Of a stretch of 64,000 nt of DNA, positions 1 to 64,000 are shown one piece after another (positions within the stretch are counted from its first letter, which is position 1; each line of letters opens with the position of its first letter). The DNA is taken from contig CAWCKP010000008.1 in NCBI GenBank assembly GCA_963796165.1, forward strand, positions 144,463 to 208,462. The letters run 5' to 3'. The notes below the pieces were generated by a model. That model had not been told where the DNA came from and made no database searches. It was given only the letters and a program-made list of their open reading frames with translations. Source of the stretch: an uncultured Acidobacteriota bacterium (GTDB lineage: Bacteria; Acidobacteriota; Terriglobia; Acidiferrales; UBA7541). The translations under genes were made by a program, and so were the position numbers.

Positions 1-134
1 GACTTTCGAACGAAAGTAGGATCGGCGTTCACACTGTCGGCCAAGATCGCCGACGAGACTTCCTTGCCGTGGAGGTAACCCAGGGCAGCCATGATGTGCG
101 CGGCAACCGCAAATTGGACGCTTTTTACTGACAT
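1..134 (-). CDS. Rrf2 family transcriptional regulator (N-terminal 44 codons; gene runs off the window start)
   Basis: Own translation of the minus strand from ATG at 132-134 gives MSVKSVQFAVAAHIMAALGYLHGKEVSSAILADSVNADPTFVRK. This fits the Rrf2/BadM winged-helix N-terminus pattern (S..LA.SVN.NP..VRK). Confidence 0.55.
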   Translation of the reverse strand, partial: MSVKSVQFAVAAHIMAALGYLHGKEVSSAILADSVNADPTFVRK

Positions 135-298
135 ACACTCTCCTGCGCAATATGTGATGCTCAATAGCACAATTGGTTGCACTGTTTTTTTCCGGAACCT
201 CCTGCCTGGCGATCCCTGAACAATCCACAGGTTGAGTCGAATGGATCACGGGCTGACGTCGCCCCGATCCTCGCCGAGTAAATCTCTCTTGGGTATGT

Positions 299-880
299 TC
301 ACGCGATCGGGTGTCGACCGAACTCGACGGCGCGGACGCCGGGCCAAGGTCTTATAACAAGTCGCCGTACCGTTCGATTCTGGATGCGCTGCGAGGGTAT
401 TTTCTGTTGATTGCCTGAGCCCTTCCGCATATGAACCTCAGTTCCTCTCCGTTCAAAGGAAACTTCGTCCATAGCCCATTTCATTAAGAGGATGCCGCGT
501 CCGTGTTCCGCACCTAGGTTTTCCACCGCCAGAGGATCAGGAACCTTTTGGGGGTCGAATCCGTGTCCTTGATCTCTGACGACAATGAACACACGCTCAG
601 TGTCTTCGCAGTAGCAGCGGACATGAACCAGCTTGCGGGGATCCATGCGATTGCCGTGGAGCATCGCGTTGCTCACGGCTTCACGAAGCGCGAATGCAAC
701 GTACTCCTCGTTTCCGGGAACGCAACGGGATTCTGTGATCAGACTCATGAGCCAGTCCACCAACGGCGAGATCAGGGCGATCTCGGTCCGCAGCCAGGTG
801 TGCAGCTTCAGCGGAGCACCAGTGAAACGAGGTTTGCATAGCGCCGCCTGCAGAGATTTGAAACTGCCTACCCAAATCAC
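299..880 (-). CDS. HATPase_c-type anti-sigma factor / serine protein kinase (RsbW/SpoIIAB-like ATP-binding protein)
   Basis: ORF track, 193 aa. N-box-like EAVSNAMLHGN, G1-like VRDQGHGFD, G2-like GRGILLM. The exact start is uncertain. Confidence 0.7.
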   Translation of the reverse strand: MIWVGSFKSLQAALCKPRFTGAPLKLHTWLRTEIALISPLVDWLMSLITESRCVPGNEEYVAFALREAVSNAMLHGNRMDPRKLVHVRCYCEDTERVFIVVRDQGHGFDPQKVPDPLAVENLGAEHGRGILLMKWAMDEVSFERRGTEVHMRKGSGNQQKIPSQRIQNRTVRRLVIRPWPGVRAVEFGRHPIA

Positions 881-895
881 TATTACAACCTCCTT

Positions 896-1027
896 TCAGG
901 ACCTGCTGACCTTTCTGCCGGCGGCCCGTGATGAACACTTCGGCACTCCCTTGACGAAGGGTTTTGCCGTAGCTAACTCAATGCCTTCGGCGCCGCCGGT
1001 GATGACGGCGATCGTACCTTCGAGTTT
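896..1027 (-). pseudogene. short-chain dehydrogenase (SDR) N-terminal fragment
   Basis: Own translation gives KLEGTIAVITGGAEGIELATAKPFVKG..., a Rossmann TGxxxGIG-type motif. VFITGRRQK continues in another frame (ORF 681..938). There is a stop directly upstream of KLEG and no body of the gene. Confidence 0.45.
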
Positions 1028-1083
1028 TTAGGCATTGCTTTCCCCCCTTCTTGCCAAATTCTAACGCACTTTCCGGCTCTCAC

Positions 1084-1491
1084 TCAGTTGTACTTTGGGA
1101 AAGTCTTTCCGAACATTGGAGTGCCGCTCTTCGATTGCTCTTCTGTGGCCTCGTCCTGAATCACATCCCAATGCTCCACGAGTATCCCGGCCTCGATGCG
1201 CACAATGTCTACGGCAATCCAATTCACAGGAGCACCGAAACCGCTAAATCGCCCGTGCACGATCACGTTGTCTCCCTCAGCCACGATCGTTCCCGGTTCG
1301 TACTTGAACGTCAGCGGGAGGCTCTTGATGAGATCGAACAGACCCTCGCGACCCGGCGCGATATGCGCGCTGTGTTGAATGTAGTGAGGGGACCAGTAGC
1401 GCTCAGCCGCTGCGTAGTCCCGTTTGTTGAAGAGAGTGTCAAAAGCTTCGAGAACGAGTGCCTTGTTCTTTTCCTCTTTAGTCCGGTTCAT
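1084..1491 (-). CDS. SnoaL-like / NTF2-fold protein
   Basis: ORF track 1084..1518. The likely start MNRTKEEKNKALVLEAFDTLFNKRDY is preceded by GGGGGA 8 nt upstream. It has the typical SnoaL-like N-terminus and a VEHWDV motif. Confidence 0.7.
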   Translation of the reverse strand: MNRTKEEKNKALVLEAFDTLFNKRDYAAAERYWSPHYIQHSAHIAPGREGLFDLIKSLPLTFKYEPGTIVAEGDNVIVHGRFSGFGAPVNWIAVDIVRIEAGILVEHWDVIQDEATEEQSKSGTPMFGKTFPKYN

Positions 1492-1547
1492 TGAATTTTC
1501 CCCCGTAGGTAAAACCATGTTCTTCGCCGTCTGGAGGCGGCCTGGAA

Positions 1548-2294
1548 TTAGTGAGCTAGCTTTCCTCCATCCACCGCGATAGAGGAGCCAGTCATGTACG
1601 ACGCGTTTGACGAACCCACAAAAGCGATCACCCGAGCGATCTCCTCCGGTGTTGCCAGACGCTTGAGGGGTACGGTCGAGACGAGCGCCGCCTTATTCTC
1701 ATCTGTGTTGGTGAAGCGTGTGAGCATGCCCGTATCCGTAGTGCCCACAGCGATTACGTTTACCCGAACTCCAGTCCCCGCGACTTCCAGTGCCGCGGAT
1801 TTTGTCAGCCCCTCCACCGCATGTTTACTGGCCACATAGACGGACGCCCCAGCAGCGCCGACACTTCCATAGGTCGACGAGATATTGACGATACTTCCGC
1901 TCCCCTGTGGCAGCATCACCCGCAGTTCGTGCTTCATGCTTAACAGCACACCCAGTACATTGGTATCAAACGTAGCCGCGTAGCTCTCTGCAGTCTGCTC
2001 TGTTACGAGACCCGGTAATCCTTCCGTCCCGGCATTATTGACTGCGATGTCCAGGCGACCAAAACGCGCAACAGTCTTGTCGATAAGTGTCCGGATATCA
2101 TCGTCGTGTCGAACGTCGGCTTTTATGAATTCCCCTTCTGCACCGAGCTCGCGTAGTTCCTTCTCGAGCTTTTTGCCTTCCAGCTCGCGACGGCCGGAGA
2201 CAACGACGCGTGCGCCCTCTCTAGCGAAGGCGAATGCGGTGGCGCGACCGATGCCTGTCAGTGCGCCGGTAATCAAAACGACTGGTGAACTCAT
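1548..2294 (-). CDS. SDR family oxidoreductase
   Basis: 248 aa. TGALTGIGRATA cofactor motif, NNAG, and catalytic S...YVASK. Confidence 0.9.
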   Translation of the reverse strand: MSSPVVLITGALTGIGRATAFAFAREGARVVVSGRRELEGKKLEKELRELGAEGEFIKADVRHDDDIRTLIDKTVARFGRLDIAVNNAGTEGLPGLVTEQTAESYAATFDTNVLGVLLSMKHELRVMLPQGSGSIVNISSTYGSVGAAGASVYVASKHAVEGLTKSAALEVAGTGVRVNVIAVGTTDTGMLTRFTNTDENKAALVSTVPLKRLATPEEIARVIAFVGSSNASYMTGSSIAVDGGKLAH

Positions 2295-2467
2295 AGCACT
2301 CCCTCCGTTGATCTCGGCCCATGCAGGTTGGGCATGACTGAGAAGTCCGCCAAGCCAGCTTCGGGTAACTCAGATCACTTCGTTAGATGTGGACGACCGC
2401 TTGTGGTAGCGCCCTGGAGCATACTTTGTTAAGCTAGCATCGATGCCTCACAAGCATGGGAGTGAAA

Positions 2468-3370
2468 ATGGAATTACGACATCTCCACTATTTCGTCGCG
2501 GTCGCTGAGGCAGGAAGTGTGACCTTGGCAGCAGCGCGAGAACTGCACACGTCACAACCATCGCTAAGCCGGCAGATTCGAGATCTTGAGGACGAGGTAG
2601 GCACGCGACTCTTGACGCGCCGTGCTCGCGGCGTCGATCTGACACCGGCAGGTCGAGCTTTTCTCGATCACGCCCGCTCGGTGTTATCGCAGGTTGAAGC
2701 GGCAACCGAGGCTGCTCGCCGGGCCGCTCATCCCGCGAAGCCATGCTTCTCGATGGGCTTTCTGACCGGGCACGAATTGAGGTGGATGCCCGAAGCCTTA
2801 CGGATCTTGCGCGACGAGCTACCTAACATCGACGTGATGATATCGAGTCAATATTCGCCTCTGCTTGCGGACGGTCTTTCGAAAGGAAAAATCGATGCGG
2901 CCTTTCTTCGACGGGAACGAGGCACGCCAGACTTGGCGTTCCGCCTTCTCGTCAAGGAGCCGTTGATGGTGGTCTTGCCGAGCAACCACCGTCTCGCTGC
3001 ACTAAAAACCATCCGTCTCCAAGATCTGGTGGGCGAGACATTCGTGACTGTATCGCGCACGGCTCCTGTACTGCGTGGGGTCATCGACAACTATCTGAAG
3101 CGGTCCGGAATCAAAATCACGCCCGCTCACGAGGCGGACCATGTCACCATGGGCATGTCCTTAATAGCCTCGACGGGCGGCGTAGGGCTGTTACCTGCTT
3201 ACGCACAGAACTTTCTCCCTACGTTAGTAACGAGTCGCCCTCTGAAGGGAGATACGCCAACCGTCGATCTGGTGCTTGGGTACAGAAAGTCGAACCAGTC
3301 TCCCATCCTAAAGCTTTTGCTTTCGAAATTGGATGAGTTGGTGGCTCGTGTCTCGAAGCAGGCTCACTGA
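2468..3370 (+). CDS. LysR family transcriptional regulator
   Basis: [40 protein letters not shown] HTH region plus a LysR substrate-binding domain. Divergent from the SDR at 1548..2294. Confidence 0.9.
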   Translation: [300 protein letters not shown]

Positions 3371-3506
3371 GTGTTCGTGTACAGAAGCGTTAGGTTAGGG
3401 GATGACGTGTAGATCGCGAAGCCTGGTGTCATTTCAATGCCTTGTCCACCGTTGTGCAACAGTTTCCAGGCAATCTTGGCGAAAACTCTCCGCGCCTTCT
3501 CCCACG

Positions 3507-4274
3507 TCAAAGCTTCGATCCTCCGTCGACTGGGATGCTGGCTCCTGTGATCCAGCGCGCCCCGTCCGACGCCAGGAACGCGGCCACGTCAGCGACATCT
3601 TCCGGTTGGCCGATTCGCTTCAAGGCTTGCATCCCGAGCGTGGCCTCTCGACCCGCCTCGGTTTTCGTGAAGTTCGACATGTCCGTATCAATCACGCCCG
3701 GCGCGACTGCATTCACGCGAATGCCCTGGGGCCCGAGCATGGCCGCCCAGTTTTTGACAAGAGTCTCGATTGCTCCTTTGGTCGCCGCATAGGCAAGGAT
3801 CGAACGATTCTCCAAACCCGGTTTGCCAACTACGGTGCGGGCCACGGCCGAAGAGATCACGATAATGTTTGAGCCTTCTCCGAGAATGGGAAAGAGCTGT
3901 TGCACCAGAAAGAATGGACCGCGCACATTTGTCGCAAAGAGGTTGTCAAAGTCCTCCACCGTGTGATCTTTGAAGATTGCAGACTTGGTAATTCCGGCGT
4001 TGGCCACGAGCACATCCAATCGCTCGCCGACTAAAGAACGAACCTCCTTAGCCAGCAGTGTTGCGCCATCCGGAGTTCCCAAGTCTGCGCGGATCGCGTC
4101 TGCGCGTCCCCCGTTGGAGCGGATGCCAGTGACGAGGGATTCCGCTTCCTGTGCAGAGCGGCCATAGTGGACCAGGACTCGTGCGCCGGCCTTGGCAAGC
4201 GCGGATGCTGTCGCGCGCCCGATGCCTCGTGACGCCCCGGTTACCAGTGCTGTCTTGTTTTGAAGTGTTGTCAT
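3507..4274 (-). CDS. SDR family oxidoreductase
   Basis: MTTLQNKTALVTGASRGIGRA, NAG, YAATK. GGGAGGA lies 8 nt upstream of the chosen ATG. Confidence 0.9.
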   Translation of the reverse strand: MTTLQNKTALVTGASRGIGRATASALAKAGARVLVHYGRSAQEAESLVTGIRSNGGRADAIRADLGTPDGATLLAKEVRSLVGERLDVLVANAGITKSAIFKDHTVEDFDNLFATNVRGPFFLVQQLFPILGEGSNIIVISSAVARTVVGKPGLENRSILAYAATKGAIETLVKNWAAMLGPQGIRVNAVAPGVIDTDMSNFTKTEAGREATLGMQALKRIGQPEDVADVAAFLASDGARWITGASIPVDGGSKL

Positions 4275-4678
4275 TTGCATATCCTCCCAATTCACCGACC
4301 GCGATCATCTGTTCGTGCCAAGAGAATCAAATCGGGAAAGCTGCTCTTGTTCTAGCCCCCAAACTAATTGCATGCGCGAAAGGCTTAAGTCGGCATTTTG
4401 TTGCTCGCCCAACGCATCCAAGGTCGCTTCATCTGATGCGACGCTCCTTTTGCTGTCGCATCTGGAACAATACTTTGTAAGCTTGACAGTCATGCTTTCA
4501 GGGCATGGCACGCGAATTAGGGCCACGACAGAACCTGGTCTGCCGCAAAGAGTCCCTACTACCATGCAATCATCCAAATTAGGCAACCGATCGCAAACCG
4601 GCCACCGCGGCCGAATCTTCCTCGCGAACCGGATGTATAACCAACCAGGGGGCTCCCGCGGCTGGATCCCTGAGGACG

Positions 4679-4822
4679 TTAGATTGCATTTTGCTTCCTT
4701 TTCAAATCACCTTTCGCGAAGGAGGGAATCGCCGGAAAAAGGCGCGACGCGTTGCCCCCGAGAATGGCCCGTCTTTGCAAATCATTCAAGTCGGAGCTTT
4801 GCAAGATGCTTTGTTTCGCCGG
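4679..4822 (-). pseudogene. C-terminal remnant of an amidohydrolase-2-like gene
   Basis: Own translation gives ...SDLNDLQRRAILGGNASRLFPAIP... followed by a stop. (K/R)xILGGNAxRLF is a typical amidohydrolase-2 C-terminus. The open frame is only about 47 codons and starts right after a TGA. Confidence 0.3.
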
Positions 4823-4843
4823 TCATGGGAGGGATCCCCGTTG

Positions 4844-6393
<1,550 letters not shown>

Positions 6394-6476
6394 TTTCGAA
6401 TCTCCTAACGCGTGAGCTTTGATGTCTCCAAGAGCCGGTTTGAAAAAACTTTTTGTCACACCCCTCGTCGCCTGAG

Positions 6477-6737
6477 TCAAATGTTTACTTGATCGATCCA
6501 CCTTCGGACATGGAGAGAGCAATTTTCGAGCTTGATGCCATCGGCCTCGCAGCGGCGGAGAAATTTGACGGCATCCTGGTTGACGAGCATCACATCCCTC
6601 AAATCCAAACGGAGCTGCTGTCCAGAGGTCTCGCCGACGAGCAGTTGTGGAAACTGCTCGATATCCTCAGTTGTTTCGATCCGGTCGCTGAGTGTGAACA
6701 GAACCCGACCGTTCCCTGTTCTCCGAGCTCTTAGCAT
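6477..6737 (-). CDS. small conserved hypothetical protein (STAS-like fold suspected)
   Basis: 86 aa, RVLFTLSDRIE...LDLRDVMLVNQDAVKFLRRCEADGIKLENCSLHVRRWI. I recognise this pattern from small Acidobacteria/Planctomycetes proteins. The overlapping plus-strand ORF is less protein-like. Confidence 0.5.
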   Translation of the reverse strand: MLRARRTGNGRVLFTLSDRIETTEDIEQFPQLLVGETSGQQLRLDLRDVMLVNQDAVKFLRRCEADGIKLENCSLHVRRWIDQVNI

Positions 6738-6791
6738 GCAAGCTCCCCTTCCTTGAAAGAAGGCCGGTTCCTCGCCGGCCTCTTCTTGCCC

Positions 6792-7358
6792 TCATGCCTT
6801 CACGAATTCCGCCTCCAGAGTGATCGTGACCTCGTCGCCGACAAGAATTCCGCCGGTTTCCAGGGCAGCGTTCCAAGTCAGCCCGAAGTCTTTTCGATTG
6901 ATCTTGGTGGTTGCTGAAACTCCAACCCGCGTGTTGCCCCACGGGTCCTTGGTAGGCGGGGTTGGCCCTTCCACCGCAAAGCGGACCTTGTGAGTAACGC
7001 CGCGAATGGTCAGGTCGCCTTCGATCGCCAATTCACCGTCGCGGACGAGGCGGATGGTGGTGGACTTGAAGCGCAAGGTGGGGAACTTGTCCACGTCAAG
7101 AAAATCAGCGCTCTTGAGGTGAGCATCGCGCTGGCCGTCGCGGGATTCAATGGAGGCAGCTTCGATGGTGGCCTCGACGCGAGAGTTCTCCAGGGCCGAT
7201 TCATCCAGGGTCAGCATTCCTGACACTTTGGAGAAGTGGCCTTTCACATTGGCGATCATCATGTGCTTGACCTTGAATTCAGCGATGGTGTGAGCCGGAT
7301 CGATGTTCCAAGTGCTGGTTGCCGTTTGCCGTGTTGCGGTGTTGGTCATGGTAGTCAT
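6792..7358 (-). CDS. YceI family protein
   Basis: WNIDPAHTIAEFKVKHMMIANVKGHFSKVSG and TIRGVTHKV motifs. Confidence 0.85.
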   Translation of the reverse strand: MTTMTNTATRQTATSTWNIDPAHTIAEFKVKHMMIANVKGHFSKVSGMLTLDESALENSRVEATIEAASIESRDGQRDAHLKSADFLDVDKFPTLRFKSTTIRLVRDGELAIEGDLTIRGVTHKVRFAVEGPTPPTKDPWGNTRVGVSATTKINRKDFGLTWNAALETGGILVGDEVTITLEAEFVKA

Positions 7359-7439
7359 CCTTTCGGTTGCGAGAATTTACTTTCACTGCTTTAGATGTGT
7401 TACCACGATATTCGTTGCAACACATATATCCAAAAAAAA

Positions 7440-7901
7440 TTACTCCGGTTTTGCCCGGGCGGCAGCCAAAAGCTCCGCCAGAGCCCGGAGCCGTTCCTTC
7501 CCGAGGTGGCCCAACAGTTCGCGATGGACCTCCTGGACTGGTTGGTCCAGACGATTCACAAGTTTGAGGCCCTCGGGGGTGAGCCGTGCCAGCACCACTC
7601 GCCGGTCTCGGCGTTCGCGAGAGCGCGAAATCAGGCCGCGTTTTTCCATACGGTCCAGGAGCCGCGTGACATCTGGGTCACGGGTAATCATGCGGCTAGC
7701 TATTTCCCCGCAGGGGAGCGCCTGAGCTGCTCCCCGCAGGATGCGCAGGACGTTGTACTGCGTGAGGGACAGATCCTCATTTTTTAGTACCCACTCCGCC
7801 CCACGAGTGAGCATGTCGGCGGTGCCGAGTATATCCAAGAACGCTGCCTCCTCAGGACTTCCTTCTCGCCGGGCTTGAGTTGATCGAGCCACGACCACCA
7901 A
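7440..7901 (-). CDS. MarR family transcriptional regulator
   Basis: LSLTQYNVLRIL...GEIASRMITRDPDVTRLLDRMEKRGLISRSRERRDRRVV winged helix. Lies upstream of the YceI gene on the same strand. Confidence 0.85.
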   Translation of the reverse strand: MVVVARSTQARREGSPEEAAFLDILGTADMLTRGAEWVLKNEDLSLTQYNVLRILRGAAQALPCGEIASRMITRDPDVTRLLDRMEKRGLISRSRERRDRRVVLARLTPEGLKLVNRLDQPVQEVHRELLGHLGKERLRALAELLAAARAKPE

Positions 7902-8212
7902 ACTATTCGTTTAAACGACTATTGTCAAGACATATGTTTTAAGGGACATCATGGAAGCGGCGGTTGGATGCCTATCAGGAGGCATCTTCCCCCGGCGCAT
8001 TGCCTTGCAGGCACCGCTCACCAATCGCGGTCCCTTCTGCTAATACGCAGGGATGCTCTTCACAACCACAATCTTGCCATCCAACGAATCAGTTTTCTCG
8101 AATGACCGGCGATGGCCTTGGCTTCTTCCCAATTTGGCGTCCCGATATTCGACGGGTTGCCCGATATTGCCGGGCGAATCGCTTGGGCGCATGTAAGTTG
8201 TTGAAAAGAATG

Positions 8213-8233
8213 TGGCGGAGAGGGTGGGAGTCG
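8213..8233. repeat. 21-nt direct repeat identical to the 3' end of tRNA-Ser at 16613..16633 (putative att site)
   Basis: TGGCGGAGAGGGTGGGAGTCG occurs at 8213-8233 and again at 16613-16633 in the same orientation. It is also visible as WRRGWES in the ORF translations 7964..8416 and 16574..16765. Confidence 0.7.
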
Positions 8234-8263
8234 GTTCAAAGACCCCTCAACGCCCTCTGTAAG

Positions 8264-8480
8264 TCAAGTTACAGATTCTACGTTCCCGAGGATGCCATAA
8301 ATGCCACAGTTGCCGGGAAGCATCGCTCGATATCGCTCGACGGAATTTATGTGCCGGCGTTGAACGATTCTCGCATTTGTTCCTGCGAAATTCGCCCGCT
8401 TTGCCTCCGTGCCTGACCGCGTTCGAACTGCAGCACCATATGCAGAAGAATCTGCCCAAGAGCCGTAGGAGGCATGTTGG
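8264..8480 (-). pseudogene. possible degenerate tyrosine recombinase C-terminus
   Basis: ORF 8264..8485 reads ...VRTRSGTEAKRANFAGTNARIVQRRHINSVERYRAMLPGN. This loosely resembles LRHsfaTel...G.n.r.vQelLGH.s...T.RY..l of integrases, and an LRHT lies further upstream in the same frame. Weak similarity, judged by eye only. Confidence 0.3.
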
Positions 8481-8591
8481 AACATCGTTCGGGTCGAAAG
8501 TATGCGAGTATGGCGAAGGAGCGCTGGTCTGTGCTACTTTTCAGGGCGTTGAGTTCGGCGTCGCCAATATGTACTCCTCAGATTTCCTATC

Positions 8592-9605
8592 ATGACCAAC
8601 GACGATTTATTTCTCGTGCTGACCGAATCGCTGCAAGAAATGGGCCTTGCTGAGCCGGACGATAGGCCGAAGTACACAGCGATCACGGGCGGCGTTTCGT
8701 CCGATATCTGGCGCGTCGACCTACGCAATGGTTCCATTTGCGTGAAGCGCGCATTGCCGCAGCTTCGCGTAAAGAATGATTGGTTTGCGCCCGTAGAACG
8801 CAATCAGTCCGAGATCGCCTGGATTCGAGAGGTAAGTAAGTTCGCGCCGCAAGCCGTGCCGCGTCTGCTGGGAACAGACGACCGGCGCCACTTATTCGCG
8901 ATGGAGTATTTGCCGCCCGAAACTCACCGCCTGTGGCGAAGCGAGCTGCGGGATGGCAGGGCCGATCCGGCGATCAGCGCTAGGATCGGCACGCTGATCG
9001 CGCAAATCCACTCGGCAACCGCCGGTCGCAGGGAAATTGCTACCGAGTTTGCCACCGATGCCTTTTTTTACGCGCTTCGGCTAGAGCCTTATCTCCAGGC
9101 CACGGCTCGCGCACACCCCGAATTGGCGGATCGCCTGAGCGCGCTCGCGAAAACGACGGCCGCCTCGAGATACGCTCTGGTGCACGGCGATGTAAGCCCG
9201 AAGAACATTTTGATCGGCCCCGAGAGTCCGGTTTTCCTGGACTCTGAGTGCGCATGGTACGGTGATCCTGCGTTCGATCTCGCTTTTTGCTTGAATCACC
9301 TGCTATTGAAATGCCTGTGGGTGCCGCGCAGTGCTGCCCGCTTCCTGTCTTGCTTCGATGCGATGTGCGACAGCTATGTGGCCGGCGTCACCTGGGAAGC
9401 TCCTGCGAATCTTGAGGCGCGCGCGTCGGCGCTGCTCCCCGCGCTGTTCCTTGCGCGCGTCGATGGTAAGTCGCCAGTCGACTACGTCACCGATGAAGGG
9501 GACAAAAACCGAGTACGGCGCGTCAGCCGCGAATTCATCCTCGCACCGCCGCCCCGATTGGAGTCCGTACGCCAGCGATGGGCACTGGAGTTGGAAATTG
9601 GGTAG
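8592..9605 (+). CDS. phosphotransferase, APH/choline-kinase fold (methylthioribose-kinase-like)
   Basis: 337 aa with HGDVSPKNILI catalytic loop and DSECAWYGDPAFDLAF. Confidence 0.75.
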   Translation: MTNDDLFLVLTESLQEMGLAEPDDRPKYTAITGGVSSDIWRVDLRNGSICVKRALPQLRVKNDWFAPVERNQSEIAWIREVSKFAPQAVPRLLGTDDRRHLFAMEYLPPETHRLWRSELRDGRADPAISARIGTLIAQIHSATAGRREIATEFATDAFFYALRLEPYLQATARAHPELADRLSALAKTTAASRYALVHGDVSPKNILIGPESPVFLDSECAWYGDPAFDLAFCLNHLLLKCLWVPRSAARFLSCFDAMCDSYVAGVTWEAPANLEARASALLPALFLARVDGKSPVDYVTDEGDKNRVRRVSREFILAPPPRLESVRQRWALELEIG

Positions 9606-10881
9606 AGCCTCTATCGAACGCGTCAACGGCCGCCGACTTTGGGATTCCCGTGGTCGCCCCACTGTTGAAGTGGAGGTAACGCTAACCTCGGGCGCAAGCG
9701 GTCGGGCTCTGGCGCCGGCAGGGGCCTCGCGAGGAACCGCGGAAGCGATCGATCACCGCGACGGTGGCAGCCGCTTCGGCGGCCAGGATGTAACGCTCGC
9801 CGTGGCCGCGGTCAACACCGAGATTTCTGCGCAACTCCGTGGCATGGACGCGAACAACCAGGCAGAGATCGATGCCGCGCTCATCGCTCTCGACGGCACA
9901 CCGAATAAATCTCGGCTTGGGGGAAACGCCACGGTGGCTGTTTCCATGGCTGTGGCGCACGCGTCCGCGAATGCTGCCGGATTGCCTCTCTGGCGACATC
10001 TCGCCCGGGATAAGCAGGTTTATTTGCCTCTGCCCGAAATCCAGATTTTCGGCGGGGGAGCTCACGCAGGTAGACGCGTCGACGTTCAGGATTTCATGAT
10101 CGTTGCGGTAGGAGCAAGCGATTACACGCAGGCTCTCGATTGGAGCGCCGAGGTCTATCGTTGTGCGGGCGAATGGATGGCCCACGCCGGCCTGCTTCAC
10201 GGCGTGGCAGATGAGGGCGGCTTTTGGCCTGCATTCTCTGCAAACAGCGAGGCACTGGACGCTCTGGTCCGCGCGATCGAGCTTGCCGGTTTTCGTCCAG
10301 GTGAAGAAGTGGCTATTTCTCTGGACATTGCTGCGTCCGAGTTTGGGAGAAATGGTCACTACCGTCTAGGGCTGGAAGCGCGGAACATGGACAGCGGCAC
10401 ATGGAGTGACTTGCTACTTGAATGGTTGCGCCGTTATCCGATTGTGGCGATCGAAGATCCCTTCGCCGAAGATGATCTTGAATCCTTCACGCGCTTCACT
10501 GAGGCAGCGGGAAACGTGGCGGTGGTCGGCGACGATCTCCTGGTTACCAGCGCCGATCGCATCCGAGCAGCCGCTACGCGCTCTGCCTGTAACACGGCGC
10601 TCATTAAGCCCAATCAGGTGGGGACGTTAACCGAGACGAAAGCAGCGCTGGACGCTGCGCTGGAAGCTGGTTGGAACGCCATCGTTTCGGCACGATCGGG
10701 GGAGACTGAAGACGTGACCATCACGCATCTTGCTGTTGGATGGGGAGCGCCCATGTTGAAGGTCGGCTCGTTTGCCCGATCGGAGCGCATGGCGAAATGG
10801 AATGAAGGGCTGCGCATCGCGGAAGCCCTCGGCGGCCGTGGCGTCTTGCGGCCCCGGACTGCATTTCCATGGGGAAAATAA
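9598..10881 (+). CDS. enolase-family protein (phosphopyruvate hydratase paralog)
   Basis: IERVNGRRLWDSRGRPTVEVEV, APAGASRGTAEA, DGTPNKSRLGGNA, ADEGGF, LDIAASEF, AIEDPF, VGDDL, LIKPNQVGT, SARSGETED, LKVGSFARSER, AKWNEGLRI. A TTG at 9598 is in frame and overlaps the kinase stop by 8 nt. The start is uncertain. Confidence 0.85.
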   Translation: MGRASIERVNGRRLWDSRGRPTVEVEVTLTSGASGRALAPAGASRGTAEAIDHRDGGSRFGGQDVTLAVAAVNTEISAQLRGMDANNQAEIDAALIALDGTPNKSRLGGNATVAVSMAVAHASANAAGLPLWRHLARDKQVYLPLPEIQIFGGGAHAGRRVDVQDFMIVAVGASDYTQALDWSAEVYRCAGEWMAHAGLLHGVADEGGFWPAFSANSEALDALVRAIELAGFRPGEEVAISLDIAASEFGRNGHYRLGLEARNMDSGTWSDLLLEWLRRYPIVAIEDPFAEDDLESFTRFTEAAGNVAVVGDDLLVTSADRIRAAATRSACNTALIKPNQVGTLTETKAALDAALEAGWNAIVSARSGETEDVTITHLAVGWGAPMLKVGSFARSERMAKWNEGLRIAEALGGRGVLRPRTAFPWGK

Positions 10882-10998
10882 ATCCTCGCTCGACGGTTTC
10901 GCCGTTCTGGCGACCAGCCCAGACAGTGGGGCTAAACAGACTGCGGAAAAGCGAGTCGCTTTTCAACCTCGCCAGATCGTTTGAAGAGATCGCGGCGT

Positions 10999-12024
10999 TC
11001 AGTGCCCGGCAGCTGGGATGCTGTGCAGGGCGATCCGCAAATTGGATTGCTTGAGAACTCCAGGATTGACCACAAATTGAGGAACTCTGCCCGAGAATAA
11101 TTCCACCATTTGTTCTGCCGCGGTCGTCCGCAAAGATTCGAGGGATTCAACAGAATTGAAACCTGCATGTGGAGTCGCGACCACGCGCGGATGAAGGATT
11201 AGTGGGTCGTCAGGATCGGGCGGTTCCGTCGCGAAGACATCCAGGCCCGCACCGGCGATTAAACCGTCATCGAGCGCACGGAGAAGGCTCGCGGAATCTA
11301 TCACTCCTCCACGTGCGGTATTAATGAAAAATGCAGTTCGCTTCATCTGCCGGAATGCTTCGTATCCGAATAGGTGATGGGTCTCGGTCGTCAGCGGCAA
11401 GTGAACCGAAATAAAATCGCTCGAGCCGAGCACTTCGGCAAAACTGGCGCATTCGATGCTGGGGGCGAGACCCGAATTCGGATTGGCCCTGCGACTGGAC
11501 ACCAAGACTCGCAGGCCAAACGCGGCTGCCTTTTCCGCCATACGCCTACCGATGCCGCCGAACCCAATGATGCCGAGCGTCTTGCCCTTGATCCGGAATA
11601 ACGGAGTTCCCGAGGCAAGGTCGTACCGTCCACCTTTGATCGCGCGATCGAAAAACGTGACTTTGCGAGCCAGCGAAAGCAGGAGCGCCATCGCGTGCTC
11701 AGCAACCTCTTCGAGACAATAGGCCGGAACATTTGTTACCACGATGCCGGCCGCCGTTGCGCACCGAACATCGATGTTGTCGAGGCCCACGCCATAGCGG
11801 CCGATCGCTTTGCACTTGGCCGCATTCTCAATCACTCGTTGGGTTACCGATTTCCAGTTTGTAAGGATGCCGTCAACGTCTTTGGCCAATCCAATGAGCT
11901 CGTTCTCGGACCCTTCTTTCGCAGGGATGAGCGTTGCCCCAATCCTCTGCAATATGGTCCGCTCAATTTCGAGGTCCTCCCACGCGTAATCAGTGACCAA
12001 GATAATCACCGCTGGCGTCTCCAT
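10999..12024 (-). CDS. D-isomer-specific 2-hydroxyacid dehydrogenase (glyoxylate/hydroxypyruvate reductase / PGDH / CtBP family)
   Basis: GKTLGIIGFGGIGRRMAEKAAAFGL NAD motif, INTARGGVID, ATPHAGF. Confidence 0.85.
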   Translation of the reverse strand: METPAVIILVTDYAWEDLEIERTILQRIGATLIPAKEGSENELIGLAKDVDGILTNWKSVTQRVIENAAKCKAIGRYGVGLDNIDVRCATAAGIVVTNVPAYCLEEVAEHAMALLLSLARKVTFFDRAIKGGRYDLASGTPLFRIKGKTLGIIGFGGIGRRMAEKAAAFGLRVLVSSRRANPNSGLAPSIECASFAEVLGSSDFISVHLPLTTETHHLFGYEAFRQMKRTAFFINTARGGVIDSASLLRALDDGLIAGAGLDVFATEPPDPDDPLILHPRVVATPHAGFNSVESLESLRTTAAEQMVELFSGRVPQFVVNPGVLKQSNLRIALHSIPAAGH

Positions 12025-12375
12025 GCTCGTAGCGGGATGAGTCTGACACAGAGCTCAAAGAAAAGCGTGATCATGACCGTATACTCGCTGTTCTAGCACG
12101 AAGCTCAACTCCGCTGAAGTGTCCGCGATACGAAGACTCGCCAACAGGCTGCGGCCCTTCCACAGAGGGTAGCCTACTGGGCGAACCAAATGAATCACAG
12201 GCCTCGCCAGGCCTCACCGTTTGTCGAACGAGGAACGCGTCAACATGCATGTGGTCACCAGCGCAGGATACTACGATCGGCGACGAAGCAGTTCGCGGTC
12301 TTCAACGAACTTTTGTCCTGCCTCAGCTGGAAATGGAAAATGGCGTCCTTCCGTTAATATAAACGGAGAGGACAC

Positions 12376-12691
12376 ATGCGAAAGGAACGAAAGCATTACA
12401 GTTCAGACGAGAAGGTTGCCATCCTGAGGCGCCACCTGTTGGATAAGGTGCCGGTTTCCGATCTCTGTGAGGAACTGGGCCTGCGGCCGACGGTGTTCTA
12501 CCGCTGGCAGAAAGAGTTCTTCGAGAACGGAGCCGCCGCCTTCCAATGCGAAGCAACGCCCCGCCGTTCAGGTCGAAGAGAAGCAGAAGCGGATCGAGTT
12601 CTTGGAGAAAAAAGTGCAGACCAAGGACGAGGTCCTGGCCGAACTGATGGCCGAGCACATCGCTTTAAAAAAAAGTCTTGGGGAGCTTTGA
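12376..12691 (+). pseudogene. IS3 OrfA (HTH + leucine-zipper region), split between two frames near 12545
   Basis: Frame 1 gives MRKERKHYSSDEKVAILRRHLLDKVPVSDLCEELGLRPTVFYRWQKEFFENGAAAF. Frame 2 (ORF 12467..12691) gives ...QVEEKQKRIEFLEKKVQTKDEVLAELMAEHIALKKSLGEL followed by a stop. Confidence 0.65.
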
Positions 12692-12703
12692 CCAAGGTGT
12701 GGG

Positions 12704-13732
12704 TTGCCGCACGATGTGCGGGACCAGGTGGTGGATTTCGTCCGGCGCTGGTCGGAAAAGACGGAGATCGGCGCCGGGCGATTGGTCCGCTGGTTGGGGG
12801 TGCGGGCTAGCAAGTTCTACGACTGGCGAGAGCGCTACGGGCGCGTGAATGAGCACAATGGTTGGGTTCCCCGTGATTTTTGGCTGGAGCCGTGGGAGAA
12901 AGAGGCGATCATCGGGTTCCATCGGAAGAATCCGCTGGAAGGATATCGGCGGCTGACGTTCATGATGCTGGATGCCGACGTTGTGGCCGTCAGTCCATCC
13001 AGCGTTTGGCGGGTGCTGCAACGAGCCGGACTACTCTCGCGGTGGAAGAGAAAGCCTTCGCGCAAGGGGACAGGTTTTGAGCAGCCGCCGCATGCCCACC
13101 AACACTGGCACATCGATGTTTCCTACATCAATGTGAGTGGCACGTTCTACTATCTGTGCAGCGTTTTGGACGGCTACAGCCGTTCGATCGTTCATTGGGA
13201 TCTACGGGAATCGATGACGGAAGCAGAAATCGAAGTGATTCTTGAGCGAGCGCGGGAGAAGTATCCGGAAGCGAAACCGCGGATCATTTCCGACAACGGG
13301 CCACAGTTCATCGCCCGGGACTTCAAGGAGTTCATCCGCATCGCGGGTATGACCCATGTGCGAACGTCGCCTTACTATCCACAATCGAACGGCAAATTGG
13401 AACGCTGGCACAAATCCCTAAAATCGGAGTGCATTCGCCCACTGACACCATTGACTCGGGAAGATGCACGACGCCTGATTCAAAACTACGTGGATCACTA
13501 CAACGGGGTACGCCTTCACAGTGCCATCGGCTACGTGACGCCGCACGATATGCTCGCCGGCCGACAGGCCGAGATCCACGCCGCACGGGATCGCAAGTTG
13601 GAGCAAGCACGTAGCCACCGACAACTTCGCCGGCAACAGCAAGCATCACTGCTTGCGCATTCTTCGAACGCGGCTACAATGACTTCGCCAGGTGAAACAG
13701 AAGCGGGCCATACAGGGATGCAACCATGCTGA
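12704..13732 (+). CDS. IS3-family transposase OrfB (DDE/rve integrase core)
   Basis: HWHIDVSYI..., SDNGPQFIA, YYPQSNGKLERWHKSLKSE, YNGVRLHSAIGYVTP. In the same frame as the OrfA C-terminal part and separated from it by TGA 12689-12691, rather than in the canonical -1 frame. Confidence 0.85.
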   Translation: MPHDVRDQVVDFVRRWSEKTEIGAGRLVRWLGVRASKFYDWRERYGRVNEHNGWVPRDFWLEPWEKEAIIGFHRKNPLEGYRRLTFMMLDADVVAVSPSSVWRVLQRAGLLSRWKRKPSRKGTGFEQPPHAHQHWHIDVSYINVSGTFYYLCSVLDGYSRSIVHWDLRESMTEAEIEVILERAREKYPEAKPRIISDNGPQFIARDFKEFIRIAGMTHVRTSPYYPQSNGKLERWHKSLKSECIRPLTPLTREDARRLIQNYVDHYNGVRLHSAIGYVTPHDMLAGRQAEIHAARDRKLEQARSHRQLRRQQQASLLAHSSNAATMTSPGETEAGHTGMQPC

Positions 13733-13922
13733 GGGATAACCTGGTAGAGCTCATCGAGCCGATGCGAAACAGCGCGGGAGCCGATCCTCTCGCGCTGGGC
13801 ATCTACCAGCAGAAACCGGCATCGGACGATAGCCTCTCATGCCTTGAAAATCCCCGCCCCGAAGGGGTGGAATCTTCATTAACGGAAAACGTCGCCTCTC
13901 CATTTCCGGCTGAGCCAAGACA

Positions 13923-14313
13923 CTTTGACTTTGAAAGGGATGCGGGGATGTCGATCCCTTCCGTCTGGCCAAATTGAACACGTTGTAATACCTGAGCAGA
14001 AAAGGCCACGAGGTCTCCTTTGTGCCGCCTGCGTGATGGTCTCTCGATCTTCGCCAACGGTCCAGAAGATGACGGGCGAAAACTTCTCGCCCTTGCGAAT
14101 TCTCCCGCCGAGCTTCGCCGCGTGATTGAAGGTAAGCCAGAATCGTGATGGAAACCCCTATGAAGCGAGACAAAAGACATTGAGGCCGCGATTCTCTTTC
14201 TGCGTGAGCAGGTTTGCGGGAGTCTAACAGGTCCAGGGCTTGCGCTAGGGAGCCACGCCGGATTCAAGTTGCTTGATAGTTTTCTCGGTGATGACTTCAT
14301 AGACGATTGGCAT
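13923..14313 (-). pseudogene. ArdC-like (DUF1738 N-terminal ssDNA-binding domain) gene with in-frame stops, interrupted by the IS3 element
   Basis: Own translation from ATG 14311-14313 gives MPIVYEVITEKTIKQLESGVAP*RKPW.. ..FWLTFNHAAKLGGRIRKGEKFSPVIFW.. ..FLLRYYNVFNLAQTEGIDIP, spread over frames with TAG stops. It abuts the IS3 right end. Confidence 0.55.
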
Positions 14314-14699
14314 TTGATTCGCTCCAGTTTCGAATTAGTATTTTAAGGCCCTTTCAGGGCATAAAAAAACAACATGCTTTACTAGAGGCGAGTTCTGGCC
14401 GTGCTGTCAAGCCCCGAACCTGCAGTTCAGCCAAGCCCGGAGGGGCGCGGAAGCGCACGGTTGGGGTGTACCGAGCGGAGCTGCACAAGCGGGCTTTACA
14501 GTGGGAACGGACTACGGCCTATCTTGCGCCGAGGAAAGCACTTAGGGGTTAAGTGACGCGAGAACAGCAACCGAGAGCTAATTAATGGACCGGGACACCG
14601 ACCTGGTCCGCCAGCGTTTCCGGACACCCCCCAGTTGCGGTATTCTTCAGTTGAACCCGGAGAGGCGTAAAGTATGCCTTTCCGGGCTTGAGTTTTTAC

Positions 14700-14728
14700 T
14701 TGACAAATGCGACTGTCAGTCGCATTCT
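14700..14728 (+). promoter_or_regulatory. TTGACA -35 box followed by a perfect 21-bp palindrome (putative operator) upstream of the HTH gene
   Basis: TTGACA at 14700-14705. AATGCGACTG-T-CAGTCGCATT at 14706-14726 is a perfect inverted repeat. The gene's ATG is at 14733. The -10 (CATTCT) is weak. Confidence 0.5.
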
Positions 14729-14732
14729 AACA

Positions 14733-14942
14733 ATGAAGAAATATTCGATTGCTGAGGCAGCACAGTTAGTTGGAGTTGACCGCTCGACCGTGTATCGCTG
14801 GATTCAGCAGAAGTTGGTCCCAGCTCCTCTCACAGAGGTTGTCGCAAGTGTTCGCGTCACCTATTGGACGGAGAAGGAATTGGCCAAGCTGAGGGAACAC
14901 AAGGCACAGCGGTATTGGGGTCAAGGCAAAAAGAGAAGCTAG
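14733..14942 (+). CDS. helix-turn-helix DNA-binding protein (excisionase/AlpA/MerR-like HTH_17)
   Basis: MKKYSIAEAAQLVGVDRSTVYRWIQQKLVPAP... Confidence 0.7.
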   Translation: MKKYSIAEAAQLVGVDRSTVYRWIQQKLVPAPLTEVVASVRVTYWTEKELAKLREHKAQRYWGQGKKRS

Positions 14943-15278
14943 GAGAAATAGGGCCAAGAAAGAGAAAACGTAATCAAGCGGGACGCGCCAGTGCTACTAA
15001 CACCGAACGCGTCCCTGACCAGCGTCGCACTGGAGGTGCAACGATGGCTGCAACAGAAGTTATCCGGTTCCGTTTCTCCACGCAAGCAGTGCGCGACGTC
15101 CATTCACCCCTCGTTCTAAAACCCTCCTTTCTGTTCGAGCACTCTCCGCCGACCGCCTAACTCGCTCAATCGCGCGCTCTGCTTGAATCGGCCTTCAATT
15201 TCGCTGGGATATGTGTGCTCTCGCGTCTCACCAACCGTTATGCCTCCCCGCGTGTCGCGGGCGGAAAGAAAGGCACGA

Positions 15279-15704
15279 ATGCAAAAGGCGAATCTCTACG
15301 AAGCAATTTTCTTGGTGAATCGAGGGATAGATGAAGCCGTCCGAGGACTGGAACGGCTCAAGCGCGCCAAGGACTCGGGACTGAACCCCGCGTACTTTGA
15401 CGAAAAGTTGACACTATTTGAAGTACACCGTGCTCTGCTCAACGGTTGTTTCTGCAACAACGTTGAGAGTTGTGAGCTCCGGGACGAAGCTCGTTTTGAG
15501 AAGAAACATCGCGAATACCGGACGGACGCCTTGGATGAAGTGCAGGTTTATCAGGATGTGCAGGCCGTGGAGGAGCGTAGACGCCTGGAGGGAAAAACTC
15601 CCAGGGTACAGTTCCTCAGCGGAGAAGAACAACGGGAGGCGGAGCGGCAACGTCCGAGGTCGCCGAGCGAGATTAGCCATCAAGGGGGGAGCGATCATGC
15701 CTAA
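15279..15704 (+). CDS. hypothetical protein
   Basis: Within ORF 15183..15704. The ATG at 15279 is preceded by GAAAGG. The stop overlaps the next gene's start (ATGCCTAA). No family recognised. Confidence 0.4.
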   Translation: MQKANLYEAIFLVNRGIDEAVRGLERLKRAKDSGLNPAYFDEKLTLFEVHRALLNGCFCNNVESCELRDEARFEKKHREYRTDALDEVQVYQDVQAVEERRRLEGKTPRVQFLSGEEQREAERQRPRSPSEISHQGGSDHA

Positions 15705-16023
15705 GAAGCGTAAGGTCGTCTGGGTCGGAGGCAGCCCAATAACCCCAATCAGCGCGAAGGAGCGCAGGGAAATCGACAAGAGCATAACAAAACACCTCAA
15801 GCGGCTACGCAGGCGATACCCCGAGGTCCAAGGCAAGATCGTGGACTTCATCAGCCATTCCATCCAAGACGGCACGTTGTACTTCACCGTTCGGTTCAAG
15901 GATAAGACGGACTTCTCGCTCCGCTACGCCTGCGAAATGTTCGTCGTTGGGGCTGACTTCTGTGATGTTAAAACCGGTGACTTCGAGATGATCCGCGAAT
16001 ACATCAGGCCGATTCCGAGGTAG
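15697..16023 (+). CDS. hypothetical protein
   Basis: ATG at 15697 preceded by GGGGGGA. MPKKRKVVWVGGSPI..., 108 aa. Translationally coupled to the upstream ORF. No family recognised. Confidence 0.45.
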   Translation: MPKKRKVVWVGGSPITPISAKERREIDKSITKHLKRLRRRYPEVQGKIVDFISHSIQDGTLYFTVRFKDKTDFSLRYACEMFVVGADFCDVKTGDFEMIREYIRPIPR

Positions 16024-16612
16024 AAGCGATGGACATCAAGAGATCGAAGTCACAGCTAACGGAAATGGGAGAGACATCATGAAACGCAGAAGACCAGTTC
16101 CTCCCACGCACCATCTGAAAACCGCCATACGAAAAATCGACAGAATCGTTTGGAAACTCCACGACGAACAGAGAAGTGTCGGCTGAATTGGAACGCAAAT
16201 TCCCGCCGAAGGAAAGGCGTCGTGTCGTTCGGCTTGCAGCCTATGAGGGAGAAGTGGCGGTTTTGCACGACGCAGCACAACGGCTTCGATCGCGCATGGA
16301 AGCCTCTTATATACAGCAAAGGCGATTCAAGCCCGGCGCTCTGGATGATTCAGAAGAGCGACATCCAAAGGCCGCGAATGCTCGTCAACGTCCTGAATCT
16401 ACTTGAGTGCAGAGAGGCCCAGGCTTCTCATGGATGGGATGCTTCCGAAGCGTAGAGGCGGTCAAGGGCGACCCTAGGGAGCCGCGTAGCGGTCATGACC
16501 ACTCGCGACGGTACCTACGCCATAGGTTGAGCATGCCCGATTATATATAGGACGGATCGCTCGAAATCGCTCGATGAATCCGTGTATCGTCTGTATCTTC
16601 AACAAAACAATA

Positions 16613-16705
16613 TGGCGGAGAGGGTGGGAGTCGAACCCACGAGCCCGGTTTTGCCAGGCTACCCGCTTTCGAGGCGGGCTCTTTCGACCACTCAGACACC
16701 TCTCC
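16613..16705 (-). tRNA. tRNA-Ser (anticodon CGA), class II with long variable arm, CCA encoded
   Basis: Reverse complement is GGAGAGGTGTCTGAGTGGTCGAAAGAGCCCGCCTCGAAAGCGGGTAGCCTGGCAAAACCGGGCTCGTGGGTTCGACTCCCACCCTCTCCGCCA. Acceptor stem GGAGAGG/CCTCTCC, anticodon stem CCCGC/GCGGG, loop CTCGAAA. Confidence 0.9.
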
Positions 16706-16798
16706 GCGGTGAGTGCTCTTCGAGATTATCAAAGACCGCCACGGTCAGCAACACAACCGGCTTGACACCCGTTTGTCAGTTTCCGATTAGCCAACTTC

Positions 16799-17969
16799 TC
16801 AGTGATCTGGTCCGCTCGCTTTCCTTAATTCCGACGTCCGTGGCGCCTCGATGGTTTGCAGCAGCTTAACGATTTCGGGCGCTGCGATGTGCTGGTAATC
16901 CACCGTGAGCAGCCCAAACGTTTCCACCGCGTCATACTTGCGTGATTCGCCGCTCGATTGGGCGCCGTTGAGCGGCCAATAGCTCCAGCTCAAATCGTTT
17001 TCGCCGAGGTATTGCACGAGCCAGCGGAACCACTGTCCGTGATCTTCGCAATTCAGCGTCTGGCACGTTCCGAACTCTCCAACCCACAACGGCACGCCGG
17101 GCTCGGTCCGCAGCAAATACCCCGCTCGCGCGTCGTAAGCCTGCTTCAATTCGTCGTAGCTTGGGAACATGTGCTCGTGCGGCGCGTATGCGTGCGGCGA
17201 ATACACTACCCGATTCGAAATCTTCAGGGGTCACCGGCAACTTTCCAAACCCGGTGAAGTCCGTCGAGTATTCCGGGCTCTCGACCATCACCAGTAAATT
17301 CGGATTTTCTCCCAGCACCGCGTTACCGCCGCGCTCTGCGGCGGCGTGCCAGTCCAACCGCGGATCATCTCCGCCCCACTGTGCTCCGCTGCGCAGTTCG
17401 TTCCGCAGATCAGCGCCCACCACCCATGGCTGATTCTTGTAGCGCCGGACGATCGTCTCCCAATCCGACAGCCACTTCTGTTCGGGATATGCCGGGCTGT
17501 ACCACAGTCCGTTGCCGTCCGTGTCGTTGCAGCACCAGTCCGCGCGGCTCACGTGATTATCCAGAATCACCATGATGTACGCATGCGTCAGCGCGGCGAT
17601 CACTGCGTCCATCACATCCATCGCGTGCTTGCCGCGAAGCTGTGGATTCGCCTTTACCGCGTAATCGGCGACCAGCGGATTCGTTTCCAACGTTTCATTG
17701 GCCCAGGGTAGGCGCACCGAATTCACGCCGATCACGCGAATTTGCGCGACGATCCTCTCCAGCGGCGCGTGGTCCAGCCCGCCGGCGACATACTCTTTTT
17801 CGTCGAAACCGTACCAGTTCACCGAAGTGAGCCGCACCACGTGCCCGGCCGAGTCCATTATCTGGTGGCCGCTGGTATGCAGCGGCGGCCGAATCGGTTG
17901 CTGCGCCGATACTCTTGGCGGCCCAGCCAGCAGCAAAACGCCAGCAGCAGCGACACGAAGACGCAGCAC
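16799..17969 (-). pseudogene. glycoside hydrolase family 5 (cellulase-like), secreted, single frameshift
   Basis: The N-terminal part (ORF 16932..17969) has a signal peptide, NWYGFD, VILDNH and GADLRNE. The C-terminal part (ORF 16799..17206) has VYSPHAYAP, PLWVGEFG and SWSYWPLNG. The frames join at a GGGG run at 17227-17230. Confidence 0.75.
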
Positions 17970-18222
17970 TCGACTCGAAGGCCAGCGATCTGTCCGCCGT
18001 GGCGGGAACGAATCGCGAAGCGACGCATCATCTTCATAACCCCAATGCCGAGTTGCTTCTTAACATGAACTGACATCCCTGGCCAAACCGCTGTTTGTTA
18101 CCCCTCCGTGGCGCGCGGGAAAAGCGCCAAACCCGCGTCAGTCTGATGTAGACTCCTGCAACTTCACAAGGGGGTCATATGGTTGCCTCGGCCCTACAAT
18201 CGCTAGGCGGCATATCCCGGAC

Positions 18223-18825
18223 ATGAAGCGCGCAGCCATCGGCGTTCGAATGCATTCCGGTTGGGGTGCGCTCGTGGCTGTCACGAACACGGCCGGCACA
18301 GTGGAGGTAATTGAAAGGCGGCGCGTCGCCGTCACTGCCCCTGGAGCGCCCGGAGCGATCCAGCCCTATCACTTTGCAAAGGACCTCGAACCTTCAAGGG
18401 CGGAAAAGTTTCTTGCGAGCAGTTTTGCAGCATCAAAGCAACTCGCCGTGGCGGCGGTCCAGGATGTGATCGACGCACTCCGTGGCCGCCAATGTCGCGT
18501 CGTAGGTTCCGCCATCCTCCTCGCTTCGGGGCGTCCGTTGCCGCCTCTTGCAAAAATTCTCGCCGCCCACCCCTTGATTCATACCGCCGAGGGCGAATTC
18601 TTTCGCGAAGTATTTTCCAAAGCATGCGAGGATCTGGGACTTTCGATCACCGGATTTCGAGAGCGTGACCTCGAAGAATGTGCCCACACAACGTTCGGGA
18701 AAGCGGCGACTCGCATCTCGCGACAAATTTCTACTCTGGGCCGTTCTCTCGGGCCGCCTTGGACCCAGGACCAGAAAACGGCGGCGCTTGCTGCGTCGAT
18801 CGTTCTGGCAAACACGAAGAGCTAA
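18223..18825 (+). CDS. hypothetical protein
   Basis: 200-aa ORF with protein-like composition. No family recognised. Its end overlaps the convergent ABC permease gene by 4 nt. Confidence 0.55.
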   Translation: MKRAAIGVRMHSGWGALVAVTNTAGTVEVIERRRVAVTAPGAPGAIQPYHFAKDLEPSRAEKFLASSFAASKQLAVAAVQDVIDALRGRQCRVVGSAILLASGRPLPPLAKILAAHPLIHTAEGEFFREVFSKACEDLGLSITGFRERDLEECAHTTFGKAATRISRQISTLGRSLGPPWTQDQKTAALAASIVLANTKS

Positions 18826-20021
18826 GTGCGGAACAGGACGTCCTCGCGATTGAACATAGTGACGGCGGCGACGATGCCCAGTGCTGCGTAGAAGCACATC
18901 ATTCCGAACACCGCGGCCATCAACCCCCAGGGGTGATTCCCGGCGAGGATTTCTTTGCTCACCAGGCAGGTATTCAGAATTGGGACCAGCGCGGTTTTCC
19001 AGTTGAGTTCCACGCCCGGCAGGGTCCCGATGATGGCCGGTGCAATGACCAGAAAGATCATCGGCGAAACGTAGGTCTGGGCTTCCCGATAGCTCTTGGC
19101 GAAGAGCGCGACGGCGAGCAGCACCGAAGCGAAAAGAACGGCAATCGGCAGCAGCAGCACCAGCACCGCTCCGACCGCGGCCGGGTCAATCGAGATTTTT
19201 GTCGCCGAGGCGCCGGCTCCCAACATTCTTCCTTTCGATTGGGCGAACGTGAACCCGAGCGACAACATCGAGATCATCGCGGTAACCACCGATGCGGTTA
19301 CTACCGTCAGGAATTTCCCGATCACCAGATCGGTGCGCGAGACCGGGCTGGAAAGGATCGTTTCCATGGTCCCACGCTCTTTTTCCCCGGCAGTGAGGTC
19401 CATGGCGGGATACATGGCGCCGGTGAAGCAGAAGATGATGATCATGTACGGGATCATGCCGCCGAACATGGCCGCGCCGACCCTGGAGGGCGGAGCGATA
19501 TTTTGCGCTTCCACGGTGAACGGTTCCAGCAGGCTGGCCGGCAGGCCGCGGGCAGCCAGGGCCTGAGCGGCGATGCGCACGCGGTAGTCGTCGAAGAATT
19601 TCTGCAGCTTCTCCTTGGCCAATTCGGACTTCATGTCTGCTTCGTAGTAATCTACCGCGACCTTTTGCGGATTACCGGCAGTGACCGAAGCGTCAAAGCC
19701 ATCGGGGATTTCCACCAGGGCGCGAATGGTCTTGGCGGAAACCTGCTGGCGCGCATCGTTCTGATAGGGGACGATCTGAATTGCAGAGGACTTGCGGAGC
19801 GCCTCAAGAAGTTTCGGCGAATCGTCGCCGCCGTGAATCATTACCGTGGAAGCTTCCTGGCCGGCCTCGCTGCTGAATTTCTCGGCGGCCCAGCCAATCA
19901 GGCTGAAGAGCAGGGGAAACGCGATGACCGGAATGATCACCATCGAGCGCAAGGTGCGTTTATCACGGAGCATGTCGCGAACTTCCTTGCGGAATACGAT
20001 CAGGACGTTGCGCAGATTCAT
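18822..20021 (-). CDS. ABC-2 type transporter permease (NatB-like)
   Basis: The start MNLRNVLIVFRKEVRDMLRDKRTL overlaps the ATPase stop (ATGA). It has a large periplasmic loop followed by multiple TM segments. Confidence 0.85.
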   Translation of the reverse strand: MNLRNVLIVFRKEVRDMLRDKRTLRSMVIIPVIAFPLLFSLIGWAAEKFSSEAGQEASTVMIHGGDDSPKLLEALRKSSAIQIVPYQNDARQQVSAKTIRALVEIPDGFDASVTAGNPQKVAVDYYEADMKSELAKEKLQKFFDDYRVRIAAQALAARGLPASLLEPFTVEAQNIAPPSRVGAAMFGGMIPYMIIIFCFTGAMYPAMDLTAGEKERGTMETILSSPVSRTDLVIGKFLTVVTASVVTAMISMLSLGFTFAQSKGRMLGAGASATKISIDPAAVGAVLVLLLPIAVLFASVLLAVALFAKSYREAQTYVSPMIFLVIAPAIIGTLPGVELNWKTALVPILNTCLVSKEILAGNHPWGLMAAVFGMMCFYAALGIVAAVTMFNREDVLFRT

Positions 20022-20755
20022 CGGCCGTCTCCCGAGACTTGCACGAAAATATCTTCGAGGTTGGGTGTGGCGTAGCGCGCGCGCAGCTCTTCGAGGGTGC
20101 CTTCGGCGCGGACTTTGCCGCTGTGAATGATGCCGATGCGGTCGCACAGCTTTTCGGCTTCGGTCATCACGTGGGTGGAGAAGATCACCGTCTTGCCCTG
20201 GCTGCGGCACTGGCGAATGAAATCGGTGATGGAGCGGGCGGCCATGACGTCCAGACCGTTGGTGGGCTCGTCGAAGATCATCACCGGCGGGTCGTGAATG
20301 ATAGTGCGCGCGATGGAAACCTTTTGCTTCATGCCGGTGGAGAGCTTGGCGCAGCGGCGATCGCGAAATTCTTCCATGTCCAGGGTCCTGAAGATTTCGG
20401 CGGTGCGCCGGGCGATGGTGGCGGAGTCGAGGCCGAAGAGCTGCCCGAAGTATTCGACCGTTTCCACGGCGGTCAAGCGGTCGTACAACGCGGTAGCGGT
20501 GGAAAGAAACCCGATGTGCGCGCGGACTTTGGCTGGTTCGCGAACCACGTCGAACCCCGCCACCGTGGCCGCCCCGGCGGTGGGCGCCAGAATCGTCGCG
20601 AGCATGCGCAAGGTGGTGGTTTTGCCGGCGCCGTTGGCCCCCAGCAAACCGTAGATTTGTCCGGGTTCGCAGCGGAAGCTAACCGAATCAACGGCCCGGA
20701 CTTCGCCGCGCTTCTTATCGTTGAAAACTTTGCTTAGTTCGCGCGCTTCGATCAT
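20018..20755 (-). CDS. ABC transporter ATP-binding protein
   Basis: Walker A GANGAGKTT, signature LSTGMKQKV, Walker B VMIFDEPT. Confidence 0.9.
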   Translation of the reverse strand: MIEARELSKVFNDKKRGEVRAVDSVSFRCEPGQIYGLLGANGAGKTTTLRMLATILAPTAGAATVAGFDVVREPAKVRAHIGFLSTATALYDRLTAVETVEYFGQLFGLDSATIARRTAEIFRTLDMEEFRDRRCAKLSTGMKQKVSIARTIIHDPPVMIFDEPTNGLDVMAARSITDFIRQCRSQGKTVIFSTHVMTEAEKLCDRIGIIHSGKVRAEGTLEELRARYATPNLEDIFVQVSGDGR

Positions 20756-21195
20756 GTTTGCTGCGCCTCTTTTTCAATCATCAGATATCGAGCTCGTACA
20801 CCTTAGGTGTTGCGCCGCCGGGGTGGTCTCAGGACATCCTTTACACTTACAATTGGTCGCCGCTTGCCCAAAACGGTGCCCCACGGCGCGGATGCAATTT
20901 TACAAGTCGGCCGTTTCGAGATACGTTTCCTGACTTGCCATAGGCGTCCGATTTTCTCTACATTCGTTCACGTAGAGCTCGTTCCTTTCCGCGGCAGAGT
21001 AGCATTAGGTGGGAAGCGTTGGTAGAGATCACTTCGGTGGACATTTTGGGGGGCATCGCAGGGCCGGCGAAGAGTGGGCACGCGAAAAGGACAAGAGCGT
21101 CGAAGCCGTGGAATCTGAGGTGGACGGCTCGCAACCAAGAATGGTTATGTCACGTCCTCAGACCGCGGCAGACCGCGGAGACCGCGGCGCACGAT

Positions 21196-21225
21196 TTGCT
21201 TGTATGGAGGCGCGTGACGTAAAAT
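21196..21225 (+). promoter_or_regulatory. sigma70-like promoter of kinase paralog 1
   Basis: TTGCTT, 18-nt spacer, TAAAAT. The conserved GTG start is at 21236, 10 nt after the -10 box. Confidence 0.5.
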
Positions 21226-21235
21226 GCTCGGGCCA

Positions 21236-23488
21236 GTGGCTGATACCTCTCCCATCATCGGTCGTACTATTTCGCGGTACCGGGTCCTGGAAAAGATCGG
21301 CGGCGGGGGAATGGGTGTGGTCTACAAAGCCGAGGACCTGAATCTCGGGCGGTTCGTCGCCCTCAAATTTCTTCCCAGCGAGGTCTCCAAGGATGCCACG
21401 GCGCTGGAGCGATTCCGGCGGGAAGCTCGCGCCGCATCGGCGCTGAACCATCCCAGCATCTGCACCATTCATGAAATCGACGAGCGCGACGGCCAGTGCT
21501 TCATCGCTATGGAGTTTCTCGACGGCCAAACTTTGAAGCATCGCATCAGCGGGCGGCCGCTGCCGCTGGAGCTACTACTGGACGTGGGCGTTCAGATTTC
21601 CGACGCGCTCGACGCCGCGCACTCCGAAGGGATCATTCATCGCGACATTAAGCCCGCGAACATCTTTCTCACCAAGCGCGGGCAGGTGAAGATTCTGGAT
21701 TTTGGCTTAGCGAAATCGATGGCGCCAGCGTCGCCCTTGATTTCGGCGACCGAGGATTTTCGCGGGGTGGGCCCCGAAGATCTCACCAGTCCCGGGAGCA
21801 CACTGGGAACAGTCGCGTACATGTCGCCGGAACAGGCGCGGGCCTCGGAGCTGGATGCGCGTTCCGATATTTTTTCGTTCGGCACGGTGCTGTATGAGAT
21901 GGCCACCGGTACGTTGCCGTTCCGCGGAGAGAGCAGCGCGGTGATTTTCGAAGCCATTCTGAGCCGAACGCCGACCCCGCCGGAGCGCTTGAACCACGAC
22001 CTGCCCGCAAAGCTTTCCGAGGTGATCGAGAAGGCGCTGGAGAAAGACCCGGACCTGCGCTGCCAGACAGCCGCGGAGCTCCGCGCCGACCTGAAGCGAC
22101 TCAAGCGCGATATAAATTCGAGCCGCCACCCTTCGGCCGAGAAGACGGACACCTCGAAGTCCAACCCAATCGTGACGGCCTCGACCATTAAGTCGGTTGC
22201 GGTGCTCTATTTCGAAAATCAAAGCGGCAACAAGGAAGACGAATATCTGCGCGACGGAATCACGGAAGACGTAATCACCGAGCTCTCCAAGATTCGCGGC
22301 CTGAACATCTTTTCCCGTCCTACCGTTCTAGCTTTCCGCGACAAGCCGGTTACCCCCACGCAGATCGGCAAGCAACTCGGCGCGGCGTATGTGCTCACCG
22401 GCACTTTGCGGCGCGCCGGCGCTCGCTTGCGGATCAATACCCAACTGGTGGATACGCAGACCGATTTTCCGGTGTGGTCGGAGCGGTTCGACCGTGAAAT
22501 GAAGGACGTCTTCGAAGTTCAGGACGAAATGGCCCGCAAGATCGCCGAGGCGCTGCGGGTCACGCTTTCGCCGCAGGAGCTCGAAGCCCTGGCCACCAAG
22601 CCCACGGAAAACTTGCAAGCCTACGACCTCTACTTGCGCGGCAAGCGCTATGCGCGGCGGCAGACTCGCCAGGACCTTGAATTCGCGCTGCAGATGTTCG
22701 AGAACGCGGTCGCCATCGACCCCAGTTTCGCGCTGGCCTACGCCGCCTGCGCGAACGCCTGCGCCATGTTCTATTGCAACTATAGCCGCGAGCAGTTGTG
22801 GGTGGACCGCGCGCGGGAGGCTTCCGGCAAAGCGGTGGCGCTGCGCTGGGACCTGCCCGAAGTGCAGGTGAGCCAAGCGTGGGTGCTGTACGCTGCCGAA
22901 CTGCATGACGAAGCGGTACGCATGGTGAGAAAGGCCCTGGAACGCAAGCGCGACTGCGAAGGCGCGTCCTACCTGCTGTGCCGGTCCCTTTTTGCATCGG
23001 GACGCTATCAAGAAGTGGTGGATGTTGCGGATGCCGCGATCGAAGCAAGCGGTGAGGACTACAACGTTTTTGTGCCGATACTGAACTCGATGGGCGCACT
23101 GGGCAAAGAAGAAGCCCGACGCGAGATGACCAAGCGAAGAATGGCGACGCTCGAAAACCACTTGAAACAAGTGCCGGAAGACGCGCGGGCGCGGGTCCTG
23201 TTGGCCGGTTGCTACGTCGAATGGGGCCGGGTGGAAGATACGCTGCGCGAACTCGGCATGGCGCTCACGCTGCGCGCCAACGAAGCCTCGATTCTCTACA
23301 ATGCAGCTTGCGTCTATTGCAAGCTGCAAAGAAAGGCGGAAGCGCTGGATGCCCTGCGCAAGGCCTGGGACGCAGGTTTTCAAGACTCGGTTTGGGCGCG
23401 TCGCGACCCGGACCTAGCCCTACTTCATGGGGACCCAGAGTTCGAGCGGTTGTACCCTGAAAAACCGGCGTCCGCCGGATCGCGCTAG
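21236..23488 (+). CDS. Ser/Thr protein kinase with central alpha/beta module and C-terminal TPR repeats (paralog K1)
   Basis: [42 protein letters not shown]. Middle module [13 protein letters not shown]...ITEDVITEL...[27 protein letters not shown]-like C-terminus. The start is chosen at the position conserved in all four paralogs. Confidence 0.9.
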
Positions 23489-23566
23489 TTCGTCCGTTTC
23501 TTTGACTTACCGTTTCGCCAAACCAAAAATACAAGTGTCGGTGGCGGGTGCATTTTTCGGTTTGGG

Positions 23567-23712
<146 letters not shown>

Positions 23713-24289
23713 GCCGCCTTCGGTGGACCGCTGCAAGGGCTAAGGCAATTGCAACGGCAAGGGCAACGGTGAGAGCTTGAGGTTGAGGTGGTGGTCGGAT
23801 TTGGAGTTTGGAGGCGGAGTGCGTTTGGATGTTTTTCCGCCACGATTGGCGGCGCCTGTATCTTGACGATGGAGCGAAACTCGTTGAGGAGTAATTGGCG
23901 AGTAGCCCCGGCGAGGGAGGCCGTGGCGGGGCGAGGCCTGGAATGAAAGTTCCAAGACCCTGAGTCAGTAGATCGGCCCCCCGCCCTAGTTTCCGAAAAC
24001 TGAAGAGAATCACAGGCCACTAGAGCCTGCATTTACAAGCTCAGTTGGAAACCGCGCAGGGTCGGGGAGCCGGAGCCACAGCCTACTCCGCGGAGGCGGT
24101 GATGGACAGATGGAAGTGTGGGAAGGGGAAGTCGTCGGGCTGGAAGTGAGTGCGGAGGAATTGGTGGTAGCACGGGAAGGAAAAAACAGAGTAGTGTGAA
24201 GTTTTGCGAATACCCCGCAGGGCATCCCGAGCTGATCCAGACCCTCACCCGCGGGGGAAGCGGGTGAGAGTGGTTATGGAAACGACGCG

Positions 24290-24445
24290 ATGGCATTGAG
24301 TGACGCGGGAGGAATCGAGGTGATGGTGGCGAACCCGCGGGCAGTGCGGAATTTTGCGAAAGCGATGATGCCGCGGAGCAAAAGCGATCGTCTGGATGCG
24401 GTGGTGTTGCGGGAGTTGGGGGCACGTATGCGGTTCAAGCGACTT
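24290..24445 (+). pseudogene. IS110-family transposase N-terminal domain fragment
   Basis: ORF 24290..24502 reads LSDAGGIEVMVANPRAVRNFAKAMMPRSKSDRLDAVVLRELG. This matches the DEDD_Tnp_IS110 pattern G.eV.vvNPr.vr.FAka....KtD..DA.vLa. No remainder of the transposase is present. Confidence 0.5.
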
Positions 24446-24476
24446 TTGGCCGATGCGAGCGTCGGGGCAACCCCGA

Positions 24477-24505
24477 TTGCCTGTGTCGAGGCGCTGGCGT
24501 AGAAT
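24477..24505 (+). promoter_or_regulatory. sigma70-like promoter of kinase paralog 2
   Basis: TTGCCT, 17-nt spacer, TAGAAT. GTG start at 24515, 9 nt after the -10 box. Confidence 0.5.
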
Positions 24506-24514
24506 ACGCGGCCA

Positions 24515-26788
24515 GTGGCGGATACTCCATCCATTGTCGGCCGCAGCATCTCGCACTACGCTGTCCTGGAAAAACTGGGCGGCGGAGGCATGGGGGTAGT
24601 CTACAAAGCCAAGGACACCCGCCTGGGCCGCAGTGTGGCCCTGAAATTCCTCCCTGACGATATTTCCCATGACGCCCAAGCCATCGAGCGATTCCGCCGC
24701 GAAGCGCGCGCTGCTTCCGCGCTCAATCACCCCAACATCTGCACCATTCACGATATTGGAGAATTCGAAGATCGGCCGTTTATCGCGATGGAGCTGCTCG
24801 AGGGCCAAACTCTCAAGCACCGTATTGCCGGGAAGCCCATCGAAATATCGGACCTCTTGCAGTTAGGCATTCAGATCGCTAACGGGCTCGATGCGGCGCA
24901 CTCGAAGGGCATCGTGCACCGCGACATCAAGCCAGCGAATATTTTTCTGGTGGATCGCGGGCAGGCAAAGATTCTGGATTTCGGTCTGGCCAAGGTAGCG
25001 TCTGCGCTGCGCCACGCCGCTGGAGAGTCGGCCAGCGTCACATCCATGCGCACGAATTCGCATTTGCTCAGTGACGACCAACTGACCAGTCCGGGCAGCT
25101 CGATGGGCACGGTGGCGTACATGTCTCCGGAACAAGCGCTAGGCGAAGAACTGGACGCCCGGTCGGACTTGTTTTCGCTCGGGGTGGTGCTTTACGAGAT
25201 GGCTACCGGCGCGGTTCCGTTTTCCGGCGCCACCTCCGCGGTGATTTTCGACGCACTTCTGCATGGCACACCGGCACCCGCGAAGGAGTCAAATGCGCGC
25301 CTGCCTGTAGCCATTGACAACATTCTCGCCAAAGCGCTCGAGAAGGACCGCGAGATGCGCTACCAGAGCGCTGCCGAACTTCGCGCGGACCTGAAGCGCC
25401 TGAGTCGCGACATTGAATCCAGCCGGAGGCCCGCCGCCGAGAAGAGCGCTTCGGGCTCCAGCGCGCCGGGTTCCGGCACGCACCCGGCGGCCGCTCAGCA
25501 AAAATCGGTCGCGGTGCTGTACTTCGAAAACCAGAGTGGCGCGAAAGAGGATGAATACTTCCGCGACGGAATTACCGAAGACATCGTCACCGAGCTGTTG
25601 AAGATCAAGCAATTGCAGATCTTTCCCCGTTCGGAGATGCTTGCCTTCCGCGATAAGCAGGTTACCGCCCTTCACGTGGGCCAGCAGCTTGGCGCCGCCT
25701 ACGTGCTGGAAGGTTCGATCCGCCGCTCGGGTAACCGCGTGCGGATCACCGCGCAGTTGGTCGAGGCCTCGACCCGGCATTCGGTGTGGGCCGAGCGCTA
25801 CGACCGCCAATTGGAAGACGTGTTCGCCATCCAGGAGGAAATCGCGCGGAGCATCGCGCAGGCCCTGCGCATCACCCTAACGCCGCAGGAAGAAAAAACC
25901 ATCGCGCGCAAGCCCACCGAAAACCCCCAGGCCTACGATTTTTATCTGAGGGGAAGAAGCTACTCGCGCCGCGAAAATATCGACTACGGCCTGCAGATGT
26001 TTGAACAGGCCATTCAGGTGGACCCCGATTTTGCTCTGGCGCACGCCGGGATCGCTAACCTCTGCGGGCTCATCTACGAAATTCGCGAGCAGAACCCCAA
26101 ATGGATCGAGCGGGGATTGGCTGCCTGCGACCGCGCCACCGCGCTTGCGCCCGACCTGCCGGAGGTGCTGGTGGCGCACGCCCGCCTCTTTTACGCGCAG
26201 AAGAAATTTCACGACGCCGCGCTGCTGGCCCAGCATGCCATCGAGCGCAAGCCAGACTGTGAAGGAGTCTGGAACATTCTCGGCCGGACCTTTTTCGCCT
26301 CCGGCCGTTACGAAGAGGCCGCAGCGCTGACCGGGCGGGCCATCGAAGCCAACGGCGATGACTACAATACTTATATTCCCTATCTCAACGCCCTGGAACT
26401 GCTGGGACGCAAGAAGGACGCGGAGCACGTCCGCGATCAGATGATCAAGGTCCTCCGCCAACAGCTCGAGCTGGTGCCGGAAGACGTGCGCGCGCGCATC
26501 TTGTTGGCCGGCAACCTCGCCTACTTGAAACAAGACGCGGACGAGACCATCCGCCAGTTGCAGACCGCGGTTGCGCTTCGGCCCGGCGATCCTAACACCC
26601 TTTACAATGCCGCCTGCACTTACGGTATCCTTGGGAAAAAGGCAGAAGCGCTGGACACCATTAAGAAGGCGTTTGCAGCAGGCTACAGCAACCCTGGTTG
26701 GGCTGCCACCGACACCGATCTCGATCTTCTGCACGACGACCCTGAATTCCAGAAACTCGTCGGCCGCAGCGAACGCCCCGCGTCGTAG
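24515..26788 (+). CDS. Ser/Thr protein kinase with central alpha/beta module and TPR repeats (paralog K2)
   Basis: Same architecture as K1. [16 protein letters not shown]. The most divergent kinase domain of the four. The C-terminal half is close to K3 and K4. Confidence 0.9.
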
Positions 26789-26819
26789 GACGTAGCTGTT
26801 CTCATCCAGTGGCGCGCGA

Positions 26820-26848
26820 TTGCCTGCATCGAGGCGCTGGCGTAGAAT
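26820..26848 (+). promoter_or_regulatory. sigma70-like promoter of kinase paralog 3
   Basis: TTGCCT, 17-nt spacer, TAGAAT. ATG at 26859, 10 nt after the -10 box. Confidence 0.5.
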
Positions 26849-26858
26849 GCACGGGCCA

Positions 26859-29084
26859 ATGGCTGATACCTCTCCCATCATCGGCCGCACCATCTCGCGT
26901 TACCGCATCCTGGAAAAGATCGGCGGCGGGGGCATGGGTGTGGTCTACAAAGCCGAGGACTTGAATCTCGGCCGCGTAATCGCCCTGAAGTTTCTTCCCA
27001 ACGATGTCTCCACGGATGCCACTGCGCTGGAGCGATTCCGCCGCGAAGCTCGCGCCGCATCGGCACTCAACCATCCCAGCATTTGCACCATTCATGAAAT
27101 TGACGAACGCGACGGCCAATGGTTTATCGCCATGGAGTTTCTCGACGGCCTGACCCTGAAGCATCGCATCAGCGGCAAGCCGCTCCCGTTGGAGCTGCTA
27201 CTCGACGTGGGCATCCAGATTTCCGACGCGCTGGATGCGGCGCACTCGGAAGGGATCATTCATCGCGACATCAAGCCCGCGAATATCTTCATCACCAAGC
27301 GCGGGGTGGTGAAGATCCTCGATTTTGGTTTGGCGAAAACGCTGGCGACGGCATCCCCGTTGATCTCAGCGACCGAGGATTTTGTTTCCCCCGAACATCT
27401 CACCAGTCCGGGTAGCACCCTGGGAACGGTGGCGTACATGTCGCCGGAACAGGCGCGGGCCCGCGAGTTGGATGCGCGCTCGGACATCTTCTCGTTCGGT
27501 ACCGTGCTGTACGAGATGGCCACCGGCAGCTTGCCCTTCCGCGGCGAGAGTACCGCGGTGATTTTCGAAGCTCTTCTCAGCCGAGCGCCAATTCCGGCAG
27601 TGCGTTTGAACCCGGAACTGCCGGCGAAGCTCGGAGAGATTATCGAGAAAGCGCTCGAGAAAGACCCCGACCTGCGCTGCCAGACGGCTGCCGAACTCCG
27701 CACCGACCTGAAACGCCTGAAGCGTGACACCGAATCCAGCCGCTCGCCCGCGGAGAAGAGCGCCTCGGCCTCGGGGGCGCATCCGTCCGCGTCCCAACAA
27801 AAATCAGTCGCGGTGCTGTACTTCGAAAACCAGGGTGGCGCGAAAGAGGACGAATACTTCCGCGACGGGATTACTGAGGATGTCGTCACCGAGCTCCTGA
27901 AGATCAAACAACTGCGAATCTTCCCGCGCTCCGAGATGCTTGCATTCCGCGACAAGCCAGTAACCGCGTTACAGGCGGGCCAGCAACTCGGCGCCGCCTA
28001 TGTCCTGGAAGGCTCGATCCGCCGCGCCGGCAATCGCGTGCGGATCACCGCACAACTGGTGGAAGGCTCGACGCGGACGTCCGTCTGGGCCGAGCGCTAC
28101 GACCGCCAACTGGAAGACGTGTTCGCCATCCAGGAGGAAATCGCGCGCAGTATCGCCCAGGCTTTGCGCATCACGCTTACGCCGCAGGAAGAAAAAAACT
28201 TCGCGCGCAAGCCCACAGAAAACCCCCAAGCGTATGATTTTTATCTAAGGGGAAGAAGCTACTCGCGGCGCGAAAATATCGACTACGGCCTGCAGATGTT
28301 CGAACAAGCCATCCAGCTTGACCCCAATTTCGCCCTGGCGCACGGCGGAATTGCCCAGCTGTGCGGGCGGATCTACGAGACTCGCGAGCAGGACCCGAAG
28401 TGGATCGAGCGGGGATTGGCTGCCTGTGACCGAGCCGCTGCCCTGGCACCCGACCTGCCGGAAGTGCTGGTCGCACACGCGCGCATGTTTTATGCGCAGA
28501 AGAAATACGACCAAGCCGCGACGCTGGCCCAGCGCGCGATCGAACACAAGAACGACTGTGAAGGATCCTGGAACCTGCTGGGCCGATCCTATTTCGCCTC
28601 CGGCCGTTTTGAGGAAGCTGCCGCGCTCACCGAGCGGGCGCTGGAAGCCAATGGAGACGACTACAACACCTTTATTCCATACTCGGGCGCCCTCAATCGG
28701 TTGGGGCGTAAAAGGGAGGCGGCAGATGTCCGGAGGCGCATGACCGGGGTCCTGCGACAACAATTGGAACTGGTTCCGGAGGACGTGCGCGCCCGCATCC
28801 TGCTGGCGGTCAACCTTGCCAATTTTGGGGAGCCGGAGGAAAGCGTCCGGCACCTGCAGACCGCCGTCGCCCTGCGCCCCAACGATAGCAATACTCTCTA
28901 CAATGCTGCGTGCACCTACGGCGTGCTTGGGAAAAAGGCAGAAGCGCTCGAGACGCTAAAAAGGGCCTTTGCCGCCGGATACGGCCTAAGAGATTGGGCC
29001 GCCAAAGATCCCGATCTCGATTGCCTGCACGACGACCCTGAATTCCAGAAATTAGTCGCCCGCAGCGAACACCCCGCGTCGTAG
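26859..29084 (+). CDS. Ser/Thr protein kinase with central alpha/beta module and TPR repeats (paralog K3)
   Basis: Same architecture. The N-terminal ~245 codons are almost identical to K4. Confidence 0.9.
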
Positions 29085-29123
29085 GGCCTAGCTGTTCTGA
29101 TCCAGTGATCCAGTGGCGCACGA

Positions 29124-29152
29124 TTGCCTGCATCGAGACGCTGGCGTAGAAT
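29124..29152 (+). promoter_or_regulatory. sigma70-like promoter of kinase paralog 4
   Basis: TTGCCT, 17-nt spacer, TAGAAT. ATG at 29163, 10 nt after the -10 box. Confidence 0.5.
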
Positions 29153-29162
29153 GCACGGGCTA

Positions 29163-31382
29163 ATGGCTGATACCTCTCCCATCATCGGCCGCACCATCTC
29201 GCGTTACCGCATCCTGGAAAAGATCGGCGGCGGGGGCATGGGTGTGGTCTACAAAGCCGAGGACTTGAATCTCGGCCGCGTAATCGCCCTAAAGTTTCTT
29301 CCCAACGATGTCTCCGCGGATGCCACTGCGCTGGAGCGATTCCGCCGCGAAGCTCGCGCCGCATCGGCACTCAACCATCCCAGCATTTGCACCATTCATG
29401 AAATTGACGAACGCGACGGCCAATGGTTTATCGCCATGGAGTTTCTCGACGGCCTGACCCTGAAGCATCGCATCAGCGGCAAGCCGCTCCCGTTGGAGCT
29501 GCTACTCGACGTGGGCATCCAGATTTCCGACGCGCTGGATGCGGCGCACTCGGAAGGGATCATTCATCGCGACATCAAGCCCGCGAATATCTTCATCACC
29601 AAGCGCGGGGTGGTGAAGATCCTCGATTTTGGTTTGGCGAAAACGCTGGCGACGGCATCCCCGTTGATCTCAGCGACCGAGGATTTTGTTTCCCCCGAAC
29701 ATCTCACCAGTCCGGGTAGCACCCTGGGAACGGTGGCGTACATGTCGCCGGAACAGGCGCGGGCCCGCGAGTTGGATGCGCGCTCGGACATCTTCTCGTT
29801 CGGCACCGTGTTGTACGAGATGGCCACCGGCAGCTTGCCCTTCCGCGGCGAGAGTACCGCGGTGATTTTCGAAGCCATTCTCAGCCGAGCGCCAATTCCG
29901 GCAGTGCGTTTGAACCCGGAACTGCCGGCGAAGCTCGGAGAGATTATCGAGAAGGCGCTCGAGAAAGACCCCGGCCTGCGCTGCCAGACGGCTGCCGAAC
30001 TCCGCGCCGACCTCAAGCGCCTCGGTCGCGACATCGAATCCAGCCGTCTGCCCGGTGCTGAGAAGAGCGTTCCCGGTTCCGGGGCACACGTGGTGGCAGC
30101 CAAGCAGAAATCAGTCGCGGTGCTGTACTTCGAAAACCAGAGTGGCGCGAAAGAGGACGAATATTTCCGCGACGGGATTACTGAGGATATCGTCACCGAG
30201 CTTTCTAAGATCGCGAAACTGGAAATCTTTCCCCGCTCGGAGATGCTCGGATTCCGCGACAAGCCGGTCACCGCGCAACAGGTGGGTCAGCAGCTTGGCG
30301 CCACCTATGTGCTGGAAGGTTCCATCCGCCGCGCTGGTAACCGGGTGCGCATCACCGCCCAGCTGGTGGAAGCCGCTACGCGGCATTCCGTCTGGGCCGA
30401 GCGATACGACCGGCTACTAGAAGACGTCTTCGCCATCCAGGAGGAAATCGCGCGAAGTATCGCCCAGGCCCTGCGGATTACGCTGACGCCGCAAGAAGAA
30501 AAAACCATCGCGCGCAAGCCCACCGAAAACCCCCTGGCCTACGATTTTTATTTGCGTGGACGCAGCTACACGCGCCGCGAGAATATGGACTACGGCCTGC
30601 AGATGTTCGAACAAGCCATCCAGTTGGACCCCAATTTCGCGCTGGCCCACGCCGGGATTGCGCACCTGTGCGGGATCATTTACGAGCTTCGCGAACAGAA
30701 CCCCAAATGGATTGAACGCGGACTGGCAGCCTGCGACCGAGCCACCGCGCTGGCGCCCGACACACCGGAAGTGTTGGTAGCGCTCGCGCGCATCCGCTAT
30801 GCCCAGAAGAAATATGACGAAGCTGGGCTGCTGGCCCAACGGGCCATCGGGCGCAAACCCGACTGTGAGGGATCCTGGAGTATCCTCGGCCGGGCTTATT
30901 TCACCTCGGGTCGTTACGAAGAGGCTGCGGCGCTCGTCGAACGAGCGCTCGAAGCCAACGGGGACGACTATAATGCTTATGTCCCGTATTACGGGGCGAT
31001 GGACCGCCTGGGACGAAAGAAGGAATCCGAGCATATCCGCGAGCGGATGATCAGGGTCATCCGCCAACAACTCGAGCTGGTGCCGGAAGACGTGCGTGCC
31101 CGGATCTTGCTGGCTTCCCAACTCGCCTATTTGAAACAAGACGCTGACGAGAGCATTCGCCACCTCCAGACCGCCGTCGCCCTTCGCCCCAGCGATCCCA
31201 ACACCCTCTACAACGCCGCGTGCACCTACGGCATCCTTGGCAAAAAGACGGAAGCGCTCGAGGCGCTCAAGAAGGCCTTTGCGGCCGGACATGGCAATCG
31301 GGATTGGGCAGCGCAAGATCCCGATCTCGATCTTCTGCACGACGACCCTGAATTCCAGAAGTTAGTTGGCCGCAGCGGATAG
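29163..31382 (+). CDS. Ser/Thr protein kinase with central alpha/beta module and TPR repeats (paralog K4)
   Basis: Same architecture as K1-K3. Confidence 0.9.
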
Positions 31383-31492
31383 CCCGTCGTAAATCCACGT
31401 CGAGAAGGGGTTCCACGCCGAGCCATCGGTGCCCGCCGGCATCCGCAAATCCAGGTAAATCGTTGGTCGTCATTGTTCGTGGGATGATTTTT

Positions 31493-31596
31493 GATTTGGA
31501 GTTTTTTCCGACCGGAGTGTCGGGGCAGTACGCAAAACAAGGCCAAGTCGAAAACGTAGAGAACCCAGGTGTGACAATCGAAACCTGGGGCACCCA
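31493..31596. repeat. two-hairpin repeat element, copy B
   Basis: GATTTGGAGTTTTTTCCGACCGGAGTGTCGGGGCA and CCCAGGTgtgacaatcgaaACCTGGGGCACCCA. Homologous to 23567-23712. Confidence 0.6.
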
Positions 31597-31697
31597 CTTC
31601 GCTTCGCTCAGCGCCCCCATCGTCGATAAATTTGCTGGATATCCAAGAGAGAATCTAGACCGCCGGCGGTTGAAGGATGCGTCCAGAGGCAGACGGA

Positions 31698-32186
31698 CTA
31701 GGCGGCGGAGGCGGTTTTCGATTTCTGGTCCGCATCTTGCGCTGCTTTACTACGTAAGACCAGGACCGGGCACTCCGCCTGCTTGACGACTTTTTCAGCT
31801 ACAGTGCCGAAGGCCATTTCGCGCCAGCCGGTCATGCCGTGCGTGGCGATGATGATCATGTCCGTAGCGCTATGCTTGGCGATTCGTACCAGCTCCATGC
31901 CCACGTCATTCGATGTTCCGACTTCCGTCCTCACTTTGAGGTTTTTCGACGCCAGTGCGGCGGCGAGCTCGGAGAGTTGTTGCGTCGCGGTGTCGGCGAG
32001 GCTTTGGTCGTACTCGGCTTCCTTGAAGATGGACACGGCCCCGGGTAGGTCCGAAACGGCCGGAACCACATGCACGAGCAACAATTCCGCGCCGAAGCGC
32101 GAGGCCATGTCGGCGGCGACATTCAATGCCTCGCGCGAAGGCTCGCTGAAATCGATCGGGGCGAGAATCAGTTTAGGGGGCAGCAT
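31698..32186 (-). CDS. universal stress protein (UspA family)
   Basis: ILAPIDFSEPS..., MIIIATHGMTGWREMAFGTVAEKVVKQAECPVLVL. Confidence 0.85.
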   Translation of the reverse strand: MLPPKLILAPIDFSEPSREALNVAADMASRFGAELLLVHVVPAVSDLPGAVSIFKEAEYDQSLADTATQQLSELAAALASKNLKVRTEVGTSNDVGMELVRIAKHSATDMIIIATHGMTGWREMAFGTVAEKVVKQAECPVLVLRSKAAQDADQKSKTASAA

Positions 32187-32490
32187 GGTGTCGTCTTCTC
32201 CTTGGCTCCTTGGCGCCAGCGTTGCAGGTCAACCTCTGATCCTAGTCGACCGAATCTTCTCTGACGTTACGCGTCTGTTGCAGTCTGGTTAATTTTGTAG
32301 AACTGGGGAGTGGAGGTTTTTCCGGCACAATTGTTGGGCTACGAACCCAATCCGTGGCAATTGCCATGCGCAGGTTTGACTTCCAGCATCCGCGCGGTGG
32401 AAAGCTGTTGTTGAATCCGAACACGGGCGAGGTGATGGTGGACACACAGCAATAAGCGTCATTCCCTAGCGGCTTTGCCGTAGACACACG

Positions 32491-32529
32491 CTGGCCTGTC
32501 CCGACATCCGCGGGGCAGGCCAGTTTTTT
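32491..32529 (+). terminator. rho-independent terminator with no annotated upstream gene
   Basis: CTGGCCTGTCCC-gacatccgc-GGGGCAGGCCAG followed by TTTTTT. 12-bp stem with one G-U pair. Confidence 0.65.
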
Positions 32530-32647
32530 CTATAGTGTTTTGAATGTATTGTTGGCCGCCTGACAGGGCGTACTTTTCAATTGCGATGTTCTATTTCTCG
32601 ATCATAATGTCCTCGTTTCGCGTATTCGATCTTTCGGAGAATGCTCC

Positions 32648-34459
32648 ATGCGATTGTCCAGTTTGATTCGAGCTGTTTTGACCGCCATCGTTGCGTTTAC
32701 CGTGTGCTGCGTTGGGTGCCCGTTGGCATCGGCGCAAAGTCAAGCCAAGGTGGATGCTGCTACCAAGAGCAAAGCGTGCCCGAGCGATGACAGCGGGTTG
32801 AAGTTATCCAGCGGTTTTTGCGCGACGGTATTTGCCGACGGTATTGGTCATGCCCGCCACCTGGTGGTCACGGCGGACGGAGTGGTTTACGTCAATACCT
32901 GGTCCGGCGACTACTACGATCACGACACGCCGCACGCCGGCGGGTTCCTGGTCGCGCTGAAAGACAGCACCGGCGCGGGAAAGGCCGATGTAAATGAACG
33001 CTTTGGCGAGACCGTGCAGAGCGGCGGCGCCGGCGGCACGGGCATCGCCCTGTATAAGGGGTCGGTATACGCGGAGATCAACGACCGAATCGTGCGATAT
33101 TCGCTGCCTGCCGGGTCGATCGTGCCGCTCGATCCTGCGGATACCGTCGTCTCCGGATTGCCGCTGGGCGGCGACCATCCGATGCATCCCTTCGCCATCA
33201 CCGAAGATGGATCGATGTACGTGGACGTCGCTACCGCGACTAATTCCTGCCAGCCGAAAAATCGGACGCCTGGGTCGATGGGCGCGAACCCGTGCACGGA
33301 ACTGGAGACGCGCGGCGGCATCTGGCGTTACGACGCCAACAAAACTGACCAAACATTTTCACCGGCGGAGCGATTTGCCACTGGGATACGCAATGCCGAA
33401 GGCTTTGGGATCGACACGGCTGGCCAGCGCATTTTTATAACGCAGCACGGACGCGACCAGCTTTATACCAATTGGCCTGCTTTTTTCAAACCGGAGCAGG
33501 AGGCAACGCTGCCGGCCGAAGAGATGATGCTGTTGAAACAGGGCGGCGACTACGGCTGGCCGGAGTGCTACTACGACGGGCCACGGCGGAAACTGGTTCT
33601 CGCGCCAGAGTACGGCGGCAACGGCGGGGTACGCGTGGGTGTTTGCGCCAGCAAGCTTGCACCGGTGGCGGCGTTTCCCGCGCATTGGGCGCCGAACGCA
33701 ATGGTGTTCTACGACAAGACACAATTTCCCGCGCGCTATCGCAAGGGCGTGTTTATCGCGTTCCACGGTTCATGGAATCGGGCGCCATATGCGCAAGGCG
33801 GCTACAACGTGGTCTATCAGCCGCTGGCCGGGGACCATGCATCCGGCAGCTGCGAAGTGTTTGCTGATGGCTTCGCGGGGGCGGTCAAGACGCCGGAGGG
33901 CGCGGTGCATCGTCCCAGCGGCCTGGCTGTTGGGCCGGATGGATCGCTCTACGTTTCTGACGATATTCGCGGACGGATCTACCGAATCACCTACATCGGC
34001 GGCGCCGGCTCGGACGGCGGCGCTGCGAAATTCACGGCGTGTCCGAGTCTGTCGGCCCCGGCCGGCAAAGCAGTGCAAGTGGCTGCCAAGCCGCCGGAAG
34101 GCACGAACCAGGATGCGGGTTCAGCCGCAACAGCGACACCGGCTCTTCGCGTTCCCCCCGGGGCTACGCGGACGATGGTTGCTCTTGGGAACAGCATTTA
34201 CCACGGCCAAGTGGCGGGAGCGGCGTGCGCCGGTTGCCATGGCGTGAGTGCTGGCGGCGGTCCGTTGGGGCCCAGTCTAACGGCCAACAAATGGTTATGG
34301 AGCGATGGCAGCTATCCCGGAATCGCGAAAACGATAACCCAGGGCGTGCTGCAGCCCAAGAAATATCGCAGCCCGATGCCGCCGATGGGCGGGTCGCAAC
34401 TCACGCACGAACAGGTATTGGCGTTGGCCGCGTACATCTGGGCGTTGAACCACCACTGA
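32648..34459 (+). CDS. PQQ-dependent sugar (sorbosone/glucose) dehydrogenase-like beta-propeller fused to a C-terminal cytochrome c domain, secreted
   Basis: Signal peptide. ITQHGRDQL and GSLYVSDDIRGRIYRI propeller motifs. Haem-binding CAGCHG near the C-terminus. Confidence 0.8.
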   Translation: MRLSSLIRAVLTAIVAFTVCCVGCPLASAQSQAKVDAATKSKACPSDDSGLKLSSGFCATVFADGIGHARHLVVTADGVVYVNTWSGDYYDHDTPHAGGFLVALKDSTGAGKADVNERFGETVQSGGAGGTGIALYKGSVYAEINDRIVRYSLPAGSIVPLDPADTVVSGLPLGGDHPMHPFAITEDGSMYVDVATATNSCQPKNRTPGSMGANPCTELETRGGIWRYDANKTDQTFSPAERFATGIRNAEGFGIDTAGQRIFITQHGRDQLYTNWPAFFKPEQEATLPAEEMMLLKQGGDYGWPECYYDGPRRKLVLAPEYGGNGGVRVGVCASKLAPVAAFPAHWAPNAMVFYDKTQFPARYRKGVFIAFHGSWNRAPYAQGGYNVVYQPLAGDHASGSCEVFADGFAGAVKTPEGAVHRPSGLAVGPDGSLYVSDDIRGRIYRITYIGGAGSDGGAAKFTACPSLSAPAGKAVQVAAKPPEGTNQDAGSAATATPALRVPPGATRTMVALGNSIYHGQVAGAACAGCHGVSAGGGPLGPSLTANKWLWSDGSYPGIAKTITQGVLQPKKYRSPMPPMGGSQLTHEQVLALAAYIWALNHH

Positions 34460-34529
34460 TAGGGAAGCCGAAGTCGCCGATTTGCGGCGCGGGTTGCCGC
34501 GATCAGGGGAGGGCGAAATATTGGCAATA

Positions 34530-35135
34530 ATGACCGGCAGGCTGACCGACCGTTTGCGCTTGTGGGTGTTCGGGGTCGCCGTGGCGGCGCTGCTCGGTGT
34601 GGTCGCGACGCCAGCGGGGATATCGGCGGCTGCGTCCGCGCCCGAGTTTGTGCTTTCGAGCCCGGATGCGCAGCTAGCGGTTAGCGTCCCATTGGTCTAT
34701 ACCGCGAATGTTTTCGGGTGCAGCGGTGGCAATAAGTCGCCTGCGCTACAGTGGAGCGGCGCGCCAGCTGGGACCAAGAGCTTCGTGCTGACGTTGTTTG
34801 ACCCTGATGAGAAAAGCACGCCTTCGGGATGGTGGCACTGGGTGGTCTACGACCTGCCCGCGAACGTCGACAAACTACCCATGGGGGCTGGCGCCGAGCA
34901 CGGTTCCCTGCTGCCCTCGGGCGCCCGAATGGGCCGCACCGATCTGGGCAACGATGCGTATCACGGTCCGTGCCCGGACAAGGGCGATCCGCCGCATCGA
35001 TATACTTTTACAATCTACGCGTTGAGTGTGGCGAAGCTGGACGTGGCCCCTTCATCCAGCGGGGCGATGGTGGTTTCCACCGCGCAGGACCATCTGCTGG
35101 GAAAGGCAGTCTTGGTGGCTCACTACGGACGCTGA
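34530..35135 (+). CDS. YbhB/YbcL family Raf kinase inhibitor-like (PEBP) protein, secreted
   Basis: LTLFDPDE...GWWHWVVYDLP, GPCPDKGDPPHRYTFTIYAL. Signal-peptide-like N-terminus from MTGRLTDRLRLWVFGVAVAALLG. Confidence 0.85.
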   Translation: MTGRLTDRLRLWVFGVAVAALLGVVATPAGISAAASAPEFVLSSPDAQLAVSVPLVYTANVFGCSGGNKSPALQWSGAPAGTKSFVLTLFDPDEKSTPSGWWHWVVYDLPANVDKLPMGAGAEHGSLLPSGARMGRTDLGNDAYHGPCPDKGDPPHRYTFTIYALSVAKLDVAPSSSGAMVVSTAQDHLLGKAVLVAHYGR

Positions 35136-35155
35136 AGGCGTCACTTTGCGTCACT

Positions 35156-35626
35156 TCACTTTATGCCGCGGCGCGCTGCGAAAAATTCGCGCAACAGCGC
35201 CGCCGATTCCTCCTCCAGGATTCCCGCGGTCACCTGCACTTGATGATTCAGCCGGGGATGGTTCAGCACTTCGAAGCAGGAACGTACCGCGCCGCCCTTG
35301 GGATCGTCCGCGCCGTAGACCACGCGCACAATTCGCGCTTGGATCATTGCGCCAGCGCACATCGCGCAGGGCTCCAGAGTTACGTACATGGTCGCGCCGA
35401 GCAGCCGATGGTTGCCGATCTCCTGCGCCGCCGCTCGCAGCGCCACCATTTCCGCGTGGGCGGTTGGGTCGCCGTCGCGCAGGGTGCGATTGCCAGCGCG
35501 CGCGATCACTCGCCCGTCTACGACCACCGCCGCGCCGATCGGTACCTCGTCCGCCAGCGCCGCCTCGCGCGCCTCGTGGAGCGCCACGCCCATCAATTCC
35601 AAATCCAATTCGCCGCCATGGCTCAT
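35156..35626 (-). CDS. tadA: tRNA adenosine(34) deaminase
   Basis: PIGAAVV, HAEMVALR, TLEPCAMCAGAM, VVYGADDPKGGA. Confidence 0.85.
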   Translation of the reverse strand: MSHGGELDLELMGVALHEAREAALADEVPIGAAVVVDGRVIARAGNRTLRDGDPTAHAEMVALRAAAQEIGNHRLLGATMYVTLEPCAMCAGAMIQARIVRVVYGADDPKGGAVRSCFEVLNHPRLNHQVQVTAGILEEESAALLREFFAARRGIK

Positions 35627-35792
35627 CGCTGGAAGAATACCACGCAGCTTCACCGCATCCCTCGGTGCACGGCACGAGGAGGGAACTCGCAAGCGGCGGC
35701 TTAGGCCAGCCCAAGTCGGAGTTGCCGTTGGTTTTTAGCGTCCGTGCGAACGGCTTGACTTCCGTGGCTACCCCCGGCAGACTTGGCTCACA

Positions 35793-36248
35793 ATGAAAAA
35801 GCTGCTGCGTCGTCTCTTTCTTGTCGATCTGCTCCAGGGCCTGTGGCTCACGTTTCGGTATCAAAACACCAAAAACATCTACACCGAGCAATACCCTCAA
35901 GAGCGGCCTATGGTGGCCGAACGCTACCGCGGCGCGCCGCGCCTGAACATCAATCCGGAGACCGGCGAATCGCTGTGCATCTCCTGCAATCTGTGCGCGC
36001 TGGCGTGCCCGGAAAATTTGATCGTCGTCGGCTGGCAGCGTGACGACGCCACCCGCCGCAAAGTTCTCACCACTTTTACCTACGATACGTCGCGCTGCAT
36101 GTTTTGCGGACTCTGCGAAGATGCCTGCCCCACCGACTGCCTGGAACTGACCCAGGATTTCGAGATGGCGCAGTACACCCGCGAAGGGGCCATCTGGAAT
36201 CGCCACCGCTTGGAAGTGGGCCCAACGCCCACGCACTACACGCGCTAA
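35793..36248 (+). CDS. nuoI: NADH-quinone oxidoreductase subunit I-like 2x[4Fe-4S] protein
   Basis: LLQGLWLTFRY...YPQERP at the N-terminus, then CISCNLCALACP and CMFCGLCEDACP. No other nuo genes lie nearby. Confidence 0.75.
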   Translation: MKKLLRRLFLVDLLQGLWLTFRYQNTKNIYTEQYPQERPMVAERYRGAPRLNINPETGESLCISCNLCALACPENLIVVGWQRDDATRRKVLTTFTYDTSRCMFCGLCEDACPTDCLELTQDFEMAQYTREGAIWNRHRLEVGPTPTHYTR

Positions 36249-36345
36249 CCCCGCGCTGCACACTTTAGAAACAGCGCGTTGTCGCGCGTTTGCTCGCCTG
36301 CGGTTAATTCGCTAGAATTCCGAAGCCAAGAAGTCGGCCCGTGCC

Positions 36346-37359
36346 ATGGAACTTCGCAAAGACCCCATTACTCGCAGTTGGGTGATCGTCGGACATCCTC
36401 CCCAGGAGCGTCCGCCAGCCAACCCCTGCCCGTTATGTGCGGCCAACGGTGGACCTTCGACGGCAGCGGCGCCGGCGCATTCCCAAGTGCTCTTCGAAAC
36501 TCCGGCCGGACCCGACTGGCAAGTGCGGGTGATTCCCAGCGTGCGTCCGCTGTATCGCATTGAAGGCGAACCGGAGCGCGCCGCCGACGGGATTTACGAT
36601 CGCATGGCGCTGGTCGGGGCCGACGAAATCGTGATCGAGAGTCCTGACCACGGGCGCAGCCTCGCGGACATGGCCGACGAAGAAATCGTCCGGGTGATGG
36701 ACGCGTGGGCCGCGCGGATCACCGACCTGAAACGCGATGGCCGATTCAAATACATCACCGTTTTCAAGAACAAGGGGTTGCTGGCGGGCGAGGACTGGAC
36801 GCACTCCTACTCGCAGGTCACTGCTACCACCTTTGTCCCGCGCCGAATTCTCTACGAACTGCGCGCCGCCCGGGAATGGTTTCGCGACCGGGAACGCTGC
36901 GTCTTCTGCGACATCCTGCGCCAGGAAGAGCGGACCGGAAAGCGAGTGGTGGATAGCCAGGGGGATTACGTGGCGTTCTGCCCCTATGCTTCGCGCGTCC
37001 CTTACGAATTCTGGATTATGCCGCGCCCGCACAATCATCAGTTCGAAGCGCCGCTGCCGGGCGCCAATCGCGGCAACCTCGCGGCGATCCTCGGGCGGAT
37101 GCTTCGCCGCCTGCGTCAGGTCTCCCAGGATTATCATCTGGTGGTGCACACCTCGCCGAACGAGGGGCAAACTAAAGGCGAATTAGCCGATTACTGGCGA
37201 ACGATTTCGAGCGACTATCACTGGCACATCGAAGTACTGCCGATCGTGCAATCGCGCAGCAAGTCCTACAGCATTAAGGAAGTCTATTTCAATGGCTTGT
37301 TGCCCGAAGCTGCTGCCGAGAGGTTGCGGGTGATCGATGGCGGCGCGAAGCGCTCGTGA
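36346..37359 (+). CDS. galactose-1-phosphate uridylyltransferase-like (GalT/HIT superfamily) nucleotidyltransferase
   Basis: MELRKDPITRSWVIV, CPLC, CVFCDI, and HIT-like YHWHIEVLP. Confidence 0.7.
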   Translation: MELRKDPITRSWVIVGHPPQERPPANPCPLCAANGGPSTAAAPAHSQVLFETPAGPDWQVRVIPSVRPLYRIEGEPERAADGIYDRMALVGADEIVIESPDHGRSLADMADEEIVRVMDAWAARITDLKRDGRFKYITVFKNKGLLAGEDWTHSYSQVTATTFVPRRILYELRAAREWFRDRERCVFCDILRQEERTGKRVVDSQGDYVAFCPYASRVPYEFWIMPRPHNHQFEAPLPGANRGNLAAILGRMLRRLRQVSQDYHLVVHTSPNEGQTKGELADYWRTISSDYHWHIEVLPIVQSRSKSYSIKEVYFNGLLPEAAAERLRVIDGGAKRS

Positions 37360-37399
37360 AAGGCAATGGAAACCACCATGAAAGCATCTTTGAGCACGT

Positions 37400-38170
37400 T
37401 TGCCCGGCGATGAAGCCGCGCAACGAGAGACCCCACTGACTTCCCGAGCTCGCCATATCACTTCTACTTCCGTAAGCCCCAGGCGGACCATCGGTTACCG
37501 CGGCAGGCAGCGTGGCGGAATCATCTCCCGTTTGATCTTCCTGATATTTTTTCTGTGCCTGGTTTTTCTGGTCTACCTGGCGCGCCATCCCTTGCTGCGC
37601 ATGGCCGGCGAATTCTGGATCGTTGACGATGCGCCGGGCACTGCCGACGCGATCGTCATCCTCAGCGACGATAACTACTTCGCGGAACGTGCCGAACGCG
37701 CCGCCCAGCTCTATCGCGCGGGCGATGCCCCGCGGGTGGTCGCCAGCGGCAGGTTCCTACGTCCCTACGCCACCGTCGCGGATCTGATGCTGCATGACTT
37801 GAAAGAGCGCGGGGTGCCGGAAAATGCCATCGTCCGTTTCCCCCATCACGCCGCCAACACCCAAGAGGAAGCGGCGGAAATAGCGCACCTGATCCACGAG
37901 CGCGGCTGGAAGAAAATCCTGCTGGTCACCTCGAACTACCACACTCGCCGCTCGCGTTACATATTTGAACGAGTGCTTCCGCCGGGCACCACCTTGCTGG
38001 TGGTGTCCGCGCCGGATACCAACTACAATCCCGACCGCTGGTGGGAGAGCCACCAGGGCCGTTCCATCTTCTTCCATGAGTTCGCCGGCATGCTCTCCGC
38101 GTGGTGGGAGAATCGTCATGCCCCCGCCGCGACATCTATGATCCTGGCCCCAGTTACCGCCGCTGGCTAA
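37400..38170 (+). CDS. YdcF/ElyC family (DUF218) protein
   Basis: One TM segment, then DAIVILSDD..., NTQEEA, ILLVTSNYHTRRS. The start codon is uncertain (TTG 37400 or TTG near 37532). Confidence 0.7.
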   Translation: MPGDEAAQRETPLTSRARHITSTSVSPRRTIGYRGRQRGGIISRLIFLIFFLCLVFLVYLARHPLLRMAGEFWIVDDAPGTADAIVILSDDNYFAERAERAAQLYRAGDAPRVVASGRFLRPYATVADLMLHDLKERGVPENAIVRFPHHAANTQEEAAEIAHLIHERGWKKILLVTSNYHTRRSRYIFERVLPPGTTLLVVSAPDTNYNPDRWWESHQGRSIFFHEFAGMLSAWWENRHAPAATSMILAPVTAAG

Positions 38171-38240
38171 GCGCTCGCGATTTAGGCCCCGCCCGACTGA
38201 GGCTTTCCATTCTTCCCACGCCGTAGTAATTTCTCAGTCC

Positions 38241-39668
38241 ATGAGACCGTCGCTGCTCTCCGTTTGGCTGTTGCTTGCCGCGCTCTTTGGCTCGCTCGCC
38301 TCATTCGGCAAAATCGCGGCTACGCCGATCGTCATCACGCACATAACCGTGATCGATCCGGGCACCCAGTCCGTTCAGCCGGATCGCACCGTAGTGGTGG
38401 AAGGCGCTCGGATCACCGCCGTGGCGGATGCGGCGACCTTTCGTGAGCCTAAAGTCGCGCGGGTGATCAACGCCCACGGGCAGTATCTGATCCCTGGCCT
38501 GTGGGATATGCACGTACACACCGCGTTCGGGAATTGGTTTCCCGGCGGACGCGAGATCATCCTGCCGCTCTTCGTTGCCAACGGGGTGACTGGCGTGCGC
38601 GACATGGGCGGCGACCTTCCAATCCTATTGGCCTGGCGCAAGCAAATCGCCGCCGGCGAAATCATCGGTCCGCGCATGGTTGTCTCTGGCCCGATGCTCG
38701 ACGCCGATCTGCCGGACGGCAAGGGGCTGCGCTTCCCCAGTTCGGTCCGAGTGACCACGCCGGCCAGCGCCGTGGCCGCCGTCGATTCGCTGAAAGCGCA
38801 AGGCGCCGACTTCATCAAAGTGCAATCGGTGATCTCGCACGACGCGTATCTCGCCGCGGCCGCCGAGGCGCACAAGGTGGGTCTGCCGATCGTCGGTCAC
38901 GTGCCGGACACCGTTCGGCTCAGCGAGGCGGTTGCCGCCGGACAAAAAAGCGTCGAGCACCTGATGGGTATTTTCGAAGGCTGCTCGACGGAAGAGGACA
39001 AATTCGTTCGCGGCCAAGGCACCATGGAGATTTTACTGAGCACCCAGGATCCCGCGCGGTGCGACGCGCTTATCGGTCTGCTCGCGGAGCATCAAACCTG
39101 GCAAGTGCCCACGATGGTTTGGCAGCACGGCGGGGAACTCCTCGATCTGCTGGATTGGAACCATCCACCGCTTGCTCCATACGTCCCGGCGTACTGGCGT
39201 GCCGTCACCTGGGCTCGCTTCAGGGATCAAATGATGCCGGACCTGCAGCACGATCCGCTCGCGCTGCGCCGGCAGTACGTCGCCAAGAACCTGCAAATGA
39301 TAGGCTTAATGCATCGTGCCGGCGTTCCATTCCTCGCGGGGACCGACACCGCGCCGGCCATCTACGTGCTGCCAGGATTCAGCTTGCACGACGAACTCGC
39401 CTATTTCGTCGAAGCCGGTTTTACCCCCATGGAATCGCTGCAAACCGCCACCAGCAACCCCGCCAAGTTCCTGGGCCTGGAGCGCTCCTACGGATCGGTG
39501 GTAGAGGGTAAGGTGGCGGACTTGGTCCTGCTCAGCGCGAATCCGCTCGACGATATTCACAACTCCCGCAAGATTTCCGCAGTGGTCGCCAATGGCCGGC
39601 TCTTCGAGCGTGCCGATCTGGACCAGATCCTCGTGCAGGTACAGCACGCGGCAAAGAACCAGAAGTAA
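38241..39668 (+). CDS. amidohydrolase family protein, secreted
   Basis: Signal peptide. LIPGLWDMHVHT metal-binding HxH. GTD and other C-terminal amidohydrolase motifs. Confidence 0.8.
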   Translation: MRPSLLSVWLLLAALFGSLASFGKIAATPIVITHITVIDPGTQSVQPDRTVVVEGARITAVADAATFREPKVARVINAHGQYLIPGLWDMHVHTAFGNWFPGGREIILPLFVANGVTGVRDMGGDLPILLAWRKQIAAGEIIGPRMVVSGPMLDADLPDGKGLRFPSSVRVTTPASAVAAVDSLKAQGADFIKVQSVISHDAYLAAAAEAHKVGLPIVGHVPDTVRLSEAVAAGQKSVEHLMGIFEGCSTEEDKFVRGQGTMEILLSTQDPARCDALIGLLAEHQTWQVPTMVWQHGGELLDLLDWNHPPLAPYVPAYWRAVTWARFRDQMMPDLQHDPLALRRQYVAKNLQMIGLMHRAGVPFLAGTDTAPAIYVLPGFSLHDELAYFVEAGFTPMESLQTATSNPAKFLGLERSYGSVVEGKVADLVLLSANPLDDIHNSRKISAVVANGRLFERADLDQILVQVQHAAKNQK

Positions 39669-39923
39669 AAAGCCATTCGATAGGTTTGCCGTTGGCCCGG
39701 TCCCGCCCGCCACCCAGGACCGGCCGGGGGCCATGCCGTCCGGGGCAGGGGAGTGGCAACTTAGCCCCCGGATGGGGCGAAAACGGCACGGTACCAACTG
39801 GTGCAGGACCACCAGAACCTCGGCGTTTACTTGCCTTGACTCCTGTACTATAGTTTGGCAGCCGCAATCCGGACTCCCACCCCCCGGCTCCGGGCCCGGA
39901 TCATGCGTCAGGGAGAACCTTAT

Positions 39924-40610
39924 ATGTGGAATAAATCATCCGAGGCGAAGCCTACCTCCGGTCCTAATAAATCAAATAATGAAGTTAGCGTTGAAGCGCC
40001 GAAGTCCACATTCGTAAATGCACCCGCATTTGTCTCCGCTGCTCTTCCCACAGCCGTAAGCGCGCCGTCCGCCGTCGAAACTTCACGCGTCGGTCCAGGC
40101 CTCCGTTTCCGCGGCGAACTCTCGGGAACATCGGATCTATATATCGACGGTGAAATGAACGGAAATGTCCGTCTGGAAAACTCGCTCGTTGTGGTCGGCC
40201 CGAACGGGCGGGTCCAGGCAGACATCCAAGCCCGCGAAATTCTGGTCCAGGGCTCGCTCACTGGCAATTTGTTTGCTAGCGACCGAATCCAGTTGGGCCG
40301 GGAGAGTCGAGTGGGCGGCAATCTATCCTCGAAGCACATTCAGATTGAGGACGGAGCGCTGTTCAAAGGCCACGTCGATATGGACATTCGCAAGGCCGCC
40401 GCTAAGCCCGATGAAAATTTGGCGGTCGAACACGCTTCCACGAACGGCAACGGCGATGCAGGCATCACCACCCAGTCCGGCACATCCGAGCCAACAGCTC
40501 TGCCGGCCGCTCCTGCTCCCGCTGCTGTTTCCGTTGCGCCGCCTACCAGTTCGGTTACTCCGGCGGTGCTCCGTGCCACCCGATCAGCAGGTGACAAGGC
40601 GGCGAGCTAG
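39924..40610 (+). CDS. bactofilin family cytoskeletal protein
   Basis: GGGAG lies 9 nt upstream of the ATG. Core F(R)GELSGTSDLYIDGEMNGNV...VVVGPNGRVQADIQAREILVQGSLTGNL...IQIEDGALFKGHVDM, followed by a low-complexity tail. Confidence 0.8.
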   Translation: MWNKSSEAKPTSGPNKSNNEVSVEAPKSTFVNAPAFVSAALPTAVSAPSAVETSRVGPGLRFRGELSGTSDLYIDGEMNGNVRLENSLVVVGPNGRVQADIQAREILVQGSLTGNLFASDRIQLGRESRVGGNLSSKHIQIEDGALFKGHVDMDIRKAAAKPDENLAVEHASTNGNGDAGITTQSGTSEPTALPAAPAPAAVSVAPPTSSVTPAVLRATRSAGDKAAS

Positions 40611-40612
40611 TC

Positions 40613-41302
40613 ATGGGTTGGATGGCCAAAGTACGCGCGGCCGATCCCGCTGGTTCTGCGTCGATGTCGGCCCGGTCGAAGGACTTCGATTCGGCCACCG
40701 CCGTGAGTCCGCGGGTATCGAACGGGCTCAAGGAATTCCTGTGGCTCGCCAGCGATACCAACCGGGGTACCATTTTGGATCTCGGGCCGGCGTGGCAGGC
40801 CACGCTCACCTTTTTTGCCGAGAAGGGCTACCGCATCACCTCCGACGATCTTCTCCGCACCTGGTGGGCATTTCTCACCGGCGAGGAAGAACGCTTGCGC
40901 AGCTTGGGCATCAACGCGGAACGGCCCACGAAAGATTCCCTGGCCGAGCAGTTTCTGCAAGATTCCCTGCAATATCCCGAGCATAGCTACAACGGGATCC
41001 TGATGTGGGACTTGCTCGACTACTTCGAACCCGCTCTGGCCACCCGCATGATGGCTCGCATTTACGACATGCTCAAGCCCGGCGGGGTGATGCTGGCACT
41101 GTTTCACAGCCGTCCGGCCGAGCGTTTCCACCGCTATCGCGTTTCCGATGGGCAAACCATCGAAATGGTTCCCGCGGCGTCGTTCGCTACCCAGGTGCGG
41201 GTGCTGCAGAACCGCGAAATTCAGGACTTGTTCGGGAAGTTCCGGTCGTCAAAAACTTTCGTCGGCCGCGATCAACTGCGGGAAGTGGTGTTCCTGAAGT
41301 AA
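40613..41302 (+). CDS. class I SAM-dependent methyltransferase
   Basis: ILDLGPAWQATLTFFAEKGYRITSDD (motif I-like) and LKPGGVMLALF. Starts 3 nt after the bactofilin stop. Confidence 0.7.
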   Translation: MGWMAKVRAADPAGSASMSARSKDFDSATAVSPRVSNGLKEFLWLASDTNRGTILDLGPAWQATLTFFAEKGYRITSDDLLRTWWAFLTGEEERLRSLGINAERPTKDSLAEQFLQDSLQYPEHSYNGILMWDLLDYFEPALATRMMARIYDMLKPGGVMLALFHSRPAERFHRYRVSDGQTIEMVPAASFATQVRVLQNREIQDLFGKFRSSKTFVGRDQLREVVFLK

Positions 41303-41334
41303 TTTTGCAAGATCGAAAAGCGATCCGAAGAAAA

Positions 41335-41366
41335 GGGGCGCGGCTAATTGCCGCGCCCTTTGTTTT
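41335..41366 (+). terminator. rho-independent terminator of the bactofilin-methyltransferase operon
   Basis: GGGGCGCGGC-taatt-GCCGCGCCC followed by TTTGTTTT. Confidence 0.75.
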
Positions 41367-43101
41367 GGTGTGCCGAGCATGCTTGACAGCTAGGAGGTGC
41401 AAGTCCTCTTCACAACGTGATGGACGTGAAGTGATAGCGAAGCGCAAGGGTGAAATAACACTCGCCGCGAGGCGGGGCCTGAAAGAAGCGCGGAGCAAAG
41501 ACGCGAGCCGATGAACAAGAACTGGATATGAGGCAGGCAGTGTTCGGACGAGCTGGCCAATGGCAGCGAAGTCCCATATCCATCAAGGGCACTGAATGTA
41601 AATCCAGCGGTTGCGCGTCGAGGGCGGTCGAGCTTACCTCGGGAGATCTGCCGTCGTCTCGGAATTCGAGACTGAGGAGCGAGAGATCGTCCTGACCGGG
41701 TGGCAGAAGTCAGCAGAGGGCGTATTAGCTGCGCAAGCGGCGAAGGCCCGAACGGTCCCCGCAAGGGGATAAAGGGAGCGATGAGTACGCGGCGCAACTC
41801 AAGCACCGACAAGCGGCAGAAAAGCCAGTACAGTCTGGCCTTTCCGGAGGAGAGTAGGGGTGCAGCCCCAACGGCCTCCGAGGGAGGGACCGAATCGGAA
41901 TGTGGCGAAACGCACAGCAGAAAGTCCGGCATACCGAGCAGTGGATGGAAGAAGTCTGCGAGCGGGAAAACTGCAAGCAGGCGTTGACGACGAGTGAAAG
42001 CCAACAAGGGGAGTCCGGGCATCGACGGGATGACTGTCGATCAGCTGCCTGGGCACCTAAAAGAGCACTGGCCAGCAATTCGGAAACAACTGCTTCAGTG
42101 GAACCTATCAAGCCGCAACCGGTAAGACGGAGTGGAAATCCCGAAGCCGGACGGCGGGGTGCGCAAACTGGGCATCCCGACAGTGCTGGATCGGTTCATC
42201 CAGCAGGCGGCGATGCAAGTACTGCAGAGGAGTTGGGACTGGAACGTTCTCTGAACACAGCTATGGGTTTCGGCCCAAGCGATCGGCACATCAGGCGGTG
42301 GAGAAGGCGCAGCAATATCAAGCCGCAGGCTACCGCTGGGTGGTAGATCTGGATCTCGAGAAATTTTTCGACCGGGTCAATCACAACCGATTGACTAGCG
42401 AGGATCGCCGAAAGGGTCAGCGATAAGCGTTTGCTGAAACTGATTCGTGCGTTCTTGCGAGCCGGAGAAATGGAGAACGGGCTGGTGAGTCCGGCTCGAG
42501 GAAGGAACGCCGCAAGGTGGTCCTCTTTCGCCCGTGCTATCGAACATCGTACTCAACGAACTGGATCAGGAGCTGGAGCGGCGCGGACACCGGTTCACAC
42601 GATATGCGGATGATTGCAACATTTACGTCCGCAGTCGGCGGGCCGGCGAACGAGTGATGAGCAGCGTGACGCGACTCCTCACGACAAAGCTCAAGCTACG
42701 AGTGAACAGCGCGAAGAGTGCAGTGGCACGACCATGGGAACGGAAATTCCTGGGTTTCAGCTTCACGAATCATAAACAGCCGAAGAGGCGCTTGGCGCCG
42801 AAAGCGGTCGTGCGATTCAAGGAGCGAGTCCGGGAACTAACGCGGCGGACACGGGGCATAAGCCTCGTCCAAATGGTCCATGACGTAGCGGGGTATCTCC
42901 GCGGATGGATCGGCTACTTCGGGCGATGCGAAACACCGGAAGTGCTCGGCAAGCTGGAGAAATGGCTCCGACGTCGACTTCGGTCGATGGTCTGGAAGCA
43001 GTGGAAACGAGGTACCACGAGATATCGAGAGCTCCGCAAGCGCGGCATCGCTGCGCAGGAAGCCGCGCAAACCGCGGGTAGCTCGGATGGTCCGTGGCAC
43101 C

Positions 43102-44615
43102 GGCGGTGTCAAGATTTTTGTGTAAACGGCCTTCGGTTTTTTCTTTTTGAGTCCTTTTTCGTTCCATTAAAACAACCCGTCGCCGGAGCTGTGGGAATGT
43201 GGGAATCTCGCGTCTTCTGCGAGATTTCCAAGGAGATGTGGAAAGCCTGGTGTTGGCTTTCCATAGCTCCGTCATTTCCATAGCTCTGTTTCACGAAATT
43301 TTCTCGCGCAAGGCTGGCGCTAACTGTCACGCGCGCTCCCCCGCCGGCATGCGGTCCGGCCAGAGAACGGTGAAGCGGTTCAGCGCGGCACACCAATCCT
43401 GTACCGGCCTCGTCCATCTTTTGGAGGCATTTTTCAACGCTAGGTATAACAGCTTCAGAGCCGCCTCCTCGTTCGGAAACGAACCCCGCATTTTGATGAT
43501 TTTACGCAGCGACATGTTCAGCGATTCCACCGTGTTGGTCGTGTAAATTACTTTCCGAATCTCGGCCGGATAGGCAAAAAACGGTGTAATCCGATCCCAG
43601 TGCCGGCGCCAGGTTTGGCTCACCACCGGGTACACCGCATCCCACTTTTCCGCAAACTCATCCAGTTGCACTTTCGCCTCCGAGGCCGTCGCCGCTTGAT
43701 AGATCTTCCGTAAGTCCGCTGCCACTTGCTTGCGCTGTTTCCAGTTCGTGTAGCTCAACGAGGCCCGTATCATGTGCACGATACAGGTTTGCACCTCGGC
43801 CTTTGGATACACCGATTCAATCACCTCCGGGAACCCCTTCAGCCCGTCCACGCAGGCGATGAAGATGTCTTTCACCCCGCGATTTTGCAACTCCGTCAGC
43901 ACCTGCAGCCAGAACTTCGCCCCTTCGTTCTGCGCCGCCCAGAGTCCCAGAACCTCCTTGTTGCCCTGCAGGTTCACCGCGATCGCCACGTGGATCGCTT
44001 GGTTCCGAATGTGTCCGCCATCGCGCACCTTCACCCGCAGCGCATCCATGTACAGGATCGGGTACACCTCATCCAAAGGCCGGTTCTGCCACGTCTTTAC
44101 TTCCTCCATCACCGCTTCGGTGACGTTGGAAACCAAGGTGGGCGAAACCTCTACCCCATAGATCTCTTTCAGATGCCCCTCGATTTCTCGCGTGGTCATC
44201 CCCCTCGAGTACATCGAAATGATCTTGTCGTCGAAACCGTCAAAGCGGGTCTGCCCTTTGCTCACAATGGCCGGCTCAAAGCTCCCGTTGCGATCCCGCG
44301 GCGTCTCCAATTCCATCTCCCCGAAATCGCCTTTCAGCTTCTTCTTGCTGGCTCCGTTTCTCGAGTTCCCGCTGTTGTAGCCCGCCGGATCATGCTTTTC
44401 GTAGCCGACGTGCTCCGTCAGCTCCGCATTCATCGCCCGCTCTAAAAGAGCCTTGGTGAGCTGCTTCAGCAGTCCGTTCTCTCCGATAATGTCTTCCGGC
44501 TTCTTGTAGCCCGCCAGCAGTTCATCAACTAGCTTTGGATCTATGGTCATCAGTTCTCCTTGTTTGAGTCTGCTCTATTCCCGACGACCGTTTACACAAT
44601 CTTTTTTACACCCTC
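43102..44615 (-). mobile_element. IS256-family insertion sequence with 8-bp target site duplication
   Basis: GTGGCACC occurs at 43094-43101 and 44616-44623. The terminal inverted repeats match at 21 of 30 positions, including a perfect TTGTGTAAACGG. An intact transposase lies inside. Confidence 0.85.
43327..44550 (-). CDS. IS256 family (Mutator-type) transposase
   Basis: 407 aa. LLKQLTKALLERAMNAELTEHVGY, RNGSFEPAIV, MYSRGMTTREI, YMDALRVKVR, DGLKGFPEVI, CIVHMIR, TTNTVESLN. Confidence 0.9.
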   Translation of the reverse strand: MTIDPKLVDELLAGYKKPEDIIGENGLLKQLTKALLERAMNAELTEHVGYEKHDPAGYNSGNSRNGASKKKLKGDFGEMELETPRDRNGSFEPAIVSKGQTRFDGFDDKIISMYSRGMTTREIEGHLKEIYGVEVSPTLVSNVTEAVMEEVKTWQNRPLDEVYPILYMDALRVKVRDGGHIRNQAIHVAIAVNLQGNKEVLGLWAAQNEGAKFWLQVLTELQNRGVKDIFIACVDGLKGFPEVIESVYPKAEVQTCIVHMIRASLSYTNWKQRKQVAADLRKIYQAATASEAKVQLDEFAEKWDAVYPVVSQTWRRHWDRITPFFAYPAEIRKVIYTTNTVESLNMSLRKIIKMRGSFPNEEAALKLLYLALKNASKRWTRPVQDWCAALNRFTVLWPDRMPAGERA

Positions 44616-44974
44616 GTGGCACCTTGCCAACTCTCCGGCAGTGAAGCTCGCTCTGCCGAACGCTTTCTTCGCCTCGCTCGGACTTCCCGAGCTCACGGCT
44701 CACGGTTAGCTTAACTCGCCGAACCGCCGGATGCGGACCCGCATGTCCGGTCGTGTGGCAGGGGAAGAGAGGTGACTCTCTCCCCTATGCCGATTGGCGC
44801 AACTACTTATAGTTGTAGAGCTCCAGATACCGCCACATTCTCCACACACAAATCCAACTGCTGAGCACGGGGCGTCGACGCCCAAAACCAACGATTGCCT
44901 CAGCATTCGGCGCATTTTACAGCGGAAAGCTTTTTGTGCGGGGCCTCCACAACCAGAATGGTTGTGCCACAACG

Positions 44975-46078
44975 CTAGTTCGGCGAGGCGGTGCCAACGT
45001 CGCTGCTTGCGTCGGGGGCCCAGACGTCGACGGTCATCTTGCCGTCTTCGCGGACCACTCCCCGCATCATGGCGTCGCCGTTGTAGGGCATGGCGATATT
45101 GCCTTGCGGGTCGATGGCGATGATCCCGCCTTCACCTTTCTGCGTGACCAGCTCCTTCATCACCACCTCGTTGGCGGCGTCGGCCAGCGAGACGTGGGTA
45201 TAGCGCACCCGCGCGCAAATATCCGCGGCGACATTGTTGCGGATGTAGAACTCGCCTACACCGGTGCCGGAGACCGCGCAGCTCTGGTTATTGGCGTAGG
45301 TCCCGGCGCCAATGATCGGCGAATCGCCGACGCGTCCAGGCATTTTGTAAAACAGGCCGCCGGTGGAAGTCCCCGCGGCGAGGTTGCCCGCCGAGTCCAG
45401 CGCCACCACACCGACGGTGCCGTGAATTTCATCCGGAAGGGGATTGGAGGACGATTGCTTGATGGTTTCCCCGGAGACTTTGGTTTGGTATTCCTTCCAG
45501 CGGCGCTCGTTGAAAAAATAAAACGGGGTGACCATAGGAACGCCCTGGGACTGGGCAAAGCGCTCAGCGCCCTCGCCGACCAGCATCACGTGCGGCGTCT
45601 TTTCCATCACCAGGCGGGCTAGGCTGATGGGGTTCTTGACGTGCTTCACCGAGGCCACCGAACCGGCGGCGAGGGTGCGGCCGTCCATGATCGCGGCATC
45701 GAGTTCCGGGATGCCATCGCGGGTGTAGACTCCGCCGCGTCCCGAGTTCGTATGTCCGGAATCCTCCATGATGCGGATGGCCGCCTCCACCGCGTCGAGG
45801 CTGGAGCCGCCGCGATAGAGTATCCGGTAGCCCGCTTCCATCGCTTCCTTCAGGGTAGCGCGTTCCGCCGTGACGTCTTCGGGCGGCATGGCGCGAAAAT
45901 TGCCCTCGCCGCCGTGGATCACCAAAGTGAAGTGGCGCCCGGCTGGCACGGCAGGCGTGGCAGGGCGAGCCAGGCCAGAGGCGGTTGCAGCCGCCTCGGA
46001 CGACACAGGACGCGTCGTCGCAACGGCTGCCACCGCTGCGACGACCCCGGCGAGCAAGAATATTTGCGCAAGTCTCAT
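44975..46078 (-). CDS. isoaspartyl peptidase / L-asparaginase (Ntn-hydrolase, plant-type asparaginase family), secreted
   Basis: Signal peptide. HGGEGN. Autoprocessing site HGTVGVVALD. GTSTGG. Confidence 0.85.
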   Translation of the reverse strand: MRLAQIFLLAGVVAAVAAVATTRPVSSEAAATASGLARPATPAVPAGRHFTLVIHGGEGNFRAMPPEDVTAERATLKEAMEAGYRILYRGGSSLDAVEAAIRIMEDSGHTNSGRGGVYTRDGIPELDAAIMDGRTLAAGSVASVKHVKNPISLARLVMEKTPHVMLVGEGAERFAQSQGVPMVTPFYFFNERRWKEYQTKVSGETIKQSSSNPLPDEIHGTVGVVALDSAGNLAAGTSTGGLFYKMPGRVGDSPIIGAGTYANNQSCAVSGTGVGEFYIRNNVAADICARVRYTHVSLADAANEVVMKELVTQKGEGGIIAIDPQGNIAMPYNGDAMMRGVVREDGKMTVDVWAPDASSDVGTASPN

Positions 46079-46187
46079 AGGATTCCTCCAATATTTAGGC
46101 GAACAATCGATTCAATCGAGATTCTTCAACCGCGGCGAAAATATACACCAAATGAAGAAGCACCGTGCCACAGCGTCATGGCACAGT

Positions 46188-46413
46188 CGTTGTGGCACAG
46201 CCACTCCTGGCGCTGCAGATCCAAAAACTCAAACGCCTAGCTACTCAACAACTCAAGAACGGTTCGCGGCGGAACATCCTTGCCAACGCTCGTGACGTAT
46301 CGACATGCCAAAGACTTAACCGTGCGATTCCGTCAGCGGCAACCGCGTTTTTTGCTCAACGAATTGTTCCTGAGGTTTGAATCTCCACCGCCAGGTGGCT
46401 GTGCCACAACGGC
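46188..46413. repeat. inverted pair of the GTTGTGGCACAGC-type repeat bracketing about 175 bp
   Basis: CGTTGTGGCACAGCCACTCCTGGCG at 46188-46212. The reverse complement of 46389-46413 is GCCGTTGTGGCACAGCCACCTGGCG. Confidence 0.7.
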
Positions 46414-46429
46414 TGTCGTGCAACACACG

Positions 46430-47323
46430 TTATTTCGGAGGCGGTGGGTTCTGCGTCGAATCGGTGGGCGCGTCGGCTGGGGTGAGAATGTGGACGGTGG
46501 TGCTGAATTTTCGGAAGTTGGTGAAGGTCTTCACTACTTGCAGATTCTTTCGGTCCCACAGCAGCCGGGCGTCCAGGCGAATATCGGAACTGGTGATGCC
46601 CCAAAGATCGGCGTCAATGCGGCCTTGGCGAAGATGCATGGCCGAGGTTTCGTTGACGTATGCCGGGCCCCTGCCCAGCTTTTGAATTGGCGCCGCATCG
46701 ATCTGCACCCATTGGCCATTCTGGACGTCGATCCAAATCGTGCCGTGAAGGAGAGGGAGAATGGAGCGTAGTGGACTCTTGCCCTTGAAGTCGTCTCGCG
46801 GCTCGACGCTCAACTCGACGCAGGAGTCGCCATCGCGTTGTTCTTCGCCGATCTTGGTGAAAATGAATCCGTCCACTACATCTTCGCGAATGGCGATATC
46901 TTCCTGGAGCTCTTTGGCGGCTTTGCGCTGAAGCTCTTTTTGTTTTGCGGAGCCGAGCTGGGATTCCCGGATCTCGCGATCGATGCGTTCTTCCTGTTTG
47001 GAGCGCATGGCCTCGCTCAGCGGCTGGCCGTCGACCTGTATGAGTCGCTCGTAGGGAAAGCCGTCAATAAAAAATACCTCCTCCTGGCGGCTGTCGGAAT
47101 TCTTGACGCGGTTTTGATTGTCGAAGTAATTGGTCACGCGACTTTCGACAAAAATATAGTCTCGCAAGGCACTCAAATCCCTGCGGTTCTCAATAAGCGC
47201 TCGCCGGACGATTGCTTGGGTGCCTGCATCCTGGTCTTGTTGTTGTGCAGACGCGCCGATGACCGATGCACACAGTATCAGCGCTGCAGATAGTTTCAGC
47301 AGGGTAGCTGTGTAAGGCCGCAT
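46430..47323 (-). CDS. secreted hypothetical protein
   Basis: Within ORF 46430..47485. The likely start MRPYTATLLKLSAALILCASVIGASAQ is a signal peptide. No family recognised. Confidence 0.6.
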   Translation of the reverse strand: MRPYTATLLKLSAALILCASVIGASAQQQDQDAGTQAIVRRALIENRRDLSALRDYIFVESRVTNYFDNQNRVKNSDSRQEEVFFIDGFPYERLIQVDGQPLSEAMRSKQEERIDREIRESQLGSAKQKELQRKAAKELQEDIAIREDVVDGFIFTKIGEEQRDGDSCVELSVEPRDDFKGKSPLRSILPLLHGTIWIDVQNGQWVQIDAAPIQKLGRGPAYVNETSAMHLRQGRIDADLWGITSSDIRLDARLLWDRKNLQVVKTFTNFRKFSTTVHILTPADAPTDSTQNPPPPK

Positions 47324-47804
47324 CCAGGTTCGGTTCCTATGGAACGGATATGACGCGAATGGTTGCAGAGGAAAATGATAATCGCTTTCGGGGGCTATGC
47401 GGAAACAAAACGGCCCCAGGTTTGGGAGGAGGCAAACCCGGGGCCGGGACTGCTGGGCCGTGCAAACCTTTTGGTGTTGGATCACCCAAATTCGCGCCCC
47501 GTTTGGCCCGCCGCGGCGGATTCAGGGCTGTGGCAGCCGGTGTTGCTGGCGGCGGTGCTTGGGATTTCGCGCCTGGACCGCACGCCCCGGCTGCTACTTC
47601 TGGGACTCCCCTTAGTAATTCCAGCGTTTCGCGAGGAGCATGGCGCGGAACGACCACTGGTAAGCGAGCACGAAGATCGCCGCGTTCGCTCCCGATTGCC
47701 ACCGCCGCAGCATGCGTTGTCTCGCTACGGTGCGGCGGCGATCTTTACTCGTTTGATTCGCCTTCATTTTGTCTCCGACGTGCCCATGACCGGAAAGTAC
47801 AAAG

Positions 47805-48011
47805 TTACTGGACGGTGAGAACCGGAGCGTCCTGCTCGACGCCGGTTATCATCGATTTGAAAATGTCGACTTCCCAACTGTCAGCGATGCGGATGCGAAC
47901 CACTTCGGTCGTCTCGGCGACCAGCGTGCCACGCAGCGGAACCCGCAACGAACCTGCAGCCACTCTCAGAACGATGGGAAGCCCAACCCACATCTCGAAT
48001 CCGCTTTTCAT
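47805..48011 (-). CDS. small hypothetical protein (68 aa)
   Basis: ATG preceded by GGGGGA 6 nt upstream. No family recognised. Confidence 0.35.
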   Translation of the reverse strand: MKSGFEMWVGLPIVLRVAAGSLRVPLRGTLVAETTEVVRIRIADSWEVDIFKSMITGVEQDAPVLTVQ

Positions 48012-48378
48012 CTCGTTCCCCCTAGGTCCAGCTCAGTGTGACTTTCGGAGTGCTCTCGAACAAGTTCAGTGTGGGGGTAAGGAGCGTACTGACCAATGGT
48101 ACAGAGGACTAAAACGAGTGGGCGGAAAGTACTACGGTTTCCGCCACATGCAGCACGGAATCGCGGGCGCGCACCAAGCCAATGTCGCTGGCTCGACGCC
48201 GATCAGGCAGCCCGCCGAGCGTGCCTCTAAACCATGGTTTTAGAGCGTGTTCAGCTGGGAGTGTGTTGTCGAAACCAAGTACCAACCCGGATCGCGGGCG
48301 GAGCACTTTTTCTGTTATCGTAAAGACCGGCGACGCTCTTCGACGCCGAGTCCCGCAGCGCAATATGGTGACATCTCG

Positions 48379-49035
48379 ATGATTGAGTTGATCCGACACA
48401 TTCTCCATCAACTGTACGACGTCCGCGGCCTGGTCGAGTGGGGCGGAGTGCTGGCAGTGTGCATCATCGTCTTCGTGGAGACGGGATTGTTCGTGGGATT
48501 TTTTCTGCCGGGCGATTCGCTGCTGGTGACTGCCGGAGTGATCGCGGCGATCGGCGATTTGAAGGTGGTGTCGCTGTTGACGTTCGTTACTTTGTGTGCG
48601 ATCGCCGGGGATCAGTTGGGATACTGGATTGGACGCCGCGCGGGGATGAGCTTGTACGAGCGCCAAGACTCGCGGTTCTTCAAGAAACAGCACCTCGAGA
48701 GAGCACACGCGTTCTACGAAAAATACGGTGGAAAGACCGTGATCATGGCGCGGTTCGTGCCGATCGTGCGCACCTTCTGCCCCCCGGTGGCGGGCGCGGC
48801 GCGGATGAGTTATGCGCGCTATGTGGCTTACGACATTGTGGGCGGATTTCTGTGGGTTTGGGGAATGATTTTGCTGGGCTATACGCTGGGCCGAAAAATT
48901 CCGCACGTCGAACAGAAAATTCATTACGTGATCGCCGCGGTCATAGTGATTTCACTGCTGCCGGTGGCGATCCAGGCGCTGCGCCTGCGCGCGAAAAAGG
49001 ACGCGGAAGCCGTCGCCACCGCGGAGGCGAAGTAA
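48379..49035 (+). CDS. DedA family membrane protein (VTT domain)
   Basis: FVETGLFVGFFLPGDSLLVTAG, GGKTVIMARFVPIVRTF. Confidence 0.85.
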   Translation: MIELIRHILHQLYDVRGLVEWGGVLAVCIIVFVETGLFVGFFLPGDSLLVTAGVIAAIGDLKVVSLLTFVTLCAIAGDQLGYWIGRRAGMSLYERQDSRFFKKQHLERAHAFYEKYGGKTVIMARFVPIVRTFCPPVAGAARMSYARYVAYDIVGGFLWVWGMILLGYTLGRKIPHVEQKIHYVIAAVIVISLLPVAIQALRLRAKKDAEAVATAEAK

Positions 49036-49094
49036 TCTTCTTGCGGGGCTCGGATACTTTGAATTTTGTGCAGCGTTTGACGGTGGGTGCCCCA

Positions 49095-49139
49095 CGGGTC
49101 GAATTGACGCGTTCCCGACTTCGGTTTCGACCTTTTTTT
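49095..49139 (+). terminator. rho-independent terminator after the DedA gene
   Basis: GGTCGAA...(loop)...TTCGACC followed by TTTTTTT. The loop is long, so confidence is moderate. Confidence 0.5.
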
Positions 49140-49161
49140 CTCTCCCGGGTGCCGTGTCGGT

Positions 49162-50097
49162 TCAATCCCGTTCAGACGGAGGCGGGCCTCCCGGGCCACC
49201 CTCGCGCCGAGCGGCAGCAGGAGTAGACGTTGGATCGACGAAGGTCACTAACTCCGCGTGCAACCCTGCCGCGAATTTCCCTGAATCCAGCGGCTGCAGG
49301 CGAGCGACGGAGAGTTCCCCGTGCTGGTCGCCGAAGACACCATCCTCCGCTTGGGTGGTTCGGTGAATCGCATGTCGACTGTACGGTTCATGTTTCATTA
49401 GTTCGGTAGCGGTTTCTTCAGGGAAGAAGATCTGGCCGACGTGCGACGCATGCCCCGCCTGGTAGGACTTTCCCTGCTCATGGCCGCCCACGCGCACTTT
49501 GAAGTGAATGTGATTGGTGCGCCCCATGTAGAAACCGGGGAATACGGTGCGGAAGCTTACCGATCCGTCCGCGCCGGTAAGTTGTATGCCGCGAAGGAAA
49601 GTGAGTTTGTCGCTAGGATGGTTTTCCGGTGGACCGCCCATGCTCCCCGGGGGCCGGGGATGGTTGCCGCCATCGGGATGTTCGGGGTCGAAGCCAGGCG
49701 GCGGGCCCCAAGGCGGGGAACCTCCAGGTCCACCCGCACCTCCCGGCCCGCCGGGCCCCATCGCGTTCTGCTTAGTGAATCCCGAGTAGAGACCGAGCGC
49801 GTCGCAGTGCCATAGATCGATGGCCGCGTTGGGCAGCACGGTACAGCTGCGCGAATCGAGCACCACAATTCGGAGCGAGAGCGGCACGCCGGGTTTGCCC
49901 TCAACAATGTCGGAGCGAAGCAGCTCATCGGCGACGTAAAATGGCCCCGTCTCTTGCTCAGGAATGAGCTTGCAGACATCGGTCTTCGGCCCCAGGCCAA
50001 GGGCCATAACAGCGCGCTGGAATTGCAGCATCGTTACGGCAGTCAGGCCCGAGGTAATAAAGCGGCGCCGCGTGAAACCGAGAAGTGCCGTTCCCAT
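49162..50097 (-). CDS. intradiol ring-cleavage dioxygenase-like protein with Tat-type signal
   Basis: TRRRFITSG, ETGPFY, IDLWHCDALGLYSGF, GRTNHIHFKV. Contains a Gly/Pro-rich insert (residues about 113-161). Confidence 0.75.
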   Translation of the reverse strand: MGTALLGFTRRRFITSGLTAVTMLQFQRAVMALGLGPKTDVCKLIPEQETGPFYVADELLRSDIVEGKPGVPLSLRIVVLDSRSCTVLPNAAIDLWHCDALGLYSGFTKQNAMGPGGPGGAGGPGGSPPWGPPPGFDPEHPDGGNHPRPPGSMGGPPENHPSDKLTFLRGIQLTGADGSVSFRTVFPGFYMGRTNHIHFKVRVGGHEQGKSYQAGHASHVGQIFFPEETATELMKHEPYSRHAIHRTTQAEDGVFGDQHGELSVARLQPLDSGKFAAGLHAELVTFVDPTSTPAAARREGGPGGPPPSERD

Positions 50098-50302
50098 ACG
50101 CCTCCCAATGTTTCCAAGTGCCGCAAAGTTTTGCCCGCGTCCACTCCACTATATTCCAATAGGAGGGCACATTAGTTCCGCGGTTCCGAGAGCAAGAGCA
50201 ATTTCGTCCGCATTGGGGCGCTTCGAGAGTAGAATCCCGGCGACAGGGAATTTCCTGCGCGCACCCAAGAAATGAGCGCAACGTCAGGAGGATTTGCTCA
50301 CC

Positions 50303-51442
50303 ATGATGCGAATTGCAGCAGTCGCCGCTCTAATTTTCTTCGCGCTCCCGGCCCCATCCTATGCGCAGAAAGCCGCGTTGACCCCGCCGATGGGATGGAA
50401 CAGTTGGAATCACTTTGCATGCAAGGTAACTGCCGCCGACGTGCGCGCTGCTGCCGACGCCATCGCCAGCAACGGAATGAAGGACGCCGGCTACACCTAC
50501 GTCAATATCGACGACTGCTGGCAAGGAACGCGCGACGATAAAGGAGTGATTCGGCCCAACGACAGATTTGGCGACATCAAAGCGCTGGCCGATTACGTCC
50601 ACTCGAAAGGCCTGAAGATTGGAATCTACTCCTCCCCAGGCCCGAAAACCTGCGCGGGATTCGAAGGCAGTTATGGACACGAAACGCAAGATGCGCAGCA
50701 ATACGCCGCATGGGAGATCGACTACCTGAAATACGACTGGTGCAGCGCGGAGAAAGTGTACAAGCCGGAGCAACTGCAGGAGGTGTACACAAAAATGCAT
50801 GACGCGCTGCAGAAAACCGGCCGCCCCATCGTGTTCAGTCTGTGCGAGTACGGCTATGGCTTGGTGTGGCGCTGGGGAGCGTCGGTGGGCGGCAATCTGT
50901 GGCGCACCACCGAAGACATCTCCGACAGCTACAATCGCATGTCGGTGATTGGCTTCCAGCAGAACGGCCTGGAGAAATATGCAGGGCCCGGGCACTGGAA
51001 CGATCCGGACATGCTCGAGGTAGGCAATGGCGACATGAAGCACGACGAATACATCACCCACATGACCCTGTGGTGCATTCTGGCGGCACCGCTGCTCGCG
51101 GGAAACGATCTTTCCAAGACGGATCCTGACTCGTTGGCCATTTTGACCAACAAAGAAGTGATTGGCGTCGATCAGGATGTTAAGGGAATCCAGGGCCATC
51201 GCATCAGCGAAGAGGGCCCGCTGGAAGTTTGGGCCAAGCCTCTCGCAGATGGAGGCTACGCTGTGGGTCTATTCAATCGCGGGGAATGGGAAAATCCCAT
51301 GACCGTAAATCTTGCCGAAGTTGGCATCCACGGCGCGGCGCAGGTCCGCGATTTGTGGGCGCATAAGGACCTCGGCAAATTCACCGGAAAATTTACCGCG
51401 GAAGTGCCGAAGCATGGTGCGGTGTTGATCGAAGTGAAGTAG
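50303..51442 (+). CDS. alpha-galactosidase, glycoside hydrolase family 27, secreted
   Basis: [10 protein letters not shown]. Signal peptide. PPMGWNSWN, YVNIDDCW, YLKYDWC, DMLEVGN. Confidence 0.85.
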   Translation: MMRIAAVAALIFFALPAPSYAQKAALTPPMGWNSWNHFACKVTAADVRAAADAIASNGMKDAGYTYVNIDDCWQGTRDDKGVIRPNDRFGDIKALADYVHSKGLKIGIYSSPGPKTCAGFEGSYGHETQDAQQYAAWEIDYLKYDWCSAEKVYKPEQLQEVYTKMHDALQKTGRPIVFSLCEYGYGLVWRWGASVGGNLWRTTEDISDSYNRMSVIGFQQNGLEKYAGPGHWNDPDMLEVGNGDMKHDEYITHMTLWCILAAPLLAGNDLSKTDPDSLAILTNKEVIGVDQDVKGIQGHRISEEGPLEVWAKPLADGGYAVGLFNRGEWENPMTVNLAEVGIHGAAQVRDLWAHKDLGKFTGKFTAEVPKHGAVLIEVK

Positions 51443-51447
51443 TCGCG

Positions 51448-52827
51448 TTGTCGCGCCGGGCGGGCGAGGGATTCGCGAGCAGCCGATCGAGAGGAACTGT
51501 GAAAAAGAAAGGTTCCAAGCTCCTGTGGTGCTTAGCCGTATTGGCTTTCATTCTGGTTTTCCTGATGGTGGTGCGCCAGCGGGTACGCGGAGATCAAAAC
51601 GCTCCCGCTATACCACCGTTCACCGACTACCGCGGCGAAGCTCCCGGCAACACTCATAAAATCACCGTGGCCGATTTACCTGCGCCCTACGCGTCGCAGG
51701 CCGCTATCAATTTCCCCAGCGTAGTCGATCAGCCCAAAGGTGCGTGGCCTAAAGTTCCTGCGGGATTCAAGGTGGAACGATTTGCCGAAGATCTGGAAAA
51801 TCCTCGCTTGATTCGCACCGCCCCCAATGGGGACCTCTTCCTGGCGGAAAGCGCCGCCGGCCGAGTGAAAGTATTTCGCGGCATCTCCAATAACGGGCGG
51901 CCCAGCAAGGAAGAAACGTTTGCCAGCGATTTGAATAAGCCCTTTGGCATTGCTTTCTATCCCCTGGGTAACGATCCGCAGTGGGTGTACGTCGCCAATA
52001 CCGATTCGGTGGTCCGTTTCGCTTACCACCAGGGGGACATGAAAGCCCGCGGGCCGGCGGAAAAAGTGGTGCCAGACCTGCCCGGCGGCGGCTTGCTCCC
52101 GGGCGGCGGGCACTGGACGCGGGACATCGCGTTTAGTCCCGACGGCCACAAAATGTTTGTCTCGGTCGGCTCACATTCCAATGTGGACGACGCCGACACC
52201 CACAAAGAAGAATTTCATCGCGCCGATATTCTGGAGTTCAATCCGGACGGCTCGGGCCTGCGCGTATTTGCCTACGGCATTCGAAATCCGGTAGGCATCG
52301 CGGTGAATCCGCAGACCGGCGAGCTGTGGTGCTCGACGAACGAGCGCGATAACCTCGGCGATAACCTGGTCCCGGACTACATCACCCACGTGCAGGATGG
52401 CGGTTTCTATGGATGGCCGTGGTGGTACATGGGCCCGCACCAGGATCCGCGCCACGAAGGCAAGCATCCTGAGCTGAAGGACAAAGTGATCACACCCGAC
52501 GTGATCCTGCAGCCGCACAACGCCTCACTCGAGATGACGTTCTACGACGGCAAACGATTCCCGGCGGAATATTCAGGAGACATTTTCGCCGCCGAGCATG
52601 GATCGTGGAACAAAGCGGTGCGCACCGGCTACGAGGTCATTCGCGTCCCGCTGCACGGGCAAGGGCACGCCACCGGGGAGTATCAGGATTTCCTCACTGG
52701 GTTCGTCACCTCCGATGGGAATGTGTGGGGGCGTCCGGTGGGAGTGGCGGTCGCCAGCGACGGTTCGCTGTTGGTGAGCGACGACGGTTCGAACTCCATC
52801 TGGCGAGTGAGCTACGTAGGAAACTAG
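51448..52827 (+). CDS. PQQ-dependent sugar dehydrogenase (sorbosone dehydrogenase family)
   Basis: N-terminal TM/signal anchor. Propeller motifs (PFGIAFYP, GIRNPVGIAVNP, GFYGWPW, GSLLVSDDGSNSIWRV). The start is uncertain (TTG 51448 or GTG 51499). Confidence 0.8.
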   Translation: MSRRAGEGFASSRSRGTVKKKGSKLLWCLAVLAFILVFLMVVRQRVRGDQNAPAIPPFTDYRGEAPGNTHKITVADLPAPYASQAAINFPSVVDQPKGAWPKVPAGFKVERFAEDLENPRLIRTAPNGDLFLAESAAGRVKVFRGISNNGRPSKEETFASDLNKPFGIAFYPLGNDPQWVYVANTDSVVRFAYHQGDMKARGPAEKVVPDLPGGGLLPGGGHWTRDIAFSPDGHKMFVSVGSHSNVDDADTHKEEFHRADILEFNPDGSGLRVFAYGIRNPVGIAVNPQTGELWCSTNERDNLGDNLVPDYITHVQDGGFYGWPWWYMGPHQDPRHEGKHPELKDKVITPDVILQPHNASLEMTFYDGKRFPAEYSGDIFAAEHGSWNKAVRTGYEVIRVPLHGQGHATGEYQDFLTGFVTSDGNVWGRPVGVAVASDGSLLVSDDGSNSIWRVSYVGN

Positions 52828-52864
52828 TTTCCGTTCGGTGGGTGACGCAGAGACCGCGAAAAAC

Positions 52865-52900
52865 AAAAGAGGCGCTCCCGTACCGCGGAGCGCCTCTTTT
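52865..52900. terminator. bidirectional rho-independent terminator between convergent genes
   Basis: AAAAGAGGCGCTCC-cgtaccgc-GGAGCGCCTCTTTT. Confidence 0.75.
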
Positions 52901-52952
52901 ACTCGTGATTCCAAATTTTTCGAGCAGGTTGCTATGCGCTACCTGCTGCCTG

Positions 52953-54056
52953 TTACGCCATCGCCGCGGACAATCCCTGAATCTGAATCAGCCCGGCGAG
53001 CGGCTTGTTTTTGCGGGCCTTCAGGTTTTCCGACATTATCCCGGTGCGCACCAGCGACTTCTCGCAATCCTGGGTGGACGGCCCGCGCATGTTGCCTTCC
53101 ATGTACGCCAGTCCCGGGCAGCGTGTGCAAGTGCCCATGTTCGAGCACTTCGAGCAACTGGTGAGATCGCGCACGGTGATCGATCGCACTTCGTTCATCT
53201 CCGGCGAGTAGCGCCAGATATCCAGAAATTTCTTTTCCCGCACGTTTCCGGTCGGCAGCGGAAACTGCACGCAGGGATAAACGTCGCCGTAGGGTGAAAC
53301 GTACGCCGCGGTGTGGCCCGCGCTGCATGGCAGGGAATCCAGCGCGTCGGCGTCCGGCGCTGCGGGAATCGAGCAGAATTCCTCGACGTTACCCACCAGC
53401 TCCGGAGTGTGAAACAACTTGTCCAGCTCGGCGTGACCGATATTCAAATTCAGAACTTCGCGGTTGCCATCCATCATCGGGGTGATGGTGGGATCGATGG
53501 TCACGTAACAACCCAGTTCGTTGCCCAGCGCACGCACGGCCGCCTGGTCCTGAATATTCTGGATCATCAAGACGTTGGCGATGATCACTTTGATTCCGTA
53601 GGATTTCAGAAAACGAATCGCGTGTACCGACCGTTCGAGCGACCCTGGAATCTTGGTGATCTCGTCGTGGATTTCCGGGCGGTGCGAATAGATGCTGATC
53701 TGCACCGAATCCACGCCCAGAGCGCGAATACGCTCGGCTTCCTTCTCGCGGATCAGGATGGCGTTGGTTTTCAGCTTCACGCAGAACATCAGCGCGCGGG
53801 CATGCTCGAGGATTTCGAAGAAGTCCTTGCGCATCAGAATTTCGCCGCCGCTCAAGGTAAGAAAGAAAACGCCGGCCGCCGCCATTTCATCGAGCAGGTC
53901 TTTGATTTCCTGGGTATTCATCTCGCCGTGGTCTTCGTGGTCGAGATAGCAATGCACGCAGCGCTCGTTGCAGCGATAGGTGAGGTCGAGCTGCACGCTC
54001 AGGGGGATTCCTAGCTTCAGGGCACGCTGGCCCATTTCCTCCATTAAGGCGCTCAT
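52953..54056 (-). CDS. radical SAM / SPASM domain protein (peptide- or protein-modifying maturase type)
   Basis: LTYRCNERCVHCY (CX3CX2C). C-terminal Cys-rich SPASM region CSAGHTAAYVSPYGDVYPC...CSKCSNMGTCTRCPG. Confidence 0.85.
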   Translation of the reverse strand: MSALMEEMGQRALKLGIPLSVQLDLTYRCNERCVHCYLDHEDHGEMNTQEIKDLLDEMAAAGVFFLTLSGGEILMRKDFFEILEHARALMFCVKLKTNAILIREKEAERIRALGVDSVQISIYSHRPEIHDEITKIPGSLERSVHAIRFLKSYGIKVIIANVLMIQNIQDQAAVRALGNELGCYVTIDPTITPMMDGNREVLNLNIGHAELDKLFHTPELVGNVEEFCSIPAAPDADALDSLPCSAGHTAAYVSPYGDVYPCVQFPLPTGNVREKKFLDIWRYSPEMNEVRSITVRDLTSCSKCSNMGTCTRCPGLAYMEGNMRGPSTQDCEKSLVRTGIMSENLKARKNKPLAGLIQIQGLSAAMA

Positions 54057-54412
54057 GGAGTCTCCTTGGCCGGGCCGCCGGTCTGGGTGATCGCGATCTG
54101 CGTGATCGCCGCTTGCGTGATCGGCTGATCCGAAACCAGCAGCAATCCGTGGCTGGTAAGCTCGGCCACCAGATCCTCCGCGTCGCTCAGGGCCACGCTG
54201 GGAGCTACTTCAAAGGCCGCGCACACTTTCTGGTCCACGATCTGATCGAGCGGCGTCGAACCGTCCGCCGCTTCCCAGATCGCGGTGGCCACTTCGTTCA
54301 GGGTAAACAGGGTAGAATCCTTCGCCGACATAATCATCATCTCTCCGCCCACCGCGCGAGCGGCGATCTGCGTACTTCGCGCGACGTAACGCTTCTGCGC
54401 TCCTGCGTCCAT
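54053..54412 (-). CDS. PqqD family protein (RiPP recognition element-like chaperone)
   Basis: ...IAARAVGGEMMIMSAKDSTLFTLNEVATAIWEAADGSTPLDQIV... is the typical PqqD pattern. Its stop overlaps the rSAM start by 4 nt. Confidence 0.7.
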   Translation of the reverse strand: MDAGAQKRYVARSTQIAARAVGGEMMIMSAKDSTLFTLNEVATAIWEAADGSTPLDQIVDQKVCAAFEVAPSVALSDAEDLVAELTSHGLLLVSDQPITQAAITQIAITQTGGPAKETP

Positions 54413-54460
54413 TGAGCCTTTTACTGCGCACTTCGATTCACATATTTCTAAGACGATGCT

Positions 54461-55297
54461 TTAACCCCGCCCAGCTCTATCTTGCTGCACCATTTCCCAC
54501 ACCCGCGCATCCGGCAGAAAGGTGAGCTGCCGCACCGGCGCCTTGCGCACGAACTCCGCCGCCGTTTCGAACACTAGTTTAACAAGCTCGGGGTCCCGCG
54601 CGAAGAACAGAATACTCTCCAGGAGTGCTCGGATGGCAACTTGTTCGGGCACTGTTTCGATCTGGTTCACTGGACCCTGCTTTAGTAAGTACAGTACGCC
54701 CACGGGTACTTTTACGTTTTCTCCCGGAGTATTCAGCTCGCCAACAAAGGGAGTTCCGTAAGCAAAATACCCCTCCGGAAGCTTACGGACGTAGGAAACC
54801 TCATCGGTAAGCAGCGTAGCGCTGGGCGGCGCCAAGCGGGCCATGGTGGTCTTGCCGGCCCCGGAGACGCCCGCAAAGAGCACCGCGCGGCCGCCTACCG
54901 AGGCGCTGGATGCGTGCAGCAAGAACCCGCCTTCCCGAGCCAGCAGCAAGGTATGCAGGATGCGCATCACCGCGTCGATGGAATAGGGGTTAGCGGTCTG
55001 GCGGATGCGCCCGCACCCCGCCGCCGGATTCCATTCCGCACGAAAATCGCCGCGGGAGAGCGACCATTTCCCCGCATCGAACACCACTTCGACGTCCTGA
55101 TCCTGATATTCCATGCCCGGCGGTTGCAAATCGATGTCGAACTCAAACCGTGGCTCGCTGGTGGTGGTGACGAACCCGGCATAGCGCTTCCGCAACAGGG
55201 CAATGAACTCCGGGTCGGCAACCCGCAGGCGCACCGGCAGCCCGCCGATTTCGATGATGACGCCAGGTACTTCGCTGGGGGTGCTTACGGTTGCCAT
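54461..55297 (-). CDS. HPr kinase-related P-loop protein (HprK-like kinase as found in RiPP clusters)
   Basis: LLHASSASVGGRAVLFAGVSGAGKTTMA P-loop context typical of the HprK C-terminal-domain-like family. Confidence 0.65.
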   Translation of the reverse strand: MATVSTPSEVPGVIIEIGGLPVRLRVADPEFIALLRKRYAGFVTTTSEPRFEFDIDLQPPGMEYQDQDVEVVFDAGKWSLSRGDFRAEWNPAAGCGRIRQTANPYSIDAVMRILHTLLLAREGGFLLHASSASVGGRAVLFAGVSGAGKTTMARLAPPSATLLTDEVSYVRKLPEGYFAYGTPFVGELNTPGENVKVPVGVLYLLKQGPVNQIETVPEQVAIRALLESILFFARDPELVKLVFETAAEFVRKAPVRQLTFLPDARVWEMVQQDRAGRG

Positions 55298-55878
55298 AGC
55301 ACCGCTTCTTCCGACCACTTTTCATTGGCCTGCCGGTAGGCCCGCGCCGGAAGGGTGAACCGCAGAAACAGGGAGGTGGCCCGGTCGGAGCGGCGCAGCG
55401 CCAGCGCGAGCAAGATGCTCTCGAACCAACTCAATCGTGGACCCGGCGTGAATCGCAGCTCGCCATCGCCGCGGGTGGTGCGTCGGCTCACCGATTCCAC
55501 CACCGCAATCAAATTCTCGGGAAGCACCGCGGGGTCGTCGCAAACCGCGCGATCCCCTCGGGTGATCCAGCGCCGCGCGCCCGCTTCTTGCAGCACCGTT
55601 ACCACTCGATGGGTGATCAGCCGCGGTCCGGAGGAGTAAACGATAAGTTGTCCTACGGAAATTTCTTCAGGGGCGGCCCGGCGGACGCTAAGAATATCGC
55701 CGGGACGAAGCGTGGGAGCCATGCTCGACCCTAAAACCCTGAGCCGCGCCGCGCCAAACTTCTGAACCAGCTCGGCGGTCATTTCCACTTTCAGCGCTGC
55801 GCACTCTTGGGTGTCCCGAGGCATCGCTGGCATCGGCGCGGGACCCGGTGCCGCAGCCTTGCTCTCCGCCGCGGTCAT
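55285..55878 (-). CDS. S24/S26-fold serine peptidase (signal-peptidase/LexA-like), apparently soluble
   Basis: LGSSMAPTLRPGDIL (nucleophile Ser box), LITHRVV (His where bacterial SPase I has Lys), TRGDRAVCDDP. No N-terminal TM helix. Confidence 0.6.
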   Translation of the reverse strand: MTAAESKAAAPGPAPMPAMPRDTQECAALKVEMTAELVQKFGAARLRVLGSSMAPTLRPGDILSVRRAAPEEISVGQLIVYSSGPRLITHRVVTVLQEAGARRWITRGDRAVCDDPAVLPENLIAVVESVSRRTTRGDGELRFTPGPRLSWFESILLALALRRSDRATSLFLRFTLPARAYRQANEKWSEEAVLWQP

Positions 55879-56018
55879 CGCTCACCTCTGGCTTCGCTGG
55901 TGCTTCGGGGGGCGCCGGGGCAACGCCCGGCGCGAAAGAAAACGCTCGAAGCGGACCGCCCGTTTTTGCTACAGCTTGCGGGCCGCTTCGAGCGTCGACT
56001 TCGGTTATTCATCCAGCG

Positions 56019-58211
56019 TTAGTTTAGACCATTCTGCGTGGCCTTCACAGCGCAGCCTTGGTCGCCGGTGCAGACTCCGTTGGTGGTTCCCACCGCGAGC
56101 GGTGTGAAATATACGCTCGAACCGGAAGTGGAGCTTGCCGAAACCACGTTATCGATAACGATCCCGCTGGTCCCGCCCGGTTCGCCCAGCGACGCTGCCA
56201 CTGCCGTCGGGAACGCGTCGGTTGCGCTGTCGCCGAGGGTTACGTCGATCGACATCAGGCACCCGCCCGAGCTGTTCGTCTGGCCCTGGCCGGTCAGATC
56301 GCAGTTGGCGCCGTTGCCGCCCGCGGTCACTCCGAAGAACATCAGGTCCATTCCGTTGTTGTAGACCTCGGTGAGCGGTGAGCATTCCGAGTCCGGCGTC
56401 GTTCCTACCTGCAACTGATTGGTATCGCTGCCGATGAAGTCGCCATAGGCGTCGAACGTTATCCGCCGGATCGTCGGCAAATCCATGGTGGGCTGCTTGC
56501 CGCAGTAGTACAGATGGCCCTGGGCCATATCACCCGAGTAGTAGTTGTTGTCGAAGTCGCCAGAATGCATCTGCGCGCCGGCCGCTCCCACTCCCAGTGA
56601 GGTAGGATCGGTCAGCGAAACAGTGGCCTGAATGATCTCCGCGTTTCCGGCACCGTTGTTGCCGACGAACACCAGCACCATCTCGGTATTGGAATCGACG
56701 ATCGGCGGATCCGGAATCGGGTTCCCGCCAGTGGGTATCACGCAGTCGTGCGCGACCGGGGTGGTGCTGGTGGTCACGTAGCTGACACAGCCCTTGGAGT
56801 CGGCCATAATGACGTTTCCGCTTACGTTGTCGTACACCGGCCCTGTCAGTTTCGCGCCGCTATCCACGGTGATACTCCACGTCTTGGACGGCGAAGTACC
56901 CAGAAACACGCCAGTGTATTTATAGAGCGTACCGTTGTCGTCGCCCACATAGATCACGTCATCCCAATAATCGGCGAACGGGGCTGAGTTGGAAGATGAA
57001 TGGCTACCCATCGGCAGCACTAGCTGGCAATTGGTGCACGTGCTCCAGGTGGAGCTGGTCGCGGTCGTCGGGGTTGCCGGCGCGGTGATTGAACCGGACC
57101 CAGCCGCCCATTTCAGAATGTGCAGGTTAGACCCGGTGGAGGTGCTCACCACAAACGCGATCTTGGTTCCATCCATGGACAGCGCCACCGAACTGGCGGT
57201 CGTTCCGCCGGTCTCGCTGGAGGTCGATACGCCGTAAGCGAAATAGGTGGAAGGCCCGGAGCCGCAAGTGGAATAGAGATTGTTCAGGGCCACGAGGTTC
57301 GCTGCCGCTGTGCTTGTTCCGCCGTTGCCGCCGATGAACTTCGGAAAGAACCACGTGAAGTTTTCCGAGTTCGAGCAGGAACCGAAGAAGAACGGGAAGC
57401 AATCGATCGCGCCGCTCGGTCCCACCGTGGAGTTGTTGCCTGCGGAGCCCGCGACGGTATCCGTAACGATTACCCAGTTGCCGAAGAATACCTGCGCGGT
57501 GTAGGTGAAGATCCCGGAGGTGGCCGCGTTGACCGCCGTCACGAAGTTGCTGGCTGCCTGAGAGGGGCTGCTGCCCTGTTGGAAATGCAAACTACTCACC
57601 GCGGTGGTGTTGGAGATGGCCGTAAAGGTTGTACCATTGATTTGGATGGTGGAACCCACGGCTGGTATGTTCCAAAAGAAACCGTAGTCGATGGCTTTGG
57701 TCGAATAGCCAGTCGCGCCCGTTCCCGACGCGGTATTGGTGTTGTAGGCCACGAAGTCGCTGGTGCAATTCGGCGTTGCGTTGACGTTGAAGCTATACTT
57801 GGCAGGGAACTGTTCGTTCCCGACGCTCGCGCTCGCTCCCAGGGCCGCCGTCCAGTCGCGGTGCATCGGACCGCTCTCCGGTTCCGCCTGATGATCTCCC
57901 CATCTCGCCGGTAGGGTCGGGTTCACATAGCGTGGGCCCGAGTCGCCTGGGTCCGAGAGGGGTTTCATGGCGGTCATCGCACGCCGGTAGTATTGCTGCA
58001 TGAACCGTGGGTCCTGCTGGAGCCGCCGGGACTGCTCGGCGCTCTTCGGTGCAGAAAAGACCAGGTTCTTATGGCTCCAGTCGGTGACCAATGGGACCCG
58101 GGCTCGGGTTTCAGTCTGAGCTACGTCAGGGGTCTGGGCCATCAGGGTGAGCCCTAGTGTCAAAGTTGACGCGATTCCTAGGGCCACTTTCAGGAAGCTT
58201 TTGTGTGTCAT
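56019..58211 (-). CDS. large secreted beta-propeller-like protein (paralog P1)
   Basis: Within ORF 56019..58361. The start MTHKSFLKVALGIASTLTLGLTLMAQ is a signal peptide with AAGGGA upstream. N- and C-terminal regions are homologous to the gene at 59890..64000. Confidence 0.75.
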   Translation of the reverse strand: MTHKSFLKVALGIASTLTLGLTLMAQTPDVAQTETRARVPLVTDWSHKNLVFSAPKSAEQSRRLQQDPRFMQQYYRRAMTAMKPLSDPGDSGPRYVNPTLPARWGDHQAEPESGPMHRDWTAALGASASVGNEQFPAKYSFNVNATPNCTSDFVAYNTNTASGTGATGYSTKAIDYGFFWNIPAVGSTIQINGTTFTAISNTTAVSSLHFQQGSSPSQAASNFVTAVNAATSGIFTYTAQVFFGNWVIVTDTVAGSAGNNSTVGPSGAIDCFPFFFGSCSNSENFTWFFPKFIGGNGGTSTAAANLVALNNLYSTCGSGPSTYFAYGVSTSSETGGTTASSVALSMDGTKIAFVVSTSTGSNLHILKWAAGSGSITAPATPTTATSSTWSTCTNCQLVLPMGSHSSSNSAPFADYWDDVIYVGDDNGTLYKYTGVFLGTSPSKTWSITVDSGAKLTGPVYDNVSGNVIMADSKGCVSYVTTSTTPVAHDCVIPTGGNPIPDPPIVDSNTEMVLVFVGNNGAGNAEIIQATVSLTDPTSLGVGAAGAQMHSGDFDNNYYSGDMAQGHLYYCGKQPTMDLPTIRRITFDAYGDFIGSDTNQLQVGTTPDSECSPLTEVYNNGMDLMFFGVTAGGNGANCDLTGQGQTNSSGGCLMSIDVTLGDSATDAFPTAVAASLGEPGGTSGIVIDNVVSASSTSGSSVYFTPLAVGTTNGVCTGDQGCAVKATQNGLN

Positions 58212-58506
58212 ATTCATATTCCCTTTGCCTCGCCAAGAAAGATTTGGGGCCCGGTGTTCCGGGTCGATACGGTTATACCGGAGTGCCGCAAGATGGCCCA
58301 ATCTAATCGGATTTGGAACATGAAGTAGGGGGACGTACAGTACTTTGCCCATGATTCGCAAAGTGAGAATCGTTTGTAAATATATGAATATAGGCAGCTT
58401 GAACTTTAGCTCTTTGCGGACCCATCGAGTTTCGAGGCGGAAAACTGGAGTGAGTCAGGCGGCTCATGTATCAGGACCTATAGGCGCAGGAGTACGCTGC
58501 TAGACT

Positions 58507-58950
58507 CGCCGTTGTGGCACTGCGACTCCTCGCGGTGCGGCCCCAAACCACCGAAAACTCCCTGGTCTCAAGACACGAGCACAATGTCTGGGGGGGTGCT
58601 ACGACAGGTTCTGTTCGAAAAATGGCCCGAGTGCCGTGTTGAGAACCGAGTTTGGTGTTTGTTTTGAGGGGGATGCAATCTCTAAACGCGGCACGTAGGG
58701 TTCCCGGATCTGCCCGGTGGCCGCTTCGTGGCTCGAAGCTCGATTTGAACTCGATTGGGCGCGGAGTGATTGGAGTACGGAGCATCGTTCGGAGTTCCAC
58801 CGGACACCCTTGCAGATGGCAAGGTGAAAAAACATCCGCTGGAATACGGCCTTTCTAACGTTTTGGAGCGGAGATTGTGTTCGTTGTTTTGATTTGGGGA
58901 ATTTTGTAATGCTGGCACGCACCGCGAGGAGTCGCTGTGCCACAACGGCG
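58507..58950. repeat. inverted pair of 33-bp GTTGTGGCAC-type repeats bracketing about 380 bp
   Basis: CGCCGTTGTGGCACTGCGACTCCTCGCGGTGCG at 58507-58539. The reverse complement of 58918-58950 is CGCCGTTGTGGCACAGCGACTCCTCGCGGTGCG, one mismatch. Confidence 0.75.
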
Positions 58951-59813
58951 GTGTCACAACGGCGCCTTTAAACAAATCACACACGCGAAAATTCACAGGC
59001 AAAAATTCTCACGCTAAAAAAAACGCTCACCGCAACAGACACACGCGTAGCGTGCGTCCGTTAACTGCATCTCAAATTTTTTTGTGCGAGTGTGGATGCG
59101 TGCAGCGCATTCCTCACGAGACGCGTGCAGCCCTTACGATGCTTTGCGATGGAACTTGCAGGACGACTGTGTCGCGCTGATTTTTCCGCAGTGCAACGCC
59201 ATGGTCTCGAAGACACGCTCATGACGTACTGCGGGTTTGTGGTATGGTTTTTTCCCTCCCGCTCCTGAGGGCTTGGCGGCGTTTGAAAAATTTGTGCTCA
59301 ATTTGACCTCATTTCAACCGTGAGATGCATTCCCTAGACGAAGGTGGCAAAAAATACCTCTGGCCATCCGCGCCAGGGCCGCCTGCGGATATTTACCCCC
59401 ACAGTGTACCATTACGTAGCGCGATTTTCACCGATGTTTGTAACGCAAATGTAAATATTCCAGAACCGCCCCTTCCCGTCCCCCGACAGCCCTTAACGCT
59501 AGGTCCAACCTAGCCTTACGCCGAACCGCCCGCCCGGCCCGCGCTCCTAGACCCACCGTCTCAGCCCCTACATGCTGTATGCCCCAGGGGGACGCCTAGA
59601 GTGCTCCCAGAGGCCCTCCAGGCACTTTCAGGGGCCCTAGCCCTAGGGCCAAAGCCCGAAGGAGACAAACGTCGGGCCGTAGAAGCGAAGTCAAAACACC
59701 CACGCTTCCCAAAATCGGGGAAGAATGGGGCACCCAAAAAACATGGAAGCGTGAATCAAAACCTAAAGGCAAACACGTCGAACCGTAGAACCTAGCCCAA
59801 TTCACGCTACCAA

Positions 59814-59851
59814 TAAAAAAAGCAGCCTGGATGAGGTTCCATCCAGGCTGC
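59814..59851 (-). terminator. rho-independent terminator of the giant repeat-protein gene
   Basis: Minus strand reads GCAGCCTGGATG-gaacctc-ATCCAGGCTGC followed by TTTTTTT. Confidence 0.8.
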
Positions 59852-59889
59852 CGGTTTTTGCTGCCATCCGCCCCTCCAGGCGGTTGCTT

Positions 59890-62800
59890 TTACTGCAGAC
59901 CTGCCTGCGTCAGCTTCACGGCGCAGTATTTTCCGACGGCGCAAACGGGGTCTGCGGAAGTGCCGACCGCCTCGGTAGTGAAGTACATGCTCGAGGCCTG
60001 AGCGGCGGGGCTGATGTTGTCCACCACGATTCCGCTGGTGCCATCCTGCGCGGGCGGGTAGGTATTTACGGAGTGTTCGATGCCCTTGGTCATCACGTAC
60101 GAGGTGGTGACGCTGTAGCCCTGACCCACCGCCGCTCCGAATGCTCCGGTTCCGCCGGCGATGCGCCCGACGCCGAACAGCATGTAATCGGTGCCGTCGG
60201 GGCCGCCGTCCGAACCCGGCTGGAAGATTTCGGTGATCGGTGCGCACTCAGCGTAATCGGACGAAGCCAAGGTGGAGAGGCTCAGCCCGAGGGTTGCATC
60301 GACCGCGTTGTTCATGACGCCGGCGTTGAAAGTGATCGCGAACATCGACGGCGCAGCGGTCGTTGAGTTGTCGCAGACGAACAAGTGGCCGGTGCCCGTG
60401 CCGTTGTAGTAGTTATTGTCGAACGCCGGCGCATGCACGTTGACTACGCTCGCCCCAGTAGTGGCTGGGTTCGTTCCGCAGAAGGCGCCAGTGCCGGTGC
60501 TGAGGTTATTGACGCGGTTGCCGAACAACGTTGTCCCAGCAGCGCCGGTGGAGGCTTGGGTCACCACCGCACGGTTGGAAGAGCTCACCGACGTTGCCGC
60601 GTTCTGGGTGTAAGCATAGAGCGCGTTAATCGAATCGTCGATGATCACCGGATCGGTGATGCCTCCGGATTCCACCAGACCGGAACCGCAGCTTCCGGTT
60701 CCTTCGCCAACCGCCATCGATGAAGCCGCGCCCGAGCCCAGCGGATACGGTACTGCGTACACTTTACCGTCCGCCGCGCCTACGAACACGTTACCCGATT
60801 GCTCGTCCTCAACTGGGCCGGTCAGCATGGTCTGGCCCGAAGTGGTGCCCACCTGCGTGCTGGTGACTACCGGTGCGGCGGTTCCGCCAGTGGTGGCGGT
60901 TCCCACGAACACCGGAGAGACCGAGTAGAGCACGCCCTGGTCGTCTCCGAAGTACAGCACGTCGTTGTCGTAGTCGTAGTAGGGTGACGAGAGAGTGATG
61001 TGGTTGCTGCCGATCGCCACGTTGACCATGCACGACCCGGAAGCTGCGCAACCCGCTGTTGGCGGGTCCAGGGTTACCGTCGGTGCCGAAACGTAGCCGG
61101 TGCCGTTGCTGGTCAGCGTGATCGAAGTCACCGCGCCGCCCGAGATGTTTGCGGTTGCGGTCGCGCCGGAAGCGCTTGCACCGCCGCCGTTGATGTACAC
61201 GTTCGGAACCGTGGTGTAGCCGCTTCCGCCGTAAACCAGGTTGATCGCGGATAGCTGATCCAGGGTGCTTGCCGTGGCTGCCGCACCAGTTCCACCGCCG
61301 CCGGTGCCGAAAGTAACCGTCGGAGTGCCGCTGTAGCCGCTGCCGCCATTGGTTAGGTTAACCGAAGCAACCGAGCCGCTGATGGTTGCAGTTGCGGTCG
61401 CGCCCGATCCGCCGGTGCCACTGTTACCGAAGGTAACCGTCGGCGCCGAAGTGTAGCCCGAGCCCGCGCTGGTGACCGTCACCGAGCTGACCACGCCGCC
61501 AAGGTTCGCGGTTGCTGCTGCACCGCCGGTACCGCTGATGGTCACCGCCGGGACTGCTGTGTAGTTGTTGCCTGCGTTGGTAACGGTGATCGAGGAAACG
61601 TACTTCGATGTGACCGCTGTCGCTGCCGCGCCGGAACCGCCAGTGCCGGTGTTGTTGAAAGTGATGGTTGGCGCGGTAGTGTAGACGCCGGGGGTGGTAA
61701 CCGTCACGCTGCCGACGACTCCGGTCAGATTAGCCGTTGCCGCTGCACCGCTGCCTGCGCCGCCGCCGGTGAATGCCACCGTCGGAGCTGAGGTGTAGCC
61801 AGTACCGACCGCTGTCTCATTGACTCCAGTAACCGATCCGGAGAACGTTACGGTGGCTGCCGCGCCGGTGCCGGTGCTGCTGGTGAATGAAACCGTGGGA
61901 GCCGCGGTATAGGCCCCGCCGCTGGTCAGGGTTACGCTCTGCACCGTTCCGCTGATCTTCGCGGTGGCCGTAGCTTGGGTGGTTGCGCCGCCGCCGGTGA
62001 TGGTCACCGTCGGGTTGGCAGTGTAGCCGCTGCCGCCACTCGTTAGAGTGAGCGAGCCCACCACCTGAGAAGTGGTTGTGCTCACGGTATAAACCGCCGC
62101 GGTGTTTTGCACATAGTAGCCGCCGATGGTCATAACGATGCTGCCGCCGGTCAACGTATACGAACCGCCATTGGTGATGCTCACGCTACTGACACAAGAG
62201 TAAAGACCACCCTCCGCAGTGGTGCACGGCGGCTTCGCTGTCGCGGTGGCCACCGTGCCGGTTGCCTGGGTGTTCTGGACGCAACCCGTTGCGCTGCAGG
62301 AGAACGTCACAGTCGGACTGTAAAACCAGTAGGCGCCGGTGTTGGTAAAGGTCACGCTGCTAACCGAGTAGACCGTGGCCAGGTTCGCGGTGGCCGTAGC
62401 GGTGGTCCCAGATGTGGGGGCCGAAATCGTTACCGTCGGGGCCGAGGTATATCCCGCGCCTGCGGTGGCCAGCGTCAATGTACTCACTGGACCCGCGATC
62501 GTTGCCGTTGCCGCTGCTCCGCCGGAGCCGCTGAAGACCACCGTCGGCGCGGTCTGGTATCCGCTGCCTGCCGCGGTGACGTTCACGGCCTGTACCGAAC
62601 CGCTAAAAGTTGCCGTCGCGGTTGCGCCGCTGCCGCCGCCACCAGTGACGCTAACCGTGGGAGCGGAAGTGTAGCCGGATCCGCCACTGGTCAAACTGTA
62701 GGATCCAACGCCCTGGCTCAGATTGGCGGTAGCTGCTCCGCCGCCGGTTCCGGAGTAAACCACCGTCGGTGCTGAGGTGTAGCCGGTGCCGCCGTTGGTT

Positions 62801-64000
62801 ACGTTAATCGAAGTGACGCCGGTGGCGAGCACGGCGGTGCCGGTTGCGGTGGTTCCGCCGTTACCCGGTGCCGCTACGCTTACCGTGGGGGTGGTCGTGT
62901 AGCCCGATCCGCCTGCGGTTACGGTGTAAGAAGTGACGCCATTGGTGACGTTGGCCGTGCCGGTGGCGACAGTGCCGCCCTGGCCGGTGGGGTTGCTAAA
63001 CGTGACCGTGGGCGCCGAAGCATACCCGCTGCCCTGCGCGCTGACGTTTACGTTCGCTACACCTGCATTCAGAATGGAAGTAGCGGTGGCGCCAGTCCCG
63101 TTGCCACCGCTAATCGTTACCGTCGGCGCGGTAGTGTATCCGCTGCCGCCGTTGGTTAGGGTGATGCTCGAGACCGTGTCTGAAACGGTAGCCGATGTGC
63201 CGCGGCATCCGCGGAAAGCGTGGAAGGAGCCACAGCGTGTACCGCGTCGCCGTTGCTGGCGCCGTCGCCCGCGTTCCAGCTCAAAATGTGCAAGTAGGTG
63301 GTCGCGCCGCCGCTTTCCAGAAAGGCTACCTTCGTGCCATCCTCAGAGAGCACCGGAGAAGTGGTGATCTTCCCGCCCGAGGCAGTGGTCGTGTTGTACG
63401 ACCAATAGACGATCGGCCCGGTCCCGGGGCATATCCCGTCCGCTACTCCGCCCCCGTTGACGCCGGTGTACAGATTGTCCAGCGCCACCAGGTTCCCTTG
63501 TCCGCCGGTCACGCCCGCCACATCCAGGCCGTAGACCACGAAGTCAGGGAACCCGTATTCGGGCGTCCCGGTGGTTCCGGTGCAGTTCGCAGTGGTCACC
63601 GGGGCATTGATGTCGAAAGTGAATTTCGCCGGGTACATTCCCGGGGCCACGAAGCCAGCGCCCAACGAGAACGACCAGTCGATGTGGGCGGGGTTCGCCG
63701 GCTGCTGCCCGCGATCCTCACCGAGGAAGCCCCCGGCGAGCCGCACGTCCCTGCCGATCCCATTCGAGGAAGGACCGCCGACGCCCACCGAGGCCGCCGC
63801 ACGGGTGTTGCTATGCAGCTTCCTCGAGTAGATATAGCGCTTGTCGTTGGGCTTGGCCGCCTCTTCGTCGGGAGTGCGGTCCTTCGAGTAGATCATGTGG
63901 GTGTAGCTCCAATCCACTGGCAGAGACACCCGAGTGTGCCCAGCATCGGGGGTAGTCTGCGCGATAGCCGCCCCAGAGCCTATCAGGGCCGCAACAGCGA
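59890..64000 (-). CDS. giant secreted beta-strand-repeat / beta-propeller-like protein (paralog P2). The 5' end lies beyond the window and there is one frame change near 63200
   Basis: ORF 63156..63929 (open to the window end, reading ...AVAALIGSGAAIAQT signal-peptide-like) is homologous to the P1 N-terminus. ORF 59890..62832 and its open upstream extension to about 63240 hold about 20 GGSGYTSAPTVT-type repeats. The C-terminal ~400 aa are homologous to P1. Confidence 0.75.

Follow-up and report, generated by a model that had tools for sequence, protein, structure and literature searches.

A probable RiPP gene cluster with a conserved precursor peptide, a radical SAM/SPASM enzyme and an ScmC-family kinase in Acidobacteriota

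The Acidobacteriota rank with the most abundant bacteria of soil, and hardly any of their numerous RiPP-like clusters has been characterised. The DNA analysed here, referred to as the window, is a stretch of 64,000 nt from an uncultured Acidobacteriota bacterium (UBA7541; assembly GCA_963796165.1, contig CAWCKP010000008.1, positions 144,463 to 208,462 of the forward strand). A first-pass annotation made from the letters alone had described four minus-strand ORFs, coding for an S24/S26 peptidase, an HprK-like kinase, a PqqD-type protein and a radical SAM (rSAM)/SPASM enzyme, and the ORF listing places all four where it had put them (Table 1). The 13-nt overlap of the peptidase and kinase genes (55285-55297), the 4-nt overlap of the PqqD and rSAM genes (54053-54056), the gaps of 48 bp (54413-54460) and 140 bp (55879-56018), and the motifs CNERCVHC (CX3CX2C), GVSGAGKTT and GSSMAPTL are likewise present. 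The HMM searches that it had proposed were run, the domain assignments scored far above chance, and its reading of the genes as a RiPP-type maturase set is upheld. As shown below, its headline, an orphan operon lacking a recognisable precursor peptide, did not survive.

Table 1. Genes and elements of the cluster in the window
Feature	Coordinates	Strand	Remarks
Radical SAM/SPASM peptide maturase, 367 aa	52953..54056	-	PF04055 85.6 bits, PF13186 46.2 bits
Discrete PqqD-type RiPP recognition element (RRE), 119 aa	54053..54412	-	PF05402 53.1 bits
ScmC-family P-loop phosphotransferase (PEPCK/HprK fold), 278 aa, predicted kinase	54461..55297	-	PF27840 on homologs
Soluble S26B-type (SipW/Sec11-like) Ser/His peptidase, 197 aa, predicted leader peptidase	55285..55878	-	TIGR02228
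Secreted beta-propeller protein, unannotated family, 732 aa from ATG 58217	56019..58217	-	lies between precursor and peptidase genes
Precursor peptide gene, 55 aa, TTG start	59134..59301	-	GAGG 5 nt upstream; HMM match
Terminator-like hairpin, 14-bp stem then T run	59821..59852	-	after upstream paralog; consensus scan only
Upstream beta-propeller paralog, GGSGYTSAPTV-type repeats	59890..63929	-	colinear with 1342-aa protein of relative

The best solved homolog of the rSAM enzyme is the thioether-forming SkfB (E=7.4e-18), and no NCBIfam equivalog cutoff is reached. With MftC, the second-best NCBIfam match (residues 15-321), it scores 135.6 bits (cutoff 265), and with PqqE 101.3 bits (cutoff 381), so that both equivalog cutoffs are missed and identity with the mycofactocin or PQQ pathway was rejected. 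The best NCBIfam match of the PqqD-type protein is the lasso B1 model lasso_PqqD_Bac (E=2e-6, 27.8 bits, below the cutoff of 80). Membership of the kinase in Pfam PF27840 (ScmC) rests on annotation precomputed for its homologs, namely the 99%-identical homolog P0001 and all 120 listed homologs. An AF2 model of the kinase (pLDDT 80.7) matches PEPCK (E=1.4e-8) and HprK/P (E=6e-4); residue H128 and the motifs GxSGAGKTT and LLTDE are invariant among homologs, and the protein scores far under every curated kinase model. Its start may be the ATG at 55297, as in homologs, or the upstream GTG at 55318. The peptidase scores 57.6 bits with the signal peptidase I model TIGR02228 (cutoff 51.85), and its best solved homolog is SEC11A (E=1.2e-4). 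The motifs G[ST]SMxP, HRVV and TRGDx5D are conserved across 80 homologs, with the Ser and the His present in at least 90% of them, and the window enzyme retains Ser, His and Asp. This peptidase had been called soluble, and rightly so, because a hydrophobic segment is absent: no TM segment was detected, the maximum 19-residue Kyte-Doolittle mean being 0.98. In other genomes (P0093, L048, P0248) the peptidase and kinase genes are fused.

The earlier search for a precursor had covered the intergenic gaps, and both are indeed empty; this search was too narrow, and the idea of a substrate encoded elsewhere came close to the truth, with the precursor gene lying 3.3 kb upstream. By tblastn and HMM searches, 74 of 82 related loci have a small precursor gene immediately upstream of that for the peptidase, and in the remaining 8 none was detected within the fetched DNA. 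An HMM built from 71 distinct peptides of these loci has one significant match in the window (79.9 bits, E=6.7e-24), a peptide composed of the leader MSTNFSNAAKPSGAGGKKPYHKPAVRHERVFETMA and the core LHCGKISATQSSCKFHRKAS, divided at the predicted leader/core boundary. Because this conserved gene is present both in the window and in the related loci, the operon is not an orphan. The precursor consensus in the related loci is ...KKPYxxPxFRFExVFEVSA↓LSCGK-x7-C-x6-S, where the arrow marks the same predicted boundary, and the core of ~20 aa can be written L-x-C-G-K-x3-T-Q-x2-C-x4-K-x-S. All 71 distinct peptides end in Ser, as does the window peptide, and 70 of the 71 contain exactly two Cys. In the leader, all 72 peptides have Y(-16), P(-13), F(-5) and A(-1), and 69 of the 72 have V or T at position -3; the motif Y-x-x-P-x-[FVL], at -16 to -11 counted from the predicted cleavage site, is invariant. 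Judging from its codon differences (16 synonymous versus 2 non-synonymous against relative L087, and 20 versus 9 against L085), the window precursor gene is under purifying selection. NCBIfam and Pfam searches with the precursor gave no match at E up to 1, and its database homologs are without a Pfam domain, every one of them being named 'hypothetical'.

The first-pass annotation did not recognise the four-gene combination as a described class, and we found no curated family or paper, in the literature searched, that describes the precursor or the cassette; the cluster is apparently uncharacterised. That the four genes are conserved together is also borne out, as in 79 of 80 fetched loci the ScmC-like gene has S24/S26, PqqD and rSAM genes beside it. 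Relatives L085-L088 share the order big gene, precursor, big gene, S24, ScmC, PqqD, rSAM, and relatives with the window gene order are found at 76-90% DNA identity. At least 597 cassette loci occur among species-representative genomes, and a search with the kinase profile retrieves 422 protein clusters (50% identity) at E<=1e-30. The precursor, the S26-type peptidase, the ScmC-family kinase, the PqqD protein and the rSAM/SPASM enzyme co-travel across hundreds of Acidobacteriota genomes, and the cluster is common in soil Acidobacteriota. Genes for an NTP_transf_5 (PF14907) nucleotidyltransferase accompany the cassette in about 37 of 80 loci, in ~27 of them directly after the rSAM gene; the 64-kb window has none.

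The genes of secreted beta-propeller proteins are the most frequent extra neighbours of the cassette. They were found in 49 of the 82 loci, and in 42 of the 74 precursor-bearing loci one stands beside the precursor on the same strand. The order propeller, precursor, peptidase with gaps of 40-80 bp is seen in 39 loci, and in the window lineage and L023 the precursor stands between two propeller genes. This recurrent association draws attention to an unannotated family: the window protein adjoining the peptidase gene, whose ORF extends to 58361 (780-aa ORF), has no Pfam or NCBIfam match, and the family profile and an AF2 model match generic propellers (WD40-like folds) only, with no quinoprotein. 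Most propellers end in ...C-x5-7-C-A-V-[KQ]-x-[ST]-Q-x-x-L-x, which loosely resembles the CGK...TQ core of the precursor. On these grounds the enzymes could be imagined to work without a dedicated small precursor, their substrate being encoded at another site or consisting of the adjacent secreted proteins, e.g., of their Cys-containing C-terminal tails; the giant paralogs had indeed been named as candidate substrates. We consider this extremely unlikely, since the window and 90% of the loci do contain a conserved small precursor, which makes the paralogs unnecessary as substrates, and 25 precursor-bearing loci (one third) carry no propeller gene within 8 kb. Furthermore, some propeller tails are without Cys, the conserved tail forms a beta-strand of the fold in the predicted AF2 model, which weakens the case for the paralogs as substrates, and the propeller proteins carry signal peptides whereas the four enzymes are cytosolic.

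The best explanation, which we regard as probable, is that the window holds a complete RiPP gene cluster and not an orphan maturase set, and that the peptide is matured along the following pathway. A close parallel is found in the phosphorylated and phosphoglycosylated lasso peptide clusters (paeninodin PadeK, ThcoK/SyanK, BsfK, pseudomycoidin PsmK/PsmN), which have in common a Y-x-x-P-x-[L/F/V] leader, a discrete PqqD-type RRE, an HPr-kinase-like P-loop enzyme and a precursor with a C-terminal Ser. These features have counterparts here, with the leader motif one residue nearer to the predicted cleavage site and the RRE below the cutoff of the lasso model. The 'uncharacterised nucleotidyltransferase' of lasso clusters is also often present in the related loci. 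YxxPxL is the conserved lasso leader motif, at position -17 to -12 (PMC10368454), and in lasso precursors it is the C-terminal Ser that homologs of HPr kinase phosphorylate and to which a nucleotidyltransferase then adds hexoses (PMC8498205, PMC6993621). Unlike lasso clusters, the cassette is without a B2 transglutaminase-like leader protease and an Asn-synthetase-like cyclase; neither gene was found among the conserved neighbours of the 82 loci, in the annotated relatives or in the window flanks, in agreement with the first reading. In addition, the lasso macrolactam needs an acidic residue at position 7-9, and the window core LHCGKISATQSSCKFHRKAS is without Asp or Glu. The lasso enzymes are replaced here by the rSAM/SPASM enzyme and the soluble S26-type peptidase, and the kinase is only distantly related in sequence.

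By analogy with these systems, the discrete PqqD domain would first bind the lasso-like YxxPx[FVL] leader and present the core. The rSAM/SPASM enzyme would then cross-link the conserved Cys once or twice, most probably through thioether bonds. [quoted passage not shown] Finally, the cytosolic signal-peptidase-like Ser/His enzyme would cut off the leader, most likely after the invariant Ala, so that the predicted product in the window is a cross-linked, phosphorylated LHCGKISATQSSCKFHRKAS. The assignments of cross-link type, phosphorylation site and cleavage site are all inferred from analogy. The conserved [V/T]-x-A↓L junction, the predicted cleavage site, fits the -3/-1 small-residue rule of type I signal peptidases, although this site is not secure, because cleavage one residue later would give the exact lasso spacing. 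Like the soluble Ni-SOD maturation protease SodX (TIGR02754) and the ER/archaeal-type signal peptidases SipW and Sec11, the peptidase carries the GxSMxP...HRVV...GD motifs, and like SodX it has no membrane anchor. Identity with SodX was rejected (18 bits versus a cutoff of 63), and SipW and Sec11 differ in being membrane-bound and in acting on secretory signal peptides rather than on RiPP leaders. If the proposed pathway is true, a cytosolic signal-peptidase-like enzyme serves as leader peptidase, a lasso-type leader and RRE module has been re-used with a radical SAM enzyme, and C-terminal Ser phosphorylation by HPr-kinase-like enzymes, perhaps with phosphoglycosylation, extends beyond lasso peptides. 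The identified precursor makes the pathway directly testable.

The thioether assignment draws on a second comparison. As in sactipeptides (SkfA/SkfB) and ranthipeptides/SCIFF (CteB, PapB), a CX3CX2C motif with SPASM Cys, an RRE and a Cys-containing core are found here; the RRE is a separate protein, whereas the rSAM enzymes of these thioether RiPPs have it as an N-terminal domain, and the precursor is not SCIFF-like and is without an NCBIfam match. Neither a kinase nor a signal-peptidase-like protease is known to belong to the sactipeptide or ranthipeptide pathways. The SynChlorMet (SCM) cassette resembles the present one in combining an ScmC-family protein (PF27840), a PqqD homolog and PqqE-like rSAM/SPASM proteins. 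It has two rSAM enzymes where there is one here, it occurs in a different phylum, and the S26-type peptidase, the precursor family and often a beta-propeller are added here. Identity with SynChlorMet was rejected on scores of 27.1 bits with ScmC TIGR04249 (E=2.4e-6; cutoff 125), 20.4 with ScmD TIGR04248 (cutoff 100), and, for the rSAM enzyme, 106.3 with ScmE TIGR04250 and 57.3 with ScmF TIGR04251 (cutoff 400).

Other chemistry might be performed by the same enzymes. The kinase might act on an internal Ser/Thr, e.g., the conserved Thr9, so that elimination and addition of Cys could follow in a lanthionine-like route, or the invariant C-terminal Ser, and not a Cys thioether, could be the target of the rSAM enzyme, as MftC, which acts on a C-terminal residue, is its second-best match. 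Core position 9 is Thr or Ser in 46 of 53 peptides and is followed by Gln or Glu, and internal phosphorylation is known from the lasso kinase BsfK, which acts on Ser3 (PMC10368454). However, the MftC score lies well short of its cutoff, the cassette includes no conserved lyase or cyclase gene, and only the C-terminal Ser is invariant, in the company of the kinase and often of NTP_transf_5, as in phospho(glyco)sylated lasso peptides (PMC8498205), so that we judge such chemistry unlikely and retain phosphorylation of the C-terminal Ser as the preferred step.

As to function, the matured peptide may, rather than being a free bioactive compound, be a dedicated partner of the secreted beta-propellers, i.e., a small subunit, a ligand or a cofactor-bearing peptide. 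Quinohemoprotein amine dehydrogenase offers a model: its small subunit QhpC receives cross-links from the rSAM enzyme QhpD in the cytoplasm and is trimmed by a serine protease, the subtilisin-like QhpE. Here too, a small Cys-containing peptide, an rSAM/SPASM enzyme and a serine peptidase are encoded by genes linked to that of a large secreted propeller-containing protein. The close and recurrent gene order described above argues for such a partnership, as do the lack of any transporter or immunity gene conserved among the cassette neighbours in the 82 loci, the conservation of both leader and core in the peptide alignment, which is unusual for an antibiotic-type RiPP, and a weak match of the PqqD protein to the N-terminal region of QhpD (E=0.0034). 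Against it stand the third of precursor-bearing loci that have no nearby propeller gene, the purely generic WD40-like matches of the propeller model, and the fact that no export route is evident for the peptide; a co-variation of tail type with leader type, seen by eye, is explicable by shared ancestry. QhpD identity was rejected for the rSAM enzyme (16 bits versus a cutoff of 453), and cytochrome or quinone-cofactor features are not found here. The propeller link is a candidate only, and a role as propeller partner seems to us rather improbable. We give equally little weight to the fuller proposition that the cassette is an undescribed class, widespread in soil Acidobacteriota, in which an rSAM cross-linked, C-terminally phosphorylated 20-mer made with a lasso-type leader, an RRE and a kinase would serve secreted beta-propellers in a QHNDH-like manner.

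In the window itself, the precursor is parted from the enzyme genes by a spacer of ~770 bp with a MITE-like repeat and by the 2.2-kb propeller gene. A 33-nt inverted repeat bounds this 444-bp MITE-like element, which lies between the precursor and the next gene, and a frame change near 63196 splits the upstream paralog into ORFs of 257 aa and 980 aa. With a displaced precursor, a mobile-element-like repeat, a frameshifted paralog and a terminator-like site before the precursor, the cassette might be thought to be decaying or inactive in this genome. This is very unlikely, as the five core ORFs are intact with their catalytic motifs, relatives keep the same gene order, and the selection on the precursor noted above argues against decay; the frameshift may be a sequencing error. 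The terminator-like hairpin after the upstream paralog hints at a separate transcription start for the precursor.

The four minus-strand ORFs of the maturase operon, with overlaps of 13 nt and 4 nt and gaps of 48 bp and 140 bp, lie where the first-pass annotation had placed them, and every domain that it had called was confirmed by HMM searches (Radical_SAM, SPASM, PqqD and TIGR02228, the last of which models archaeal/ER-type signal peptidase I). The best solved homolog of the peptidase is human SEC11A. When 80 homologs of this protein were compared, the S26B signature, i.e., G[ST]SMxP (Ser), HRVV (His) and TRGDx5D, was found to be kept, and no segment was hydrophobic enough to span a membrane, so that the enzyme is, as judged from its sequence, soluble and signal-peptidase-like. 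Precomputed annotation of homologs places the P-loop protein in Pfam PF27840 'ScmC'; its invariant elements are a His, the GxSGAGKTT loop and LLTDE. Its AlphaFold model (pLDDT 80.7) matches ATP-dependent PEP carboxykinases (E ~1e-8) and HprK/P (E ~6e-4), and the earlier term 'HprK-like' was correct at the superfamily level. An upstream GTG at 55318 is likewise open; an exact-sequence look-up of the kinase with this start gave no match, because the homologs start at the downstream ATG. The nearest solved homolog of the rSAM enzyme is the sactisynthase SkfB (E=7e-18), and the best NCBIfam match of the PqqD protein is the lasso B1 chaperone model, below its cutoff.

Coordinates of the features discussed; locations outside the window carry the name of the fetched locus (L)
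Feature	Location	Strand	Remarks
rSAM/SPASM gene	52953-54056	minus	Radical_SAM 85.6 bits, SPASM 46.2 bits (HMM search)
PqqD gene	54053-54412	minus	53.1 bits (HMM search)
P-loop (ScmC-like) gene	54461-55297	minus	278 aa from the ATG common to all close homologs
Peptidase gene	55285-55878	minus	TIGR02228, 57.6 bits (curated cutoff 51.85)
45-aa ORF	55875-56012		
Secreted propeller gene	56019-58217	minus	732 aa
Conserved propeller tails	56019-56080; 59890-59950		
Inverted-repeat element	58507-58950		444 bp
Precursor gene	59134-59301	minus	79.9 bits, E=6.7e-24
Upstream 'giant' paralog	59890-63929	minus	
Four tandem ORFs	21224-23488; 24515-26788; 26820-29084; 29124-31382	plus	~750 aa each
Transposase gene	43327-44550	minus	PF00872, 428 bits
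Peptidase-kinase fusion	L048:7494-8810		
PqqD-rSAM joined call	L001:10888-12246		452 aa
Propeller-precursor joined ORFs	L064:4922-7498; L069:4243-7470		
PF14907 genes (examples)	L011:10543-11613; L039:10474-11544; L055:10433-11497		

At least 597 ScmC-like loci exist, nearly all in Acidobacteriota/Terriglobia MAGs, and 80 loci around such genes were fetched from species-representative genomes. The four enzyme genes, which the first-pass annotation had grouped from the window, stand together in 79 of them. Furthermore, peptidase and ScmC-like kinase are fused in one protein in some genomes (homologs P0093, 431 aa, and P0248, 421 aa, and a gene of locus L048), which supports a functional link between both enzymes. 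In locus L001 the PqqD and rSAM genes were called as a single protein; this is a long-read MAG assembly, and the joined call is probably an assembly frameshift, not a real fusion. Several MAGs carry two cassette copies, on the same or different contigs (L026/L039, L010/L022, L008/L045, L049/L056 and L027/L051).

The enzymes had also been described as an orphan maturase with no recognisable precursor, of which the maturase part stood and the orphan part did not, since a precursor is present. In a 64%-identical locus (L002/L003), a 62-aa ORF whose sequence resembles a RiPP precursor was called, with the peptidase gene on one side and a large unannotated gene on the other, and by tblastn such a peptide was located immediately upstream of the peptidase gene in most fetched loci. 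A profile built from 71 distinct peptides matches 74 of 82 loci, and in the window it gives a single strong match, MSTNFSNAAKPSGAGGKKPYHKPAVRHERVFETMALHCGKISATQSSCKFHRKAS, which starts with TTG preceded by GAGG. The earlier search of two gaps could not find this gene because it lies upstream of the 780-aa ORF, the open frame that holds the 732-aa propeller gene and extends to 58361. It is very probable that the locus is a complete RiPP cluster with this precursor, and the reading in which the enzymes are orphans or modify a large protein is now extremely unlikely.

The window's close relatives were in agreement. Four contigs (L085-L088) carry a peptide 82-95% identical to that of the window, in the order large paralog, precursor, ~1 kb spacer, 721-765-aa paralog, peptidase, ScmC, PqqD and rSAM, followed by convergent sugar dehydrogenase and melibiase genes, the same order as in the window. 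The codon differences of the window precursor (16 synonymous and 2 non-synonymous against L087, 20 and 9 against L085) are what purifying selection on a genuine coding gene would be expected to leave. That the window's own cassette copy is decaying is very unlikely, because its ORFs are intact and the gene order is kept in these relatives. The precursor matched no Pfam or NCBIfam family, and its database homologs are all 'hypothetical protein', none with a Pfam domain. In the 140 bp that separate the peptidase gene from the 780-aa ORF, neither a 45-aa ORF nor an 'RFERF' similarity seen by eye was supported as a precursor; the peptide HMM gives just E=0.038 there, and the segment concerned overlaps, in a different reading frame, with the 3′ end of the big gene. 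Eight loci (L012, L017, L031, L062, L071, L078, L080 and L082) lack both a detectable precursor and a propeller gene in the fetched 8-kb flanks; they do carry the ScmC-like, PqqD and rSAM genes, and a peptidase ORF in all except L080. No small ORF shared by these eight was found that could be a second precursor type.

With numbering set from a predicted cut after an invariant Ala, the leader has invariant Y(-16), P(-13), F(-5) and A(-1), nearly invariant K(-19), K(-18), P(-17), R(-10), E(-8) and V(-6), F, V or L at -11, and V or T at -3. Lasso-peptide leaders carry this Y-x-x-P-x-[FVL] motif as YxxPxL, at positions -17 to -12 (PMC10368454). The core, L-x-C-G-K-[VIL]-x-x-T-Q-x-x-C-x-x-x-x-K-x-S, usually has 20 residues. 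Of 71 peptides, 70 have exactly two Cys, with 8 to 10 residues between them, and all 71 end in Ser.

The analysis shows the gene set, precursor, conserved residues and folds, and on these a four-step pathway may be proposed. The PqqD domain would bind the YxxPx[FVL] leader, and the rSAM/SPASM enzyme would then introduce cross-links at the core's two conserved Cys. The best candidates for these links are thioethers, because SkfB is the nearest solved homolog and the feature that the core conserves is Cys, and by this analogy we give them an even chance. The kinase would next phosphorylate the invariant C-terminal Ser, a step that we consider somewhat probable because of a close parallel in paeninodin-type lasso clusters, where HPr-kinase homologs act on the C-terminal Ser of the precursor: its side chain becomes phosphorylated or, in some cases, polyphosphorylated, with little regard for the remaining sequence (PMC8498205). 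For pseudomycoidin, hexoses are subsequently attached to this phosphate by an 'uncharacterised nucleotidyltransferase' (PMC6993621). A nucleotidyltransferase gene, NTP_transf_5 (PF14907), which parallels psmN of that phosphoglycosylated lasso peptide, is the second accessory gene of the cassette loci; it is present in 37 of 80, directly after rSAM on the same strand in ~27, and absent from the window. Kinase and C-terminal Ser, and often a nucleotidyltransferase, are common to both systems. It is improbable that the chemistry is a different one, in which an internal residue is phosphorylated and then undergoes elimination, or in which the rSAM enzyme acts, as for mycofactocin, on the C-terminal residue. 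In the last step of the proposed pathway the soluble S26-type peptidase would remove the leader. The [V/T]-x-A|L junction obeys the -3/-1 rule for type I signal peptidases; cleavage one residue further on would give the lasso leader spacing and is an alternative site, so that the predicted position is about as likely to be right as wrong.

By gene content, the nearest curated system is the SynChlorMet cassette (Haft), but the scores fall far short of all its equivalog cutoffs and there is no second rSAM. In its logic the cassette comes closest to the phosphorylated lasso peptide pathway, but the B2 protease and the cyclase, the two enzymes that define that pathway, are missing from the cassette, as the first-pass annotation had noted, and neither was found among the conserved neighbours of the loci or in the window flanks; moreover, the core offers no acidic side chain from which a macrolactam could form. 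Like sacti- and ranthipeptides, the product would belong to the rSAM/SPASM RiPPs, but the precursor falls in no known family. On these grounds the cassette is classed here as an RRE-dependent radical SAM RiPP system outside every named class. No description of it was found in a body of full-text papers that includes few subscription journals, and prior description elsewhere is possible. What had been maturases without a substrate becomes an acidobacterial RiPP family that is widespread and uncurated, whose precursor is defined and whose chemistry can be tested; a RiPP specialist would want such a test, the general kind of system being already familiar.

When all ORFs of the loci were clustered, large secreted proteins were the only further frequent neighbour family besides the enzymes, and no conserved transporter or immunity gene was found. 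These proteins occur in 49 of 82 loci, in the order propeller, precursor, peptidase in 39 and propeller, precursor, propeller, peptidase in three (the window, its relative L001, and L023). They matched no Pfam or NCBIfam family, the family profile matches propeller blades (TolB PD40, PF13570), and an AlphaFold model (pLDDT 80.4) gave generic beta-propeller matches only; profile, PDB sequence search and Foldseek all failed to point to a specific function. A functional tie between peptide and propeller, resembling QHNDH maturation, is improbable. The conserved propeller tail, ...GGTSGI[IV]VDN...SS[IV]YF...C-x5-7-C-A-V-[KQ]-x-[ST]-Q-x-x-L-[QNK] at the C-terminus, loosely resembles the CGK...TQ of the core; as a substrate mimic it was rejected, being out of register with the core, devoid of Cys in some members and a beta-strand in the model. 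In L064 and L069, both long-read MAG assemblies, a propeller ORF continues in frame into the precursor, probably through assembly frameshifts and not as real fusions. A 1342-aa protein of L085 matches the upstream 'giant' paralog colinearly; in the window, a frame switch at ~63196 splits the paralog into ORFs of 257 and 980 aa, which marks either a pseudogene or an error in the sequence.

Between the precursor gene and the 732-aa propeller gene, the low-GC spacer holds an element bounded by a 33-nt inverted repeat (97% complementary), which looks like a MITE; no further copy of the arms exists in the window (0 expected by chance), and an Rfam scan of 52-64 kb gave no matches. Four tandem ORFs lie at 21-31 kb; the first of them, when scanned, proved to encode a Ser/Thr protein kinase of PknB type that ends in TPRs and has no relation to the cassette or to the secreted propeller paralogs. 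The window also contains an intact transposase gene of the Mutator family (IS256-like).

Follow-up and report, generated by a model that had tools for sequence, protein, structure and literature searches.

The two-cysteine tail common to P1 and P2, two paralogous secreted proteins encoded beside a radical SAM/SPASM operon in an uncultured Acidobacteriota bacterium, is best read as a structural element and not as the substrate of the radical SAM enzyme. The substrate would instead be a separate peptide of 55 amino acids, and the P1 family is its probable extracytoplasmic partner; we assign this joint reading a probability of about 0.7. The window, meaning the whole stretch of DNA that was analysed, is 64,000 nucleotides long, and the genes and segments in question lie near its end:

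56019-58211, minus strand: P1, 730 aa counted from MTHKSF..., whose N-terminus resembles a signal peptide; it has a DWSHKNLVFS motif and is predicted to adopt a beta-propeller-type fold
56022..56072, minus strand: C-terminal tail of P1, C714-TGDQG-C720-AVKATQNGLN
59134-59301, minus strand: small precursor-peptide gene, 55 aa, TTG start (MSTNFSNAAKPSGAGGKKPYHKPAVRHERVFETMALHCGKISATQSSCKFHRKAS), in the 1.5-kb gap between P2 and P1
59890 to beyond 64000 (window edge), minus strand: P2 as a whole
59893..59943, minus strand: C-terminal tail of P2, CAVGKYCAVKLTQAGLQ, ending in C-AVGKY-C-AVKLTQAGLQ
59890..63195, minus strand: remainder of P2 including the stop codon, with the repeat region and the ~400-aa C-terminal domain common with P1
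61107..63192, minus strand: tandem-repeat insert of P2, ~38-aa repeats (GGSGYTSAPTVTF, then GGGGSGATATA), absent from P1
63195..63198, minus strand: frameshift interrupting P2
63198..64000, minus strand: N-terminal part of P2, with the end of the signal peptide, a DWSYTHMIYS motif and the NLVALDNLYT and LHILSW blocks

The paralogy of P1 and P2, which the original prediction had asserted, is far above chance. The N-terminal regions align with E-values of 5e-16 and 1e-13, the C-terminal region (P1 residues 358-729 against ~416 aa of P2) aligns with E = 1e-26 at 30% identity (blastp), and all of the motif pairs quoted in that prediction are present. Neither protein returned a match to any Pfam or NCBIfam model. 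The description of both as giant suits P2 (~1,390 aa) but not P1, as P2 owes its length to the run of GYTSAPTV-type repeats, 15 regular matches to which occur at a spacing of mostly 36-41 aa within an insert that has no Pfam match. The true start of P2 lies past the window end. A single frameshift interrupts the gene in the window, because the orthologues in loci L085 and L086 are intact single open reading frames of ~1,416-1,427 codons from stop to stop; residues 59-317 of the L086 orthologue align with 63198..64000 in frame -3 (tblastn), and the alignment continues in frame -2 from residue 318 onward. The frameshift reflects either a genuine mutation or a fault in the assembly.

P1 belongs to a large, unannotated family that is restricted to Acidobacteriota as far as sampled here. 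More than 200 homologues were found, and clustering at 50% identity gave 1,708, 1,200 and 452 clusters at E-value limits of 1e-3, 1e-10 and 1e-30, respectively. Proteins of the family have a Sec-type signal peptide and a predicted beta-propeller that takes up most of the chain. P1 and P2 both end in the C-x5-C-A-V-K-x-T-Q-x-G-L-[NQ] consensus that had been claimed for them. The motif is kept across the whole family, in which the last strand reads [AG]-[VI]-[KQ]-[AL]-[ST]-Q-x-x-L-[NQ]-COOH, and it is the best-conserved short motif of these proteins. The spacing between its two cysteines ranges from x4 to x15, and the residues co-vary, with both present in 87 members, neither in 7 and a single one in 1. 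Among 139 diverse representatives, 21 have the terminal motif with no cysteine at all. P1 has 14 cysteines, of which ten are conserved as pairs (149/316, 392/395, 570/610, 637/651 and 714/720) and four (271, 279, 475 and 490) are poorly conserved. The AlphaFold2 model of P1 is all-beta and confident (pLDDT 85.7, pTM 0.83), with residues 718-726 forming a beta-strand and the last three residues below pLDDT 50; a Foldseek search with this model returned generic beta-propellers only. In our reading the tail is a family-wide structural element, the last predicted beta-strand following a short loop of variable length, and this loop is most likely clamped by a disulfide after export. The structural disulfide that had been offered as an equal alternative is the better-supported version.

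The peptide gene was overlooked in the original prediction, which placed the P1/P2 pair directly upstream of the maturase operon. The stop codon of P1 is 140 bp 5' of the peptidase gene. The reading frame of the conserved gene in the gap has a GAGG Shine-Dalgarno sequence before the TTG start, and its product follows the consensus KKPYxKPxFRxExVFExxALxCGKxxxTxxxCxxxRKxS. By tblastn the gene was found 5' of the peptidase gene in 66 of the 80 operon loci, a count that rose to 70 when an HMM recovered four more copies, one intact and three frameshifted, and it is conserved in locus L001. The 65 distinct peptide sequences share a mostly fixed 38-aa span with invariant Y, P, E, F, AL, CGK, C-x9-C and terminal Ser; the leader carries a YxxPx[FL]-type motif, and the core has no conserved Trp. 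No signal peptide was seen in the peptide. Differences from close relatives at codon positions 1/2/3 number 4/6/15, 5/5/12 and 3/3/16, and this concentration of changes at the third position indicates a gene under purifying selection. The database holds 59 homologues of 51-93 aa, all unnamed or 'hypothetical', and the family is in neither Pfam nor NCBIfam. This peptide is likely the true substrate of the following operon enzymes:

55285..55878, minus strand: S24/S26-type serine peptidase (archaeal/SipW-like signal peptidase I) with no membrane anchor, likely the leader peptidase
54461..55318, minus strand: ScmC-like P-loop protein, HPr kinase-related, a putative peptide kinase
54053..54412, minus strand: PqqD-family protein, a RiPP recognition element (Pfam PqqD, E = 4e-14)
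52953..54056, minus strand: radical SAM/SPASM enzyme (Radical_SAM, 5.8e-24; SPASM, 5.6e-12)

The peptidase matches NCBIfam TIGR02228 with 57.6 bits (cut-off 51.85) as well as Pfam Peptidase_S24, and a transmembrane-grade hydrophobic segment was found in none of its 74 orthologues. Homologues of the ScmC-like protein have a precomputed match to PF27840 (ScmC), and their GxSGAGKTT motif is invariant. The top NCBIfam matches of the PqqD protein are lasso and GeoRSP PqqD chaperones, and CNERCVHC and a C-terminal cysteine cluster are visible in the translation of the radical SAM enzyme. For these last three proteins all NCBIfam matches fall under the curated cut-offs. No transporter gene lies within the window; ABC exporters neighbour the operon in ~29 other loci.

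The original prediction had proposed phylogenetic co-occurrence as a check, and this proved positive in both directions. A P1-family gene lies within 10 kb in 51 of the 80 operon-anchored loci (37 of 54 when restricted to those with full flanks), the peptide or operon is present in 53 of 80 independently retrieved P1-anchored loci, and a P1-family gene accompanies the peptide in all three peptide-anchored contexts. Co-occurrence this strong from either side supports a functional link of the P1/P2 family with the operon. The linked gene is on the operon strand in 44 of the 51 cases, and all but three of these 44 are within ~800 bp of the peptide gene or of the end of the radical SAM gene. P1 and peptide genes have been duplicated together as units in loci L039 and L152, and such modules occur with no enzyme genes nearby in L095, L101 and L114. 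The linkage spans loci whose ScmC proteins share just ~50-60% identity. The usual gene order is P1, peptide, peptidase, ScmC, PqqD and radical SAM enzyme; in the window, P1 separates the peptide gene from the peptidase gene. The local signals for transcription in the window are the following:

59821..59852, minus strand: intrinsic-terminator-like hairpin directly after P2, 14-pair stem and T-run
58351..58380, minus strand: weak sigma-70-like promoter match 5' of P1, 9/12 positions matching
55934..55996, minus strand: terminator-like hairpin followed by UUUUCUUU (U-run) in the gap between P1 and the peptidase gene, -40.6 kcal/mol, z = -3.3

Sigma-70-like sites are no more numerous than in shuffled sequence. 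The separation of P2, P1 and the enzyme genes by terminator-like hairpins counts against the explanation that we prefer, as do the lack of a signal peptide in the peptide and of a transporter in the window, the 29 operon loci with no P1-family gene nearby and the occurrence of a P1/P2-like pair away from the operon in L002.

A pathway can be proposed from knowledge of the protein families, in which the modification chemistry, the cleavage site and the role of the kinase are analogies. The PqqD protein would bind the leader (KKPYxKPxFRxExVFE), as PqqD-like B1 proteins bind leader and not core peptides (PMC5067487). The radical SAM/SPASM enzyme would then cross-link the core (xCGKxxxTxxxCxxxRKxS), probably through the two invariant cysteines, and the HPr-kinase-like ScmC protein may phosphorylate the invariant C-terminal Ser in the manner of PadeK from paeninodin-type lasso clusters, a kinase whose target is the C-terminal Ser of its precursor (PMC9266682). 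The leader would be removed by the soluble S24/S26 peptidase, plausibly after the invariant Ala (...ETMA|L). The gene neighbourhood suggests that the secreted propeller most likely acts with the exported mature peptide, as its binding partner, receptor or carrier subunit.

The proposal from which this work set out, that the radical SAM/SPASM-PqqD machinery uses the tail of full-length P1 and P2 as its substrate or recognition element and modifies it in the cytoplasm before export, has precedents in the action of anSME on sulfatases and of QhpD on QhpC. It would account for the strong two-way linkage and for a best-conserved motif that contains cysteines, but is the least probable of the readings considered. 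A dedicated leader-bearing precursor exists and is better conserved among operon loci than the association with P1; P1 itself has no leader-like segment to which PqqD could bind. Neither the tail (hhalign probability 0.1-0.2%) nor the whole P1 family has profile similarity to the peptide, no fusion of the two was found, and the C/S-x-P-x-R sulfatase-type motif is absent from P1 and P2. The variable spacing of the tail cysteines and their complete absence from the operon-adjacent members in L049, L073 and L074 fit poorly with a substrate, their joint presence or absence is that of disulfide partners, and the tail forms an integral strand in the predicted structure.

The P1 family could also be associated with the peptide for regulatory or historical reasons, its members being independent secreted enzymes, adhesins or binding proteins that make no contact with the peptide and are, for instance, controlled by a peptide signal through a shared locus or regulon. 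We consider this unlikely, but it draws on several observations: in 29 of the 80 operon loci no P1-family gene lies within 10 kb, locus L002 has a P1/P2-like pair and no operon, the position of the gene varies (32 loci have it upstream, 12 downstream and 7 on the opposite strand or elsewhere), and P1 in the window is followed by a terminator of its own and may have its own promoter. Against it, same-strand genes cluster beside the peptide or radical SAM gene and are not scattered over the 20-kb loci, P1 and peptide are duplicated as units and travel together away from the enzymes, and the association persists where ScmC has diverged. That the family instead serves the pathway outside the cytoplasm, either as a scaffold for export or processing or as an immunity protein that protects the producer from the mature peptide, would agree with its secretion and neighbourhood and with Foldseek matches among which are propellers from enzymes that process peptides (prolyl oligopeptidase, PCY1 and GmPOPB). 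Those matches are, however, generic (TM-scores 0.24-0.27, no catalytic domain); ABC exporters but no P1-family gene are found in many operon loci, and the extra paralogues per genome (P2, L002) are unusual for a pathway component, all of which makes such a role quite improbable.

Among the nearest known systems is the SynChlorMet (SCM) cassette (ScmC, PqqD-like ScmD and the radical SAM/SPASM proteins ScmE and ScmF; TIGR04248-TIGR04251, PF27840). It likewise sets a ScmC-type P-loop protein, close homologues of which match PF27840, beside a PqqD-family protein and a radical SAM/SPASM enzyme. The present operon has one radical SAM gene in place of two, scores far under the equivalog cut-offs (27 versus 125 bits for ScmC, 20 versus 100 for ScmD and 106 versus 400 for ScmE), and is found in an Acidobacteriota host; it also includes an S24/S26 peptidase and an identifiable precursor family, and a family of secreted propellers is linked to it. 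Paeninodin-type lasso clusters (PadeA, B1, PadeK) resemble it in their PqqD-like recognition protein, HPr-kinase-related protein and precursor with a strictly conserved last Ser; PadeK is reportedly HPr-kinase-like, and lasso leaders carry a YxxPx[FVL] motif that resembles the leader here. In contrast to those clusters, the locus has no B2 protease and no lasso cyclase but a radical SAM/SPASM enzyme and an S24/S26 peptidase, and its kinase activity is putative.

The logic proposed here is that of quinohemoprotein amine dehydrogenase (small subunit QhpC, radical SAM/SPASM enzyme QhpD, peptidase QhpE and beta-propeller subunit QhpB), in which a radical SAM/SPASM enzyme cross-links a small cysteine-containing peptide, a dedicated peptidase cuts off its leader and the product joins a secreted beta-propeller protein encoded alongside. 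The two differ in that the present locus has no cytochrome subunit, no QhpG and no conserved core Trp for a quinone cofactor, its peptidase is of another family, and its PqqD is a separate protein that matches TIGR03906 with just 16 bits against a cut-off of 453; P1, having no Pfam or NCBIfam matches, therefore does not match a QhpB model. Sactipeptide and ranthipeptide (SCIFF-type) RiPPs share the action of a radical SAM/SPASM enzyme and a recognition element on a short cysteine-containing precursor, and NCBIfam matches of the enzyme here include the sactipeptide maturases StsB, AlbA and SkfB, all under cut-offs. The kinase-like protein, S24/S26 peptidase and linked propeller family are atypical for those classes, and the precursor family has no Pfam or NCBIfam entry. 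The anSME-sulfatase pairs also encode a radical SAM/SPASM enzyme near a secreted protein, but P1 and P2 lack the sulfatase motif and a separate leader-bearing peptide is the candidate substrate here. A gene for a 55-aa peptide regularly accompanies the P1 protein family in soil Acidobacteria.

All genes of the region lie on the minus strand. The 1.5-kb gap between P2 and P1, the paralogous secreted proteins encoded beside the maturase operon, contains a gene overlooked in the original prediction, for a peptide of 55 aa (MSTNFSNAAKPSGAGGKKPYHKPAVRHERVFETMALHCGKISATQSSCKFHRKAS) that begins with a TTG start preceded by GAGG. Matches to Pfam and NCBIfam agree with the earlier description of the downstream genes as encoding a peptidase, an HPr-kinase-like protein, PqqD and a radical SAM enzyme. 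In the direction of transcription, the features are as follows.

63198-64000, minus: N-terminal part of P2, which extends beyond the window end; its frame differs from that of 59890-63195
59890-63195, minus: remainder of P2, which ends at 59890; the P2 frame is broken
59134-59301, minus: 55-aa open reading frame, the precursor peptide
56019-58211, minus: P1, 730 aa from MTHKSF
55285-55878, minus: S24/S26 peptidase (archaeal/SipW-type signal peptidase I, 57.6 bits versus a cut-off of 51.85)
54461-55318, minus: ScmC/HPr-kinase-like P-loop protein (weak HprK-related matches)
54053-54412, minus: PqqD (Pfam PqqD 4e-14, 53 bits versus a cut-off of 23.4)
52953-54056, minus: radical SAM/SPASM enzyme (Pfam Radical_SAM 5.8e-24, SPASM 5.6e-12)

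An alignment of ScmC was used as the probe to retrieve 80 operon loci from species-representative genomes, all but two of which carry the label of Acidobacteriota or of one of its lineages. A homologous peptide reading frame was identified by tblastn in 66 of these loci, nearly always directly upstream of the peptidase gene, and an HMM search raised the total to 70 of 80 by adding one intact copy and three with a frameshift; of the ten loci left, at least three are without upstream flank. The frameshifted copies stand in otherwise intact operons (L013 at ~9339, L028 at 9181-9543 and L071 at 2030-2464) and are likely to represent sequencing error, many of the metagenome-assembled genomes being long-read. 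No recognisable peptide was found by HMM or by inspection of small reading frames (~8800-9700) in L015, L016, L019, L022, L033, L038, L041 and L076, which have full upstream flanks; the precursor of these operons, if any, is inferred to be different or encoded elsewhere. A P1-family gene is present in only L038 and L041 of these eight.

The 65 distinct peptides share a span of mostly fixed length (38 aa), KPYxKPxFRxExVFExxALxCGKxxxTxxxCxxxRKxS, with a C-x9-C core. Invariant positions are the Y, P, E and F, the AL and CGK segments, the second Cys and the terminal Ser; the last of these was demanded by the selection filter for the 65 sequences, and the unfiltered copies without frameshift likewise all end in Ser. 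Nucleotide differences between the window peptide and those of three close relatives fall at codon positions 1/2/3 in the numbers 4/6/15, 5/5/12 and 3/3/16, and this third-position excess indicates purifying selection on the reading frame. Public protein collections hold 59 homologs of 51-93 aa, all of them unnamed or 'hypothetical', and scans of three versions of the peptide gave no usable match in Pfam or NCBIfam, which contain no model for it. Roughly 255 nt upstream and 100 nt downstream of the peptide gene (59034-59556) are ~81% conserved with the close relative L001, and the adjoining intergenic gap has little similarity to it; the conserved flanks may have a regulatory role for the peptide gene. 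An Rfam scan of the intergenic regions returned sub-threshold noise only.

The SPASM enzyme, the adjacent PqqD and the Cys-core precursor of a radical SAM/SPASM RiPP system with PqqD-type recognition are all present. The radical SAM/SPASM translation shows CNERCVHC and CSKCSNMGTCTRC, the P-loop of ScmC (GxSGAGKTT) is invariant, and among NCBIfam models the PqqD protein matches a lasso chaperone family best. No hydrophobic segment of transmembrane grade was detected in 74 orthologs of the peptidase, which is therefore, as judged from sequence, most likely a cytoplasmic leader peptidase. The possibility that it serves as a dedicated signal peptidase for P1 was also considered and rejected, given the lack of a transmembrane segment in these orthologs and its retention with the peptide where P1 is absent.

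A maturation pathway can be proposed, all four steps of which are drawn from family knowledge. Lasso-type leader motifs are similar to the YxxPx[F/V/L] segment found in the peptide. Proteins of the PqqD family bind leader peptides and not cores (PMC5067487), and by analogy the PqqD protein would bind the leader of the 55-aa peptide. Cross-linking of the core would fall to the radical SAM/SPASM enzyme, most simply via the two invariant Cys. PadeK, the kinase of paeninodin-type lasso clusters, phosphorylates the C-terminal Ser of its precursor, a strictly conserved residue (PMC9266682); the invariant terminal Ser of the peptide suggests a similar phosphorylation, which ScmC would carry out. The S24/S26 peptidase would cut off the leader, plausibly after the invariant Ala in ...ET(M/S)A|L.

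The enzymes of the window are of the ScmC/PqqD/radical SAM-SPASM type known from SynChlorMet (PF27840), in a variant form. Scores with the SynChlorMet models (TIGR04248-TIGR04251) all fall below the cut-offs (27 versus 125 bits for ScmC, 20 versus 100 for ScmD, 106 versus 400 for ScmE and 57 versus 400 for ScmF), and SynChlorMet has two radical SAM/SPASM genes whereas the window locus has one. An HPr-kinase-like protein and a precursor ending in Ser are shared with paeninodin-type lasso clusters, but the cyclase (C) and B2 protease of the latter are absent from 52953-64000 and from the related loci examined. In L165, genes for a nucleotidyltransferase (NTP_transf_5) and an ABC transporter follow the radical SAM gene (10104-13156), and these two likewise occur in kinase-containing lasso clusters. 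A second PqqD gene lies upstream of the peptide in L167 (6560-6964). The literature searched contained no description of the acidobacterial operon system, its precursor or the link to the propeller protein described below.

The paralogy of P1 and P2 proposed in the original prediction was confirmed by blastp, with matches in the N-terminal regions (E = 5e-16 and 1e-13) and over a C-terminal region of ~400 aa (E = 1e-26, 30% identity). The C-termini of the two conform to C-x5-C-A-V-K-x-T-Q-x-G-L-[NQ]. The length of P2 is due to a run of ~38-aa repeats of the GYTSAPTV type, with 15 regular motif matches; P1 is without this run. With the intact ortholog from L086 as the tblastn query, the frame switch in P2 was located at residues 317/318 (63195-63198). 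The orthologs in L085 and L086 are intact reading frames of ~1,416-1,427 codons from stop to stop, and the single frameshift in the window may be a true mutation, making P2 a pseudogene, or an error of long-read assembly. The P2 ortholog in L001 also seems to be split across frames.

Scans of P1 and both parts of P2 against Pfam and NCBIfam gave nothing usable. A word-indexed search returned more than 200 homologs of P1, none with a meaningful Pfam domain, and those with names belong to Acidiferrales, Acidiferrum or Sulfotelmatobacter; an exhaustive scan expanded the family to 1,708, 1,200 and 452 clusters at 50% identity for E ≤ 1e-3, 1e-10 and 1e-30, respectively. The AlphaFold2 model of P1, calculated from a 95-sequence alignment, is mostly beta and confident (pLDDT 85.7, pTM 0.83). 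Comparison of this model with the PDB using Foldseek gave more than 1,000 propeller matches, including WD40 proteins, BamB, LRP6 and prolyl-oligopeptidase propellers, with low TM-scores; only generic propellers were matched, and no specific enzyme. The C-terminal two thirds of P1 may adopt a beta-propeller-type fold. The N-terminus (MTHKSFLKVALGIASTLTLGLTLMAQ), judged by eye from the sequence, is typical of a signal peptide. Ten of the 14 Cys residues form five pairs with paired conservation (149/316, 392/395, 570/610, 637/651 and 714/720), the remaining four (271, 279, 475 and 490) being poorly conserved. By its sequence, this Cys pattern is that of a disulfide-bonded secreted protein, and the pairwise conservation together with the signal-peptide-like N-terminus marks P1 as a putative Sec-secreted protein of this kind. 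Near the predicted mature N-terminus, a family-wide DW[ST]HxH[LV][IV]FS motif (P1 residues 44-53, ~58053-58082), with nearly invariant D44 and W45, is a possible metal or ligand site.

The original prediction had put forward the two-Cys tail shared by P1 and P2 as a candidate substrate or recognition element of the downstream operon, with a structural disulfide as the alternative. Nearly all members of the family end in ...GGTSGIxxDN...YF...C-x(n)-GC-A-[VI]-[KQ]-[AL]-[ST]-Q-x-x-L-[NQ]. Of 108 Cys-bearing tails, 96 have the last Cys 10 residues from the end; the Cys-Cys spacing ranges from x4 to x15. Both Cys are present in 87 sequences, neither in 7 and a single one in 1, and the terminal motif is retained without any Cys in 21 of 139 diverse representatives. 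Substrate status is argued against by the dedicated, leader-bearing precursor in the operon, whose profile shows no likeness to the tails (hhalign probability 0.2%) or to the P1 family as a whole (0.1%), by the lack of a leader-like recognition segment in P1, and by the operon-adjacent members in L049, L073 and L074, in which both tail Cys are missing. The same conclusion is indicated by the variable loop between the Cys, the beta-strand predicted by AlphaFold2 for residues 718-726 of P1 as an integral part of the fold, the lack of a sulfatase-type motif in P1 and P2, and the lack of P1-peptide fusions among 379 proteins. The Cys pair is thus neither invariant in the operon-linked members nor part of a motif of fixed spacing, and the substrate proposal is not upheld. 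Mimicry of the peptide core by the tail, for which a common 'ATQ' might speak, was likewise rejected given the null hhalign result and the lack of conservation of the Q in the peptide family. The structural disulfide is favoured instead, since the two Cys co-vary in presence, their spacing varies and a strand is predicted; on the model and the sequences, the tail is interpreted as the terminal strand of the fold plus a loop that a disulfide would clamp. By itself, the tail is an ordinary structural feature.

The co-occurrence proposed in the original prediction as a check was borne out when a P1-family HMM was run on the 80 operon loci. A P1-family gene lies within 10 kb of the operon in 51 of these, and in 37 of the 54 with full flanks. 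It is upstream on the same strand in 32 loci, ending no more than ~800 bp from the peptide gene in 29 (usually 5-200 bp), and in 12 it follows the radical SAM gene on the same strand, starting within ~250 bp of the end of that gene in 10; in the remaining 7 it is on the other strand or elsewhere. Just 3 of 44 same-strand copies are more than ~800 bp away, a distribution incompatible with random scatter within the loci. The association is also visible from the other side. In a metagenome scan anchored on P1, using motifs from a 17-sequence alignment, the peptide and/or the enzymes were found in 53 of 80 loci, and in 15 of the 24 whose flanks reach 1.5 kb or more on each side; of the 27 loci that carry neither, many are contigs that end at the P1 gene. 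All three contexts anchored on the peptide (L163, L165 and L167) have a P1-family gene beside the operon.

Found also in the close relatives L001 and L084-L086, the gene order of the window (P2, peptide, P1, enzymes) represents a variant: P1, which has a terminator-like hairpin of its own (-40.6 kcal/mol) and possibly its own promoter, is placed between the peptide and peptidase genes. The order P1-peptide-P1-peptide-operon is seen in L039 (4287-9082) and P1-peptide-P1 in L152 (2-3752), and these repeated modules suggest that a P1-family protein and a peptide form cognate pairs. P1 and peptide genes are present in L095, L101, L114 and L153, and the available flank shows none of the four enzyme genes; the pair in L101 is followed by a truncated reading frame of at least 2,799 codons. 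The 29 operon loci without a P1-family gene often have ABC exporter genes instead, and L002 has a P1/P2-like pair without the operon. The association of the P1 family with the operon is frequent, not obligatory.

The linkage speaks for a connection between the P1 family and the peptide system, and does not specifically support the tail as a substrate. It is a serious alternative that the two are merely co-regulated, each acting on its own; each is found in some loci without the other. The repeated modules, in turn, are suggestive of cognate pairs. We favour an extracytoplasmic partnership in which the secreted propeller would be a binding protein, receptor or carrier subunit of the exported mature peptide. 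In its most specific form, to which we assign a probability of about one in five, the cross-linked, Ser-phosphorylated, leaderless peptide would be dedicated to the P1-family propeller as its ligand or small subunit, the two together making up a two-component extracellular protein widespread in soil Acidobacteriota. The analogy is with quinohemoprotein amine dehydrogenase, in which a small (gamma) subunit cross-linked by a radical SAM enzyme joins a propeller subunit. The logic is similar, but the components are not homologous, and the peptide family, propeller family and chemistry differ. No QhpD-type enzyme scores above the cut-off, TIGR03906 being matched only by the window PqqD protein (16 bits versus 453), the peptide core is without the conserved Trp of QhpC, and the operon is without a cytochrome gene corresponding to QhpA; the window locus thus differs from the dehydrogenase system in every membership feature tested.

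Several other genes of the window were noted. Four paralogous genes of ~750 aa lie in a row at 21224-31382 (plus strand), each encoding TPR repeats after a Ser/Thr protein kinase domain, with gaps of ~30-40 bp between the last three; similar genes accompany some of the operon loci, L053 (15421-18405) among them. A Mutator-family transposase (43327-44550, minus strand; Pfam E = 2.8e-128) is situated ~8 kb from the operon. Two propeller proteins resembling glucose/sorbosone dehydrogenase are encoded on the plus strand at 32648-34459 and 51448-52827; one has a cytochrome c domain fused to its C-terminus, and the gene for the other converges on the radical SAM gene.

Acidobacteriota are dominant in many soils and hard to culture. 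The analysis newly exposes a precursor family for an acidobacterial ScmC/PqqD/radical SAM operon that is very abundant (more than 6,000 homologs of its ScmC), an unannotated family of secreted propellers comprising ~1,200-1,700 clusters, and a tight neighbourhood link between propeller and precursor that is visible from both sides, all three being undescribed in the family libraries and literature searched. With a defined peptide, its enzymes and a candidate partner, the system is directly testable. If the peptide is indeed a ligand or subunit of the propeller, it would represent a new case in which maturation of a ribosomal peptide serves a protein partner and does not yield a free antibiotic.
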